Below, piece after piece: positions 1 through 64,000 of a stretch of DNA of 64,000 bases. The notes beneath the pieces are model-generated. The model ran no database searches and was not told where the DNA came from. It worked only from the letters and a program-made list of their open reading frames with translations. The DNA is from Guillardia theta CCMP2712 (taxonomy: Eukaryota > Protista > Cryptophyta), in NCBI RefSeq assembly GCF_000315625.1, contig NW_005434457.1, positions 3,835 through 67,834 of the forward strand. The letters are read 5' to 3'. How positions within the stretch are numbered: position 1 is the first letter of the stretch; each line of letters begins with the position of its first letter. The translations under genes and the position numbers were made by a program.

Positions 1-2
1 AG

Positions 3-365
3 AGGATCGGCAAGTTTCGCAGGATCCAGTTCGAATGTTGGGCTAGACCGTCACTTCTTGAATGGAAGAAGTTCGTGAAAGCGAGTCAAACTTGCCGCCG
101 ATCGACGCTGCATGTGACAACCCAGGAACTCCTGCGACTGCTGACGGAGATCAACGAAGTTGACACTTGCGTTGTCCGACTGTCGTTGGATGTGAGAAAG
201 CAGCATGGATACATTGAGTGCCTGGAAAGGAGTCTAGAAGAGGCTCAGAACCAGCTCTCAGCCTCTGAGGATCTTCAGTACAAGGCAGGAGAAAAGATCC
301 GGGAGTTGGAAGGTGAACTGCTGCGAGAAAGTCTCAAGCAAGGCTCGTTGCACCTCCACCAATAG
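3..365 (+). CDS. 3' end of a coiled-coil protein gene (5' part outside window)
   Basis: Open frame from the window edge, ...LLRLLTEINEVDTCVVRLSLDVRKQHGYIECLERSLEEAQNQLSASEDLQYKAGEKIRELEGELLRE..., ending TAG 363-365; heptad/charged composition. Confidence 0.55.
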   Translation, partial: RIGKFRRIQFECWARPSLLEWKKFVKASQTCRRSTLHVTTQELLRLLTEINEVDTCVVRLSLDVRKQHGYIECLERSLEEAQNQLSASEDLQYKAGEKIRELEGELLRESLKQGSLHLHQ

Positions 366-433
366 CGCTGAGTGAAGCGGTGGGGGAGGAAGTGAGAAGA
401 AAAAGGAAGGACCGAGCTTGCAAACGATATCTT

Positions 434-2949
434 TCACTTGCTGTGCTTATGAACAATATCCGACGATGGGAACGTCCATGATGACTTGTGAAGTTTGTGG
501 TTGATGTAGTATATCCTGACAGATTCACGACCGTCAGCCTACTAGAACATTACACTGCACTTCGCATCTCACCTCCCGTTCCTGTCTTCTTCTCGCTTCC
601 ATCCCGCTGGCAGTTTGCGTAGTTTTCTTCTCACAGTGTCAGGAGCCCACCAGGAGGGAGAGAGGGAGTAGCAACCTGGAGCTCTTCATGTATTTCTCAA
701 TCTGCTCCTTGACGGTCCTGATAGGGTGGAGCACAAGATTCTGGACGCGCGTCAGTTTTAAGAGCTGGAGGGAGCAAGGCAGCTGCAAGGACCTTATCTT
801 CCTTCGAGAAAGTCCACCGCCCCTTCGACGCTTCCTTCATCTTCTGCAACAGCCGCTGGGAGGTGATATAAGTATCGCCGCCTCCAGCAAACTTCCTTCA
901 AGGACCTTGTTCGCCTGCTCCATCAGCTTCAGCTTCTGCCCCTCTTGCTTCAGCTCCTTCGCCACGTGACTCTGGACACAGCTGCTCAGTCCCTGGGCCC
1001 GACTCCAGGAAAGGGAGGATCACCTCCAGAAACGCATCGACGTCTTTCTTGACAAGAGTTTGCAACATCTTGGGGTTGTCCCCTTTGTGCACAACCTCTC
1101 TCACTGTAATCTGCAGCCATCGCCATCATTTTCCATCCTCTCCTCGCCCTCCCTTCACTCACCACTTTCCCCTTGTGGCCTGGAGGCCCCGGAGGCCCCG
1201 GAGGTCCTGCCAGTACGTCACATGCCCACGACGGAAAAGTTGTCAAAAACCTTCTGCTCCGTTAGTTCCCGCCGGGCCCGCCGGGCCCTGTTGAGCATCT
1301 TCAGAGGAAACGGGCCAGCAAAACATGGATCTCGCAGGGAAGTGGCCGGTGAAGAGGACGGAGCGGCGATGGAGAAGACAGGGCAGTGAGAGTTCAAGTT
1401 CAAGTGGCAGCTGCATAAAGAGGTGGACTAAAAGGGACGGGAATGGCAACGAAAGTACGAGATGCTTGAGGAGATAACGAATGAAAAATCATCGACCTGC
1501 TTTCCGGGCAATCCTGGCGTACCCCGATCAGGCCATGGCCCATTCCGCCACTTGTAGCCTAACTCCCTCAGCTGTACCCTCCTACAATCCAAGTCAAAAT
1601 TGAATGAAGAAGAGAAGGCCATTAGTTCAACTCACATGTCCTCGACCTGCCCATTGAGCCGCCTGAATTTTTCGTGTTCATCCCACAACTGCGATGGCAG
1701 TGAATGATGACGAGTTCACTGTAAGACACGGTACTTTGTCTTTCATCCGTTGAATCCGCTTCTTCTGCTCTTCTTTCAATGATCTGTGACACCTCTCAGA
1801 CTGGATCAACTCTCTGGTCAGCTCGAGTACTCGAAATCAGACTCGAGGCGCTGGAGGTCTTGTGAGTTTGTTGCAGATTGAAGAGCCTGAAGCAATACAG
1901 GTGAGAAGGCAGGAAGCTTCAAACGCAAATCCAAGAACCTGAGATAGTTGCTTGTAGTTTCCGCTTCTACATGCCTTATCAGCCAAACAATCCTAGATCA
2001 AACATTCAGACTCACGGAGCGATCCATTCCCCGCTGGGCTGCTGGAGGACAGCTGCAATCTGATCGTTGCCAAATGCCAGCTGAGGTTGAGTTCCCTTGT
2101 TTGAAACTTCACCCTCTTGACGCGCATGTCAGACACCATGATTCAACCGCTGAGCACCAGACCTGCTTTCATGTAGGGCCCGAGATCCTTGGGGATATAC
2201 GGATAATATATCACCTGCTCACTTCTGTCAGGGAGCGCACTGCAACGGGCATACTAGCAGACCTTTCCCTCCGGTGTGTCCACTTCATGAACTCCTACTG
2301 GCTCGTTGTTCCTCCTCTTCGGCGCTTGCTTGACCTTCTTAGGGCTTGTCACTGCTGGACGACTGCTCGGACTCTGCACATTGAGCGAGTTCATCTGCAA
2401 CACTGAGGAGGAGGGTGAACGAAACTACCTCCAGGTTCAGGGTCGTTCCCTTGTCGTGCTTCAGCGAGCCATCAAACTGAATCTTGAGAGAGGAGATCAA
2501 CGGATTGTCTTATAATCTGGGCCATCAAGTACCTGGAAGTACCCTGGTGGCTCTACCTCCCTGGCAACAGGTGGAAGCGCCTCCCCGAGGGTGTCAGAGG
2601 ACCGGATCTGCACGTTTGTTCAGCAATCGTCCAGCTCAGAGGCTGCTTCTGATGTACTGGATTCCGGTGGACAGTCTCCGACTGATAAGACTCCGGAACC
2701 TGCGAGAGCGTGAGTGAAAGGCATGAGTAAGAAGAGTATCGCTACCCCAAAGAGTAATTTCTGTTGGGATTCTTCGACAGCGTGATTGGATGCTGCTGTA
2801 ATGCAAATGTAAGGCTGGACTTCAAGAAGCGGCAAGCATGTAAAGTGAGAATAACCTGGTGAGGATATTCGCTGTAGAACAAGTATGCAAACAAGAAGAG
2901 CCAATGTGATCAAAAAGCCGCGCTGTAGTTTTGTTCGGGTAGCAAGCAT
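434..2949 (-). CDS. Multi-exon protein: N-terminal TM anchor, coiled coil, short collagen-like Gly-X-Y run, C-terminal WW domain
   Basis: Exon 1 MLATRTKLQRGFLITLALLVCILVLQ. Spliced exons give GTPGLPGKQ|GPAGPAGTNGAEG|PPGPPGPPGHKGKV. Last two exons give LPAGWKREEDRNGR|IYYINHKLHKSSWTFP (WW consensus), stop at 434-436. Middle exons are uncertain and this could be two genes. Confidence 0.6.
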
Positions 2950-3498
2950 CGTAGATCAGTCCAACTTCAATCTTCGTGTAACCTCATTGCTTCTCTCCAA
3001 GCTGCCCAGGAAACATTCAAAACAACGATTCAGTAATTCGAACGCTGACAATAACGACTGAGAACAAAAGCATTGGAAAAACAAAAGCGCTTCCAGTTCA
3101 GGGTTCCAAAAACACATCAAATTTTATGCTCCAAAGATTGCGTCTACAGATCGATGTATCTCGTCTGCGTCTGTTTTACATGCTCAACTCTACATCTCGG
3201 TGCTTATTTTCGTTCATATCTTACACCACAGATGGCTTTAATAGTGCAAATCAACCACCCTCCTCCCCCTTCCCCAAGGCGTCAAATCGTGCTCCTGAAT
3301 CCCACCACGTCTTCACCGAATTTTCGCGCCTTCTTCCCACATGCCCCACACCTTCCCATGGGCATTCCATCAAAATTATCCCCTCCTTCCCGCTCCTCCC
3401 TCTCTATCCCATCTCCCCTGTACCTCTTGCCCCCGTCCCAGTGCTCGCTCTCTCAGCGCTTGCTCCCCCTCCCTCCCTCCCTCTCTCCCTCCCTCCCT

Positions 3499-3598
3499 NN
3501 NNNNNNNNNNNNNNNNNNNNNNNNNNNNNNNNNNNNNNNNNNNNNNNNNNNNNNNNNNNNNNNNNNNNNNNNNNNNNNNNNNNNNNNNNNNNNNNNNN
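3499..3598. other. Assembly gap (100 N)
   Basis: Run of N. Confidence 1.
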
Positions 3599-5078
3599 AG
3601 AGAATCATAATCGTACCCCCCGAAGAACCAAAATCTTCACCCACTTTTCATTATATCACTGTAAAATGAAATTGGTACTCTTTTGTATAGATAAAAACAA
3701 TTTTCTTCGTATAAACTATTACTCAAAATTTATGTATATTCGTACGGAAAAGTGTCGAAAAAGAGGATTTTCGTAGTGGCTGTTACACAAATACCTCGAT
3801 CCCAGTCATGTGGGTACCACTACCTCTATGCGATGGTATTTTAATAGATAAGCAAATTTATGTACCATCTCTTTCGAATATTAAGTACGAAATAATTTAC
3901 TCACTATTAACATATCTGGGTTCTTAGTGGGCTCTGTCAAATGAGTGCTTCACTTATGGAAGTACCCCTTTTCTCCTATACAAAAGGGGAGTACATAATA
4001 TACAATTGAGGGGTGGGTGGGAAAGGTATGAGGAAGATGTACCCTCGGCGGAAATTCATGGACGAGGAGGAGGGGCGGACAGGTGGCGGGATGGTGGGAG
4101 GACTGGATGTTGAAAGCAGAAGAAGGTGGTGAAGAGGAGAGAGAAGAAGAGAGCAGATTGAAACATGGGCACAATCTTAGAAGCATGCCAAGATCGTGAG
4201 CAAGGCGATCGCACTACACCCCTTCCCTCTGCTCCCGAACTCCTATTGCTGACCGGGATATTGTACAGGAGACACGCAGTACCAGCCTTGCAGCTTCAGC
4301 TGTAGAACTTGATGATTCTGAGAAGAAGATTGTCTCCTGCTGTAGCCTGAAATAGCTGGAGAGAGATCTGCATCTGTTATGTATGCGATTGGCGCAGATC
4401 CTCTGCGATCAACCTTGAGAGCATTGGCCAGTATTGATGTAGCTCCTCCTCAACAGTTTTTCATAGCGGTTAGGAAGAAGTATGCTTGAGAGAGGGATTA
4501 AGGAAGTTGAGACGTTTCATTGGTTGATGAGGTAAAGCGGGTCTGGGAGTTTGAGTGAAGGTGGGTACGTATTCGAGAGAGCACCGTTGTCGTGGTCTGC
4601 TGTGAGCTTGGAAAGTGGAATGCTAAGAAGAATCCTCGCTTTGACAGAACGCTAGATTGTCAAGGAACTGGATGATCTATTGAAATGAGTCGATGAAGGA
4701 AGTGTTTGGAAACTGGCTCTTTGTAGCCACGAGTTACGATCTTTCCCTGCTGAGATTGCATGAGATTGCGATGTTGGATATTTCACTGTTCATTATGTTG
4801 AGTAACTTTCATGCCTTTGTAACATGGACGTGCTTGATAGATTGAAACCTTCCGTATTCTGATCGCTTTCAGCAGGCTTGGCTGGCGCTGTGACAAAAGT
4901 CTGCAAGATTGACAGGATTATGATACCGCTGGCTCGTCGATTGCGAGAATCTGCTGTGTAATTTCTTGGCGATAGGGAATTTCAACATTGGAAGAAAGCT
5001 GCCAATACCAGTTGCCTCTCGCACAGACTAGATTGCGCAACTAAACAATTAGATTGCTACAAACTTGATCAGGACACG

Positions 5079-8000
5079 ATGGAGTGGTACTGCCATTCTT
5101 ATGTGTGTGTGTCCGCTAGAATTGAATTCTATTCTCTTCAGGTACGAGGCGATCCAGGATGCCGCCGAGGTACCAATGGGGACTCAAGATATGGAGCTTC
5201 TGCAAGGAATTGTTCCTGATACTGGAATCGACATTTTTGGTGACAGCCGTTTTGGATCAAATCAAATGCAGGGACCAATGTCACTTCAAGGACGATCGCA
5301 GAATTTCTCAAACCAAGGGAACTATGATTTGCCGCTTTATGGGGCTGGAGACCAAATGTCCAACCAGATTTCCACGTTGGGGGAATGGTTTCAGGAGGAT
5401 CATCTTCCTTTGGTCAACCAGGTCAATTAATGACGGGTCAGAATAACTTCGTGCCAAATTCAATGCTTGGAATGCCAGATGGATCAGGTTTTCAGAATAA
5501 TCAGTCACTACAGCAAAACGCATCAAGACTGTAAGGATTCATTTTCAAAGTTTGTTCCACTAAGCTATATGCAGAATGCCGCAAGCTGGTATGCAAGGTT
5601 TGACGACCGGCAACATTCAAGCGGGAATGCAGCCAAACATCCAGGTAGTGAGAGTGTGTCGTTCACCTGCATCGTCAAAGTTAGAACTTTGCACAGACTG
5701 GGCTGCACACTGGAATGCAAACTGGCTTTATGGGCGGTATCGGATCAGGGGTGGTTGCAAACAGAGCTCCTATGCAAATGCCACAGGGAGCAGTCAATCA
5801 AGGCGGTGAGACTTAATCACGTCGCCATGACGTGCATTAATTACTGATGTCTTGTGTTGTCACTCCAGGCATGAACGCTGGATTCGTGTCACAATCTCAA
5901 GCCACAAAGCGTGAAGCTCCTGATAACATTCCTGGTTCCTCAGAAGCATTGGATCTCCGAAATTTCTCATGCTTTCCAATTTCAGATGAGAAACCTGCTA
6001 AGAAAGCTCCCAAACGGTCACTCGCTGCAACTATAGAACGAATGGAAAACATAAGATTCTTGAAAGAAAGAGGTACAAAGCGATTCGTTTTCATCTCGTG
6101 TTTCTGATCTCTGATTTTGAAGGCGTGAGAAGACCAAGGAACTGATGTCTGAATTGCAAACTCTGATTCCTTCGGTCGAATCTGTGCAGGTTTCACACAA
6201 ATTTGTGTTTCAGCATGTCGTTAATGGAAAATGTAGGAGAGTCTGACCATGAATACTGTGCTTGAAGAAGCTATTGAACATCTGAAAGAACAACAGAAAA
6301 ATTCAACACAATTAATGGTATGTCTTGCTGTGTCAAGCCATGTCTTCTAATGCAGCGAAGTTGAGGCCGAAAGATGGAGATTCATCTGGTCCGGGAGCTG
6401 GCGGTACTTTCAAAGAAGTAGAGATATCCGCTTGATAACATGGAAATTGCAGGACTTGCGAAGGCTTTCGGTCCATCAGGATCTGGGACCAGAGACGGCT
6501 TCAATCTCATCCAAGGAAGCTCCGACGATTCCATGGGAGGCTTGGAAGCTGCAGTCGTTCCTTCGCAAAACCCAGCTGCTCAAACTCCAGCAGCCCTTGC
6601 AATGGGTATCCATACCCCTCCATTTCTCAATCTGAGTCCTGCTGACCTTGAAACAGAGAAGAAAAGTTCTTCTACGGCAGAACAACTGCAATTGGTTGGG
6701 GCTGTTTTCATTCAAGTGTATGTGGAGTTCTAACGATTCCCTTCAGGGCAGGATGCCAGATCAAGAATTCAAATATTTCCGTCTAGTACTTATGCAGGAG
6801 GCAATACCTTCTCAAATCCAGTTTTGACTATGCTAACCATCCGTTGTGTAAACTATAGACTCTATATGCACGGATGTTGGAAGGATGGGAACAGAAAATG
6901 GGAGTTGATCTTGTGCAAGACTCGCTCAGTCTCTTGTGTCTCGCCAGACAGGTTGCATACATGGAAAGTTCGTTTGTATTTTCTGACATCAATGTTCAAG
7001 GGTCTGTCACAGCAAGAGCTCGAAGATTTGTTGCAGGTCAGCGAACCTTTTCGCCTTGCATTGCATCAAGCATGACCACACAAGCAGATCAAAGAGAGGG
7101 GGCTTGAGACACAATGGATTGATTTAGCCGATGCTTTAAATGCGGATCTTGCTGTTAGAAGCCAGGTGATTTTGCAGATAAGATTCAGTTACATGCGATA
7201 TCTAAATGAGCATGCAGGGACTTCTGGGCTTTGTGTATAGCGCGTTCAGGCTTGCTGTAGAGCGCAGATATCTCCGAAATCCTGAGGTTTTCTTTGGGAT
7301 TGCTCTAGATAGCTGCTTACTTTTTTGAAACCACAGGATAGAAGGAAGATTCAGCTCAGATTGGCCGAATACTTCGAGAAAAAGCACGGATCAGATGCAC
7401 AGAGAGCTGCGAACGAGCTGCCATATGGTGATTGAGTAGGATGGATGCAAAGGGTTGAAAACTGATAGAATTATAGCTTTGGAGAGTGTTGGAGAGTGGT
7501 CAAGACTGCGAGAATGCTTATCAAGCTCTTTGGACCTCCTTTATCAGCTATACAACGACAAGGATAAGGTATAATTGTTCATGTGCAGGAAGATTATGCT
7601 CAACGCGGATACTTTCAGGGCGATCTTTTGCGATTCTGGCGAAAAGGTGGTGATGTTGAAACTAGTGGATATGAAGCAGCGTCACAGGTATGCCTTACTG
7701 ATTGATATCTTATTCTCCTTTGATGGTCGTTTTAGCTTTATGCACAACGTCTCAAGCGTTTTGAAGAAGAAGGAATGGCACCTCAGATCCTATGGCAAAG
7801 GTGAGCTCATACTTTCTCTTACCAGGAGGAACCTGCAGGGTGATTGAACTGTGCTATATAGCTGCCTCATCACTGCTCGCTTCCTTGGGGATGCCGGACA
7901 ATTCAAAGAGGCAGAAAACATCCTTGGAAAGGTTGATTTGTTGCGCCATGAAGACCTCCCTTCTAACAGCAAGCAGGCTAGAGATCTTTCAAAGGAGCTC

Positions 8001-9105
8001 GGTGGAGGCGACAAGTTCGTGGCTGAAGTGTCTCTACGGTGTGCAGAGCTTCTCAACAAGTGGGCTGCTTCTAGCCCAGAATACAGGTGCTTGCTGTCCA
8101 GCCCATTCATGAAATATCTCACGAGATGCTTCTCCATGAACTGGCAGTCCGGAGATGATGGTGAGGAGTGCTTTCTACGCAAAGGAAGCGGCAGATTTGT
8201 TCGCTTACATGACGGACGACGCTTCAAAGGTGCTTGTTCATTACTGTTGTTCTTTAGAGGCTCTGATTCTTGCTCTAGGAGGACTATGGGACCTCTCTCT
8301 ATTGGATGGGTTTGAATTTTGGGACTCTTTGCCGAATAGGCGGTATTGGCATTTATCAGTGATCGATTGGTCTGTGATCTATTTTCAACAGGAGGTGGAA
8401 GTTGGTCTGCACAAAGAGCACACGAGATAGCCGAGCAGGCTCTAGGAAAATGTTTTGCCGTTCGTCAGGAGATGGGTGCTTCTCAGGTTGAAACGATTTG
8501 CCGTCAGTGTATAGAGAATAGGCTTATAGTCTGCCTTACAGGGTAAGATCACGGAAGTTCTGTTCGGGCAGGGAGTCCTTGCTTTCTGCAAAGCGGAGGC
8601 TATGGCAAGCGGGCACATCAGCCCTTCCTCGCCGGAGAAAGCCGAGGTAAGACCTCGGCAGTTGGTGGACACCTTGGTAGAGCTCACATTTTCGCTTCAG
8701 GAGGAGACAAAGGAACTACAGGAGGAGGCACTGCAGATTTTCAATCAGTGCTACTCTCAATTTTCGGAGATATTTGCAGAGAACCATCTGGAGGCTATCA
8801 AGTGTATCACCATGATCGGTCTGGTGTGTCGAAGGCTAGAGAGAATTACGGACGCTCTTGAGTGGTGCCGCAAGGAGGTCAAAGTCAGAGAAGAGGTTGG
8901 GGCTTTTTGATCTTTTGTTGCAACCGATGAGCTCTGCTTCAGGTGCAAGGGGAGCTTCATCCTCGAACTCAACAAGCGCTTCGAGTGTACACAGAGCTGG
9001 TCTGCAGGCGTGGATGTTGCCTTGCATGTTTGACAAGCATGATAGGTCGAGAAGTGCCGCAACGGGGCAGGGAGCAACGGAACTTCAGGAAAAAGTGAGG
9101 TTTGA
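5079..9105 (+). CDS. bHLH transcription factor fused to a helical domain and kinesin-light-chain/NPHP3-type TPR repeats (multi-exon; apparent 1-nt frameshift at ~6046)
   Basis: Q/M/G-rich N-terminal exons; bHLH HKILERKR|REKTKELMSELQTLIPSVESVQ|ESLTMNTVLEEAIEHLKEQQ (6050-6300). Later exons: RAANELPY|ALESVGEWSRLRECLS...DLLRFWRK, and TPR-like EALQIFNQCYSQFSEIFAENHLEAIKCITMIG...WCRKEVKVREE|VQGELHPRT; stop 9103-9105. Start is tentative. Confidence 0.75.
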
Positions 9106-9750
9106 GATGCGCCTGCTCGCCCAGGCGATGTACATGGGAACTTTGCAACATCCGTACCTTGTGTTGACTACGAAAGCATTTTTTGTTGAAGTAATAATGG
9201 TAATAACGCGTGCGTGCATGCAAGGTTGGAGGTTCGTTGTGGAACATCTTGTCTTGTAAACTTGTACTTGGTGAATGAACCAAAGGCAAAACAAATTGCG
9301 AAAAGAATCCTGTGATGTCAATCAGAATAGCACTTACCAAGCCCTGACGACGTGAGCACGTCAAATGAACGTACCATGTGCTAGTGTAGAAAGGCAGGGT
9401 CCGCGTGCAGGGATAGAACATTCACACTGTGGTCATGCTCAAATATTCTTCCCTAGCCCCAAACATACATGCCATTTCAACTTCCTCTGCCAGCTGATTT
9501 GCCGTTGAATCTTCTGAAGCTCCAGCCTTGAATTTTGCAATATTCGTCACCTTTCACGATTCCCTCCTCCGTTTCTCGATCCGCGTCATCACGTCACGTC
9601 GTTTGATCGTCTAGTATTTCCGGATTATGTCTTTACATCGTTTTCTCTCCTCTTCCCCCTTTCCCCATCTTCCCCACTCTCGCTCTTGCCCTCTTGCTCT
9701 CTGCTTCGCCTCGCGCTCTTTCCACCATTCTGATGAAACTGAAACTAGTG

Positions 9751-9760
9751 CTATATAACC
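9751..9760 (+). promoter_or_regulatory. TATA-like element ~30 bp upstream of the tRNA
   Basis: CTATATAACC at about -30 relative to the tRNA 5' end, typical of plant/algal Pol III genes. Confidence 0.5.
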
Positions 9761-9784
9761 AGTCAAAGATGACTGAAAGGTTAT

Positions 9785-9856
9785 GGATCTATGGTCTAGT
9801 GGTTATGACTCTGGACTTTGAATCCAGCAACCGGGGTTCGAATCCCCGTAGATCCT
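9785..9856 (+). tRNA. trnQ-UUG: tRNA-Gln (anticodon TTG)
   Basis: GGATCTA/TAGATCC acceptor stem, D-arm TGGTCTAGTGG (A box), anticodon arm CTGGA-CTTTGAA-TCCAG, T-arm CGGGG-TTCGAAT-CCCCG; 72 nt, no intron. Confidence 0.97.
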
Positions 9857-9860
9857 TTTT
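9856..9860 (+). terminator. Pol III oligo-T terminator
   Basis: TTTTT immediately after the acceptor stem. Confidence 0.75.
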
Positions 9861-10616
9861 GCCTTCAACGGCCGCGGAGATTGCCGCGTGCCGCAGTCCT
9901 CGACTCAGTCTCCCGGAGTCCTGATTGTCCTCGTACTGATTTCCAACTTTAACTTCAGTGAGTAAAGCAGTGCACTGAGTGCCAGCCTGAGGCTCTCGGA
10001 GGCTCCGGCCTGAGGCCCTGCAGGCCTGGTCAGAGCCGGGCGGCGAACTTTTCACTACTTGAGCGCTGATGGTCTTGTGACGTGGCGAGTCAAGCGGCAG
10101 AGGCCTTGCGGCACATAAAATACCCGGCACTGTCACTGACTGGCCGCCCGGCGGCTCACAGCGATCATCGGACAGTGACGGGCCCATCGCTGAGTGAGTC
10201 GGATCGGATCACTGCGGCTGATCGGACACTGGCAGGCCACTGAAAGGCACTGAACAGCGGCAAAAGTGGCCGTGTAGGGAACTTCCGTGCCCCCTATCGG
10301 ACCCGGCGTGAGTCACAGTTATCAATGATGCACAATTTGTGACAAGTTATGCCGGGTTGGTGGTGGGCGGCACTGCGGCAGCCTCGGACCGTACCGTCTC
10401 AGACTCCCGTCGCCGCGGCAGCGGCACCGGACCGCACTGACGGTCAGCGCATCGGTTGAAAGGCTTGAAAACTCAGTGAGGGCCACCCGGTGACCGGCCG
10501 CATCATGATAGTACGGTATGGAGGCCCGGCGGCCCGGACCGTCGGGCGGCGCGCGGCCGGTACGGCTGTAGTTGGAACGGGGGGGGGTGGGGGGGGGGGG
10601 GGGGGGCGGGGGGGGG

Positions 10617-10716
10617 NNNNNNNNNNNNNNNNNNNNNNNNNNNNNNNNNNNNNNNNNNNNNNNNNNNNNNNNNNNNNNNNNNNNNNNNNNNNNNNNNNNN
10701 NNNNNNNNNNNNNNNN
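10617..10716. other. Assembly gap (100 N) next to a poly-G run
   Basis: Run of N preceded by a G homopolymer. Confidence 1.
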
Positions 10717-12223
10717 GCAAACTGGCCAAAAGTTTTGCAACAGCCGAGAGACATGTAATCCTGATCTCCAATAGACTCAGCTGCTACAGAAATATCTACA
10801 AGAATTGGATATAAGAGCTCGGAATACTCCACAAGGACTCCTGGATTCAGTTCAACAAAGTTGTTCAGTCTTGAAAGAGCCTTGGAGGCTGGCAGGGGAA
10901 CGCCAGGGGGAACGCAGGTAGGCGTATCCTTGGGGGCGAGAAAGAAATTAAAAATGTTTTTAAAAGGGGGCGAAAATTGGGGGTCGCGCGATCACTTGCA
11001 CTACACCTGGGTAGGGTAGTTTGAATGTCACACTTTCCATCAGCCGGTAGACAAAACAAGGGGGTCATGACGGGGGTATAAGACATAGCTAATGAGGGGT
11101 AGAGGTTGGATCCAATGGGGAAATGGTAGGGTGCAGGAAGAAGCTGAGAAGGAAGGTGGGTGGAGCATCAATGTCTGGGGTAGTGTGCCCATGCCAAGGG
11201 GGTAGGTACAACATATAAGCAAGCATATAAATTTATAAATTACGACTGCTGATTGGAAAGATGTAACATTGCAACCGTTCGTTGATGGAGAGATCTGAAA
11301 AGGTGTGGTATGGGAGGTTTTGAGGCGAAACAGTCGTATCAGTTTGGCCGTCTACCCCACCACCCCACTGTGAAAACCCCATTTCCCTGTTGCCTCCACC
11401 AACACCCCTGTTTTCCCTTCAAGTACCCCTCCATTTCATATTCCAACCATACGACCCCTGGTCATTTTGATCTGACAGGACTTAAAATGTGCCCTAGACC
11501 GGGATGTCGTGAAGTCGCTGCCATGGTGGGGGGTGGGGTGATGTAAGATATTCACTGGGAATGGTAATGGTACTCCTTTTTCGGGGTGGGTGGGGTAGCC
11601 AGGCAAAATACCCCCCTGCCACTACCCTATTGCCCTCTGTGAAAAGGTGGGAAACTAGAGGAGCCTTATGGTGGTCCTACGTGGAAAAAGCAATCTGAGA
11701 GGGGTAGTGTCAAGATTGTGGGTAGGGGTGGGGTAACCTTTTGAGGGTAGGGGTGGGGTGACTGTATCTGGAAGGTGGGGTAGGGTCGGGGTAGGTCGAG
11801 GGGCTGGCGAGTAGTTGTAAGGGAAAGGGGGCGAGCAAGGGGCAACGATGGCAGGAAGTTAGTAGAGGAGCGCTGCCAGGCAGAAACAGTGCGTGCGTGC
11901 AGTGACGAAGAAGAGACGATAGCGAAGGATTGATGAGTTCAGTTAAGGCTATGCGTGTTTCTGCGATGCTAGTTAGAATTGAGCATTGGGCCGTGAAGAA
12001 TGTACAGCTCTGTAGTGGTGCAGGGTCTTTGCAAGCCAAGCCTTTCATCGGTTTTCCACAGCCACACAAGTGTTGCACGAGGGCTTAGACTCTTAGTTTC
12101 TCTGATTGCTTGGCAAGATAGCGTTAGAATTGGTTGGAACGTGTGTGTGGATGTTGCTGATGAAATTCGAAATCGAAGAGTTCATATCAACTGATTTTCC
12201 GTTTGTTTTTCAGACAAGGCAAA

Positions 12224-13128
12224 ATGAGTGGATTTCCTTACAACACTTGGTATGATGCGGGGACCTTTTCCAACTATACGAACGTATACTCGTCTCACAT
12301 CAAGGATTTCTACAACATCAAGATTGCAGATCCATTTCAAAACACATTACCAACTCAACATTCTGTTTCTTGTGGATCTCCGAGCAATGACGGAAAGCGA
12401 AAAAAATCCAGACTCCTGCCCAATTGCGACGATGTAACAATCTTTCCACGAAGAAAATCGGGACAAGACAAACTGGGCAGCAATCGACCACCAATTGTAA
12501 TCACCAGGCAGAAGCTAGAGGGGTTCTTCAACATGCCTCAGCATCAAGTCTGCAAGAAGCTGGTAAGACCTAAACCCTCTCCTCCTCTCTTTGCTTCTCG
12601 GTGCTGAGAGTTCCCCAGGGTGTCTGTGCAACTGTCATTAAGAAGGTGTGTCGTCAGCTCGGAATCGCAAAGTGGCCCTTCAAGGGGAACAAGATAGTCC
12701 TTAGAAAGCAAGGCCTTTTTTCCCCTGTCAAGTCAGAAACCTCGCCCCACAACCTGACCGGCGAGGCCTCCAGCTCGCAAGCTTCTTCTAAGGAAAATTT
12801 TGCTCGCAGCAAGGTCCCTGGGAAGGGCAAGAAGATCGAGGACGCAGTGCTGGCTCGGTCGAGGATGGTTACCAAGGTGCTGCCTCCGCTTCCGCCGCTC
12901 CCCTCGAACCAAGTCACGGAAGTGTCAAGACCGTGCCCGACGCTGCCCTCCCTCATCGAAGAACCGCTCTTCTCCTCCACGTCCGCCTCCTCGCTCAACA
13001 CGGAGTACAGCGACGGCACGGAGATGACGTCTTCTGAGACCAGCGAAGGGTTCGATCTCTCGTGGCTCGTCCCCAATGACAGCGACCTCGAGATTCTCGA
13101 CGGCCTGCAGCTCCCTGCTGCACATTAG
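12224..13128 (+). CDS. RWP-RK domain transcription factor (2 exons, intron 12563-12618)
   Basis: IFPRRKSGQ...ITRQKLEGFFNMPQHQVCKKL|GVCATVIKKVCRQLGIAKWPFK is an RWP-RK signature (KWPFK variant); GT..AG intron of 56 nt keeps the frame; acidic C-terminus DLSWLV. Confidence 0.88.
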
Positions 13129-13354
13129 TTGCATTTGTGTTCAGATGTGTGGATAGAGATAAGAAGCGAAGGGGGCAAAGTGCGGACAGTGTCGTGTTGT
13201 GTACATGCTGCTACCGTGTTGAGAGATTCAGAGTAATTGTAAATGATGTAGCAATATACTGATTTCCAATCAATTTTGAAAATAAATTCTCTTTACAAGC
13301 ACCATGCGTCATTGACACCATCAAGTTCATGGAATGCGCTGAATGACCTCCGCA

Positions 13355-15188
13355 TCAAATTCCATTCGGAGCTGACAACAGCAAAGTTCCTTCCCAGCGA
13401 CTTGTGAAACGATTCTCTACGGCGGCGGAAGAAGAAATCTAGTGCAAATTGTCACACGTTGCCACTAATATCACTATAGTCATGTACCTGCTCCTCAAGG
13501 CTGCTCAATAGCGGACGCCCCTCCGACTCCTTCCATTCCTTCCACACTGCCTGCTCCCTTCAGGGTCACTCTCCTCGCATGCCGAACGGTGCTACGTCAC
13601 CTCAGATGGCCAGAAGGAGCAGGAGGCATACGTGAAGGCGTCGTCGGGACGAGTCGCCTTGCTTCCTGCTCGTCGCAGGAGGATGGAGGCCAGGCATCTG
13701 GAGGTTTGGAAGAGTTTGTCATGATATGGCATCCTGGGATGTACCGACCTGTCGTCTTCTTGGAGCTGAGGGGAGATCTGAGACCTTGAGAGCAGCATGA
13801 GTTTGTTTGTTGGTTGTCATCACCATGATAAAGAACTTACCAGAGTTGTTCGAATTTGTCGTCAGACTGATCCTTAAGCTGATAGAAATCCTGAAAACCC
13901 CTTGATCAAATATGAAGGCCAACCATCAATGTGTTTTCACCATAGTCATGAAGCAATCTGTCGGGATCTTTGCCTTGCCATCTGCAACAACCTTTCCGTG
14001 CTCATCTCGACCTTGTGTAGCGTCAACGCGATCGGAAACTTTTGCACATCGTGCCATCACCTTGCAACGCAAGTGCTGCAAGCTGCTTCGTTGAGGCCTT
14101 GGGAAAGAGTCCATCCCACATTGCAGGCGTTGGAGATGTCCGCAGGACCATCATGCTACAAAGCTCTCAGTCAAAAACACGGCGAGAGGAAAAAGAGATA
14201 CAACACCTCCCGATCATTGCAGACAGAAACCCACCCAGCGATCCTCCCCCGTGCGCCTCCTTGAATGCATATCCCTTCCTCCTTCAAGGACGTCAATGTA
14301 TGGAGCATGGCAACTTCACTTCGATTGCTCTCACCAGCTGTCAAAGTTCTCCTTGTTCTCCCAAACTGTCATTGACATATAGTCCTGAAAGTCCTCGGGA
14401 TAGCCTTTGCTGTCACTGGCGTCGTCATCGATTCTTCTGAGAAGACTGAACAGGCGAAACCCTGGATACACATCGATTATCTTACAAGAATTTGACTTCT
14501 TATCCCGCAGCATTACAACGACTCTCACCTTCCATCTGCTTCAAGCTGCTCTTCCGGTCGGCCCATCTCTGCAGGAAACAACATGAACCAACGAAGCGAA
14601 AGAAGAGCAAGTTCCTTCTCGAATTTTGCGCCGGCTCCATCCCGTGTTTGAAACCTGTTGAAGACAACGTATCGCTCTCTCTCCCTCGTGGCTGTGCCTA
14701 CGCCTTGTCTCTCGGTCGAGATACTTTGCGACATCGCTGGAGTCAGCCTAGCATGAGAGACCATCATTCGTGGGTAGTGTGCAAGCAACGCCTTGCCTTG
14801 GACGAAAGTGGCGATGCAAAGGCATATGTGCCAGATTGCATCTGAAGTAATGTTAGAGAGAAGATGAGGTAGGTCAATATATGTATGTTGTCACTTTGTC
14901 AACACTTGTCGTCGAAAGAAAAGAGAAGATGGGAGATTGTAGGTGAAGGCAACCTAGAAAACAATCAGTCATTCAACATTACATTCTTTCAGTCAGAGTC
15001 TCCCTTCATTCATCTCTCTCGCTATCCTCCGCTCTCTCTTTACATTTGGTATTCTCAACCCTCTCTCCTCCATCTTCCCCTCCTCCATCTTCCCCTCCCT
15101 TCTGTCTGTCTGCCTGCCTGACTCTTATCCCTCTTCCTCCCCCCCTCCTCACCTCCAACATCGCCATCCACACCGCCGCTCTGAGCAT
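13355..15188 (-). CDS. Double ABM (antibiotic-biosynthesis monooxygenase / IsdG-like) domain protein, probably plastid-targeted
   Basis: Spliced: YVVFNRFQTRDGAGAKFEK|RWADRKSSLKQMEG|FRLFSLLRR...YMSMTVWENKENFDSW|RKGYAFKEAHGGG. Second repeat DKFEQLW...SILLRR...FTYASCSFWPSE|AVWKEWK; ends EGTLLLSAPNGI*. N-terminus MLRAAVWMAMLE|VAFTYNLPSSLFFRRQ resembles a signal plus transit peptide (inference). Confidence 0.78.
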
Positions 15189-15249
15189 CGCAAACTTGCG
15201 AACGGTGACTTCCAAAGCCAACTTTGAGGTCTACCTCTACATGTCAAGC

Positions 15250-16380
15250 CCACCTCGCTATCTTCGTATATTTAGAAAGAAGGCAGAAGATGCAATTACC
15301 TTGTTGAGAAGGAAATACAGCAGCAAATAGAAAAGACAAGAATTTTTTATGTGCCGTATTTTTTTTTTTTCCATCCTCGCCGCTCAGCCTGTGAGCGATT
15401 TGAGACAAGTTACAACATACCTTGTTGTTTGTGCGTAGAATCATTCACGAAACAGCTGTTGTCCCACTGTTTCTCTCTTCATCGAACAATTCTTAGATCT
15501 CGATTCCATGTTTCATTGTTCCCTCGTTTTCTCCTTTCTTTGTCAGGATTGTTTAATGTCATTCTTCATGAAGTAGAATCACAAAATTGTAAGATTTTTT
15601 AAAATCTGCACGTTCTTTTCTTGTTTTAACGTCTGATTTTATATTTTCCTCTTGACTATCATGGGAAAGTGCTTTGTAAGGATGCAAAGTTGTTTGGTTT
15701 GACAGATGTCACATTTCTTTTTATATGCTATCAACAAAGAAATATGATATTTGGATGATGACGTCGTCTTGAATTACATGCTCTTTGAAGTCATTACTCT
15801 TCTTTTCACATCATAAATTCAATTTTTTTGGAAAATATCTTTTTTCTGTTCGGTTTCTTAGATTCTTCTGCTGCATTGATTTTTCAATTGTTGCAACGTG
15901 TGTTTATGATAATTTTCATCTCTTGATTTCATAAATATTTGTCTCTAATTTTGTTGAATTAACAATTTTTATTCAGAATGCATCATTGGCCAATATCTTA
16001 ATTTGATCTGTGTTTCATGATGTTTCAACCTTGCTCCCTGTGATGGCATTGAATGTTCCTGCATTTCACGCTGTCATCTTGTTACTTTCAGAATCAATCT
16101 TCTTTCAGGATTTCTCAAAGTCATGTTCCTTCTGTCAAACCGACTAAAACAGAGTCATAAAGAAGAGTGGCTTTGTACTGTTGTTCTCTGTTGTGTTGGT
16201 TTGATATGATTTTCTGTGCTGTGATGTAGTTTAGCAATACAATTGCACTTCTATCTTCTGCATCTGTGTTTTTCGCTTCATCTTTGATGTAACATAGTGT
16301 GCTGAATGCTTTGATTGCATCTGATACCAAACCCCGTGTCTTTGCTTTATCTATTCTTTACGTTGAGCGCTCGCTTCATC
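15250..16380 (-). pseudogene. AT-rich decayed coding remnant (possible TE/viral fossil)
   Basis: Markedly AT-rich and CpG-poor relative to flanking genes; one minus frame (15904-16134) is protein-like but broken by five successive TGA codons. Confidence 0.35.
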
Positions 16381-17347
16381 TGTGCAATCGCTGATCTCGC
16401 TTCCAGCACCTTTTGACTGTTCAATCTTATCGATGTTCTTGCAACTCACATTCACGTATCCGAACGCTCTGCTCTCGCTTCACTTATTCCCTCACACTTG
16501 TATTCCTGATCAATCTCAACCTTCTGATCCCAATCACCAAGTGACCAGTGCCACGGTGGTCGCTACAGAACCATGGCAGAGGGCCGACGCTGAGGGGCTT
16601 ACTAAGTTACCTGCAGCCAAGTGCTGCACCAGTAGCCGCTGAGTAAGTGTGTGTTCAGGTTCAACACTTCACTGATCACATTCAAGTTGAAAGCAGTTGT
16701 GCTGGCCCGGCGATTACCTATCATAGTATTCAATGATTGCGATCAACTCTCGGCGCGGCCGCGCCGGCCTGCATACGGAATTGGGTCATAGAGGGGACGA
16801 GGTCCACTTAGCCTCGTCCCCACTTTGACCACTCCAAAACTTTGCTGAGAGTTTGCCGCCAATGGCGCCAAGCAGGGGGACAGAGAGCAGAGGGAGAGGG
16901 AGGGAGGAGGGGAAAGGGGAGGCGAGGAAAGGGATGGCGAGGAGGGAAGGATAGCAAGGAATGAGGAAGGGGGTAAGGTGTGGCCTAGTAAAGGAGGGCA
17001 GTCACTTTGCATGAAGATTTCTAGGGAAGTTGAACACACATGAGGACAGAGCTCTGATAGTGTCGCAGAAAAATGCAGAGCCGAATTCACATTCGAGGAA
17101 TGGTGTTGATAGTAGTATCCTTTACAGCAGCACAGCGCAGCGCAGTAGAGTAGTTGGCAAAGAGAACAAAGGCCCGCCATTAGTAGAGCATGAAAGGAAA
17201 GAAATGATGAAAACACGAGCTTCGCATAGAGCATTTTGAAACAAATTTTGTCACGCGGATATCGTGCAAAGCTGCTCACATTACATTTCAGCAGGCCTGT
17301 ATACAAAGCCATTGGAATGCCAGTTCATATGAAAACCGACAACGAAA

Positions 17348-20300
17348 ATGAAACCTCTTCGCTGCAATTATCGGACAGTGGTGAGATCACTGTCGAAACA
17401 TGTGGACACTTGGCATCTAATTGTCTGTACGATAGGATCCGACAGGAATGATCCAGCAGATAGTAGCTCAAAGGACGACGAAAACGACTCAAGAAATGTC
17501 CCAGAAGCTCTGCGATCAGTGGATAGTGTCATATCAAACGAAGACATCGTCTCATCGAATATTTCGTTACAAAACGAGGATATCATAGAATTCAATCAGC
17601 TGCCCAGGAGAATGCGAGCAAAAAGACAGGCTGTAGTTGGACAATCTGGACGAAGCTTCACAAGCCAAGATGCATCGATAAATTCTAGAAGTGCTGAATC
17701 AGTAGTATCATATAGATTAGAAAAAGAGGATCTCAAAAACATGGCGGCAAGTGTTTCAGGAGTTGATGAAGGGGAACGAAGAGATGTACAATTGTCAGAT
17801 AAAGAGACACGCGAAGTCGATCACACAAAGCTATCCGACAGCAGCAGAGATCTGAAAAGGATGAAAGAGATATCCGGCAGTCTTCAAGTAGAAGATCCAG
17901 CAACAAGCCAAGAACAAAGCTTAGAGCATGGAGGTATTCCTCAGCGAGAACCGGAGATCGCTTGCATGGCACCTGCTGCTGCAGAATGCAATATGGAGGT
18001 CCAAGGTCAGGAGGAAGAATGTCAGAGAACAGGAGAAAATGCAACAGAACAGACTCAGGAGCTTATCAGTTGTCAGGAAATGGAATCTTCCATAGGATCG
18101 AACCAGTCGTCCAGGGCCAATGCGACCTCCCAAGAAAATATCTTACCTGCAGAAGAAATATTGGACAGAAATGGAAACGTTCACTGTGATGTGCCTGAAG
18201 ACAACTTTGATAGAAATAGATGTATGAACGGCGAGTGTCTTGCAGACGAAAGGGATAGTGAGGGGACGGAAACATGGACGGGGACGGGAATGGAACAAGA
18301 AGGTAATGTATTAGGTTCCAAGATTATAAGGGAGGAGGCAGAAGCAGCCATTGACGCAGAAAGAAACGATATTGACAAGCAATCAGAAAGAAATGAAGGG
18401 ACTGCAGACAGTGCGAGTGCTGGTGAACTTCAACTTCACATCAAAAATCAGGAAGTTGAAAGTCAAGCAGAAAATCTGGTTGGGTCAGAAACAAAGAAGA
18501 ATGACGATGATACTTGCTGCGAAGGTGAGAAAACAGACATTTGCGAACGAGAAAGCATAATTGGATTGCCCTCGGATCATAGATCTGATCAACCTCGTAT
18601 GGAAGTAGAGCAAGCAGCAGAGGCAGTTAGCGAGACACAAAACATCCCTGTCGTTTCACTTCATCAAGTGCAACAACAAGATTCGGACGGTCTGCGCAGA
18701 CAGAGCGTTACGATAGCAACCAAAGAGGACATCGTTGACTGCACGAGAGATAAATCGACTGCAGTGACTGATGAGGCCACAAAGAACTCCCCAGCTCATG
18801 ATCTCGTACACGGCGATATCGAGCCAGGCGCAGAGCATCGTCAGCTCATGCCAACCCTGGAGGAGGAAGAGACAAGTCGCCTTGACGGCAGGACGAGCGT
18901 AGACGGAGGGACTGGACTGAAGCTTGGGAAGGGCGTTAGAATGTGCGGCGTGTGCGGGGAGGCGCACCATTGGAAGAAGAAATGCGGCGGGGGCCACAAA
19001 GAGGGAGACCTGAGCAACGAGTCAGGGGAGGTCGGGGAGGGCAGCGGCGGGAAGGCGGTCGAGAAAGGGGTGAGGAGGTGGCGTCGAGTGTGCGACTTGT
19101 GCGGGGAGGGGCACCATTGGAAGAAGAAATGCTGGGAGACGGCCAGAGAGTCCAAGGGCAGAGATGAGGAGAGAGGCGTCAGGGAGGAGGGACAGACAGC
19201 CCAGGCAGCCCAGGACGAAGCAGCAAGCGAAGTTGCATCAGACTCAGTTCAGCTCGTGCCAAGCTGGGAAGGAGACGGAGGAACGGCAAGGGCGGGAATG
19301 AAGCGGAAGGAACGGGAGGACACAGGGGAGCAGGCGGCTGTGGGAGAGGCGAGCCGGCAGGCAACCAGCCAGGGCAGCGGCGGGAAGGCGGTCGAGAAAG
19401 GGGTGAGGAGGTGGCGTCGAGTGTGCGACTTGTGCGGGGAGGCGCATCACTGGAAGAAGAAATGCTGGGAGACGGCCAGGGAGTCCAAGGGCAGAGACAA
19501 CGAAGAGCAGGCGGCTGGGGGAGAGGCGAGCCGGCAGGCAACCAGCCAGGGCAGCGGCGGGAAGGCGGTCGAGAAAGGGGTGAGGAGGTGGCGTCGAGTG
19601 TGCGACTTGTGCGGGGAGGGGCATCACTGGAAGAAGAAATGCTGGGAGACGGCCAGGGAGTCCAAGGGCAGAGACAACGAAGAGCAGGCGGCTGGGGGAG
19701 AGGCGAGCCGGCAGGCAACCAGCCAGGGCAGCGGCGGGAAGGCGGTCGAGAAAGGGGTGAGGAGGTGGCGTCGAGTGTGCGACTTGTGCGGGGAGGCGCA
19801 TCACTGGAAGAAGAAATGCTGGGAGACGGCCAGGGAGTCCAAGGGCAGAGATGAGGAGAGAAGCGTTAGGGAGGAGGGACAGACAGCCCAGGCAGCCCAG
19901 GACGAAGCAGCAAGCGAAGTTGCATCGGACTTCGGACAGCTCGTGCCAAGCTGGGAAGGAGACGGAGGAACGGCAAGGGCAGGAATGAAGCGGAAGGAAC
20001 GGGAGGACACAGGGGAGCAGGCGGCTGTGGGAGAGGCGAGCCGGCAGGCAACCAGCCAGGGCAGCGGCGGGAAGGCGGTNNNNNNNNNNNNNNNNNNNNN
20101 NNNNNNNNNNNNNNNNNNNNNNNNNNNNNNNNNNNNNNNNNNNNNNNNNNNNNNNNNNNNNNNNNNNNNNNNNNNNNNNATCACTGGAAGAAGAAATGCT
20201 GGGAGACGGCCAGGGAGTCCAAGGGCAGAGATGAGGAGAGAAGCGTTAGGGAGGAGGGACAGACAGCCCAGGCAGCCCAGGACGAAGCAGCAAGCGATGT

Positions 20301-21656
20301 AGGGGCGGACTTCGGACAGCTCGTGCCAAGCTGGGAAGGAGACGGAGGAACGGCAAGGGCGGGAATGAAGCGGAAGGAACGGGAGGACACAGGGGAGCAG
20401 GCGGCTGGGGGAGAGGCGAGCCGGCAGGCAACCAGCCAGGGCAGCGGCGGGAAGGCGGTCGAGAAAGGGGTGAGGAGGTGGCGTCGAGTGTGCGACTTGT
20501 GCGGGGAGGGGCACCATTGGAAGAAGAAATGCTGGGAGACGGCGAGGGAGCTTGGACGTGGTCATCAGGGGGAGGGGAGAGGAAAAGAGACAGAGGTGGA
20601 GGTTGGTATGAGGACTGCGAGGACGACACCAGCGTTGGCATTGAGGAATCCTTCGTCTATGTCACAAGATCTGGTTCACTTCAAGATTCAACCAACAAAC
20701 AGTGAGAATCGATCTCAAGTGGGTAACTTGTACTGGAAGCATGTTGGCCAATCCTCCTCAATGCATGAACCTATGGTTGGTAAAGATTACGTCTGTCTTT
20801 GTGACATGTGTGGGAATTTTCACGATTGGAGGCAAAAGTGCAATCAAGCAAAAACGTTCTCGTCTAACGCGGCAAACTCTCAACAAATGCTGTTTGGTCA
20901 AGACGATGACAGTGAATCAATGCCGAGATCTCAAGAGGCCGAAGAAATCGAACACCAGCAGGCTGCACATGGGAACATGGAGCTTGTAAATGCTGCTTCA
21001 AGTTCAAACAGTACAAGTCGAGGAGCCGAAATTGATCTTCCTGTGGCTCCTAATGCCAAGAAGGGAAGGTCAAAATATGTGTGGAAGTTGTGCGAGTTCT
21101 GCGGGGAAAGACACCATGCATTGAAAAATTGCTCTGGCCAGGTCGTTTACGATGTGTGTCTTGTTTGTGGGGAGCGGCATCACTGGAAAAGGAATGCTTT
21201 GAGTTGAACTTTGACTCAAGTCGCGACTCATCAAGGAGGCAGGAAGAAGGCGCAAGGTCAGCATCCCAGCACGACAGTCAGAATTCGGGGAAAAGAATTT
21301 ACTCCTACACGAAAGTCTGCCAGCTGTGCGGCGAGATACATCATCACAGGAAGAAATGTTTGGGCGTTCGCAACCCGGTGCGGCAACCTTCTACGGAGAG
21401 CCAAGTCACCAACAACAGACCAGAGGTCGAGGAGACAAGCGACCCGCCAGTCCCTGATCAGGTGACTTCCACCTTGTCTTGCATGCCACCTGACTCACTC
21501 CAGAAGTCCAACGTGCTGAGAATCATCGGAGAGATTCGTGAGGAAGCTCGCATTGCCACAGCTGAAATTGAGAGACAGGCGAAGCTGCATAAGGAGCAGA
21601 TCCGTGCTGACTCCATCCGGCTCATCAATCAACTTCGCCAAAGCATCGGCCAGTGA
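17348..21656 (+). CDS. Large acidic protein with >=11 CCHC zinc knuckles (spans gap; apparent 1-nt frameshift at ~21187)
   Basis: Repeated CX2CX4HX4C motifs (CGVCGEAHHWKKKC, CDLCGEGHHWKKKC, CEFCGERHHALKNC, CQLCGEIHHHRKKC) plus one CX2CX3HX5C variant; C-terminal coiled coil. True start probably lies in upstream exons around 16.9-17.4 kb. Confidence 0.75.
19030..20545 (+). repeat. Coding tandem repeat with 177-bp and 333-bp units, one zinc knuckle each
   Basis: Knuckle first-Cys codons at 19091, 19424, 19601, 19778 (spacings 333, 177, 177) and 20491; units are nearly identical; the N gap 20080-20179 lies inside the array. Confidence 0.92.
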
Positions 21657-21727
21657 CACGGAGAAGAAATTAGCTGGGGTTACTCACCCACCTCTTGTCA
21701 CATATCTCTAGCTTTACTATACATGCA

Positions 21728-24700
21728 CTATAGAAACTCTGGCGAAATCTCTATTCGGTCTATGGATACATCTAAACTTTCTGCCAAAGCAAAGCGCAGA
21801 GTCTCAAGGTCGGACTCCCTGGTCAGCCCGTCCAGCACAAGAATCAAAGTGTCACTCTCTTCCCAGTCAGAGTCGAACTCCATCTCTCCCATCATGGCGT
21901 CCCAGGGGACAAGCGTCTCGTCATCGATCGCCACTGGGATCCTCTCGAGCTTGTACTCGTACTCCTTCTCCTCCGCAGCTTTCATCGCTAGATTCTGCTG
22001 AATCCTCTGTAGCTCGCTATGACCAGCCACAAGGTCCTTGAATTTCTCATCGAGCGTGTCATTGTAGTGCATCAGATCCATCTGGGTCATGCTCCTCCTC
22101 GCTAGCTCCTGGTCCCTGGCCCTCTGCAGCAGCACAGCCCCCAAGTCCATCTGCTTCTCGATGAACTGAATGGCCATGCGCGTCTCGGTGATGATTTCTG
22201 AGACGATCTCGCTCACGTTGGCGTGCATGGACTGCCGTCTCAGGTTTCGCTGGGCGAGAAAGTCGATAGACAAGGCAACCACCGCGATGATGACGGAGTT
22301 GAGCACACCGGTGCTGATGCTACTAGTGTCCGTGAAGGTGGTGAAGCTGATAAGCAAGAAAACGTCAAGCACGATCACAGAGAGCAGCAGCAGCCAGATG
22401 GAGTTGATGTGCGAGCCCAGGGAGACCTTCTTTCTCATCAACATCCTGTTCACGTTCTTCTTTATCAGAGTGTCTAGCGACTCCTTCGGGATCTGGGGCG
22501 TTTTTCTCTTGAACAGCATCTTCGATTGTTCTCCAACAGAGACCCGTATGCGGCCGTAGAGCTTCTTCCTAGTCAAGGAGTACCTCCCGATGACAAAGAC
22601 GATTCCGAACACAGCAACTACGTAAGGAAGGAAGAAGGCTGCACTGAAGAAGAGACCAAAGATGATCCAGGTCAACACGATGAAGAAGTAATAGGCAGAA
22701 GCTGTGAAGATTAACGTCAGCCCGGTGTACCAAGCTCTTCGCAGGTATTTCCTCCAAGGGCTCCAGCGCAGGTTGCCATAGAAGGCGTAGAGCTCAAAGA
22801 AGGAGAGAGCAAAGTAGACCACACAGACTCCGATGATGGCCCAGGAGCCGGCAGGCAGGGAAGCCTGACACGTCAGCTTGTCCGTCACTTCTGGACAGAC
22901 GTATCGATGCGTGGCATCGCTCAGGTTGATTGCGAAGAGGATGGAAGGGACCGACGATATCGCTATCAGTATCATGTGGGTCAGGAATATCGAAAGCTGT
23001 TCATAAAGGCTTTGAGCGTGATCCGCCTCAGTGATTAGAGTATCGATGACATAGAACAAGTTTGTCTTTGCGTAGAACTGATCGTACAAAGAGTCCACGA
23101 CCTTCTGATACTGTTCGTTGTTTGGGTTCATCTTGGAACCCTCAAAGAGCTGTCGCACTGACAGCTCGTCTTCGATCGCTCGCTCTCGCAACTGATCCAC
23201 CCCTACTCGGATTTTGAATCCCAAGTAGACCATCAAACCAATCGCCAGAACAAGCGGCAGGCCGAGACCGAGCAGCAGGATGATAATGACGAAGGAACTG
23301 TTGGACCGTTGAATGCTCGTGGCTGTGATTTGACCCGAGAAAGGATCGTGTTGAAAGCTTATGTAAGAGTTGGCATCTAGACGATACACGAGAATGCTGT
23401 TCGAAGCCATGTTCTCTCCATCGATGGTAGAGAAGATGAGCTGGTAATATTGAATCAGATAATCTACGTTCCCCACAGACGACCTTCGCTTGGCTGGGAA
23501 TTCGATCGTTTGATTCGGCATAGTGTATCCCTGAGCAGCGTTGGGCCCGAGGTCAACGGTAGGGCAGAGAGATGGTTTGACGTCGACGTTCACCGTCTTG
23601 TCCTTGGGGTCAAGCAGCCCAAACGACACCAAGTACAACAAGAACCTGGGGAGCACGAGATAACGAAAGCTCGACGTCCACACGAAGGAGCCAGTCGGAG
23701 AGCCCGGGCCATGGAGCTTGATCTCATACCACTCGACCTGAGGGCGGTTGCTCTCGCCGGGGTGAAAGTCCAGATGGAGAAATGAAGCTGATGTGTTTTG
23801 AAACGCCAGCGTGCGGCTGCCATAGATGCCATCGTAGACGTAAAGCTTGTCAAGCGCCTGGTTGCCGGACATGGGAGGCAACCTCGAGGTTGGGATGCTC
23901 GAGAAAAAGATCTGACCCCCCGTTGACATCAAGTTGACTTGAACTCTTGAGGTGCTCAGGTCATTCTTGAGCTCATATGGGATCAAGGTAGCATAACTGT
24001 TCTGTTGACAAGTCCATTCCCGTTCCAGCTGCGTCGTCGTTATCACGGCAGTGACAAGTTGTCCATCAACGATCCTCGACACGTTTCTTGTGACTGAGAC
24101 GTTTCGAAGAGATTCTTGACAGAAGTTGTCTAGTTGGAAGGCGGGGTCTTGTTTGCTCATGAAGCACACGTCGTTCACACGCTGTTCGTACTGCAGGCTG
24201 TAAGGCAGCAGCATTGAAGCATCGTCGCTGACTGTAACCTCAATGTCAGCGTTGGCGGTCATTGCAGTGATCGACTGAAACGTGCAATTCTCAAGTATCA
24301 CAAAACCGTCATTCAACCCAGGAATCATGATCATTCTTGCTCTGATGTTGTAAAGCTCAACCTGCATGAAGGTTCCAGCCAAACTCAAGGAGTTTGGTCC
24401 GAAGTTTAAAGTGTCGTCAGTGTTGAGCATCTGAATCACAGATGGCTTGGAGCCCACATTCGAAATCGATGTGATTGGAATGATGTGATTAGGATCGGGA
24501 GAGATGTGAATTTGAATTTCGCAGTCATACCCCACATATCGTGTCAGTTCTGCTCTAGTATTGTGGATGCGAACATATTGGTCTGCTGAACAGAAGTCAG
24601 TCAAGACAGACACTGCTGACCCTCCACCCTGGGGACTGACACGGAAAGACAACGAAGTTGGATCATACAGCCCTATGCTCGGTACTTTGACGAAGTTGAC

Positions 24701-27700
24701 TTTACATCCGTCGGTCTGTATAGAAATACTTGTTGCTCTTTCCAAAGTCTGCACAACCTCGTTCGTGTTGTTCAAGGACGAAATAAGCCCTGGTATCAGA
24801 CACGCCAACACTATGACTATCACCAAGTAAAATATTTTGCCCATGTGAGCATTTTCTTGGGGACTGAAGGATATATGTTGTGTCGACCTAAGAAAGTTTT
24901 CTGACAGCTTGACCAAGTAGATTGGGAAGGTTCCATGGTTTCGCCTAGCCCACATGAAGAACAAGTACAAGAAGACAATGAGCACAAACAGCAGAGGCGC
25001 ACCCGTGCTGGTAGTCTGCCACGTGTTGACTTGACGAGGAGTACACATGTTCCATGAGTAGCATCCAGTGTCATCACAGTAGGTCGAGCAAGTTCCGTAT
25101 CGAGGGGGCCCACCTATACTGGCTGCTTCCAGACACTTTCCTTTCCCTCCACAAGCCGACGGGCACCAGCCGCACTTCTGAACCCTCTGCTGTATGCAAG
25201 CAGCACACGTCGAAGCGACGCAAGGCTGCGATCGTGTGACGACAATGTTGAGGGTGTAGGTGACAGCAGTTTCGTTCCTCCCGTTGAGGTTGATGCCGGT
25301 GCAGCCGTTGTCGTTGAGCTTGAAGCGAATCGCTTCAATCCCAGTGAACTGAGGGTCTGACTGATACTGCAGGCGAGCCAGCATGGCATTGATGCCTGGC
25401 ACAAGACCATAAAACGACACCGAAGGACCAGAAACGTTGGAAACAAACTTTACAGCTGGGGCAAGCGAGGCGTTCAAGAAAAGATTTCCGCCACTGAGGC
25501 CAACAGTCAGGAAGAAGAGCACAAGCGTGATCGGGCTGACCTGCTCGTCTGTATCGAGACGTTCATCATGCAGCCTGGCGTATCCGCGATGTCGACGTCT
25601 TCGACCTCTACTTTGTTCAGAGAGGTCGTCTCGTTCTGCACTGCCTGCATCAATGGGAACGGGTTGCTGTAACGGACAGTTCCCTGGGTGTTGAAAGTGA
25701 ACAACACCGGAGGGTTGTTCACTGCCTGGATCTGCAACGTCAACCACCTCGTCACGATCTGTTCTTTGAACGGAAGGTTGGTGGAGCAATACGCAAACAT
25801 GACATCCGCTGGAACATCTGCTGGAGCGTTACATGGGTATCCAATGCCTACGTTTCCCAGGTCGTTCACTTGGAACGAAATGACCTACACAACAAAGTCA
25901 GCGTCATTCACACGAGGAGCAAGCAACCTTCTCCCCGTTGTCATACTGCGGAGGGTGATAGTAAATGGCGTTAGAATCGATCAAGCTTTGAACATTCCTC
26001 ATGACACCCAAAAGCACCAGAGAGCTTGCATTAGCAAAACCAAGCACATAATTTCCTGCCGTCAATTGCAATATTGTATCTTGCACTGCTATTTCTGCTT
26101 GTTTGAGGGCGTTTGAGGATAGTTGCTGGAATCAACACAAGTGAGCAATCATCTCAACAACAAACGCAAACTTTCGACCTGATATAAAGAAGAGTCAACA
26201 AAGGTCTGCAAGCATTGTGCTTCACTGAGCGCCCCGAGAGCCATGGATGCTACAGAGCAATACAATTTCACGCGCTCACACTCCGACGTCTGTGATTGGC
26301 AAACATCCGCAAGAGAAATACCATTCAGGCTCAAAAACTGATTGGACGGATTGCATGATATCTTCATAATGCACAGTTGCAAGTAACTTTCTCTGGTGAC
26401 GAACCCAAAATACTTAGCTAGCAGACTCCTCAGGTCGACGACAGAGCTTGAAGTCACGTTCATCGTGCCAGTGAGTCCGTCGATCTTCAAGGCGAGCCTT
26501 CCTTGTGCCTTCGCACAAGGCGCTGCTGCACAAGGCTTCTCGTTGATGTCCGGGTCACTCAAGATAAAGTTTGAAAGTCGAATGGTCTGATTTTCTAACG
26601 AACTCAAAGTGGAAGAAATGAAGGTGACGTTCGGTGGATCATTGACATTGATGATGTTGATCGGATACGTTTGATTGCTAGAATTCGAAATTTTGACACC
26701 GAAATTTCCTTGATCATCGCATGACACATGTAAAAACTCTTTTCCAAGGTTGTTTGTGTTGAAACTTTTTTCAGCATAATAGATCAAACGATCATTTATC
26801 ACTTTTTGGACATTGGTGATGTTGCCAGACAACGAAATCTGATTGGTAGGAATCATTTTCTGACCAGCTGGAAACAAGCTGCTGAGGTATGGTACATTCC
26901 ATGTGACGCTGATGCTGGTCACAGGGAGGTTGACGCAAGGTTCCTGCGGAGGGTTCAAACTCAGTGTGCATCTCACCTCCGAAAGAAAGCTCTCACCATC
27001 TCAGTATCAGATCCATACCAACCGGGAGGACATGTCGGGCGATTTAAAGTTTGGTTGGCCCAGAGAGATAGCTGAGAATTATTCAAGTATGCTGCGCACT
27101 GCGCCCCCCATTCATACAGTTGTTCTTCACTGATCTTCGATCCAGGTGGCTTCACTTCGCATCGCCCCAGCAGCAGACTAAAAATACCATGTTCAACACT
27201 GAGCGCTACAGAGACTGAGAACTCGATTCCGCTCTTCTTCATCAACTGCTCAGTTGCAAGCGAATAGTCTGGATCAATGACTTTTAACTTGTTGAATCGC
27301 AAAGAGCCTCCCTCGAGCAGGTTGAAACCAAGAAATTTCACTTGGACGTCATCCACCAAAACCATCTGACCATTAGGGTTCCCTCGAGAGTGAGAAGAAG
27401 CCCTCAGCACTAGCGGGTATGAGTTTCTTGAGTGATGAATGAAATCAGTATAAGCAATGAGGAGTATCAAGGGACTGACCTGTACGACGTGAAAGAAGCA
27501 GAGTAGAACAGCTTGAAAGGGTTGGCAGGGTTGAACTCCAGACGGGAGGCGTTGATAGTGGGAGGACTAACTTCCCAGGCGTTCATGTCCGAATGGTTCA
27601 AGAAGGCCTCGAAAGAGAAGGCTTCGTTCCCATTGGAGCTCACTCCTACCTGCATGGAGATCTGGAAAGAAGCTCCCAGCGTCAAGCCGTCAACCGTCTG

Positions 27701-30700
27701 ATTGACATCGACCGCAGGAGAGGGGAGCATGTAAAGGTGCTGGAGGCCCTCGGGCGAGGCGAAGTCACCGTCCCACCCGTCAAAAGAGATGCCTGCCAGC
27801 GGCGACATGGCCCAAGAACCCTCGCGTTGAGCTGGGCTTGACAAGACGCCAACGCAGGGTGTGGATCCATTCGGTTGCAAAAAGGCGATGGAGCAATCGC
27901 GAACCCCCTGGCAGAGCGAGGGATGCTCGAACCCTGAGTTCTCCACAAGCCCATCGAGAGAGACATGGCAGGGTTGGCTCTGAGGCACTATCTTGATGTT
28001 CGCCTTCCCTTCAATCCAGTTCAAGTGTTTCGAGCTGGTCAGCCCGCACGAAAAGTTGAGATTGAGCGGGTCATTCGGGTGCAGCTTATCTGAGACCATT
28101 ATCTAGAGCACGAGACGTCAGCAAGCAAGCCAGAAAGAGTTCACATCTGTGCATCACCGACAGCGCTTCGCCGGTGGGAAGTGAGAGGTAGTTGCTGTTT
28201 TCCCGAGGCACATAAACAATGCTTTGAAGAGCATTCTACAGATGGGGTAAGGTTGTGCGATCGTGTCCGCCATCAGCGTACCTGGATGTCGCCTTGGAAG
28301 CCTCTCATTGCGAGTGACGAGCACAAAAGTCCAGGTGGCACAGTCTTGCAGATACAGGAACCTGGAGCTCCGACCTCGGCAGATGAAGTTGGGTCCCAAA
28401 CACATTCGTAGCTGGTGGCACAGTCTCCTGCAGTAGCATGCATCGAACACTCTTCGTTCTTGCAATCCGCTTGTAAAAAGAACGTAAGGGAGGAGGCTGA
28501 TAGGGCATTCAAGGCTTCTATGGCGGCCTCCGATGCAGTTGGAATGAAAATTCTGCCGTACACAACCTACAAAAACTTCACTCGATTGCTTCTGAGCCCA
28601 TGTAGATACCTCCACGCGCAGCGTGAGTTGTCCATAGCCCTTTCCTAGATGTATACACTCATCCGAATCTACATCAGCAATCCCAAGACCAGGGGAAAGA
28701 GCAGCTTGCGAGAGTTGCACTCTTGTGTTCTCCAAGATGGCGATCGGGTCTGTTGTTCTTGGGGTTGTGATAGTAGGAGGGTTGTTCACAGGAATGACGT
28801 TGACAGGAACTTGTAAGGTCGAGGCTGCCGACGAAAAGTCATATTGCCCGGTCTGATCGGATCCACTGAACCCTTGGTCACTGACTACGATGGATATTGT
28901 TTCAGTACCAACGTTGCTGATTGTCAACCAAGACTTAGCAAACTTATGACACCCTCCACGAAATTTACCTGTTAAAATATGGATCCCTTGCTGAAAGCTG
29001 ATATCGGAGCAAATGTGTTGCTGCATTGGCATCAGCAATCGATGCCAAGAAGGACATCTCGGGCATGAATTGACTTTGAGGGGACTTGAAGAATCGGAGG
29101 TTGTCAAACTTTGACAATGACAGGGATCCATGCTTGGCAGAGAGATCAAAGGTCAGCTGGGGACACAGAGATGACAGGGAGTAACTCAATGATTCTCCTG
29201 TTGATACAAGTCACCCTGCTCACGAACAGACTATCACATCACCTTCAACTAGAGCTTTCGAGATGTTTGGCTTACAGTCAAGAGGAGCATCTTCAAATTC
29301 ATCCACAATCTTCGTCATCAAGCTACCAAGAGGTATTGGTATCGTTGATCTTTCAAACACAGCTATGTTGACGGATGAGTTCAGATCAAACGGAAGCCCT
29401 CCTGTGTTGGGTTGATGACAAGTGTATGGAAGGTTTGTGTTGGCACACTTCTGCCTACACCCCGAGGATAGTTTGCCTTGAAAGATAACACACGGCTTGT
29501 CGTTGACTGCCATCTAGAATACAAAGAATTAAAAAGAAAAATCACACTCTCACCATATCAAATATTCACATCCTCACAAGATCAAACTTTCACCCTCTCA
29601 CAAGATCAAATTACCGAGTAGATGTTATAGAGCAAGACAGTCTTGTACTTGGTCATGCCAATTCCACTCGCTCCATCATCATCAAAAGTGATTACAAGGT
29701 CGTCCAAAAAGGTTCCCATCTCTGCAGCCGTCGAGAAGGAATGAGAAGGAGAATTGGTCCTCTATGTAAGCAAGAGCATCAGCACGTCACCTTCGCCAGG
29801 AAGAGATGGTGGCTTACCTCATAGATTCTCTTCGCGCACTCCAGGCTACAACCCGAACTGCTTTGTACACCAAGGAACACTGGTTCGGCTACATTATTGA
29901 GGAAGCATTCTCTCGGGCAATCTACATAGTCCGGGTTCGTTTCTGCACTGAATGCATTTGCGTATTGCAAGTTCTCATCAATGTTCGTTTGATAGACTGC
30001 ATTCATCAAAGCCTGGCGAACATCAGAGGCATAGCCAGAAAACCTGACGACTTGATTTCGAAAGCCATCGCCCTTTGTGAAGGTCAGATGAGGACGGATA
30101 CTGTCTGGAATTGTGATGGTCCCGAGCCTTGAGGACACTTCGACCGTGAAGCGAGAAGTCCGCGATTCACCAGGAATTGGTTCTGGCAAGATCTGGATCA
30201 GGTACGGACAAGTCTCATACCACCCTCGATTTCCACAATCTTCAAGAGCAACATATGCTGGCAGGTCCCCCTTGACAGAAAGTTCCCTCAACCAACTGTC
30301 TGCATACCATGGCTGCATATAGAGATTGGTCCTCCGTTCCTTCATAGGGATCACTCTGAGATTGGTGTAGGCCATGTTAGGAACGTAGCAATCTTGAGGT
30401 CCAAACAAAAGTTGTTGTTGCAGACATGACGAAATCGCTGAAATGTCAAGCACTTGAAGAGAGACATTGCCCTTTTCTTCATTTAGGATGTTACTGAAAT
30501 TTGTAAAGGATTGAACAGAAAAATCCCCCAAGACAAGGTTTGTCACCTGTTCAATCAGCAAGATTCAGCGATTGAATGATCAAGAATGAAACTTACGGTA
30601 AGACTGGCCTCAATCTGCACTACTGAATCCAAGTAGCCTTGGCCCTGTCTAAGTTGTATTCCACAGCTGGAATACGATTGATTGCCACGGAAAGTCAAGT

Positions 30701-33700
30701 TCATATTCGCGCCAGAGTAAACTTGCAATGTAGGGTTGAGATACTCATGATTTGCATCAATGTTGAAGTAGGGGGCAAAGAATCTCAAAGTTTCAACGAC
30801 TGCAATAGGATTCAGTTGCAAACAGACGACCCCCTGATTCAAGGCATTGACGTTGGCCAGCAATGTTGGAACGTCTATGGACGAAGTTACCCAAGTAGCA
30901 CTGTCCGTGTTGTAACTTGTGACACCCAACTCAGCGATGACATGAATTTGCAGATGGGTGCTCCAAGTGAACGTTTTTGTTGATGCCAGAATTGAACAAG
31001 AGACCAGATTGACAGAGAAGTTGCCTTCAACAGTGCATGCCCCCTTGCTGGTTGAAAATTGCTCATCTTTACAATCGTACTTGTACAACGACAGGGAAAT
31101 TTGTGCTGACAAATACGATTGCAGGACGTGAATTGAGTTTGAGATGTTATATCCCAAATAAATAACTTTTCTTTTCCCCTGCATGCTGTTTAATTTCAGA
31201 AAGGAGGACTGGTTCAAGACCTACAAAAACACATGTAAGAAACATCATAAGCAACCGACTGCAACGAACCGGATCAGCGTCAGGTATTGCTTCATCCACA
31301 TACTTGACTAGTGTGGCATTCCAGTAAATAAATGGCATGTTGTAGAGCAATGTGCAATTGTATTTCAAAAGCGGCAATGTGAGCTTTGCCTGAAAATCAA
31401 AATCAATGGGCACACAGCTTGTAGGAGTCAGACGACTCACCACATCACTCGCGAGCATGCTTTGATACAGGGGCTCAGGAGAGCGATACTGATAGGCATC
31501 GACATCTACTATGTGTGCGCCCACAATGGAAGTTTGACCAAACTGAAAGAGAGTGGCAGCTGAAGGCATCATAGCGAACGGGGGGTCATTTTGCGGCACA
31601 ACTGTGACATTGATGTATCGCGTTGCAACGAATGGAGTGTCGTAAGGTGAAACCCCTCCTGACCCAGTGTCGTTCACCGTCACCGTCAAAAAATCTTGGG
31701 ATCCGTACTGGACTGATGCTCACAAAACTTGTTTGTAGAAGATCAATCCCTTACCTCATAATTGCTGTTGGTCGCAGACAAATATTCCAGATTTTTCAAG
31801 AAAGCGTTGCATGCATCTAATCCATCGTGTATCCTACAGAAAGAGATTCAATGAACCTTAAGCAAGAGCAATCCAAACCTCAAATAATGCACAAAGGGCT
31901 CGAGCGACGACACTCTGACTCCACTTCCAGTGTTGTTCGTCTGTTGCAACATGTCAACGATCGCAGACAGTGTGAAGATCGAGGTCACCTGGATCTCCAG
32001 GATGATCTTACTTCCAGACACATCGTTTGCATCATCTGATATAGAGATTGCTGGGTTATTAAGCCTTGAGGCTTTATCTTCTTGTATAACATATGCTGGG
32101 GCAGGAAAAAGAATAACAGGAGGGTCATTTACAGGCAGGACTGCAATCCGTACACCAGTGAGCATTGCATTCCCAGGGAATTTGAATTGAAGGTATTTCT
32201 GATACTGCGGGGGAAATTTTGAGTTCCAGTGAGGAACAGGGAGGTACTTCAAGGTGTTGATCTCGGTGGTCAATTCTCGGGCAGTCCCTTGCAAATTGAT
32301 TGTTGCTGCAGATTGAGCGGTCGCAGTGTAGGATCGACCTGCCAAGATCAAAATCTCTCCAGCAGTGACGTTCTCGGAGCCAGCAACCTTGACAGAGATG
32401 ATTACACTTGTGGTCCTGCGACATTCTTAGTGGAAAAGGTGGAAAGCAACAGTCACATACCCGAGCGGCCCCTCGACCAAGAGCGATCCATTTGTAAAGG
32501 TGCAACTTTCATTCGTTTTTGAGTTGTCGAGCAAAGGAGAATTCTCCCAGCAGCTCATCTCGACGCTGTTGAAAGGGTACCTCTCCAGTCGATGTTCACC
32601 GAGGGTCTCGCACACACCACCGGCAGAGAGAGCAGGAGATGACCCGATGCACTGTAAGGCAAGCGAATCGTCAGACCGGTTGGCAGAGATTGAAATGACT
32701 CGTCGGCACTTACCGGGCCATCAGAAAACAAGACGCCAACAGTGAGTCCCGATGCGGAGACGATGTGCTTCTTCGAGTATTCGTCTCCCAGGTACCGGAC
32801 ATAGAACCCGGAACATTGCGCGGCTGTACACATGGGCAGAAAGCATACTCCCCCGCACACTCCACAGGAGTCGAGAATCATTCCACTAGAAAAGACCCCA
32901 TCACAACCAAGTTGACACCTGTCAAACCCTCCACATTTGTTGCATTTATCGCAGACACTTCTCACCGTCGGCACCCCATACAGACTAGCGAATTGACCAA
33001 TGTTCGCGAAAGGAGCAGACGCTACCGTAGGAACATCAACAACTCCAGCGCAATCCGTAGGCTCCATCACGATCGCAAAGATGTTCGAGGAGAGAGCCTT
33101 GGGAGGACTTGCTTCGTTATCAAACGTGCATGATACCATGGTTTCCGGCGGCGGGAGGACAACTCCATCCAAGATTTCGCAGAAGTCGGACACGTTCTGA
33201 TGTGACAAACTTCTCTTGTAATGAAGCTTGTACCACGATCCTTGCTCTCGAGATTCGAACCAGAACCATTGTTGGCAGGTAGCCTGAAAGTAGACGTGCT
33301 GATAAGAGAAAGGCCCAAGACCTGCCCCCACAGGAAACGACTTCATGGCTGAGCTCCAAGGAACATGGAAATCTAGTTTCAGTTCGACGTACGGAATGTA
33401 ATTGCGATTGGTGCTTGCTTCGTAATGATCGATCCAAAGAGGACAAACCGACGAGTCTATAGGATAAGGTAGACCATACTCCTCCTGCGCACTTCCATTC
33501 ATGATGTTGTCTGAAGTCCTCGCAAGGGTGACATTGACCGGGTTGTAGAAGAAGACAACACAGCACATGTCCAAGTCTACCTGCGAAGACCATCCCTTCA
33601 TAGTCACCCCGATGGCTCCACATCTGTCGGTAGACGGGAAAGTGAAGGACACGTTTCGAGGACTCCCAGACGCTCCGATCTTGTAGAAGGCAACCTGAAA

Positions 33701-34057
33701 TGTTCTTGTCGAGTAAAACGTCGGACCACCTGGATCGTTCACAACAGCTGTCTTGAGGCTAGAGGTACAAATAGACCTTGTAAAATTCTGTACAAAACTT
33801 AACATGGAGTAGACAGAATCAGTGTACGTGCTGCTGAGTTGTCTGCTGGATCTGATGTGCGTTTCACCGCGAGCATGGCGCTCGAGAGTCTTGTTCGAGA
33901 TTTCTGATTGGTCTCGATATTGACTTCTCAATCGCACAGGCAAATCTGATGCTTTGCCTTGCGATGGTGTCGTTGCGACAGGATGAACTTCAAACGTAAC
34001 AAACAGAACACATGCTACCAGAAGGGGAGCTCCTGTGAACAGAAACCGTTGCTTCAT
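21728..34057 (-). CDS. Giant (>3500 aa) multi-exon cell-surface protein: signal peptide, Cys-rich repeats, bacterial-type cadherin-like/Ig repeats, PSI-like domain, multi-pass TM C-terminus
   Basis: Chain of long minus-strand ORFs separated by short introns. Signal MKQRFLFTGAPLLVACVLFVTF; DKCNKCGG/DSCGVCGG; recurring D-x-G..G...(V/Q)N(D/N)(P/K)P linkers (VNDPP, QNDPP, VNDKP, VNNPP); ENSGFEHP carbohydrate-binding-like module; TCAACIQQRVQKCGWC; about 9-10 hydrophobic helices in the last exon. Confidence 0.8.
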
Positions 34058-34489
34058 TCCATATGAGATTTGATCAAGATGGAATGATTGTGGCTCGGAA
34101 AACAAGAGTCAAACACCAGCTTTGAACGTTGTCATAGCAATCACTGAGCTGATTGTTTGATCTTTACACTGTCATCTTGGAGGATAGATACCATGCACGC
34201 TCTACCATCGAATGCGGCGGCACCTGCATGGCAGCATCTCTATAGCCGCTGCTCTCCCGCTACCTGCCTCCTCCTCCTCCTCCTCCTCCCGCGTCTCCTC
34301 GCCATCCCGTCATGTTCCCCAGGCTGCGACCCTCCTCGTCAGTAGCCACCACTAGAATGGCCCCTCATCCCCACACATTCCTCTTACTGGTCAGTCAGGG
34401 GATGAGGGAAGTCCCCCCAATATTGACGTTGTAGGTCGCTGGGCATGCGTGAACCTGAGGAAAGGAGGAAGACGGAGGGAGAGAGAAGG

Positions 34490-34850
34490 AAGACAGAGAG
34501 AGAGAGAGGGAAGGAACATGGAGAGAGAGAGAAGGAAGGAACATGGAGAGAGAGAGAAGGAAGGAACATGGAGAGAGAGGGAGGGAAGGAACATGGAGAG
34601 AGAGAGAAGGAAGGAACTTGGAGAGAGAGAAGGAAGGAACATGGAGAGAGAGAGAAGGAAGGAACACGGAGAGAGAGAGAAGGAAGGAACATGGAGAGAG
34701 AGAGAAGGAAGGAACATGGAGAGAGAGAGAAGGAAGGAACATGGAGAGAGAGAGAGAAGGAAGGAACATGGAGAGAGAGAGAAGGACGATGGAGAGAGAG
34801 GGAGGGAAGGAACATGGAGAGAGAGGGAGGGAAGGAACATGGAGAGAGAG
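34490..34850 (+). repeat. Purine-rich minisatellite, ~25-bp unit GGAAGGAACATGGAGAGAGAGAGAA
   Basis: About 14 tandem copies between two divergent genes. Confidence 0.92.
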
Positions 34851-35132
34851 GGGAGGAAGAGGGAGAGGAGGGGAGAGGGAGGGGAGGGAAACAGGCAAAG
34901 AAAGAAGACGCTGAAGTGAAAGTGGGGGAGAGAACTTACGGGGAGGGAGGGAGGGAGGGAGAGCAGGAGGGAGGTGATGTGGTCGAGAGAGGTATGGGCG
35001 TGTTGATCTCGCTGATCGTATTGAATGACAACGACTTATAGTCTTTCTAATAACCTTCGAATCAGGTGGAGGAGAAAACAGCTGCCTTTTCCATGTGTAT
35101 CTGATCTGAGATCCTGCTGAAATCATCAAGAC

Positions 35133-38100
35133 ATGGCAGAGAAGTCTTCAGATGAAGACAGGGGCTGTGAATGTGGAGTTTGCCTTATCGACTTCCTTCA
35201 GAGCTCCTCACAAACCCCTATCTGGCAGTGCAGGGAAGGGCACGCTTACTGTTCAGCATGCTACGACAAGGTGCGGTGGGTTCTTGCACATGCGAGGAGT
35301 GTTGACTTGGAGCAGATGGGCAGGGAGGATGCTGTATGTCCTATCTGCAATGTGAGGATGGGAAGCATCAGAAACCGCGCCCTCGAGAAGCTAAGGGATC
35401 GTACTCTCCGTCCAAAGGCCCCGGAGGACTCCTGTGGATCCTCCGAGAGGAAAGGGGTCGACCATGGCGGCTTCAAGTTCTCTGATCCGTTTCGGCACAC
35501 GGCGACCGGGTGGTCCATGCCGTCTGCCCCCCCTCCCTTTGCTTTCTCTCAGCAGTTTTCCTTCGGGGGCTTTCAGAATTCTTCGCATGTACCGCCTTTC
35601 GCTCCAGCTCCAGCTCCAGCTCCAGCTCCAGCTCCTTCTTCTACTCCAGCTCCAGCTCCAGCTCCAGCTCCAGCTCCAGCTCCAGCTCCCTCTTCCACTC
35701 CAGCTCCAGCTCCAGCTCCAGCTCCAGCTCCAGCGTTTTCTTCCGCTCCAGCTCCTGCTCCTGCTCCTGCTCCTGCTCCCGCTCCCGCTCCCGCTCCCGC
35801 TCCAGCTCCAGCTCCAGCTCCTGCTTCTTCTGCTCCCCCTTCTGTCCCTCCTGCTTTTTCTGCGCATCCTGCTCACCCGCCTGCAGCTTCTTCTGCTCCC
35901 CCTCCTGTCCCTCCTACTTTTTCTGCCCCTTTCTCCACGTCCTCGTTTCCGAACCCCAAGAGAAAGCCGAAAGCTGGAGCAAGAGGGAGGGGGCAGCCAC
36001 GGAAAGGCTGCCCGTCCAACGAGGACGGGTTTGTGTTTGAGATTTCAGACCTCCTCAGGAATACCTTCTTGCATCCGCAAGGGCCGGCGTATCCTCCCGG
36101 AGCCTCCTGTCATGACTTTCCCGCCTCCTCCTCCTCCTCCTCCTTCTCGTTCTCCTCGACACCGTCTGGCTCCAGCATGCCTCAGCAGTCAGCAACTCAG
36201 GGATCTGACTTGCCGCCAGGCCCTGGGGGAGGAGACGAGGGGTGCGGGGTAGCAGAAGGAGAGAGCGCTGCTCCGATGCGAAAGAACAAGAGCAAAGGCC
36301 AGCGGAAGAAGACCGTTCAGAGGAAGGAGGGGTCTGACTTCACCTCTACCGAGAGCTTTGTCTTTCATCCTCCCCCAAACTTCTCCTTCCCCCAGCCGAG
36401 CTCCTCTGGCTCCACCGGGCAGAGTAGCAACTTCAGTTCGGTGCCGTCGGAGGAGCAGAAGTCGAGAGGGGACAGGGAAAAGGCCGAGTTCGGTGCTCAG
36501 CAGCAGTACAGTTCCCCCCCGAATCATAGCAAGGCATGTGGCACGAAGAGAACTTGGCGGAAGGCGAGGCGAGATATGAAGGAAGACAAGCAAGCTACTA
36601 GCTTTCAGTTTGAAGTTCCTAAAGCTGCCGGGGGAGGAGAAGCAGGAGGAGGAAATGCAGCAGCAGGCACTAGTAGTACCTTCTTTGACTTCCAGACCTA
36701 CGCAGAGCTGGTTGACCGCGCGGGCCCGACCGCCACAGCAGCTTTCATCGCTAGGAACCCAGGCGTGTCGCTGTCAGTTCTGCTGGAGATGGTGAAAGAG
36801 CGAGAGAAGGCGAAGGAGGAGGAAGTGAAGACGAAGAAAGAGGGGAAGGAGAAGGAGAAGGAGAAGGAGAGGGAGAAGAAGAAACAAGACGCACCGTCGC
36901 AGGAAGTTGATGAGCAGAAGACGTGTCTGGAACTTCGGAATCAAGGAAACAATCTCTACATGAAAGGACTCTATTATCAAGCTTGCAGCGTCTACTCGCA
37001 GGCAATTTCCATTGGAATGTTCGTTGACGCGAAACTTCAATCTGTCCTGCTCAACAATCGTAAGTAGATCACAACATATCCCTCTCTTTTCTGTTATGTT
37101 GCCTTCATCCTCCCCTGTCCTTCTATTTCATTTCCTTCTGCTGCTTCATTCGCCTTGCTCTCCATCATTCCTGCCGATAATCTCATTATCGCGGTCTCGC
37201 TTGTTTCCCGATGCTCTTACTCTCTCTCGCATTCTCATGTTCCTTTTCCCAGGAGCTGCTAGCCTGCACAAGCTCAACAGGTTGCAGGAAGCTTATGATG
37301 ACTGCCGGTAAGGCGAAGAGGACGGAGGGACAGGGAGGAAGAGGGACGGAGGGACGGAGGCGGTAAAACAGAGCGAGGCAAATAGGAGGAGGTGGAGGAG
37401 GAGGAAGAGATTGACATTGAACCAGGTCGGCGATAAATCTCGACGGAGAAAACGGGAAGGCGATAGCGCGTGGCGCTAATTATGCAGGAGAGTTGGGACT
37501 TTTCAATGAGAGCAAAGAGCTCTTCAAAAGAGCGACACAGGTGAGATGAGACTATCATCTCATCTCTCCTCCTCCTCCTTCTCCTCCTCCTCCTATCATC
37601 TCATCTCTCCTCCTCCTCCTCCTCCTCCTCCTCCTCCTCCTCCTCCTCCTCCTCTCTTGATCCACAACCTCTCGCTCCCTCGCTCTTCTTCATACACTTC
37701 ATTCTGCTGCCTCTCGCTCCCTCGCTCTTCTTCATACACTTCATTCTGCTGCATCTTTGACTTGTTTTCGTCTTCTAGTTTTTCCCTGAGTCTGCAGACA
37801 TGGTCAAGTCCGTCAAGAAGGTGCCTGTCTTTCCTTCCTCCCTGCGTTGCCTCCCAACCCTGCCATCCTTTCCTTCTCATCTTCATTTCTTCTCCACCAA
37901 ACTCCCCTCCCCTCCCTCCCCTTCCCTTCCTTTTCCTTTTCCTAGTAGCCGCAAGTATTTTGATGCGGCAGCAGATGGAGTCGCTTGCCGAGCAGGTAGA
38001 CAAGGCTCGCTCGCTGCTGTTGGACGGGGAGGGATCGCGAGCGAAAGCATGCTTGCGCGAGCCGGTTAGTCTGCTCTCTCGCTGTTCAAAGTCTGAGGCT

Positions 38101-39446
38101 AGTGGCTCAGCTAAAGTCGTCGCCCCAAGTCAATCGAGGTCATGAAGCTGATGGTCAAGGTGAGAACTGGCCGCCCCTCCTCCCCCTTCTCCTCCGCCCC
38201 CCGCCGCTCCCTCTCCTCCTCCTCCTCCTCCTCCTCCTCCTCCTCCTCCTCCTCCTCCTCCTCCTCCTCCTCCTCCTCCTCCTCCTCCTCCTCCTCCTCC
38301 TCCTCCTCCTCCTCCTCCTCCTCCTCCTCCTCCTCCTCCTCCTCCTCCTCCTCCTCCTCCTCCTCCTCCTCCTCTTTTCTCCTCCCTCCTCCTCCTCCTC
38401 TTGGCCTTCTTGCCGCCGTCATCTCCTCTTCGTTCTCTCCTTCCTTCCCCTCCTCTCACCGGCTCACAACCTTGACAGGCCCATCACGCCTGCGGGGAGC
38501 ATGACGAGGCCCTGCGAATGTGCACGGCGATGGAGGAGAAGGGGCAGGGGGACCTGGAGGTGAAGCTCCTCATGAGCAAGTCGATGGCAGCAGGAGGGAG
38601 GCTGCAGGAGGCGATCGCTAAGATGCACGAGATGCTCAAGTTGGACCCCGAGTATCGCGACTGCAAGCAGGAGCTCAAGGACCTGAAGAGGATGGAGGAG
38701 ATGAGGAGCAGAGCAGAGCAGCTTCTCCGCACCCGCAGGTTCTCTGAGTCAATCGAGCTCTGCTCCGAAGCTCTCCGCATCTCTTCCTGGGCCACTGGCT
38801 TCAACGCTGCAGTTCTCCTCACCCGGGCCTCCTGCTGGGTTGAGCTCAAGTCGCTCGAGAAGGCGATCAATGACTGCTCCTCCTCCCTCGACCTGAACCC
38901 CCGGCTGGTCAAGGCTCTGATCTGCCGAGCTCGATGCTACATGCAGCGATCGGAGTACGAGGAGGCAGCCGAGGACTTCGAGCGAGCAGCGCAGGTCGAC
39001 CCCACCCAGAAGCTTCTGCTGCAGCACGAGATGAGCGAGGCGAGGAGGAAGGCGTCTGCTCCTTCCGACTACTACAAGGTCCTCGGCGTCAGCCCCTCTG
39101 CGACAGACAAGGAGATCCGAGCAGCGTACAAGAAGTTGGCGCTGCAGTTCCATCCCGATAAGCAGAGCGGAGGAGGCGAAGCTGCAGGCCGAGCCGAGCG
39201 GCAGTTCAAGCTCCTATCCGAGGCCTACGCAGGTGAGTCGTGCGCTGATCGCCCGGTAGAGGTTGACAAGCTGCTGCAGTGCTGTATGATGAGCAGAAGA
39301 GGAAAGAGTATGACAGGAGCAGAAACCAGAACGCGTTCGAGAACAGGGAGTTCTCGCATGGCTGGAACCATTCCTTTAATTCGAAGCGATCGAGCAAGCA
39401 GTGGGACCAACGCTCAAGGTCGTATAACTCATGGCAGCATAGGTAG
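35133..39446 (+). CDS. DNAJC7: DNAJC7-like TPR + J-domain co-chaperone with N-terminal SINA-like RING and (Pro-Ala)n linker
   Basis: CGVC...[15 protein letters not shown]...CPIC...IRNRALEKL (SINA-type RING). TPRs [25 protein letters not shown] and [27 protein letters not shown]-domain DYYKVLGV...[16 protein letters not shown]...FKLLSEAYA|[12 protein letters not shown]; stop 39444-39446. Confidence 0.85.
35600..35825 (+). repeat. Coding (GCTCCA)n hexamer repeat encoding (AP)n
   Basis: Tandem GCTCCA/GCTCCT/GCTCCC units within the open frame. Confidence 0.9.
38214..38374 (+). repeat. Intronic (CCT)n microsatellite
   Basis: About 160 bp of pure CCT repeat between the GT at ~38160 and AG at ~38478. 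Confidence 0.95.
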
Positions 39447-39605
39447 GGAGCGAGCGTCTCATCCGAAAGACACTCGATCTTGTACAATAAATCAAACCAT
39501 GAGATGTTTGCTCTGCCCATTCCACCCCCTACACTTCATCCGCTGCTTTCCGCTTTCTCACCCTCTCCTGGTATCTCCCGAGCCATCAGCAAGGTCAGAG
39601 TCACG

Positions 39606-40235
39606 TCACCTGCGGACGATCTTGTGCAGATGAATCTGAGCCTCTTCACTCATGCCAAGTTTGTCCACCTCAGCCTCTGGGATCTCCTCAACGTCAAACT
39701 CACCCGTGTCATGCAAAAGTGCGAAAAACATGAAGGAGAATGGTCTGTCGCAGAAAACGCTGTAAACGATGCTCCCCGGAACCGTCACCCTCAACAGAGT
39801 CCAGAGGAGGTCCTCGTGACTCTCTTGATCATAGAAGAGTTCAGACAAGATGACATAGTCGAATGTCTCTACATGGCTTTTGAGCTCAGATAACTCCCAT
39901 CCTCTCTCCCCCCACTCCAGTTCCACAGCCTTCATGCTCAGTCCTGCCGCGCATGCCATGTCCGCCTTCATCTTCAACCTGTCCAGGCAGCCTCCCCCTC
40001 CTCCTCGCTCTGTTGCTGTAACCTTCGCACCCATCTTGCTTAAGGCCTCCGCCAGAACACCCTCACCTGCTCCCAGCTCGAGGAGCTTCTTTCCTTTGAA
40101 GTTGCCCTTCTCCTTCTTGTCGAGGAACTCCAAGAGCACGAGCGACGCCTTCCACAAGTGTCCTCCTCCCTCAAGCCGTCTCACCTCCCCCAGCTCCTCC
40201 TCGCCCTTGGCCTCCATCTCCTTCCGCCCCGCCAT
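39606..40235 (-). CDS. METTL21/EEF2KMT-type (Methyltransf_16) protein-lysine methyltransferase
   Basis: [28 protein letters not shown] (motif I), [21 protein letters not shown]. Termini may involve extra small exons. Confidence 0.88.
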
Positions 40236-41209
40236 CCCTTGCAGAGCTGAACTAATCCAAATCAAACTAAAACGTTAGATAGTCGTGCGAGTGCCTCAGG
40301 ACCGTCGACAACTTGGCAAGTTCCCAGTCCCGGTGGCCCGGCACTGGCACACCGGGTGACCGCACTGTGACCGGCGGCCGGCGGGGCCCGGCCAGCCTGG
40401 CTAGTACGGTCACATCACTGACCTTAGCCACGGCCAGGGCCCGGCCCAGTGGCCGGGCACACACTCCGAGTCAGGCTGCGACACCGTTCGGACTGACACG
40501 CCGGGGCCGCTACTATAAACCTTTACTCAAAGTTAAGTTAAAAATCAGTACGAGGACAATAATGAGAGACAATTTAAACAGTAGCTTTCAACTTGCGCCG
40601 CCAATAATGGCGGTTGACGGTTTACAGCGGCGGGGGAACGATCCGGCGAAGGCTTGTTGGTGCCCGGCCAAAGAAACACTGATACACCAAACGTTGTGAG
40701 TCGAGGCTCTGACATGTCGAGTCCGGCACTTGTCAGCATCACTGCCAGGCGTCACAGACAGTCAACGCGAGGTCACGATGTCGACATGGCGTCCGGGATC
40801 AACAGTCACCAATGGCCCGGCCCATTCAGATATGAGGCACCAGGGTAGACAGGGCTTGAAGGAGGGGTGATGGTACCCGGCCAAGCATATCCAGTGATAT
40901 CAAACGTTGCGTCTTGAGATCTCCTTATGTCAGCATCACGAGGGAACAAGATCATAGAAGTCTTAACAGGTATCCGGGGACATCTAATACCACCCCACCT
41001 CGGCCCTAGAATCCGGTCTAACTGCTACCCCTCCTCGCACAGGAACATTCGCCCCCTACCCCCTTCTATAAACTGATTCTTGGCAGCCTCCGCTCCATCC
41101 CTCCTCCTGGTCAGCTTCCTGCTCCACGCGCTTGCTGCTCCTCTCCTTTGTCTGTGCTTGGACACCCTTGGCTCTGCTCTCTGAGCCCTGCTGTTGGCTT
41201 TTCGTCGCC

Positions 41210-41413
41210 ATGCACGTCGCTCGCGCCCCCTCTCCCTCTCCCGCGCGAAGCATGGGACCTGCGAAGCTCTACGCCTACGTCGAGCCCTCCAAGGACAAGA
41301 AGCTCAGCGCCCTCCGCGACTCCATCGCCCTCATTCGGAGCAACGCGCGGGTTGTGAGCGCGGTGGGGGAGTGGATGGAGCTGGGGGCGGGGAGCCTGAA
41401 CGAGAAGGCATGA
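41210..41413 (+). CDS. Microprotein family copy A (67 aa)
   Basis: cgccATG; MHVARAPSPSPARSMGPAKLYA + conserved cassette YVEPSKDKKLSALRDSIALIRSNARVVSAVGEWMELGAGSLNE-KA*; strong GC3 bias in this frame. Confidence 0.6.
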   Translation: MHVARAPSPSPARSMGPAKLYAYVEPSKDKKLSALRDSIALIRSNARVVSAVGEWMELGAGSLNEKA

Positions 41414-42003
41414 GACCAAGTGAATTAACATCGGAGCTGCACGTGAGAGCTGAGAAGACTGGCCAGGACAGCGAGGACGATGGCGATATACAAGAGCAGG
41501 TGCAGGGCAAGTAGCAGAGGCTAGGGGTAATTCAAGGCATGGTTTCTATTACGCCGGCTTCAGGGGCGATTTTTTGATGTAATATAGCCAGGTTACAAAA
41601 GATAGTAATAAACTTTGAGAATGCAAACTGAACCGTAAACCATCTTGAAGATTCGAATGATTCATGCACAAACGGAATTTGCAACTGGTCCCTGTTGGTT
41701 TTCATGATCATGACAAGAATCTCCTACCTACATCTGAACGTGTCACTTCATGGATGAAATCATGCAGCAAGTTGCAAGACAAGAAGCGACTCAATTCAAA
41801 GATTGTCGATAGGCACTGATACTGCATTGTGATCACTTCATCATGAAGAAATACTTCTCAGCTTTACCTCGCACGACCCTCATCCTCTTTCGAATCAAGT
41901 TTCACTTGGGAACTGTCGGAACTTCGGAGCACTGACTCGGGAGGACTGCTAAGGAGGTCGCCTACGGACTTCAACAGCATGGTTCTCGGAGGATCAGCTC
42001 AGC

Positions 42004-42155
42004 AAGGACAAGAAGCTCAGGACCCTCCGCGACTCCATCGCCCTCATTCGGACAAACGCGCGGGTTGTGAGCGCGGTGGGGGAGTGGATGTAGTTTGGGA
42101 AAGGAAGGGGGGGGGGGGGGGGGGGAGGGGGGGGGTTAAAGCCTGAACCAGCTAC
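42004..42155 (+). pseudogene. Microprotein family copy B (truncated)
   Basis: KDKKLRTLRDSIALIRTNARVVSAVGEWM then TAG (42091-42093) replacing GAG, a poly-G expansion, and remnant AGCCTGAACCAGCTA. Confidence 0.7.
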
Positions 42156-42259
42156 AGGAAGCTATTGTTTTCATGCAGCGAGGGTAAGACAACAAAGAAT
42201 AGTGAGTGTTCTCGAAAAGAATAATGAACTTCTTGGAACGAGGATTCCGAGCTGTAGCT

Positions 42260-43520
42260 CTACTTCTTTCTCTAGAGTTCAAGTCAGTTCTCGGCCTTTT
42301 CCTTCAAGTGTTAGGAAGTCGCTCCCATCACCTTAGCAAGCAAGTCTTTGTCCGCCTTCTGCAGATACTTGCGGCTCTGCTTTGCCAGCCTGATAGCAAA
42401 CAGCCGTCAAGGCATTCCAACGGCTGTTGATGTTGATGTTGATGTTCACACCTCCGCCTGACATCGTCGGGGTCCGGGCTGGAAGTCCTTGTCTGGAATG
42501 AGACGGGTCTATACTCACTACCGGACCGGGCAGAAGCAGCATCGGACACGTAGAAACCGTTGCTGTTCATCAGCTTGTTCCTGCAAAGCGGCAAGTCAGT
42601 GGTACAGGCAATCAAGGCGCCTTTACACAGCAGGGGCTTGGGACTGACCCAAACGCGTCTTGGTGTGCTGTGGGTAGCGAGTTGCCCGCAGTTGTCCCAG
42701 GCTGGGAATTGAAAACATCGGCAGAGATAGATTCTGTTATGAGATTCTGGATTGAAGACTTCAGGCTGGAGCCACTTTCATTTGAGAAAACCTCACCCCC
42801 CCGAAATTTTCATCGCCCTGGCTCCGATTCTTTAAAATTTTGTCCTGAAGCGTTCAACAAGATAGTTGTTCAGTGTTTGCTGGTATGGATATCACTACCA
42901 AGAGACTCTTTCACTCACACTCATCTTGATTGCCGTCCGTGGAGAGTTTGAATCTTCTTTTGAATAAGAACCACTTAACTCATTCGAAACACAAGATACC
43001 GTGATAGTCTTCCCTCCATGAAACATTCTTGTTGCTCCTGTAAGGTACAGGCCACTCATAATTTGTTCACACGACTCTCGGCCAGTCAATTACCTGTTGG
43101 TCCTCATACCAGATTCTGTGAAATCGTCCACAATCTCCGTAAAGTCATCCTGTCCTTTGAAATCAGAGCATGTTTACGATGGCTTCCTGTCTTCGCACTT
43201 CAGTCCTTTGCAGATCTTCAGAATCATCATCTGTGAGAGGCTGGAGATGGATTCAGGCGTCGTCTCCAAGATCAGAGGTCTGTTGTCTCTGGTGTCATAC
43301 CCCGAAGTGTCTTGTTGTGTCATCGACTGTCATGTTGTCCAGTAGCCGATGGTATTCTTCTGTGTCCTGTCAAGTCAACCATTACGGGCAACAGCTAACG
43401 CAGGAGAACTTGACACTTCACCACGTCCTCTTCCACCACGCCTCCTTGCAGCGAGGGAGCAGGACGATCGGCCCAGCCCTTCTGCCCCAGGGCCTTGCCG
43501 TCTCTCGGTGAGTTGCGCAT
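42260..43520 (-). CDS. Hypothetical multi-exon protein
   Basis: Series of short exons bounded by GT/AG, e.g. NKLMNSNGFYVSDAASARSGSEYRPVSFQTRTSSPDPDDVRRR|LAKQSRKYLQKADKDLLAK; no recognisable domain. Confidence 0.35.
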
Positions 43521-44233
43521 GATTCCTCGCTGAAGAGGACTTCAGCAGCAGCGCACATACAAAAAAAACTCGAGTGCCTGTGCTGCTACGAGCTTTGGGA
43601 CCGCGGCCTTGAGGTCTGTTAGCTCGCCCGGAGCTCGCTTGTCGCCTGTTGAATCGCAAGAATACGTGTGACGTCTGTGGGACGAGGAGGAAGAGCAAGC
43701 AACCTTGTTTCAATGCAGGGCTCGCACTTTCTTCTCTGAAAGACAAGATCGGGTCAGACAGCAAAGCGCTCGAGCCGAGACTTACATGGTGGACTCCCCT
43801 CCCTCATTCCCAAAGCCTTGAGTGCAGTTGGAACAATAGTTCCCCATCCTTGATCCTCCGCACTCTCTCCAGGTTCACCAACGAGCTGCTGACCAGTCAA
43901 TTCATATCTCCTCCTTCATCCTCCCTGTTACCCCCTTCCCTCCCGCCTACTTCCCTGTTGCCTGCCTGCCTGCCCGCCCGCCCGCCCGCCCCTCCATCTT
44001 CCTCCTCCGCCCCCCCATTCGCTTTCTCCTGCTCAACTCCGGGAGATCGCACACTATTTCTGCTAGTGGTAACCTAGCCGTGAGTGGTAACCTCCAGTAG
44101 GGACAAACAATGGCGAGGAGCGGGGAGTAGGGAATCGCAAGAGGGTCGGGGGCTCCGAGGAAGGGGAGGGGAAGAGACACGAGAGATGCACGCTGAGAGG
44201 AGGCGCTGGCGATCAGTGGAGACGTCAGCTGCC

Positions 44234-46306
44234 ATGCCGCTCCTCCCCCTGACTGCGGTTTCTCGCAGCACATGGCTTCTGCACCTGCTCCTCGCCGTGC
44301 TGTCACTGCCCCCTCCTCCCTCTCTCGGACTTACCCGTCATCCGGAGCATGTTCCCGTCGCCATCAACCTTCAGCATGTTCAAGGGGCTGTGGTGGAGGC
44401 AAGAATCGTTGGGATGCAACCAGACGTCTCCTACTCTGTCCTGATGCAGGCGATAGTCGACGGACTGATCGTCTTCTCGCAACCGATGAAGGTCAAGAGC
44501 TCGAGGATCGAAGTTACCATATCTGAACTGCCTCTGGGGGTGAATCAGCCGACCATTTCCTGCAAGCTCTATGACGACTACCCTCACCTCTCAACTACCG
44601 AGAGCCTCCTTGCTTCGGTTCAGAAGCAGCTCCCTATCACTATCAAGGAACCGCCATACTCCGACGAGACGAGGCTGAGGATTGCGTGCTCTGAGCAGAG
44701 CTTTGAGGTCCCTCCGTCGCTCCAATGCTGCAGCAGCTCGCACGAACAAGACCTGAACATCTCCCTGGCGTCCATAGGCAGCATCGATCGGTCGATTCAG
44801 ATGCTGCATGTGATGCTTCAATGGGACGGGCCTGTGTCGCTGGTTTTCTATGCTAGGTCGGAGGAGGAGGAGCGATTTATCTCAGCATTTGTGGAAGAGA
44901 CGATGATCCCAGCTGCCGTCAGAAGTTGTCGCGAGCTGAATCTCCAGCTACTGTCGGACTGCCACGACCAGGGCTCGCCGGAGCGGGTGTATCCCTTCCC
45001 AGTCAACAAGCTTCGATCTGTTGCCGTGTCAAGGGCCAAGACAGATCTCGTCCTTTACATCGACGTAGATTTCATTCCTTCGGCTGATGCTGCTCGTCAA
45101 CTGCAGCAAGCAATGTCGTCGCCATCCTTTGATCAAGCCGCTGGCCTGCTTGTGCTCCCGGCCTTCCTAACCGTCTGGTCGTCACCTTGGCCATCGCCAA
45201 TGAGGGTGGAAGACGAAGGGATGCAAGTAGAGCCTCTGCACTTAGACGAGCTGAAGCGCCGCTGCATCGCGGGTGACGTGTATCCTCCGGAGATGCCGTT
45301 CCGCATGTCGCCGCATGGAGCTACCGACTACCTCAAGTGGTTCCACATGCCAGCCAACAGGACAGAGCCGTTCCAAGTTCTCTACAGCATGTGGTACGAG
45401 CCCTACTTCGTCGTCAACCGCCGCCTGTGGAGGGGGATCAACCACCCTGGGCTCTTCGACGAGCGGTTCGTGGACGCTGGCCCAGACAAGGTCCAGCTCG
45501 CGTACGAGGCGGCAGTGTTGGGGTACTCGTTCTTCGTGCATCCAACCGCCTTCCTGGTTCACGTGCCTGAGAGGAAGGAGCTGTTCTGCCATGACAGGTT
45601 TGCTCAACTATGCAAGAAGCAAGAGGTCGATAAGACAAACTGGAAGGACAAGACTCTATACTTCTCCAACTTCCAGTTCCTCGACTTCATCTTCAGCATG
45701 CCAAGGTGGACGGACCACCGAGTCCCGGAGGGGTTTCATCGCCCCTGCTTCACCATCCCCTTTGCGTACATCACGGAGCTTTCTCGACGGGAGCTGATCT
45801 CGTTCCTCTTCCCTCCTGCGAAGGTCAAGATGGTCTGGACATGTGCGAGGGATAAGTGCGAACGAGTCCACGAGAAGTTTATGCTCTGGCAGGGTCATTT
45901 CCTGCCTCCCTCTGCCTTTCAAGTGCCTCCTCCGGACCTTGAAGCGCGTCAGTCCTTCAGGGAGGCCTTCAGCCGCTGGTGCTTCACTATTCCTCCCCTT
46001 GTCGGCATCTACTTCGTCCGTTCTGGCCGAGTTTTCATCCAGTATGACTCTCTCCTTCTTAACGGGGAGCCGGACGAGGTTGTCAATGCTTCTCACAAAC
46101 TCTACACCAGCAGCGCTGCCTTCGTCCTCGAAATGTTTGAGGACAGTGGGACGAGCACGGCGGAAGTCCCTTGGGAAAATGAGTGCTTTGAACAGACCGG
46201 CAGCCTTGCTAAGCTTGTCTTGTGCCATATCCAGTCTAAGATGGAGACGAGGCAGGGCAACTTCGACGTCATCTTGCGATCAACTTACTTGATGAGTGCG
46301 TCTTGA
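44234..46306 (+). CDS. GT49 family glycosyltransferase (LARGE / B4GAT1-like glucuronyltransferase), intronless, N-terminal signal/anchor
   Basis: WDGPVSLVFY, YPFPVNKLRSVA, LYIDVDFIPS (DXD), VLPAF, HGATDYLKW, YEPYFVV, FDERF...DKVQ...GYSFFVHPTAFLVH. Start at MPLLPL... is inferred (the ORF opens at 44084). Confidence 0.88.
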   Translation: MPLLPLTAVSRSTWLLHLLLAVLSLPPPPSLGLTRHPEHVPVAINLQHVQGAVVEARIVGMQPDVSYSVLMQAIVDGLIVFSQPMKVKSSRIEVTISELPLGVNQPTISCKLYDDYPHLSTTESLLASVQKQLPITIKEPPYSDETRLRIACSEQSFEVPPSLQCCSSSHEQDLNISLASIGSIDRSIQMLHVMLQWDGPVSLVFYARSEEEERFISAFVEETMIPAAVRSCRELNLQLLSDCHDQGSPERVYPFPVNKLRSVAVSRAKTDLVLYIDVDFIPSADAARQLQQAMSSPSFDQAAGLLVLPAFLTVWSSPWPSPMRVEDEGMQVEPLHLDELKRRCIAGDVYPPEMPFRMSPHGATDYLKWFHMPANRTEPFQVLYSMWYEPYFVVNRRLWRGINHPGLFDERFVDAGPDKVQLAYEAAVLGYSFFVHPTAFLVHVPERKELFCHDRFAQLCKKQEVDKTNWKDKTLYFSNFQFLDFIFSMPRWTDHRVPEGFHRPCFTIPFAYITELSRRELISFLFPPAKVKMVWTCARDKCERVHEKFMLWQGHFLPPSAFQVPPPDLEARQSFREAFSRWCFTIPPLVGIYFVRSGRVFIQYDSLLLNGEPDEVVNASHKLYTSSAAFVLEMFEDSGTSTAEVPWENECFEQTGSLAKLVLCHIQSKMETRQGNFDVILRSTYLMSAS

Positions 46307-46618
46307 CGCGAGGAGAGAAGAAGGACCGTCAGGATATCCCGTCTATCTCTATCTATCGTCGTGCATCAGTTAAACCAGTCCATCTCGAGATTTATGCTTT
46401 ATTTACATCTCACACCCAGTGGCACAAGCATATTCCCTCTTCTTCCTGATACTCCCCTCGCCCTTCCTCCTTACTGTACACCTATAACATCCTCTCACAT
46501 CCCGCCGTCCTCGCTGAAGCCAGCTCGCTATCAGCTGCTCCTCCCTCGTCAGACTTGACCCGTTTCCCTACATCCTTATCCTCTCCCCTTGATGACGATG
46601 TCCTGCTCGGTTGCTGCG

Positions 46619-46813
46619 TCATAGCTCGTTCAGCCCCCCCGCCCCCAGCTCCATCCACTCCCCCACCGCGCTCACAACCCGCGCGTTGCTCCGAATGAGG
46701 GCGATGGAGTCGCGGAGGGCCCTGAGCTTCTTGTCCTTGGAGGGCTCGCCGTAGCTTGAAGGTAGCTGGGGCAGGGGAGGGAGGGAGGAGGAGCTGCCAG
46801 GAAGTGCTTGCAT
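46619..46813 (-). CDS. Microprotein family copy C (64 aa)
   Basis: cgccATG; MQALPGSSSSLPPLPQLPSS + YGEPSKDKKLRALRDSIALIRSNARVVSAVGEWMELGAGGLNEL*. Confidence 0.6.
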   Translation of the reverse strand: MQALPGSSSSLPPLPQLPSSYGEPSKDKKLRALRDSIALIRSNARVVSAVGEWMELGAGGLNEL

Positions 46814-47401
46814 GGCGGTATCTTGCGAGCAGAGAGAGGATCGGAGATTTGAGGAGATACATAGTCTGAGATCGGATTGTTCCTGTCAATGAATGGGGTA
46901 GTTTAAAGGATTTGGAATGGGAAAAAGGGGTGGGGTGGTCATCAGATGTCACATGGCAATGTCTCAAGTTGCAACGTTTCACTCTCGTTTTCTGTTCCTA
47001 GTAGTAATATGTGAACGACCCTCGTGATCAGGTCGAGGAATGGTGAGACAGAACCGAGAAGGGAGGAGGAGAAGGGAGGAGGAGGAGGAGGAGGAGGAGG
47101 AGGAGGAGGAGGATTTTGAGGTGGGACGGCCATGTCAAGGCTCAGGGGCAACAAGAAGAGTTCAAGTTGGGGCCTCCTGAGGTCGGGAGAGCAAACGATG
47201 TATGAACGCGTCCATATAAGAACAAGAACCAACATCTGTTAGCCTGAGCCTCATCAGCAGACGACCTTCATTCGTATCACATATAAGCTTAACCCCTCCT
47301 CGCTCTTCCCCCTTACTGTACACCTGTAACACCCTCTCACATCCTGCCGTCCTCGCTGAAGCCAGCTCGCTATCAGCTGCTCCTCCTGCTCGGTTGCTGC
47401 G

Positions 47402-47602
47402 TCATAGCTCGTTCAGCCCCCCCGCCCCCAGCTCCATCCACTCCCCCACCGCGCTCACAACCCGCGCGTTGCTCCGAATGAGGGCGATGGAGTCGCGGAG
47501 GGCCCTGAGCTTCTTGTCCTTGGAGGGCTCGACGTAGGCGTAGAGCTTCGCAGGTCCGATGCTTCGCGCGGGAGAGGGAGAGGGGGCGCGAGCGACGTGC
47601 AT
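47402..47602 (-). CDS. Microprotein family copy D (66 aa)
   Basis: MHVARAPSPSPARSIGPAKLYA + cassette; near-identical to copy A including ~300 bp upstream. Confidence 0.6.
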   Translation of the reverse strand: MHVARAPSPSPARSIGPAKLYAYVEPSKDKKLRALRDSIALIRSNARVVSAVGEWMELGAGGLNEL

Positions 47603-48159
47603 GGCGACGAAAAGCTGACAGCAGGGCTCAGAGAGCAGAGCCAAGGGAGTCCAAGCACAGACCGAGGAGAGGAGCAGCAAGCGCGTGGAGCAGGGAGCTG
47701 ACCAGGAGGAGGGATGGAGCGGAGGCTGCCAAGAATCAGCTTTATAGAGAGTGGGTGGGGAGGGGGTAGGGGGCGAATGTTCCTGTGCGAGGAGGGGTAG
47801 CAGTTAGACCGGATTCTAGCGCCGAGGTGGGGTGGTGTTAGATGTCCCCGGATACCTGTTAAGACTTCTATGATGTTGTTCCCTCGTGATGCTGACATAA
47901 GGAGATCTCAAGACGCACCCCCACGCCAACGCAAGCCAGTATGACCCCTCATGCGCAACGTTTGATGTTACTAGATATACGAACCAGTAATGTTCTGTAT
48001 GTCAGCAATGTCCCAGTCACCCACCCACTTGATCCCGGATGCCATCTGGGTATCGTGACCTTGCGGATGACTAATAGAGTAATTGTTTTTTTCTTTTGCT
48101 AATAACTTTTTAAGTCGATCAAAGTTGATACTCCTTGTTGTGTTTCGTTTCAAGACTTA

Positions 48160-48540
48160 GGCCCGTTTCCCGCCGGCTCCCAGATTCCAGATTCCAGATT
48201 TTTTCATACAAATATAAGTCAATTTCTTTTTTTTGCTCCAAATGTTTTGGAGAACTCAACTATAAGTCATTTTAATTTGAGAATGAAACGATGCGGTTGA
48301 CTTTCCCAGATTTTGCTTTTCGAATGGGTAGGCACTATATGGAAATATATTATTAGCTCAATCGAGAGAAATTGTTAGAATGTAGGGAGGGTACGCTGGG
48401 AGCATCAAATATGAACAGGCAGGGGACCCCACCCCCTGTGAGTATGTATTGAAAGCACCGGTGAATATTTCAGCGTAAATTTCAAATCTATTTGAATAAA
48501 GTCAAAAATCTGGAATCTTGGAGCCGGCGGGAAACGGCCC
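48160..48540. mobile_element. Tourist-like (PIF/Harbinger) MITE, 381 bp
   Basis: TIRs GGCCCGTTTCCCGCCGGCTCCCAGATTCCAGATT... and ...AATCTGGAATCTTGGAGCCGGCGGGAAACGGCCC; flanked by TTA on both sides (48157-48159, 48541-48543); AT-rich non-coding interior. Confidence 0.85.
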
Positions 48541-49213
48541 TTATACTTCTACTAACTTGATATTCCCCTACTCTCGTGATTGTGTTCAAATGCACTATCG
48601 CTGAACTCATCAGACTCGAAGTGGAAGTCAATGTGTTAATGAGACAACAAAGGTTTGTGCTATGACATCATGCAAGGGGAGAACGATCCTTTTATCATCA
48701 GTCAAAGGAACCCCAGAGATGTAAGGGGTTCCGAGCAATGCTGCCTCATGCACCTCTTCGAGCTTCAATCAACTGATGGTTGCACCAGTAAAGGAGATCT
48801 CTCGCTCTCGCTCTTCCTCCCCCTCCCTTCCTCTCTGTCCCTGCCCTGCCCTGCCTCCCTTCCCCCCTCACTTCACTTTCCCTCTTTTCTCTGCTCTCTC
48901 CCTCTCCTTCCTCCCTGACCTCTGACCGTAACTTTATCGCTGTTACGAACACTGGCGATTAGAATGCTTCTGATCTTCATTGAATGCTCGACAGAATGCA
49001 AGTGACACAGCCTGACTACTGCAAGTGACTGACTGCACCACAACACAGTCTCACAATAAAGAAACTGAAAATCGTGTAGCGTTGACGGCATCAGCCATTG
49101 TCATAGAGAAAGAAGAAGAAGAAGAAACGAGGCTTGTTCTCTATGACTCCGGTTTTTATTTACATCTCATGCTGACTATCATACATGTTCTTGATGCTGC
49201 TGCCGCTGCTGCG

Positions 49214-49465
49214 TCATAGCTCGTTCAGGCTCCCCGCCCCCAGCTCCATCCACTCCCCCACCGCGCTCACAACCCGCGCGTTGCTCCGAATGAGGGCGAT
49301 GGAGTCGCGGAGGGCGCGGAGCTTCTTGTCCTTGGAGGGCTCGACGTAGCAAACGGATTTGTTGTTGTTGTTGTTGGAGGAGGAGGAGGAGGAGGAGGAG
49401 GGAAGGAGGACGGAGGAGCGAGTCGGAGGAGAGACATCGAGAGGGTTACAGGGAGTGGCATGCAT
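49214..49465 (-). CDS. Microprotein family copy E (83 aa)
   Basis: [39 protein letters not shown] + cassette, in frame. Confidence 0.55.
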   Translation of the reverse strand: MHATPCNPLDVSPPTRSSVLLPSSSSSSSSNNNNNKSVCYVEPSKDKKLRALRDSIALIRSNARVVSAVGEWMELGAGSLNEL

Positions 49466-50310
49466 TGCGGTGTGTGCCGAGAGAGGATGGGAGGTACCGT
49501 GTGTCTCCCTTTAGTAAGGGGGGATGCAGGGCGAGCGGTATTGCAACACGCAACGTTTCATGTGGATCTCCGTGCCGCGCCATGGCGAGTACGTGACTGA
49601 TACATGGCAGGCAGAGTCCGTGATCAAAAACCTGCGATAGAGGCAGCACCCTGTCCTCCCTCTAGTCATAGATACTGCCACCACCTATTACAGACGTGAT
49701 CTTAAGATTGCATCTTAGTATGATCGTCCTTTCAGTTGCTCCTCTTGCAGTTCCCTGTAATACTCTGACGGTTGTCCGTCAAGCTTGACAGTGAGCGTCT
49801 GCTCGAGCTCCAGTAGCTGCGTTACAGACTACTGGGTCACCATCTACCCATCATGATCTAGCCCAGAATTCCATCAATCCTTCCCTGGAAGAAAGCTTCA
49901 GGTCTGCAGCGTTGACGGCTGTGTGCAACCAAGCTGTTGAGGTGCATCTGAATTAGATTTCATGGCATTTGTCAAAATATAATCCAGCAAAGATGCTCTC
50001 AGCTCTTCCTGTAGACGTCTTCAACCCGAGCATCATGGTACCATCCACCAGGGCTCATCAGTGTGAAGTGAAGAACGTGAAAGACAAGATGATGGTTTGC
50101 ATCAAACTTCATGTTTGTTACATTCAACACCCGAATCTCAATATCATACATCGTCGCCCTGTCTCAGTGTTGCTGCCATCCCGCCTTTGCCCTACAGTTC
50201 CGCAACACAGAAAGCGCTCTTACACCTTCCCTTCCCCAATCCTTATCCTGATCCGAACCTCGTTCTTATTCTTGACTGCATTTTTCATGTTCTGTCACCC
50301 GGTCGCTGCG

Positions 50311-50576
50311 TCATAGTTCGTTCAGGCTCCCCGCCCCCAGCTCCATCCACTCCCCCACCGCGCTCACAACCCGCGCGTTGCTCCGAATGAGGGCGATGGA
50401 GTCGCGGAGAGCGCTGAGCTTCTTGTCCTTGGAGGGCTCGACGTAGCAAACGGATTTGCTGTTGTTGTTGTTGTTGTTGTTGTTGGAGGAGGAGAGGAGG
50501 AGGAGGAGAGGATGGAAGAGGGAGAGGGAGCGACATCAATCATCGAATCGAGAGGGTTACAGGGAGTAGCATGCAT
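50311..50576 (-). pseudogene. Microprotein family copy F (frameshifted in microsatellite, or assembly indel)
   Basis: MHATPCNPLDS... N-terminus like copy E, cassette intact, but ATG-to-stop length is 266 nt (not 3n). Confidence 0.55.
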
Positions 50577-51268
50577 GGCGGTGAGTGATGTGCCGGAGAG
50601 AGGATTGGACGAGGAGTGTGGAGACAGGGTTTTATAGGCTCAGCTTGTTCCTGTAAAAAGGGGGGTAGTTAGAGTGTAAAAGGGGGGTAGGTGTATAACA
50701 TACAAAATTAGGTGGAGTTCTAGAAGTTTCTGGACCTCAGGAGATGCAACGTTTCGTTTCTCTCTCCGCTAAAACTGCTTGAAAAGGGCAAGCGCATGTC
50801 CAAGTCACGGTCGGAGCCATGCCGGCAACACTCAAAGCAACCGCTCGTAAAGCCGCTCAGTCGGAGCCTCGGAGTGTCACAGTGCTGCCAGGCTCTCTGA
50901 GCGACTGACTCTGAGGCGCGCCGCTACGAGGCCACATGTCGACGCCATTGAAAAAAAACGGATAGTTGACTGAAAACTGTCAACTCTGTCCAGTGGTCGC
51001 TGATCATTCATCATGTCCACGTGCAACTCAAATCTCGAGATCTGCCTCCTTCGTTTTGCTTTACTTGGAGTAAAACTGTTCGACGGTCACGGTTACCCCC
51101 GTCACGTTACCCTTGCTCACAAGACCATCCGATCGGGGACCGGCTGAATTGAACATCCTCTCCCCTTGTACGATACCTGCTCCTCCTGCGCATGCTCCCG
51201 TTGTACGGTATCTTCTCCTGCACCTGCTCCCGCGTCCTTCTGTAACAGCACTTGCTGCGTCAACAACC

Positions 51269-51463
51269 ATGCTACGTGAAGGTGCGACTCGTGACTCCCA
51301 GTCCGCCGATCCTGGGAAGCTCTACGCCTACGTCGAGCCCTCCAAGGACAAGAAGCTCAGCGCCCTCCACGACTCCATCGCCCTCATTCGAAGCAACGCG
51401 CGGGTTGTGAGCGCGGTGGGGGAGTGGATGGAGCTGGGGGCGGGAAGCCTGAACGAGCTATGA
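51269..51463 (+). CDS. Microprotein family copy G (64 aa)
   Basis: accATG; MLREGATRDSQSADPGKLYA + YVEPSKDKKLSALHDSIALIRSNARVVSAVGEWMELGAGSLNEL*. Confidence 0.6.
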   Translation: MLREGATRDSQSADPGKLYAYVEPSKDKKLSALHDSIALIRSNARVVSAVGEWMELGAGSLNEL

Positions 51464-52276
51464 CGCTGGTTGGTAAGACTGAGTTGATTATCGAGAGATA
51501 TCAGCGCCATGCAAGCATGAGCGATCAACTGTGCGACGTTGTGTGGAAGATTTCAAGTATCAGGAAGGTTTAGCGTGGTAAGAGACCGTCAATGGGACTC
51601 GGGATGGTAACTCAGAGTCAGTTCAAGGCCGTGAGCAAGAAGCCGAGTGGATTCATGTAATAAACCCTTCAAGGATTCTTCAACCCAAGGGCTGATCAGT
51701 GTCAGTGGAGTGCCTGCGCAGTGCTACTTTCAGCCTTCACGTTGCCCCCCGGTGAGCTCTCACTGAGCAACCCTCGGTGAGCTCTCACTGAGCGGCTGCC
51801 GCGCCGCAGTCAAAAGTCAGTCACTGAGTCAATCAAGGTCAGTGACACTGGCACGGTGACACTGTGACTGAGCCTCGGGCCCTCCGAGGGTATGATCGGA
51901 CTGCCGTTATCGTCACGAGTCAACTTTTACCTCACTAGCCCAGGCTACCGGGACTCCGGGCGACTCGGCCCCGCCGTGACGGGCCCACGGCCACGAGTGC
52001 CCGGCAGACTGCCACCGGGGGCCCGCGGCGGCGCCGATCCGGCAAACCAGCGAACTTCGAACTTCTCCGAGGCTCCGAGCCAGTCTTCCGGGCGGTGGCT
52101 TCCGGCATGTCACACACTGGGTGACGAGTCTCATGCGGTAGCAGCCGCGCCACCGTCGTGACAATAGCCAGTCAGCATCGGCGGACACCGTGGCAGGCGT
52201 CGGTACCGCCGGGCAGCTCGGCCGCGCACTGTGGCACTAGTCGCGGCCCGGCCCGCGCGGAGGCGGCTAGTCACCG

Positions 52277-52428
52277 TGATCGTAAAGTAACGTAACTGCA
52301 GCATTAAATGATCTTGAGCCACCTCCAGGCCCGGGAAGAAGCTCACCCCGTGACTCAGACCCAAGTGACTTAGTTTTTACGATTGACTCAAGATCATTTA
52401 ATGCTGCAGTTACGTTACTTTACGATCA
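52277..52428. repeat. Perfect 42-bp inverted repeat with 68-bp spacer (MITE-like hairpin)
   Basis: TGATCGTAAAGTAACGTAACTGCAGCATTAAATGATCTTGAG (52277-52318) and its exact reverse complement (52387-52428). Confidence 0.9.
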
Positions 52429-52506
52429 ATGTACAAAGTTACACGCGAGTTCGAACTTTCCCCGCGTTACGGGCTGACTCGCTTTCTCTAGCTGGCAAAG
52501 GCACTC

Positions 52507-55500
52507 CTAGCGTTCTCCTTTCCTCGTCCCCTGCACCATCATCGCTGAGTTTGCGCCATCTCAAGCTCTCGATTTCTCACCTCGTCTTCTTCCGTGGCTC
52601 AACTTCCTCCTCCACCACTTCGTCCTCATTCTTCTGCTTCAGTTGTGTGCTCTGCTGACTCTGCTGCGTCGCTCCGCCAACCTCCTCCACCAGCGCCTCC
52701 TGCTAAACACTCAGAACCAGCCACGAGGACGGGATGCACAAACCATGCGGGGAGGGTCGAGGAGGGGGCCTTGTGCCGGCTTCTGTTTCTTCTTCTTGGC
52801 GGAGGCGATGGAGGGAGCCATGTAGGACTCGACCATCGTCTTGTGCCTGTGCCACAGTGAGAGGCAGAGGAGCGAGAGGTGAGGAGATACTTCGACTCCT
52901 CGCACAGCAGCTGAACATCGATGGATCCTCTGTCGTCGGCGTCAAGGGCTGACGAGAAGAGACACAGCAAGGGACCTTGAGGAAGGAGTGATGGAGAGGT
53001 TGCCATCATTCACGAGCTGGAGGGTTGCTAGGAAAGTCCTGCAGACGTCGAAGCGCGACATCCCATGCACCTGACAGCGACAAGGGAAGGGAGGTTAGCG
53101 ACCCCTCACCCCACGTGCTCTCACTCACGATGTTCTCGAAGGGAACCACCTCCTCCACAGCCTTCACTTCTCGCGCGACTCTTCCCTTCACAGTCTCTCC
53201 ATAGGACTGCTGCTCGTCAGCACACCCTCTTCGTCTCCGCCTCCTCCTCACATGGATGTCAAAGGCTGGCCGCTTGTCCTCCTCTTGCAGCTTCGGCTCA
53301 ACTTTGCTCTGCCACTCACGCACCTGCGACACATGAGGGCCGATTGAGACAAGATGGGGAGAGGCCAGTTGGGGGGGGGGGGGGGGGGGGGGGGGGTAGG
53401 GGTAGAGGAGGAAGGAACTCGTCTACGCCCTTGAGGTACTTGTCGACATAAGCCTGGAAGACCTTCAGAAGGAGCTTCGGCCACCCTCAGCCTCACTTTG
53501 CACATTTGCTCGTACGTGAGGTCGTCATGAAACTCTATGTCAGGCTCTGTTGCAGAGCTCAGCAGATTCGCCCGAGCAGCCTCTCTCCTCATCACCTTGC
53601 GTTGCTTTCTTGTGGAGAGCAGCTGAAAAAGTCTCGGGCCCCTCCTCTGTGCCCACGTCACCATTCCCAGCGAAAGGACAAGAATCTTCACCGTTCACAA
53701 AATCGTTGTCCCATCCTCCGTCTCCATCGTCGTCGTCGTCAACCCCTCCGCACATGTCCTCGTACTCCAAGGGCTTCTCCCCTGCAAGGTTGTCCAAGAC
53801 TGAGGGAAAGGAAGGGGCAAGCAGAGCAAGGGTCTGCACCAGCAGCCGGGAGGTCGACCATGTCGTACTCATCTTCTTCAACTTCGAGCAGCTGAAGTTT
53901 CTGCTGGTGACGTCAGCATCTCCAGGTTCAAGCGGTTGACAACCGCGAGGGAAGGAAGGGAACGAGGCCGAGGCTCCCTGCTGCTCTTGAGCTGGAGAGC
54001 AAGCACGCGGTTCCTCTCCTCTACGAACGCCTGTGAAGGTTCAGAGCATGGCTTTCCTGGAGCAGCAAGGGGTGGGGGAGGGGGTGGGGGGGGAGACAAG
54101 TCGACTGAGACGATGAGAGGGACCTTGGAGAACTCGTGGAAGAAGGGAAGCTTGAGCGAGCGCGTCTGATAGGACCACAAGTCCACTGCAACCTCCGTCA
54201 TCAGGATAGGAGGGAAAGCGACAAGAGCTGCAGCAACAACCGCTCGCTGAATGCTGGCGAGATGCGGAGGCCACGTTGGGCTTGCGAGTGGTGGAGGCCT
54301 TCTTGAAGGGGCGGGACGGGATGTCCATCCGGTCATGGGGGTCTGGTTGCAAGTCACTGGGTCCCTTCAGTCTCTTCCATTGCCCTTCACTGACCGAGCA
54401 TCCTCCAGGGATCACTCGCCTCCTCCACTCGATGGCCTCTTGCCGTCTTGCGATCATCTGCTGGGGACAGACATGATTCTTGCGCGCGGTGTCGGTCAAG
54501 TCTCATGCTCACCCTCTGCTTTCCACCCTTGCATGCCTTCCATCCCACCTGCTCCCGGGTCAACGATGAGCAGCCAAGGGCGCGGGGGAGAGCAGGAGGA
54601 GCAGCTGGTAGGAGTGAAGACTCAACACACCTGCAGCATCCTCGTAACCATCGTCGTCGTCGTCTCCCTCATCCTCGTGATCGAAATTAACATCAAAATC
54701 AACCGTCTGCTTGTAGCGATCAGTGAACTCTGTATCTAGCTGTCCTTTCACCTGATCCTTTGCGATGTTGGTGATGTTTGGGTCGTTGAAAGCTTTCTCC
54801 TGCTCCTGCTCAAGCAACTTACTTGACGAGGCTCCGGAGGCGTCCCTCACCTCGGAGCGGAGCTTTTCTACCTCGAGGGATCTCTCGAGTTTGTTGTCTG
54901 TTGTGAAGTTCAAACAAGAGGAAGCCAGCAACTACTCTGTCTCTCACCAAGGATCCCTTGCATACTTGAATCGAGGAGCAGGGCGCCGGAGGAGTGGACA
55001 GTGGCTGTTGAGAGCCTGTGACAAGGCTGAGCAGCATGCAGTGACAGGGCAAGCAGGCGAGACCTGAGGTCTTTGTTGGGGTCGGGGTTCTCGTTGTCCA
55101 CGTCGAGGCTGAGCATGAGGAGCATCGAGTTTTGGTTGGATTTCACGTTCTCGCCATCATCTTCCGCCTGGATGAGAGCAGTTTCAACGCGAGACAAGGA
55201 GAAACGTGGAGCAAGTGCAGTGTCAACAAGCGGAATCGTCGACAACCTCAACGAGGTCGATCGCAGAGCTCTTGGCCTCACGAATGTCATCGAGGGCGAT
55301 GAACTGAACCTCGTCAGCGAAACATTTCTGCTAGATGGGTGAGGACACGGAGGGCAAGACAGAAGTTAAGCACCTCAGGCTCGTTCTCCTCCTCTTCCGC
55401 GTCATCCTTCCTCTTCTGCTGCCTATCTGTGATGATCTCGAGGACAGCAAAGACCAGGCGGTGTAGATATTCGACTTTTCTGCTGTACACACAAGTAGAC

Positions 55501-55782
55501 CCCTGTAGCCTCCATCACAGCGAGTTCACACAACCCGAGCAACCAAACATGCGCACCTGAATGAGAAGTGCTGCTTCTGCAAAGTTCATGATGGTGTTCC
55601 CGCCATCGAGACTAATCTATATCATGTATCACCCACTTGCACACCAGCTGCTACCGACTGATCATTACCTGAAGCATTTCGAGTTCGTTGAGATATTCCT
55701 CGAGGTCATGCGCGATATCAACATTCCAGTTTGATGCAAGATCTCGAATCGGTTCAAGAAGATGTTTGAACCTTCCGCTCAT
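52507..55782 (-). CDS. NCAPH2: Condensin II kleisin subunit CAP-H2
   Basis: [38 protein letters not shown]|[18 protein letters not shown]-terminal TYEQMCK...[24 protein letters not shown]|SYG...[12 protein letters not shown]. Ends approximate. Confidence 0.92.
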
Positions 55783-57336
55783 TGACTGCTCACCGCTGGA
55801 GTAAACATACAAAGGAAGAGGGAACGTTTGCCTGCAATCACCTGATCCTGTTCTGATAACGACGTTTTATCCCTGCGAAACAGTATTCTCAACGGTGATG
55901 TATGCTTAATGGCAAGACATCTTTCCACAAACTGACTGTCCAAGGAGCTTCACAGATATCGTGAATGAAATTCCCATTGATTCATTGACCATCGATAACA
56001 TCATTCTCATCTCACAACACTACGTCTTGTGTTCACTATTCCCTCTATCCGCTTGCTCCCCTCTTCGCTTCCCGATCCACATGAATCTTTCGTCGGAACG
56101 AAAATATGGCTACTTTCGAATCCTCTCTCCTTATTTGTGTTCTTCCATATCTCTACAACTCCCACTCTCTCATTCGAACATTCTGATTTCTTCTCAATGA
56201 ATGTTGTCTGATCATTTTCTGCATTTCTCCTCCTCCCCCTCTCCAACTTCTCACCTTTCGCTGCCCCGCATTTTTGAATTTCAGTTTTGCCCAGCCTACC
56301 ACCCCTACCACCCTTTCCTCGGCACCCAGCCTTTCAAAGCCTCCCAGTACCCTCCACCTCCTAGACCTAATATGTACCCTATAGTTTTACCAACAAATAC
56401 CCCCTGTTTCAGAGGGGATCCATCACTCCATGTACCCCCACCCCTAAAAACTTCTCGTACCCCCAGGATCAGGGTACTGTTGGTTTCTGTACCCACCACA
56501 TACCCGCAGGGTTGTGTACCCACCCACTTGAATACAATCCAGGGAAAGTAAGGGGTACAACCCCGATAGGGCCCATAGAGGGTAGGTACACAACTTATGT
56601 GACTGGGGTACTGAAAGCAAGTACCGGTACTATTTTCTTGTAGTACCGGTGATTTAATGGTGAATTTAGAGGGTCTTTCAATGTCATATGTGAGCGAGGT
56701 GGACTTTGATTCGAGAAATGGGGTAGGGTAGTTTGTTAAAATTGGGGTGGGGTGGTAATGGAGGGCGGCAGAGGAGCGGCGCGTGCGGAATGAGGCGGGG
56801 AGGAGAAGGAGGCGAGAAGGGAAGAAGAGACGAGGAAAGAAGTGAACTGAGACGAGAAACGAACGATCAGGATGTGTTTCATCGCAGAGATGATATCTGA
56901 AATGGGGAGTGTCCTGCTGTGTTGTACGGTGCTGATCATTGGACCCTGGTGCCGAAGGGCAGCATTTCGAGGATCTCTATATAAATGTTTGCAAAGGGGC
57001 GAAAATCGTGTTGGAATCATGTAAAAACTATTCTTCCAACCTGATGTCGTGATCTGGCGGATATTTTTTGCTATAAAAGTGATGGATCTGTTGGCTAAGC
57101 GAAGGATGACAATTAAGTAATCTGAATGCTAGTCTTGTTGAAGGATCCGTGATAGTTAGACTGTGTGCTGATGTATGAAATTGACATGTGCGTCAAGCAT
57201 TGGTGTTGTATGAACTAGCTCATGTGGGAAACGGCCATCAGAGTGGACGAAACAAGGGTCGGACTCACATTCTTGAACCGACATGTGATCCTGTCTGTGA
57301 TTTTTCAGGAGTTGAATCGGGAAATAATTCTTCAAG

Positions 57337-57777
57337 ATGTCGAAGCAACAGAAGACAATGACACAACCTATCGTGAGTTCATGTTGGTCCTCAGTTCCGA
57401 AACTCACACGTTCTCGTCTCGATGGATGAAATGCAGAACCTGATCTTCAGGTTTCTTCAAAACGTGAGAAATGCACATCCGTTGAAAGATAGTCATTGAC
57501 ATGGCGGCAGAAATCGCGCATTCAGATATGGCTGTATGAAAATGCTGATCTGCGCATCGAGGGTCAAATTATTGTGAGTGCTGACAGTGTAGAAATTGTT
57601 GTTCTCTTCTCATGATGTTGGTTGCAGGGGTTTGACGAGTACATGAATCTCGTGCTTGACAATGCAGAAGAGTATCACAAGAAGAAGGGAACGCGCAAGC
57701 CACTGGGAAGGATCCTCCTCAAAGGAGAGAATATAACATTGATGCAAGTTGTGGACGGATCCACTTCATCAGCATGA
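57337..57777 (+). CDS. SNRPE: Small nuclear ribonucleoprotein Sm E (4 exons)
   Basis: [12 protein letters not shown]|NLIFRFLQN|[21 protein letters not shown]|[41 protein letters not shown]; three GTGAG..CAG introns. Missed by the ORF track. Confidence 0.96.
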
Positions 57778-58343
57778 CAGGGCTTGTGAAGCCCTTTCAC
57801 CTTTGAAATCTCTTCCATTGGGATGTGCATGGACTCGCTGGTTTCTGCGATTTCTGATTCTTGGATGGCCCATCCTGTATCTTCAGCTCCCAGTCTTGCT
57901 GGTTAAAATTCTCAGGGTCGCTCAGTTCTAATGCTCAAAGTTCGTCTCGTCAAGGATGTCGAAAGCAGCTTCTGACACGATAATGTACTGCAAACATGTT
58001 TATAAAGAATCAACTGATCGTCATTGTGTGAAAGAGGTAACATGCTAGGATTCTATGCCAGTTTCTTGCACTTTCCTTCCTGTTGAGCGTTTCGTGACTG
58101 GACCGCGTTCCCAGAATTTTTGGTGCCGTTTCTCCTCAGATTGTAAGAGGATGTCGATGAAAGATATTGTATCAATCATACACTTCCTGAACATCAGATG
58201 AGATTCGATCTGCACGTCGTGAGATGAACTGAGATCAAATCAAGCATTCGCGGTTGCTAATTGTGAATCCGAATCAGATTCTCTCCCACCGAAACATTTC
58301 CTACTGCTGTATTTGACTTCATTTTCAACTATAATCATGTTCA

Positions 58344-58344
<1 letters not shown>

Positions 58345-58385
<41 letters not shown>

Positions 58386-58401
58386 TCATCATCATCATCA
58401 T
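58345..58401 (+). repeat. Compound (GTC)n(ATC)n microsatellite
   Basis: Direct reading. Confidence 0.9.
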
Positions 58402-59855
58402 TCTCCAGTATCTCCTCTCACCTTCAGTTTCTCTTCTCCCATTTACATCTTTTCCGCGGCCCACAAAGTTTGCCATGTCCTTACCACCCACCCTTGAAGT
58501 ATTGTTTTCCTCATACCCTACCCTATATAAAACTTCCTTTCACCCTACCATTTTAGATGGATCCTGTCGAATAGTACTACCCTACCTACTTCGGGGAGAA
58601 ATTCCTCCACCCCCTCTGTTGACCCGTAACATTACCCTCCGGAATGCTTCGATTAGACGCTACCTCACCCTACCCCCTGAATCCTTGCTTTTGACCGTCT
58701 GCAGGAGCCAATTACCCCACCCTCTCTTCAAGTACCCCATTTTCATATCACCCTACCACCTATACACAGCTCCAATCCCTGGAAAAAGCCCCCTTCAATC
58801 GATGACCCACCCGAGGCACAATTGTACCCCCTTGAATTTGTACCCACCCTCATCTCATACCACCTTGGTTTGACTACCCCCCAGGATCCCTCCTTTCCCC
58901 CTTTGGGCCTGTCACACCCGGTGTCCGAAACGGTTCCTGAAACATACAAAATAAAATATTTTTAATATGTCAATAATACTTATAGAGTTTTAGAGTAATG
59001 GCTTTTAAAACTGATGTCCAGGAATCCCATGATTAAAATTGTATTAAGCAAGTTTTAAAAGTTATATTTGGGGATTCCGGTTCTAGCTGTGAGAGGAGAG
59101 GATAGAAAATTCATACGAATTAAAATTAAACTATGGTGGATTCTAAAACTTGAAATGGTACAAAGGCTACATATATGGTTTTAAAGTGGTAATTCTACTT
59201 TTAGCGCCAGCTCCGCTGACCATGGCGACCAGCAATGGTAAGGACACTGAGCAAAGAGGCGCGTGTTTGTGCCGCCATGAAAGGCAAGAAGAGTTGAGTA
59301 GAAAGAACGATGAAAACGATATCAATGATGAGGAGATGAGAATCTGCATGTCTTCCTTCTTGTCAACCTGCTTTGTTCTTGTTCATGCTACATTCTTCTA
59401 CGACTGCTGTTTCCCTTCGCCTCCATGCCAATCATCACGATCACAACAACATTGGAGTTACAAAAACCAGGGATAAAATATTTGTCTGCATGCATGTTCG
59501 GGTTGTAATCATTGTCTTCTCTGCTGTGATCATGGTGATGTTGGTTGTTCACATATTCCTCGTCTCAATCATTATTTCTTCTCTACACCTGGATCCACGT
59601 TTCCATCATAGTTTCTCCAGCTACAAACGTATGCATCACTAGAAGTGTCATGATTATCAACAATTTCGTCGCCACCACCATCACCACCACAACAACAACA
59701 AACAACAATCCCTCATCGCTATCCATCTCTTCGCAATCCGCTGCAACATCTTGGCGAGTTGCGATATCAGCCACGTATTTTTTTCCCATGAAAATCATCA
59801 GAAAATTATCCGCTCTACATGTTGCGCATTGCCAATTCTATCTGTCCTCTGCACC

Positions 59856-61807
59856 ATGGAATTTGCAAGTGTTTCACTATGTTGTGCATTTCTACTTTCT
59901 GTCATTGTCTTGTTTAGCTCCGTTCTCGTGTGGATTATGCTATGACGCGATAATTTCAGGAGGGCAAGGTTTTGTCTACTCTGGACAGATCGAGAAAGGG
60001 CAGATGCATGGCAAGGGAACACTTGTCTACCCTAATGGTTATTCCTCCTCCTCTCTTCTTCTTTCTCTTCCCTCCCCTTCTCCCTTCCTCTTCCTTCTCA
60101 AGCACTGCAGTAGTAGGAGAAGGCATCGTACTCTGCAGCTGCATCTTTTCCTTTTGCTTGCTGGGGCGTGTTCTCCTTCCTTCGCCTTTCTGTCCTGCTG
60201 TCGACGAGGCTGCTGGCTGACTTGCTGTCCTCTAGGCGAGAAGTACGAAGGAGACTGGCAATGGGGCAAGCGCCATGGCTTCGGGCGAATGCTCTTCCCT
60301 GATGGGTCGCGATACACAGGAGACTGGGTGGACGATCGGTGAGAGGAGGAGGAAGAGGGAGCGGGGAGAAGAGGTGATGTAGGAGCAGCGTGCATGGTCA
60401 AGGAGAGCACATCTATGCCAACGGGAATCGATACAAGGGAGAGTGGGTGGACGGGAGCATCACTGGAGTTGGCGTCTTGACCTTCGCTGTGCGTCTTGTT
60501 GCGCTCAGGGAGAAGACTTCTTACTTCTTGACAGGACGGCGAGAGGTACGAGGGCGAGCTGCGAGATGGCCGCATGCAGGTGCTGGAGGAAGGAGTCCTC
60601 GACCTCGTTGCTGACGGGTACTAGGGACGCGGCACGTACGTCTACGTGAACGGAGATCGGTATGAGGGAGAGTGGAAGGACGACAGGAGGCACGGCCAGG
60701 TAAGACGAGGAGCGGTGAGAGTCACAGCTGAAGACGGCGGCGGATAGGGAACGGTCGTGTACATGTCGGCTGAGGGCAAGGTGGTGGAGAAGTACGAAGG
60801 ATCTTGGAACATGGGCAAGATGCACGGGTGAAGGGAGGAGGGAGGGAGGGAACGTGCGTTGAGGAGTAAGGCAGGTGGGGTAAGTATCTCTACGCCGACG
60901 GTGGAGTCTATGAAGGAGAGTGGGTGGACGGAAAGATGCATGGAAGGGGAACATACGTGTTTGCCAACAAGAACAGGTCGATTCCTGAACCCTCCCTCCA
61001 TATCTTCCTTTTATATCATCACTATCCCCTCCTCACTCCTCGCTCCTCGCTCCTCGCACCTCCTCCATCGCAACCATTCGTGGCTGTATCTTGTTCACTC
61101 TCCCTCCATCCTGCACGGCTTCCTCCCTCGTCTTGCAACAGCTTCTGACGTCTTGTGGTCATCTTTCGCGGCAGGTACGAGGGCGAGTGGGTGGCAGACG
61201 TCAAGGAGGGATACGGAGTTCTCATCTATGTCAATGGCGAGAAGTACGAAGGCTCCTGGAAGAATGACAAGGTGAATCCTCCCCCTACCCCTCCCATTCT
61301 TCGTCCTACTCCTACTCCTACTCCTCCTCCTCCTCCTCCTCCTCCTCCAACTCTCCTCCTCCTCCTCCTCCAACTCTCCTCCTCCTCCTCCTCCTCCTCC
61401 AACTCTCCTCCTCCTCCTCCTCCTCCAACTCTCCTCCTCCTCCAACTCTCCTCCTCCTCCTTCTCCTCCTTGTCTTGTCCTCTCCTCATGCTGCGTCAAG
61501 ATCGTGGGTCCCTGGAGGAAAGGCCTTATTGCAGGCCCTGTCGACTTCACTATCAACGGGCAGGTACGCTCCTCCTCCTCCGTTCCTCCCTCCCTCGAAT
61601 CTTCTTGACTCCTCCTCCCCTCCTCTCTCCCTCCTTCCGCTCCCCTCCTCCTTCCTATCCACTCCGTTTGCCCCCCCTCCCTCCCCCTTCTCCTCCCTTG
61701 TATCTTCTCCCCTCCTCTCTCCCTCGCACATGCTTGTCGTCTCCTCTGCCTCTCTTCCTTCTCTGACGAGCCTCCTGCAGTCGCCCTGGAGCAACCCCGA
61801 GCTGTGA
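59856..61807 (+). CDS. MORN1: All-MORN-repeat protein, orthologue-like of apicomplexan/kinetoplastid MORN1
   Basis: [21 protein letters not shown]|[16 protein letters not shown]...[20 protein letters not shown]...[24 protein letters not shown]...[23 protein letters not shown]|IVGPWRKG...|SPWSNPEL*. The VVEKYEG insertion and SPW-x-x-x-L tail match my recollection of Toxoplasma MORN1. Start tentative. Confidence 0.85.
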
Positions 61808-62079
61808 GGCGAGCAAGAGAAAAAAGGAGAAAATTTGAAAATTTGAAAAATTTTCTTCTCCTCAAATCACGCCCAGGCCTCCGTTCCTTCACCTCGTTAA
61901 CTACACACAGACAATAAAGCAGTAGATTACTTCCTCTTCCTCCTGCTCTTCCTCCTCCTCCTCCTCCTCCTCCTCCTCCTCTCCCCTCCTCCTCTGCCTC
62001 CTCCTGCACCTTCAGCTGCTACTGCTTCTCCTCCTCTTGCTGCCCCCCCGACCACCACCTCGCCTCCTCTTTCTCCTCC

Positions 62080-62454
62080 TCATCGCTCAGCTGCAGTGGC
62101 GGCTATCACAGCAGCTCCCACTCCCGATCCATCCTCGCTGAGCTGCGGGGGGTCAGACCATCGACCAGTAAGCGGCAGGGTGACCTCGAGCACAACCTTG
62201 TTGCCATCCTCTCCCAGCAGCTCCTGCCCGAACTGAGATGAGCAGAGGAAGAAGAGAAGAACGCGTGCCGAGCAAAGGGGGGAAACGAGCAAGATGGGGA
62301 GCAAGAAGCAGCAGCAGCAGCAGCAGGGGGAGCAAGACGAGCAGCACCAGCAGCAGGGGGAGTAGCAGGGCCAGCACCAGCACCACCACTATTAGCAGCA
62401 GCAGCAGTGGGAGGAGGAGGAGGTGGTGGTGGTGGTGGTGGTGGAGGAGGAGGA

Positions 62455-62498
<44 letters not shown>

Positions 62499-63647
62499 AG
62501 AAGAAGCAGGAACCTCTAGAGTGAGTGATATTCTCTCTTTGAAACGAGTGTAGAGCTTGAAGATGCTGCCGTCAATGCCAACGACTGAAAGAAATGAGGA
62601 GACGAAGACTTGGGAGGAGAGGGAAAGAGGGGGGGGGGGAGGAGACAGGTTAAGGATCAGGGAGAGAGAGGAAAGGAGAAGCAGAGGAGGAGGGAGGAGC
62701 GGAAAGCAAAGGCTGGTGGATGAGGGGGAGGGGAGGGGAGGGTGCGACCGATTTCTTGGCCCACGAGCTTCATGTGCTTGACGATGGCGGCAAGGAGACA
62801 ACCACTGACTGTCGCAGCGCGAGAAGAAACCTGGAGGGAGAAGAGGAAGAGGAAGAGGAAGAGGAGGGGGGGACGAAAAGAGAAAGAGGGAGAGAAGGAT
62901 GTAAGGAAAAGCAGGAGAAAGGGACGGAAGAGACGAGGAGGGAGGTGGAGGAGTGAAGAATGTCAGGAGGGTGCAATAGAAGCACAAGAGCTGCGACTAC
63001 CTCACTGCAGATCTCGAGTATCAGCTGGGCAGCAGGTGGAGAGACTTGAACTTTGAGCTCCTCCTGGAGCAGCTGCTGGAGGTCTGCCGGGCTGGAGGAA
63101 AGTGAGAGAGGAAGGAAGAGGAAGACGACGAGAGAAGTGAACCAAGGAGAGAGAGAAGGAGAGAGAGGAGAGGTGCAGCAGCAGCAGCAGCAGCAGTAGG
63201 AAAGGAGGAGGAGGAGAAGGAGGAGGAGGAGGAGGAGGAGGAAGACGAGAGAAAGGACGAAGACTAGGAATGAGGAGCAGTGAAAATCGGTTAACCTGCT
63301 GGCTGCCTCGATCTTAGACGCGAGGGAGGAGGTGAAGGCTTGACGGAGTTGCTCCGACGAGAGAGGGAGAGAGAGCTCCTTGGCGGCTGCAGCAAGTGAG
63401 AGAAGGAGAGGAGAGGAGAGGAGACTCGAGAACAGTGAAGTGAAAGAGAAGCAAGTGACAAAAGCAGGAAGAGGAGGGAACAAGGAGGAGGTGGAAGCAG
63501 GGAGTAGGGAAAGGCAGGGGAAGGATCTTCGCACCGATGGCTGACTCAAGCATTCTTGCACAGAGGTCGCCGAGGTACCTGAAGAGAAAATGAGAAGAAG
63601 GCGAAAACAAGGAGGAGCAGGAGCAGAAGGACGAGGAGAAGGATGAG

Positions 63648-63681
<34 letters not shown>

Positions 63682-63940
63682 GCAACAAGAGGAGGAGGAG
63701 GAGAAGGAGAAGGAGAAGGATGTTCGTCTCACATCCCGCCGATCAACTTCTCTAGACGCTGCTGTCCCTTATTGAGCGAGTCAGCGTCAAGCTGCTCGTC
63801 CCTGCCGCTGATTGTCAAAGAAGGAAAACAGACACGTGCAGAAAAGGACGTGAAGCAGGAACAGGAATAAGAGCAGGAGCAGAAGGACGAGAACAAGGAC
63901 GAGGATAAAGCAGTGTTCTTGGAAGGGGTTGGAGGAGGAG
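62080..63940 (-). CDS. HXK: Hexokinase, 3' portion (5' part outside window)
   Basis: DEQLDADSLNKGQQRLEKLIGGM|YLGDL, VVGIDGSIFKLYTRFKERI, LSEDGSGVGAAVIAA; exons separated by microsatellite-rich introns. Confidence 0.88.
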
Positions 63941-64000
63941 CGCGAGGGAAGGGGAGTTCGGAGGGGAGAGGGAGAGAGACAGAGACAGTGACAGAGAGAA

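What the first reader, a model, noticed from the sequence alone, without database searches (positions are those of the whole stretch)
40902..51463. Cluster of seven microprotein genes with a hypervariable N-terminus and a near-invariant 44-aa C-terminal cassette
Seen: a ~135-nt block encoding YVEPSKDKKL(S/R)AL(R/H)DSIALIRSNARVVSAVGEWMELGAG(S/G)LNEL* recurs seven times in ~10.5 kb on both strands (41276+, 42004+, 46619-, 47402-, 49214-, 50311-, 51329+). Nearly every third codon position is G/C in this frame. In five copies an ATG (usually in a ccATG context) lies in frame 20-39 codons upstream, although the N-termini fall into unrelated types: MHVARAPSPSP..., MQALPGSSSSL..., MHATPCNPLD...SSSSNNNNN and MLREGATRDSQ.... 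Inference: a family of 64-83 aa proteins with a diversified Ser/Pro-rich module on a homogenised constant module. This is the layout of RiPP-type precursors (variable core plus conserved recognition/follower peptide) or of a diversifying effector/tag system. I recognise no family for the cassette.
Basis: partly seen in the sequence, partly recalled or inferred. Interest (0 to 1): 0.85.

Follow-up and report, generated by a model that had tools for sequence, protein, structure and literature searches.

The report
Cryptophyte small-protein gene family cluster
The seven repeated blocks are the conserved C-terminal halves of a local cluster of small protein genes, which belongs to an unannotated family of at least 150 members found only in the alga Guillardia and its close relative Hanusia; it is real and new as a family, but nothing suggests peptide-natural-product precursors.

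Summary
The ~135-nt cassette occurs seven times at the stated places. Five copies have an in-frame ATG, c6 has its ATG out of frame, and c2 is truncated with a stop.

The window is Guillardia theta CCMP2712, scaffold C217. Close copies exist only in this cluster, plus two 48%-identical paralogues on C108. A family profile, however, finds at least 150 module copies genome-wide, none with an internal stop, mostly in local tandem or inverted arrays. It also finds Hanusia phi and MMETSP transcripts.

The shared module is PSRxKQLxxLxxSIxLI…G(E/D)xxxL, usually at the very C-terminus. AlphaFold2 predicts it confidently, in two divergent members, as a 16-residue helix plus a beta-hairpin behind a disordered tail. 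No Pfam, PDB, Foldseek, VIA or ESM match was found.

The module is under purifying selection (omega about 0.2). N-termini evolve about six times faster but not with omega above 1. Inside the cluster the cassette has dS 0–0.1 beside unalignable, mosaic flanks, which points to gene conversion.

RNA support for this cluster is weak. No RiPP-tailoring enzymes lie nearby.

My reading: an orphan small-protein family with a docking mini-domain and a drifting disordered tail; function unknown. Earlier notes of this scan flagged similar microprotein clusters elsewhere in this genome; I did not check them.

The parts
41210..41413 (+). c1: intact 67-aa small-protein gene (cassette 41276-41413, variant tail LNEKA)
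   Evidence: A 95%-identical contig, L010, from another Guillardia-like sample keeps the ORF.
42003..42107 (+). c2: decayed cassette fragment (5' truncated, TAG after GEWM, followed by poly-G)
46619..46813 (-). c3: intact 64-aa gene. It shares its 3' flank with c4 (46456-46544 vs 47298-47386, 94%).
47402..47602 (-). c4: intact 66-aa gene; inverted duplicate of c1 over about 510 nt
   Evidence: A few RNA reads lie on its 3' flank.
49214..49465 (-). c5: intact 83-aa gene with a poly-Ser/poly-Asn N-terminus
50311..50576 (-). c6: cassette intact (50311-50445), but the c5-like ATG at 50574-50576 is out of frame after a microsatellite tract. Either a pseudogene or an assembly indel.
51269..51463 (+). 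c7: intact 64-aa gene. The public model GUITHDRAFT_121232 splices out the conserved GEW...stop part.
40908..41404 (+). Left arm of the inverted duplication c1/c4 (partner 47408-47917). The two arms enclose c2, the GT49 gene and c3.
47408..47917 (-). Right arm of the inverted duplication c1/c4
40902..40910 (+). Upstream motif AAACGTTGC of c1. The same motif, in sense orientation, lies at 46971-46979 (c3), 47955-47963 (c4), 49550-49558 (c5) and 50746-50754 (c6).
   Evidence: 5 matches against 0.24 expected. Almost absent from other family loci.

Best explanation
Shown:
- The seven blocks are the C-terminal coding parts of a local cluster of single-exon small-protein genes in Guillardia theta. 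Five are intact, one is frame-shifted and one is truncated.
- The cluster is a diverged subfamily of a family of at least 150 copies restricted, as far as detected, to Guillardia and Hanusia. The family's hallmark is a ~33-aa module, PSRxKQLxxLxxSIxLI…G(E/D)xxxL, at or near the C-terminus.
- The module evolves under purifying selection. The N-terminus is low-complexity, microsatellite-encoded and evolves about six times faster.

Inferred:
- The module folds as a 16-residue amphipathic helix packed on a beta-hairpin. This rests on prediction only.
- Near-identity of the cassettes inside the cluster (dS 0-0.1), next to unalignable and mosaic flanks, comes from gene conversion among neighbouring direct and inverted copies. 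It does not come from selection on every base.

Inferred at low confidence: the module is a docking mini-domain that binds one common partner (a protein or a nucleic acid) through its conserved polar N-cap (S, R/K, K, Q) and hydrophobic face. The disordered tails are loosely constrained, perhaps phospho-regulated, appendages. The proteins would be cytosolic or nuclear, not secreted or processed.
For: Copy number. Close copies occur only in this cluster, plus two on C108. The family profile A4 gives 150 scored hits out of 185 candidates. None has an internal stop, and most lie within a few kb of another hit. Arrays of near-identical whole genes sit on C81, C62, C20 and C274.

Relatives. Hanusia phi transcriptome proteins, MMETSP transcripts and a few GUITHDRAFT models were found. 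Their shared signature is shown.

Fold. H28-43, E47-49 and E55-57 at pLDDT 85-94 in c4. H75-90, E96-98 and E104-106 at pLDDT 87-92 in a 107-aa C62 member.

Selection.
- In 12 dispersed SRAKQL-type loci the medians are dN 0.14, dS 0.585 and omega 0.23, with a maximum of 0.39.
- In ten orthologue-like pairs the N-terminus differs at 25.8% of positions and the module at 4.5%, Fisher p 6e-17.
- Pooled omega is 0.44 for the N-terminus, 0.205 for the module and 0.97 for the tails.

Gene conversion. Cassette dS is 0-0.1. The flanks are mosaic: c1~c4 share the 5' side, c3~c4 the 3' side, c5~c6 the N-terminus, and c7 shares GKLYAY with c1 and c4. All within-cluster replacements fall at family-variable positions.

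Coding signature. GC3 is 0.93, and the start context is shared.
Against: - Transcription of this particular cluster is barely seen. There were 17 raw reads in one RNA run, and no contig in about a dozen runs guessed to be RNA (their record does not say), although the GT49 gene between the copies is covered.
- Between this subfamily and the C108 type, omega is 0.85-1.05 over 33 codons.
- Two of the seven copies are broken.
- In this GC-rich DNA all three frames of the cassette are nearly open, so intact ORFs alone prove little.
- The fold is only predicted, and a 33-aa unit may not fold on its own.
- No partner is known, and a homodimer test gave no verdict.
- No peptide evidence exists.
Confidence: 0.55

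Rival explanations
1. RiPP-type precursors or a diversifying tag system. The variable N-terminus would be the core or cargo. The constant cassette would be a follower peptide recognised by tailoring or export enzymes.
For: The layout is a variable part plus a constant part. Many paralogues exist. The constant part sits at the C-terminus and most family members end exactly after it.
Against: - No tailoring enzyme lies within about 20 kb.
- The constant part is predicted to fold.
- The variable part is low-complexity with no conserved Cys, Ser or Thr pattern.
- N-terminal omega is 0.44, not above 1.
- N-termini of other subfamilies are acidic or long and unrelated.
- No signal-peptide-like hydrophobic start is seen by inspection.
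Confidence: 0.04
2. A conflict-driven ampliconic family, for example meiotic-drive-like, gamete- or stage-specific, or toxin/antidote-like. Copy number and palindromic arrays would be selected in themselves, and expression would be confined to a stage that is rarely cultured.
For: - At least 150 copies lie in tandem and head-to-head or tail-to-tail arrays with near-identical members.
- The family is restricted to one lineage.
- Non-module parts evolve fast.
- Expression of this cluster in culture RNA is very low.
Against: - There is no evidence of omega above 1 anywhere.
- Several members are transcribed in ordinary culture transcriptomes of Hanusia and Guillardia.
- Sexual stages of Guillardia are not documented (my own knowledge).
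Confidence: 0.12
3. Dosage arrays for an abundant structural component, such as the periplast, ejectisome or another cryptophyte-specific structure. Identical tandem copies would serve high output, as with histone genes.
For: Arrays of identical whole genes at 1.3-2.0 kb spacing. Proteins are small and the family is restricted to one lineage.
Against: - RNA is low or undetectable for this cluster, while a neighbouring ordinary gene is well covered.
- N-termini differ between subfamilies, which is not expected of a uniform building block.
- No similarity to R-body (RebB-like) ejectisome proteins was found in Pfam.
Confidence: 0.1
4. This particular cluster is a silent, decaying offshoot of the family. 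Its copies would be pseudogenes kept similar only by gene conversion, with ORFs open by chance in GC-rich DNA.
For: - Two of seven copies are broken.
- Omega is about 0.9-1.0 against the C108 type.
- All three frames of the cassette are nearly open.
- No RNA contigs were found.
Against: - Every family-invariant residue is kept, and all within-cluster replacements lie at variable positions.
- The start context and an upstream motif are conserved in five copies.
- The related sample keeps the c1 ORF intact.
- A few reads lie on c3, c4 and c7, with the first mate on the gene's own strand each time; the library's strandedness is not known.
Confidence: 0.1
5. Small organelle-targeted proteins. The variable N-terminus would be a cleavable presequence, and the 44-aa cassette the mature subunit.
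For: The N-termini of c1, c3, c4 and c5 are rich in Ser, Pro, Ala and Arg and lack acidic residues. Presequences are known to evolve fast (my own knowledge).
Against: Many family members have strongly acidic or long unrelated N-termini. None has the hydrophobic signal peptide needed for the cryptophyte plastid route (by inspection; no predictor was available).
Confidence: 0.05

Closest known systems
Tandem or palindromic multigene families under concerted evolution (for example histone or rDNA arrays, and ampliconic gene families)
   Same: Local direct and inverted copies. Near-zero synonymous divergence within arrays beside diverged or mosaic flanks. Broken copies are still homogenised.
   Different: In this cluster only a ~135-155 nt stretch, the module-coding part, is homogenised. 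The rest of each gene is not. In other arrays of the same family whole genes are identical.
RiPP precursor peptides (conserved leader or follower plus variable core)
   Same: A short ORF with one conserved half and one variable half, in many paralogues.
   Different: No tailoring genes nearby. The conserved half is predicted to fold. The variable half is low-complexity and not under diversifying selection. No secretion signal.
Cryptophyte phycoerythrin alpha-subunit family (a nuclear multigene family of small lineage-specific proteins in G. theta; my own knowledge, cf. the title of PMC5784005)
   Same: A cryptophyte-restricted family of small nuclear-encoded proteins with many paralogues and divergent N-terminal extensions.
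   Different: No sequence or predicted-fold similarity. Alpha subunits carry multipartite targeting signals and a chromophore-binding Cys; these proteins have neither. Not tested beyond the Pfam and PDB searches.
Small intrinsically disordered regulators with a short conserved C-terminal binding element (for example CP12-type proteins; my own knowledge)
   Same: A 60-110 aa protein, mostly disordered, with one short conserved C-terminal element. It works like this only by inference.
   Different: No homology. CP12 motifs and Cys pairs are absent. A copy number of at least 150 is far beyond such regulators.

Membership tests
RiPP precursor | Tailoring or processing enzyme genes co-located with the precursor genes | tested here: not met
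   Pfam on the large ORFs around the cluster gives GT49, RING, TPR-DnaJ, MORN or nothing.
RiPP precursor | Variable core with conserved modification or cleavage positions | tested here: not met
   The N-termini do not align, are low-complexity (poly-Ser, Pro, Asn) and have no conserved column.
RiPP precursor | Core under diversifying selection | tested here: not met
   Pooled N-terminal omega is 0.44 in six orthologue-like pairs of other family members. It could not be tested for the window copies themselves.
SINE/MITE-type interspersed repeat | Many dispersed copies with random frame disruption | tested here: not met
   Close copies occur only in this cluster. The 150 distant module hits have no internal stop.
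SINE/MITE-type interspersed repeat | Defined element ends with TIRs or target-site duplications | tested here: not met
   The conserved block begins at the first cassette codons and ends 3-18 nt after the stop. No shared terminal repeats were found.
PSRxKQL C-terminal-module family (defined here; Guillardia/Hanusia) | Signature P-S-(R/K)-x-K-(Q/K)-L-x2-L-x2-S-I-x-L-I … A-x-G-(E/D)-x3-L | tested here: met
   The window cassettes keep every invariant or near-invariant column except Q, which is K here. Profile E-values are 1e-15 to 2e-16.
PSRxKQL C-terminal-module family (defined here; Guillardia/Hanusia) | Small ORF with the module at or near the C-terminus, behind a non-conserved N-terminus | tested here: met
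   ORFs are 64-83 aa. The module is followed by an 8-9 aa tail, where most relatives stop right after the module.
PSRxKQL C-terminal-module family (defined here; Guillardia/Hanusia) | Predicted helix plus beta-hairpin | tested here: met
   AlphaFold2 on c4 and on a C62 member. Prediction only.
PSRxKQL C-terminal-module family (defined here; Guillardia/Hanusia) | Purifying selection on the module | tested here: inconclusive
   Clear for other subfamilies, with omega 0.2-0.23. For the window subfamily there are too few changes within the cluster, and omega is about 0.9-1.0 against the C108 type.
Concerted-evolution gene array | Synonymous divergence near zero among neighbours while flanks are diverged or mosaic | tested here: met
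   Cassette dS is 0-0.1. Flank sharing is mosaic.
Organelle-targeted protein with cleavable presequence | Presequence-like N-terminus throughout the family | tested here: not met
   Many members have acidic or otherwise unrelated N-termini. This is by inspection only; no targeting predictor was available.

The most novel reading that the evidence does not exclude
The family could be a modular 'constant dock, free tail' system. A folded C-terminal mini-domain would be kept uniform by gene conversion and would plug into one cellular machine, such as an export, degradation or chromatin complex. Microsatellite slippage would keep generating new disordered tails. That would make it a eukaryotic generator of peptide diversity, used in genetic conflict or in host-virus or host-symbiont interplay.
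Probability: 0.1. Interest if true: 0.8.

Novelty: new member of a known kind. Interest (0 to 1): 0.45.

Why it matters
If real at the protein level, this is one of the largest gene families of Guillardia theta. It has at least 150 copies, is almost wholly missing from the public annotation, and carries a mini-domain that matches no library.

It adds a sizeable block of taxonomically restricted small proteins to a model cryptophyte. It also gives a clean natural example of gene conversion confined to a ~140-nt coding module.

It corrects one public gene model, GUITHDRAFT_121232. It removes a tempting but unsupported RiPP reading.

Tried and rejected
- Pfam on five window ORFs and on 20 module sequences found nothing. 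The best hit was a chance E 0.2.
- A PDB sequence-profile search gave only BolA at E 0.19 over 15 residues, which I take as chance.
- Structure searches gave nothing usable. Foldseek against PDB had a best E of 1.1. VIA-align wide had a best Z of 2.1. The ESM Atlas by shape gave TM of at most 0.5 to unrelated families, and by features gave no usable hit.
- The homodimer prediction for the module (complex prediction) gave no verdict, score 0.02. It is not evidence either way.
- A second word-indexed protein search with 20 full-length members returned only 6 proteins, all already known.
- Paper searches for PRJEB17505 and for six GUITHDRAFT ids gave 0 papers. A keyword search gave nothing relevant.
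- The contig L010 was considered as possible transcript evidence. It is colinear with the genome for 984 nt, including 400 nt upstream, so it is most likely DNA of a related strain.
- Family-wide omega over all subfamily pairs (median 0.65 on 21 codons) was judged too saturated and noisy to use.
- The other ORFs in the repeat units of the C81, C20 and C108 arrays had no Pfam hit. The only exception was an alpha/beta hydrolase beside the C274 array.
Full report
**Observation**

A 29-nt probe from the cassette hits seven places and none in shuffles. The repeat finder, a seven-way alignment and a self-BLAST show 129-156 nt blocks at 95-99% identity between all copies. The exception is c2, at 89-94% over about 100 nt.

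Five copies carry an in-frame ATG and give ORFs of 64-83 aa: c1, c3, c4, c5 and c7. In c6 the c5-like ATG is out of frame behind a (TCC)n/(AAC)n tract. c2 is 5'-truncated, has a TAG after GEWM and runs into poly-G.

GC3 is 0.93 in the cassette frame. Five of the six ATGs (all but c7) share a cgcc/cgcaATGCA context.

**Where it is and how many copies exist**

The window is scaffold C217 of an 87-Mb, 669-contig genome. One hit, GUITHDRAFT_121232, names it as Guillardia theta CCMP2712.

A six-frame search of the whole genome with the cassette finds only the seven copies plus two tandem paralogues on C108. Those are 79-80 aa and 47-49% identical. This excludes a SINE or MITE.

**A much larger family**

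A profile search of 1.84 billion proteins found 23 hits. The interpretable ones are all small proteins (61-178 aa) from G. theta, Hanusia phi (a transcriptome-derived EukProt set), MMETSP transcripts, and two ENA assemblies that hold Guillardia-like contigs.

They share a ~33-aa module, PSRxKQLxxLxxSIxLI…A-x-G(E/D)xxxL. In most members it is followed directly by the stop codon.

Searching the genome with that module profile gave 150 scored hits out of 185 candidates, so 150 is a lower bound. None has an internal stop. By my reading of the table, most lie within a few kb of another hit, in direct or inverted orientation.

Arrays of near-identical whole genes were read on four scaffolds:
- C81: 103 aa, one copy every 2.0 kb
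- C62: seven copies of 107 aa
- C20: seven copies
- C274: two alternating types

Only a handful of members are annotated. No paper mentions them.

**Is it coding?**

- Within the dispersed SRAKQL-type subfamily (12 distinct loci), the medians are dN 0.14 and dS 0.585. Omega is 0.23, with a maximum of 0.39.
- Ten orthologue-like pairs compare CCMP2712 with the ENA organism or Hanusia. The N-terminus differs at 25.8% of positions and the module at 4.5%, Fisher p 6e-17.
- For the six pairs with DNA, pooled omega is 0.44 for the N-terminus, 0.205 for the module and 0.97 for post-module tails.

So the module is a constrained protein element. The N-termini are weakly constrained, not positively selected.

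For the window's own subfamily the evidence is thinner. Omega against the C108 type is 0.85-1.05 over 33 codons. Within the cluster there are only five replacement and four silent variable codons, although every replacement falls at a family-variable position.

**Structure**

AlphaFold2 with a 10-sequence alignment predicts c4 as a disordered 27-residue tail, a helix (28-43) and a beta-hairpin (47-49, 55-57), at pLDDT 85-94.

A divergent 107-aa C62 member with a 25-sequence alignment gives the same helix plus hairpin at pLDDT 87-92.

No sequence or fold library recognises it. These are predictions only, and a 33-aa unit may need a partner to fold.

**Why the cassette is near-invariant here**

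Cassette dS among the copies is 0-0.1. The flanks are unalignable or shared in a mosaic pattern:
- c1 and c4 share about 510 nt of 5' sequence, as an inverted duplication that encloses c2, the GT49 gene and c3.
- c3 and c4 share the 3' flank.
- c5 and c6 share the N-terminus and upstream sequence, at 86%.
- c7 shares only six more codons with c1 and c4.

Even the frame-shifted c6 keeps a perfect cassette. Selection on the protein cannot remove synonymous differences. I therefore infer recurrent gene conversion over a ~135-155 nt tract.

The N-terminal coding parts are largely microsatellite-like: (TCC)n, (AAC)n and Pro/Ser runs. That explains the fast length and frame changes.

**Expression**

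In one 2026 RNA run only 17 reads lay on 5.9 kb. They fell on c3, the c4 3' flank and c7, with the first mate on the gene's own strand each time.

Contigs of three older runs, guessed to be RNA, cover the GT49 gene but none of the small genes. None of about a dozen such runs holds c4.

Family members elsewhere are transcribed. Hanusia transcriptome proteins exist, and the MMETSP transcript P0009 equals the C80 copy. This cluster is at best weakly expressed in culture.

**Interpretation**

The RiPP or diversifying-tag reading fails its testable criteria:
- There are no tailoring enzymes nearby.
- The constant part is predicted to fold.
- The variable part is low-complexity without conserved positions.
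- N-terminal omega is below 1.

The most economical account is an orphan, lineage-restricted family of small proteins. Each would have a C-terminal docking mini-domain and a drifting disordered tail. The family would have grown by tandem and inverted duplication and been homogenised by gene conversion.

The binding role is an inference. It rests on the conserved polar N-cap, the hydrophobic face and the position at the C-terminus. A homodimer test gave no verdict.

The rivals I could not exclude are a conflict-driven ampliconic family, dosage arrays for a structural component, and a silent decaying offshoot.

**Earlier scan notes**

One note (s1-432963) pointed to an upstream AAACGTTGC motif. 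I confirmed five sense-oriented sites against 0.24 expected, 93-361 nt upstream of the ATGs of c1, c3, c4, c5 and c6. The motif is nearly absent from other family loci. Its proposed 5'UTR intron could not be tested.

Other notes (for example s1-432881) describe microprotein clusters elsewhere in this genome that may be the same family. I did not check them.

Read laying was given 5,951 letters.

Noticed in passing
window 44084-46306 (+): A 740-aa single ORF with a GT49 'glycosyltransferase for dystroglycan' domain (PF13896, E 1.4e-25). Its 3' end is covered by contigs of three runs guessed to be RNA. It lies between the inverted c1/c4 arms, so the small genes converge on it from both sides.
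   Followed up: partly
window 51269-51573 (+): The public model GUITHDRAFT_121232 (91 aa, P0003) joins c7 after ...RVVSA to downstream sequence. That splices out the family-conserved GEW...stop part, so the predicted intron is probably wrong.
   Followed up: partly
window 40902-40910, 46971-46979, 47955-47963, 49550-49558, 50746-50754: AAACGTTGC lies in sense orientation 93-361 nt upstream of five of the seven copies (5 matches against 0.24 expected). c4 has a ~39-nt insertion right after it relative to c1. It may be a promoter or TSS element. A GT...ACAG intron-like stretch follows it in c1 and c4, untested.
   Followed up: partly
window 48436-49032 (+): A few reads of the 2026 RNA run, first mate on the + strand, lie between c4 and c5, where no gene was recognised. 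Unexplained.
   Followed up: no
window 38140-38412 and 47056-47130: A long (CCT)n microsatellite of about 230 nt, and its complement (GGA)n between c3 and c4. Poly-G runs lie at 42105-42135 (after c2) and 53352-53395.
   Followed up: no
L029 (G000:C102) vs P0017 / P0029: The MMETSP transcript product P0017 and the genomic ORF of the C102 family member agree from ...DEPRCSP onward but have different N-termini. Some family members probably have an intron in the N-terminal coding part.
   Followed up: no
L010-L012, L048-L052 (ENA ERZ930071 / ERZ930064, PRJEB17505): Two assemblies labelled metagenome hold Guillardia-like contigs that are 78-99% identical to CCMP2712 loci. They are apparently a related strain or species and are useful as an outgroup. 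No paper was found for the project.
   Followed up: partly
window 35133-37067 (+), 38518-39633 (+), 59545-60342 (+): Ordinary neighbours: an ORF with weak RING-finger matches (below Pfam's cut-offs), a TPR plus DnaJ protein, and a MORN-repeat protein.
   Followed up: partly
L046 (G000:C274:7000-16500): An array of two alternating subtypes of the family in alternating orientation (71-72 aa each, MAQVPALET... and MTQALSLDT...), next to an alpha/beta-hydrolase ORF.
   Followed up: partly
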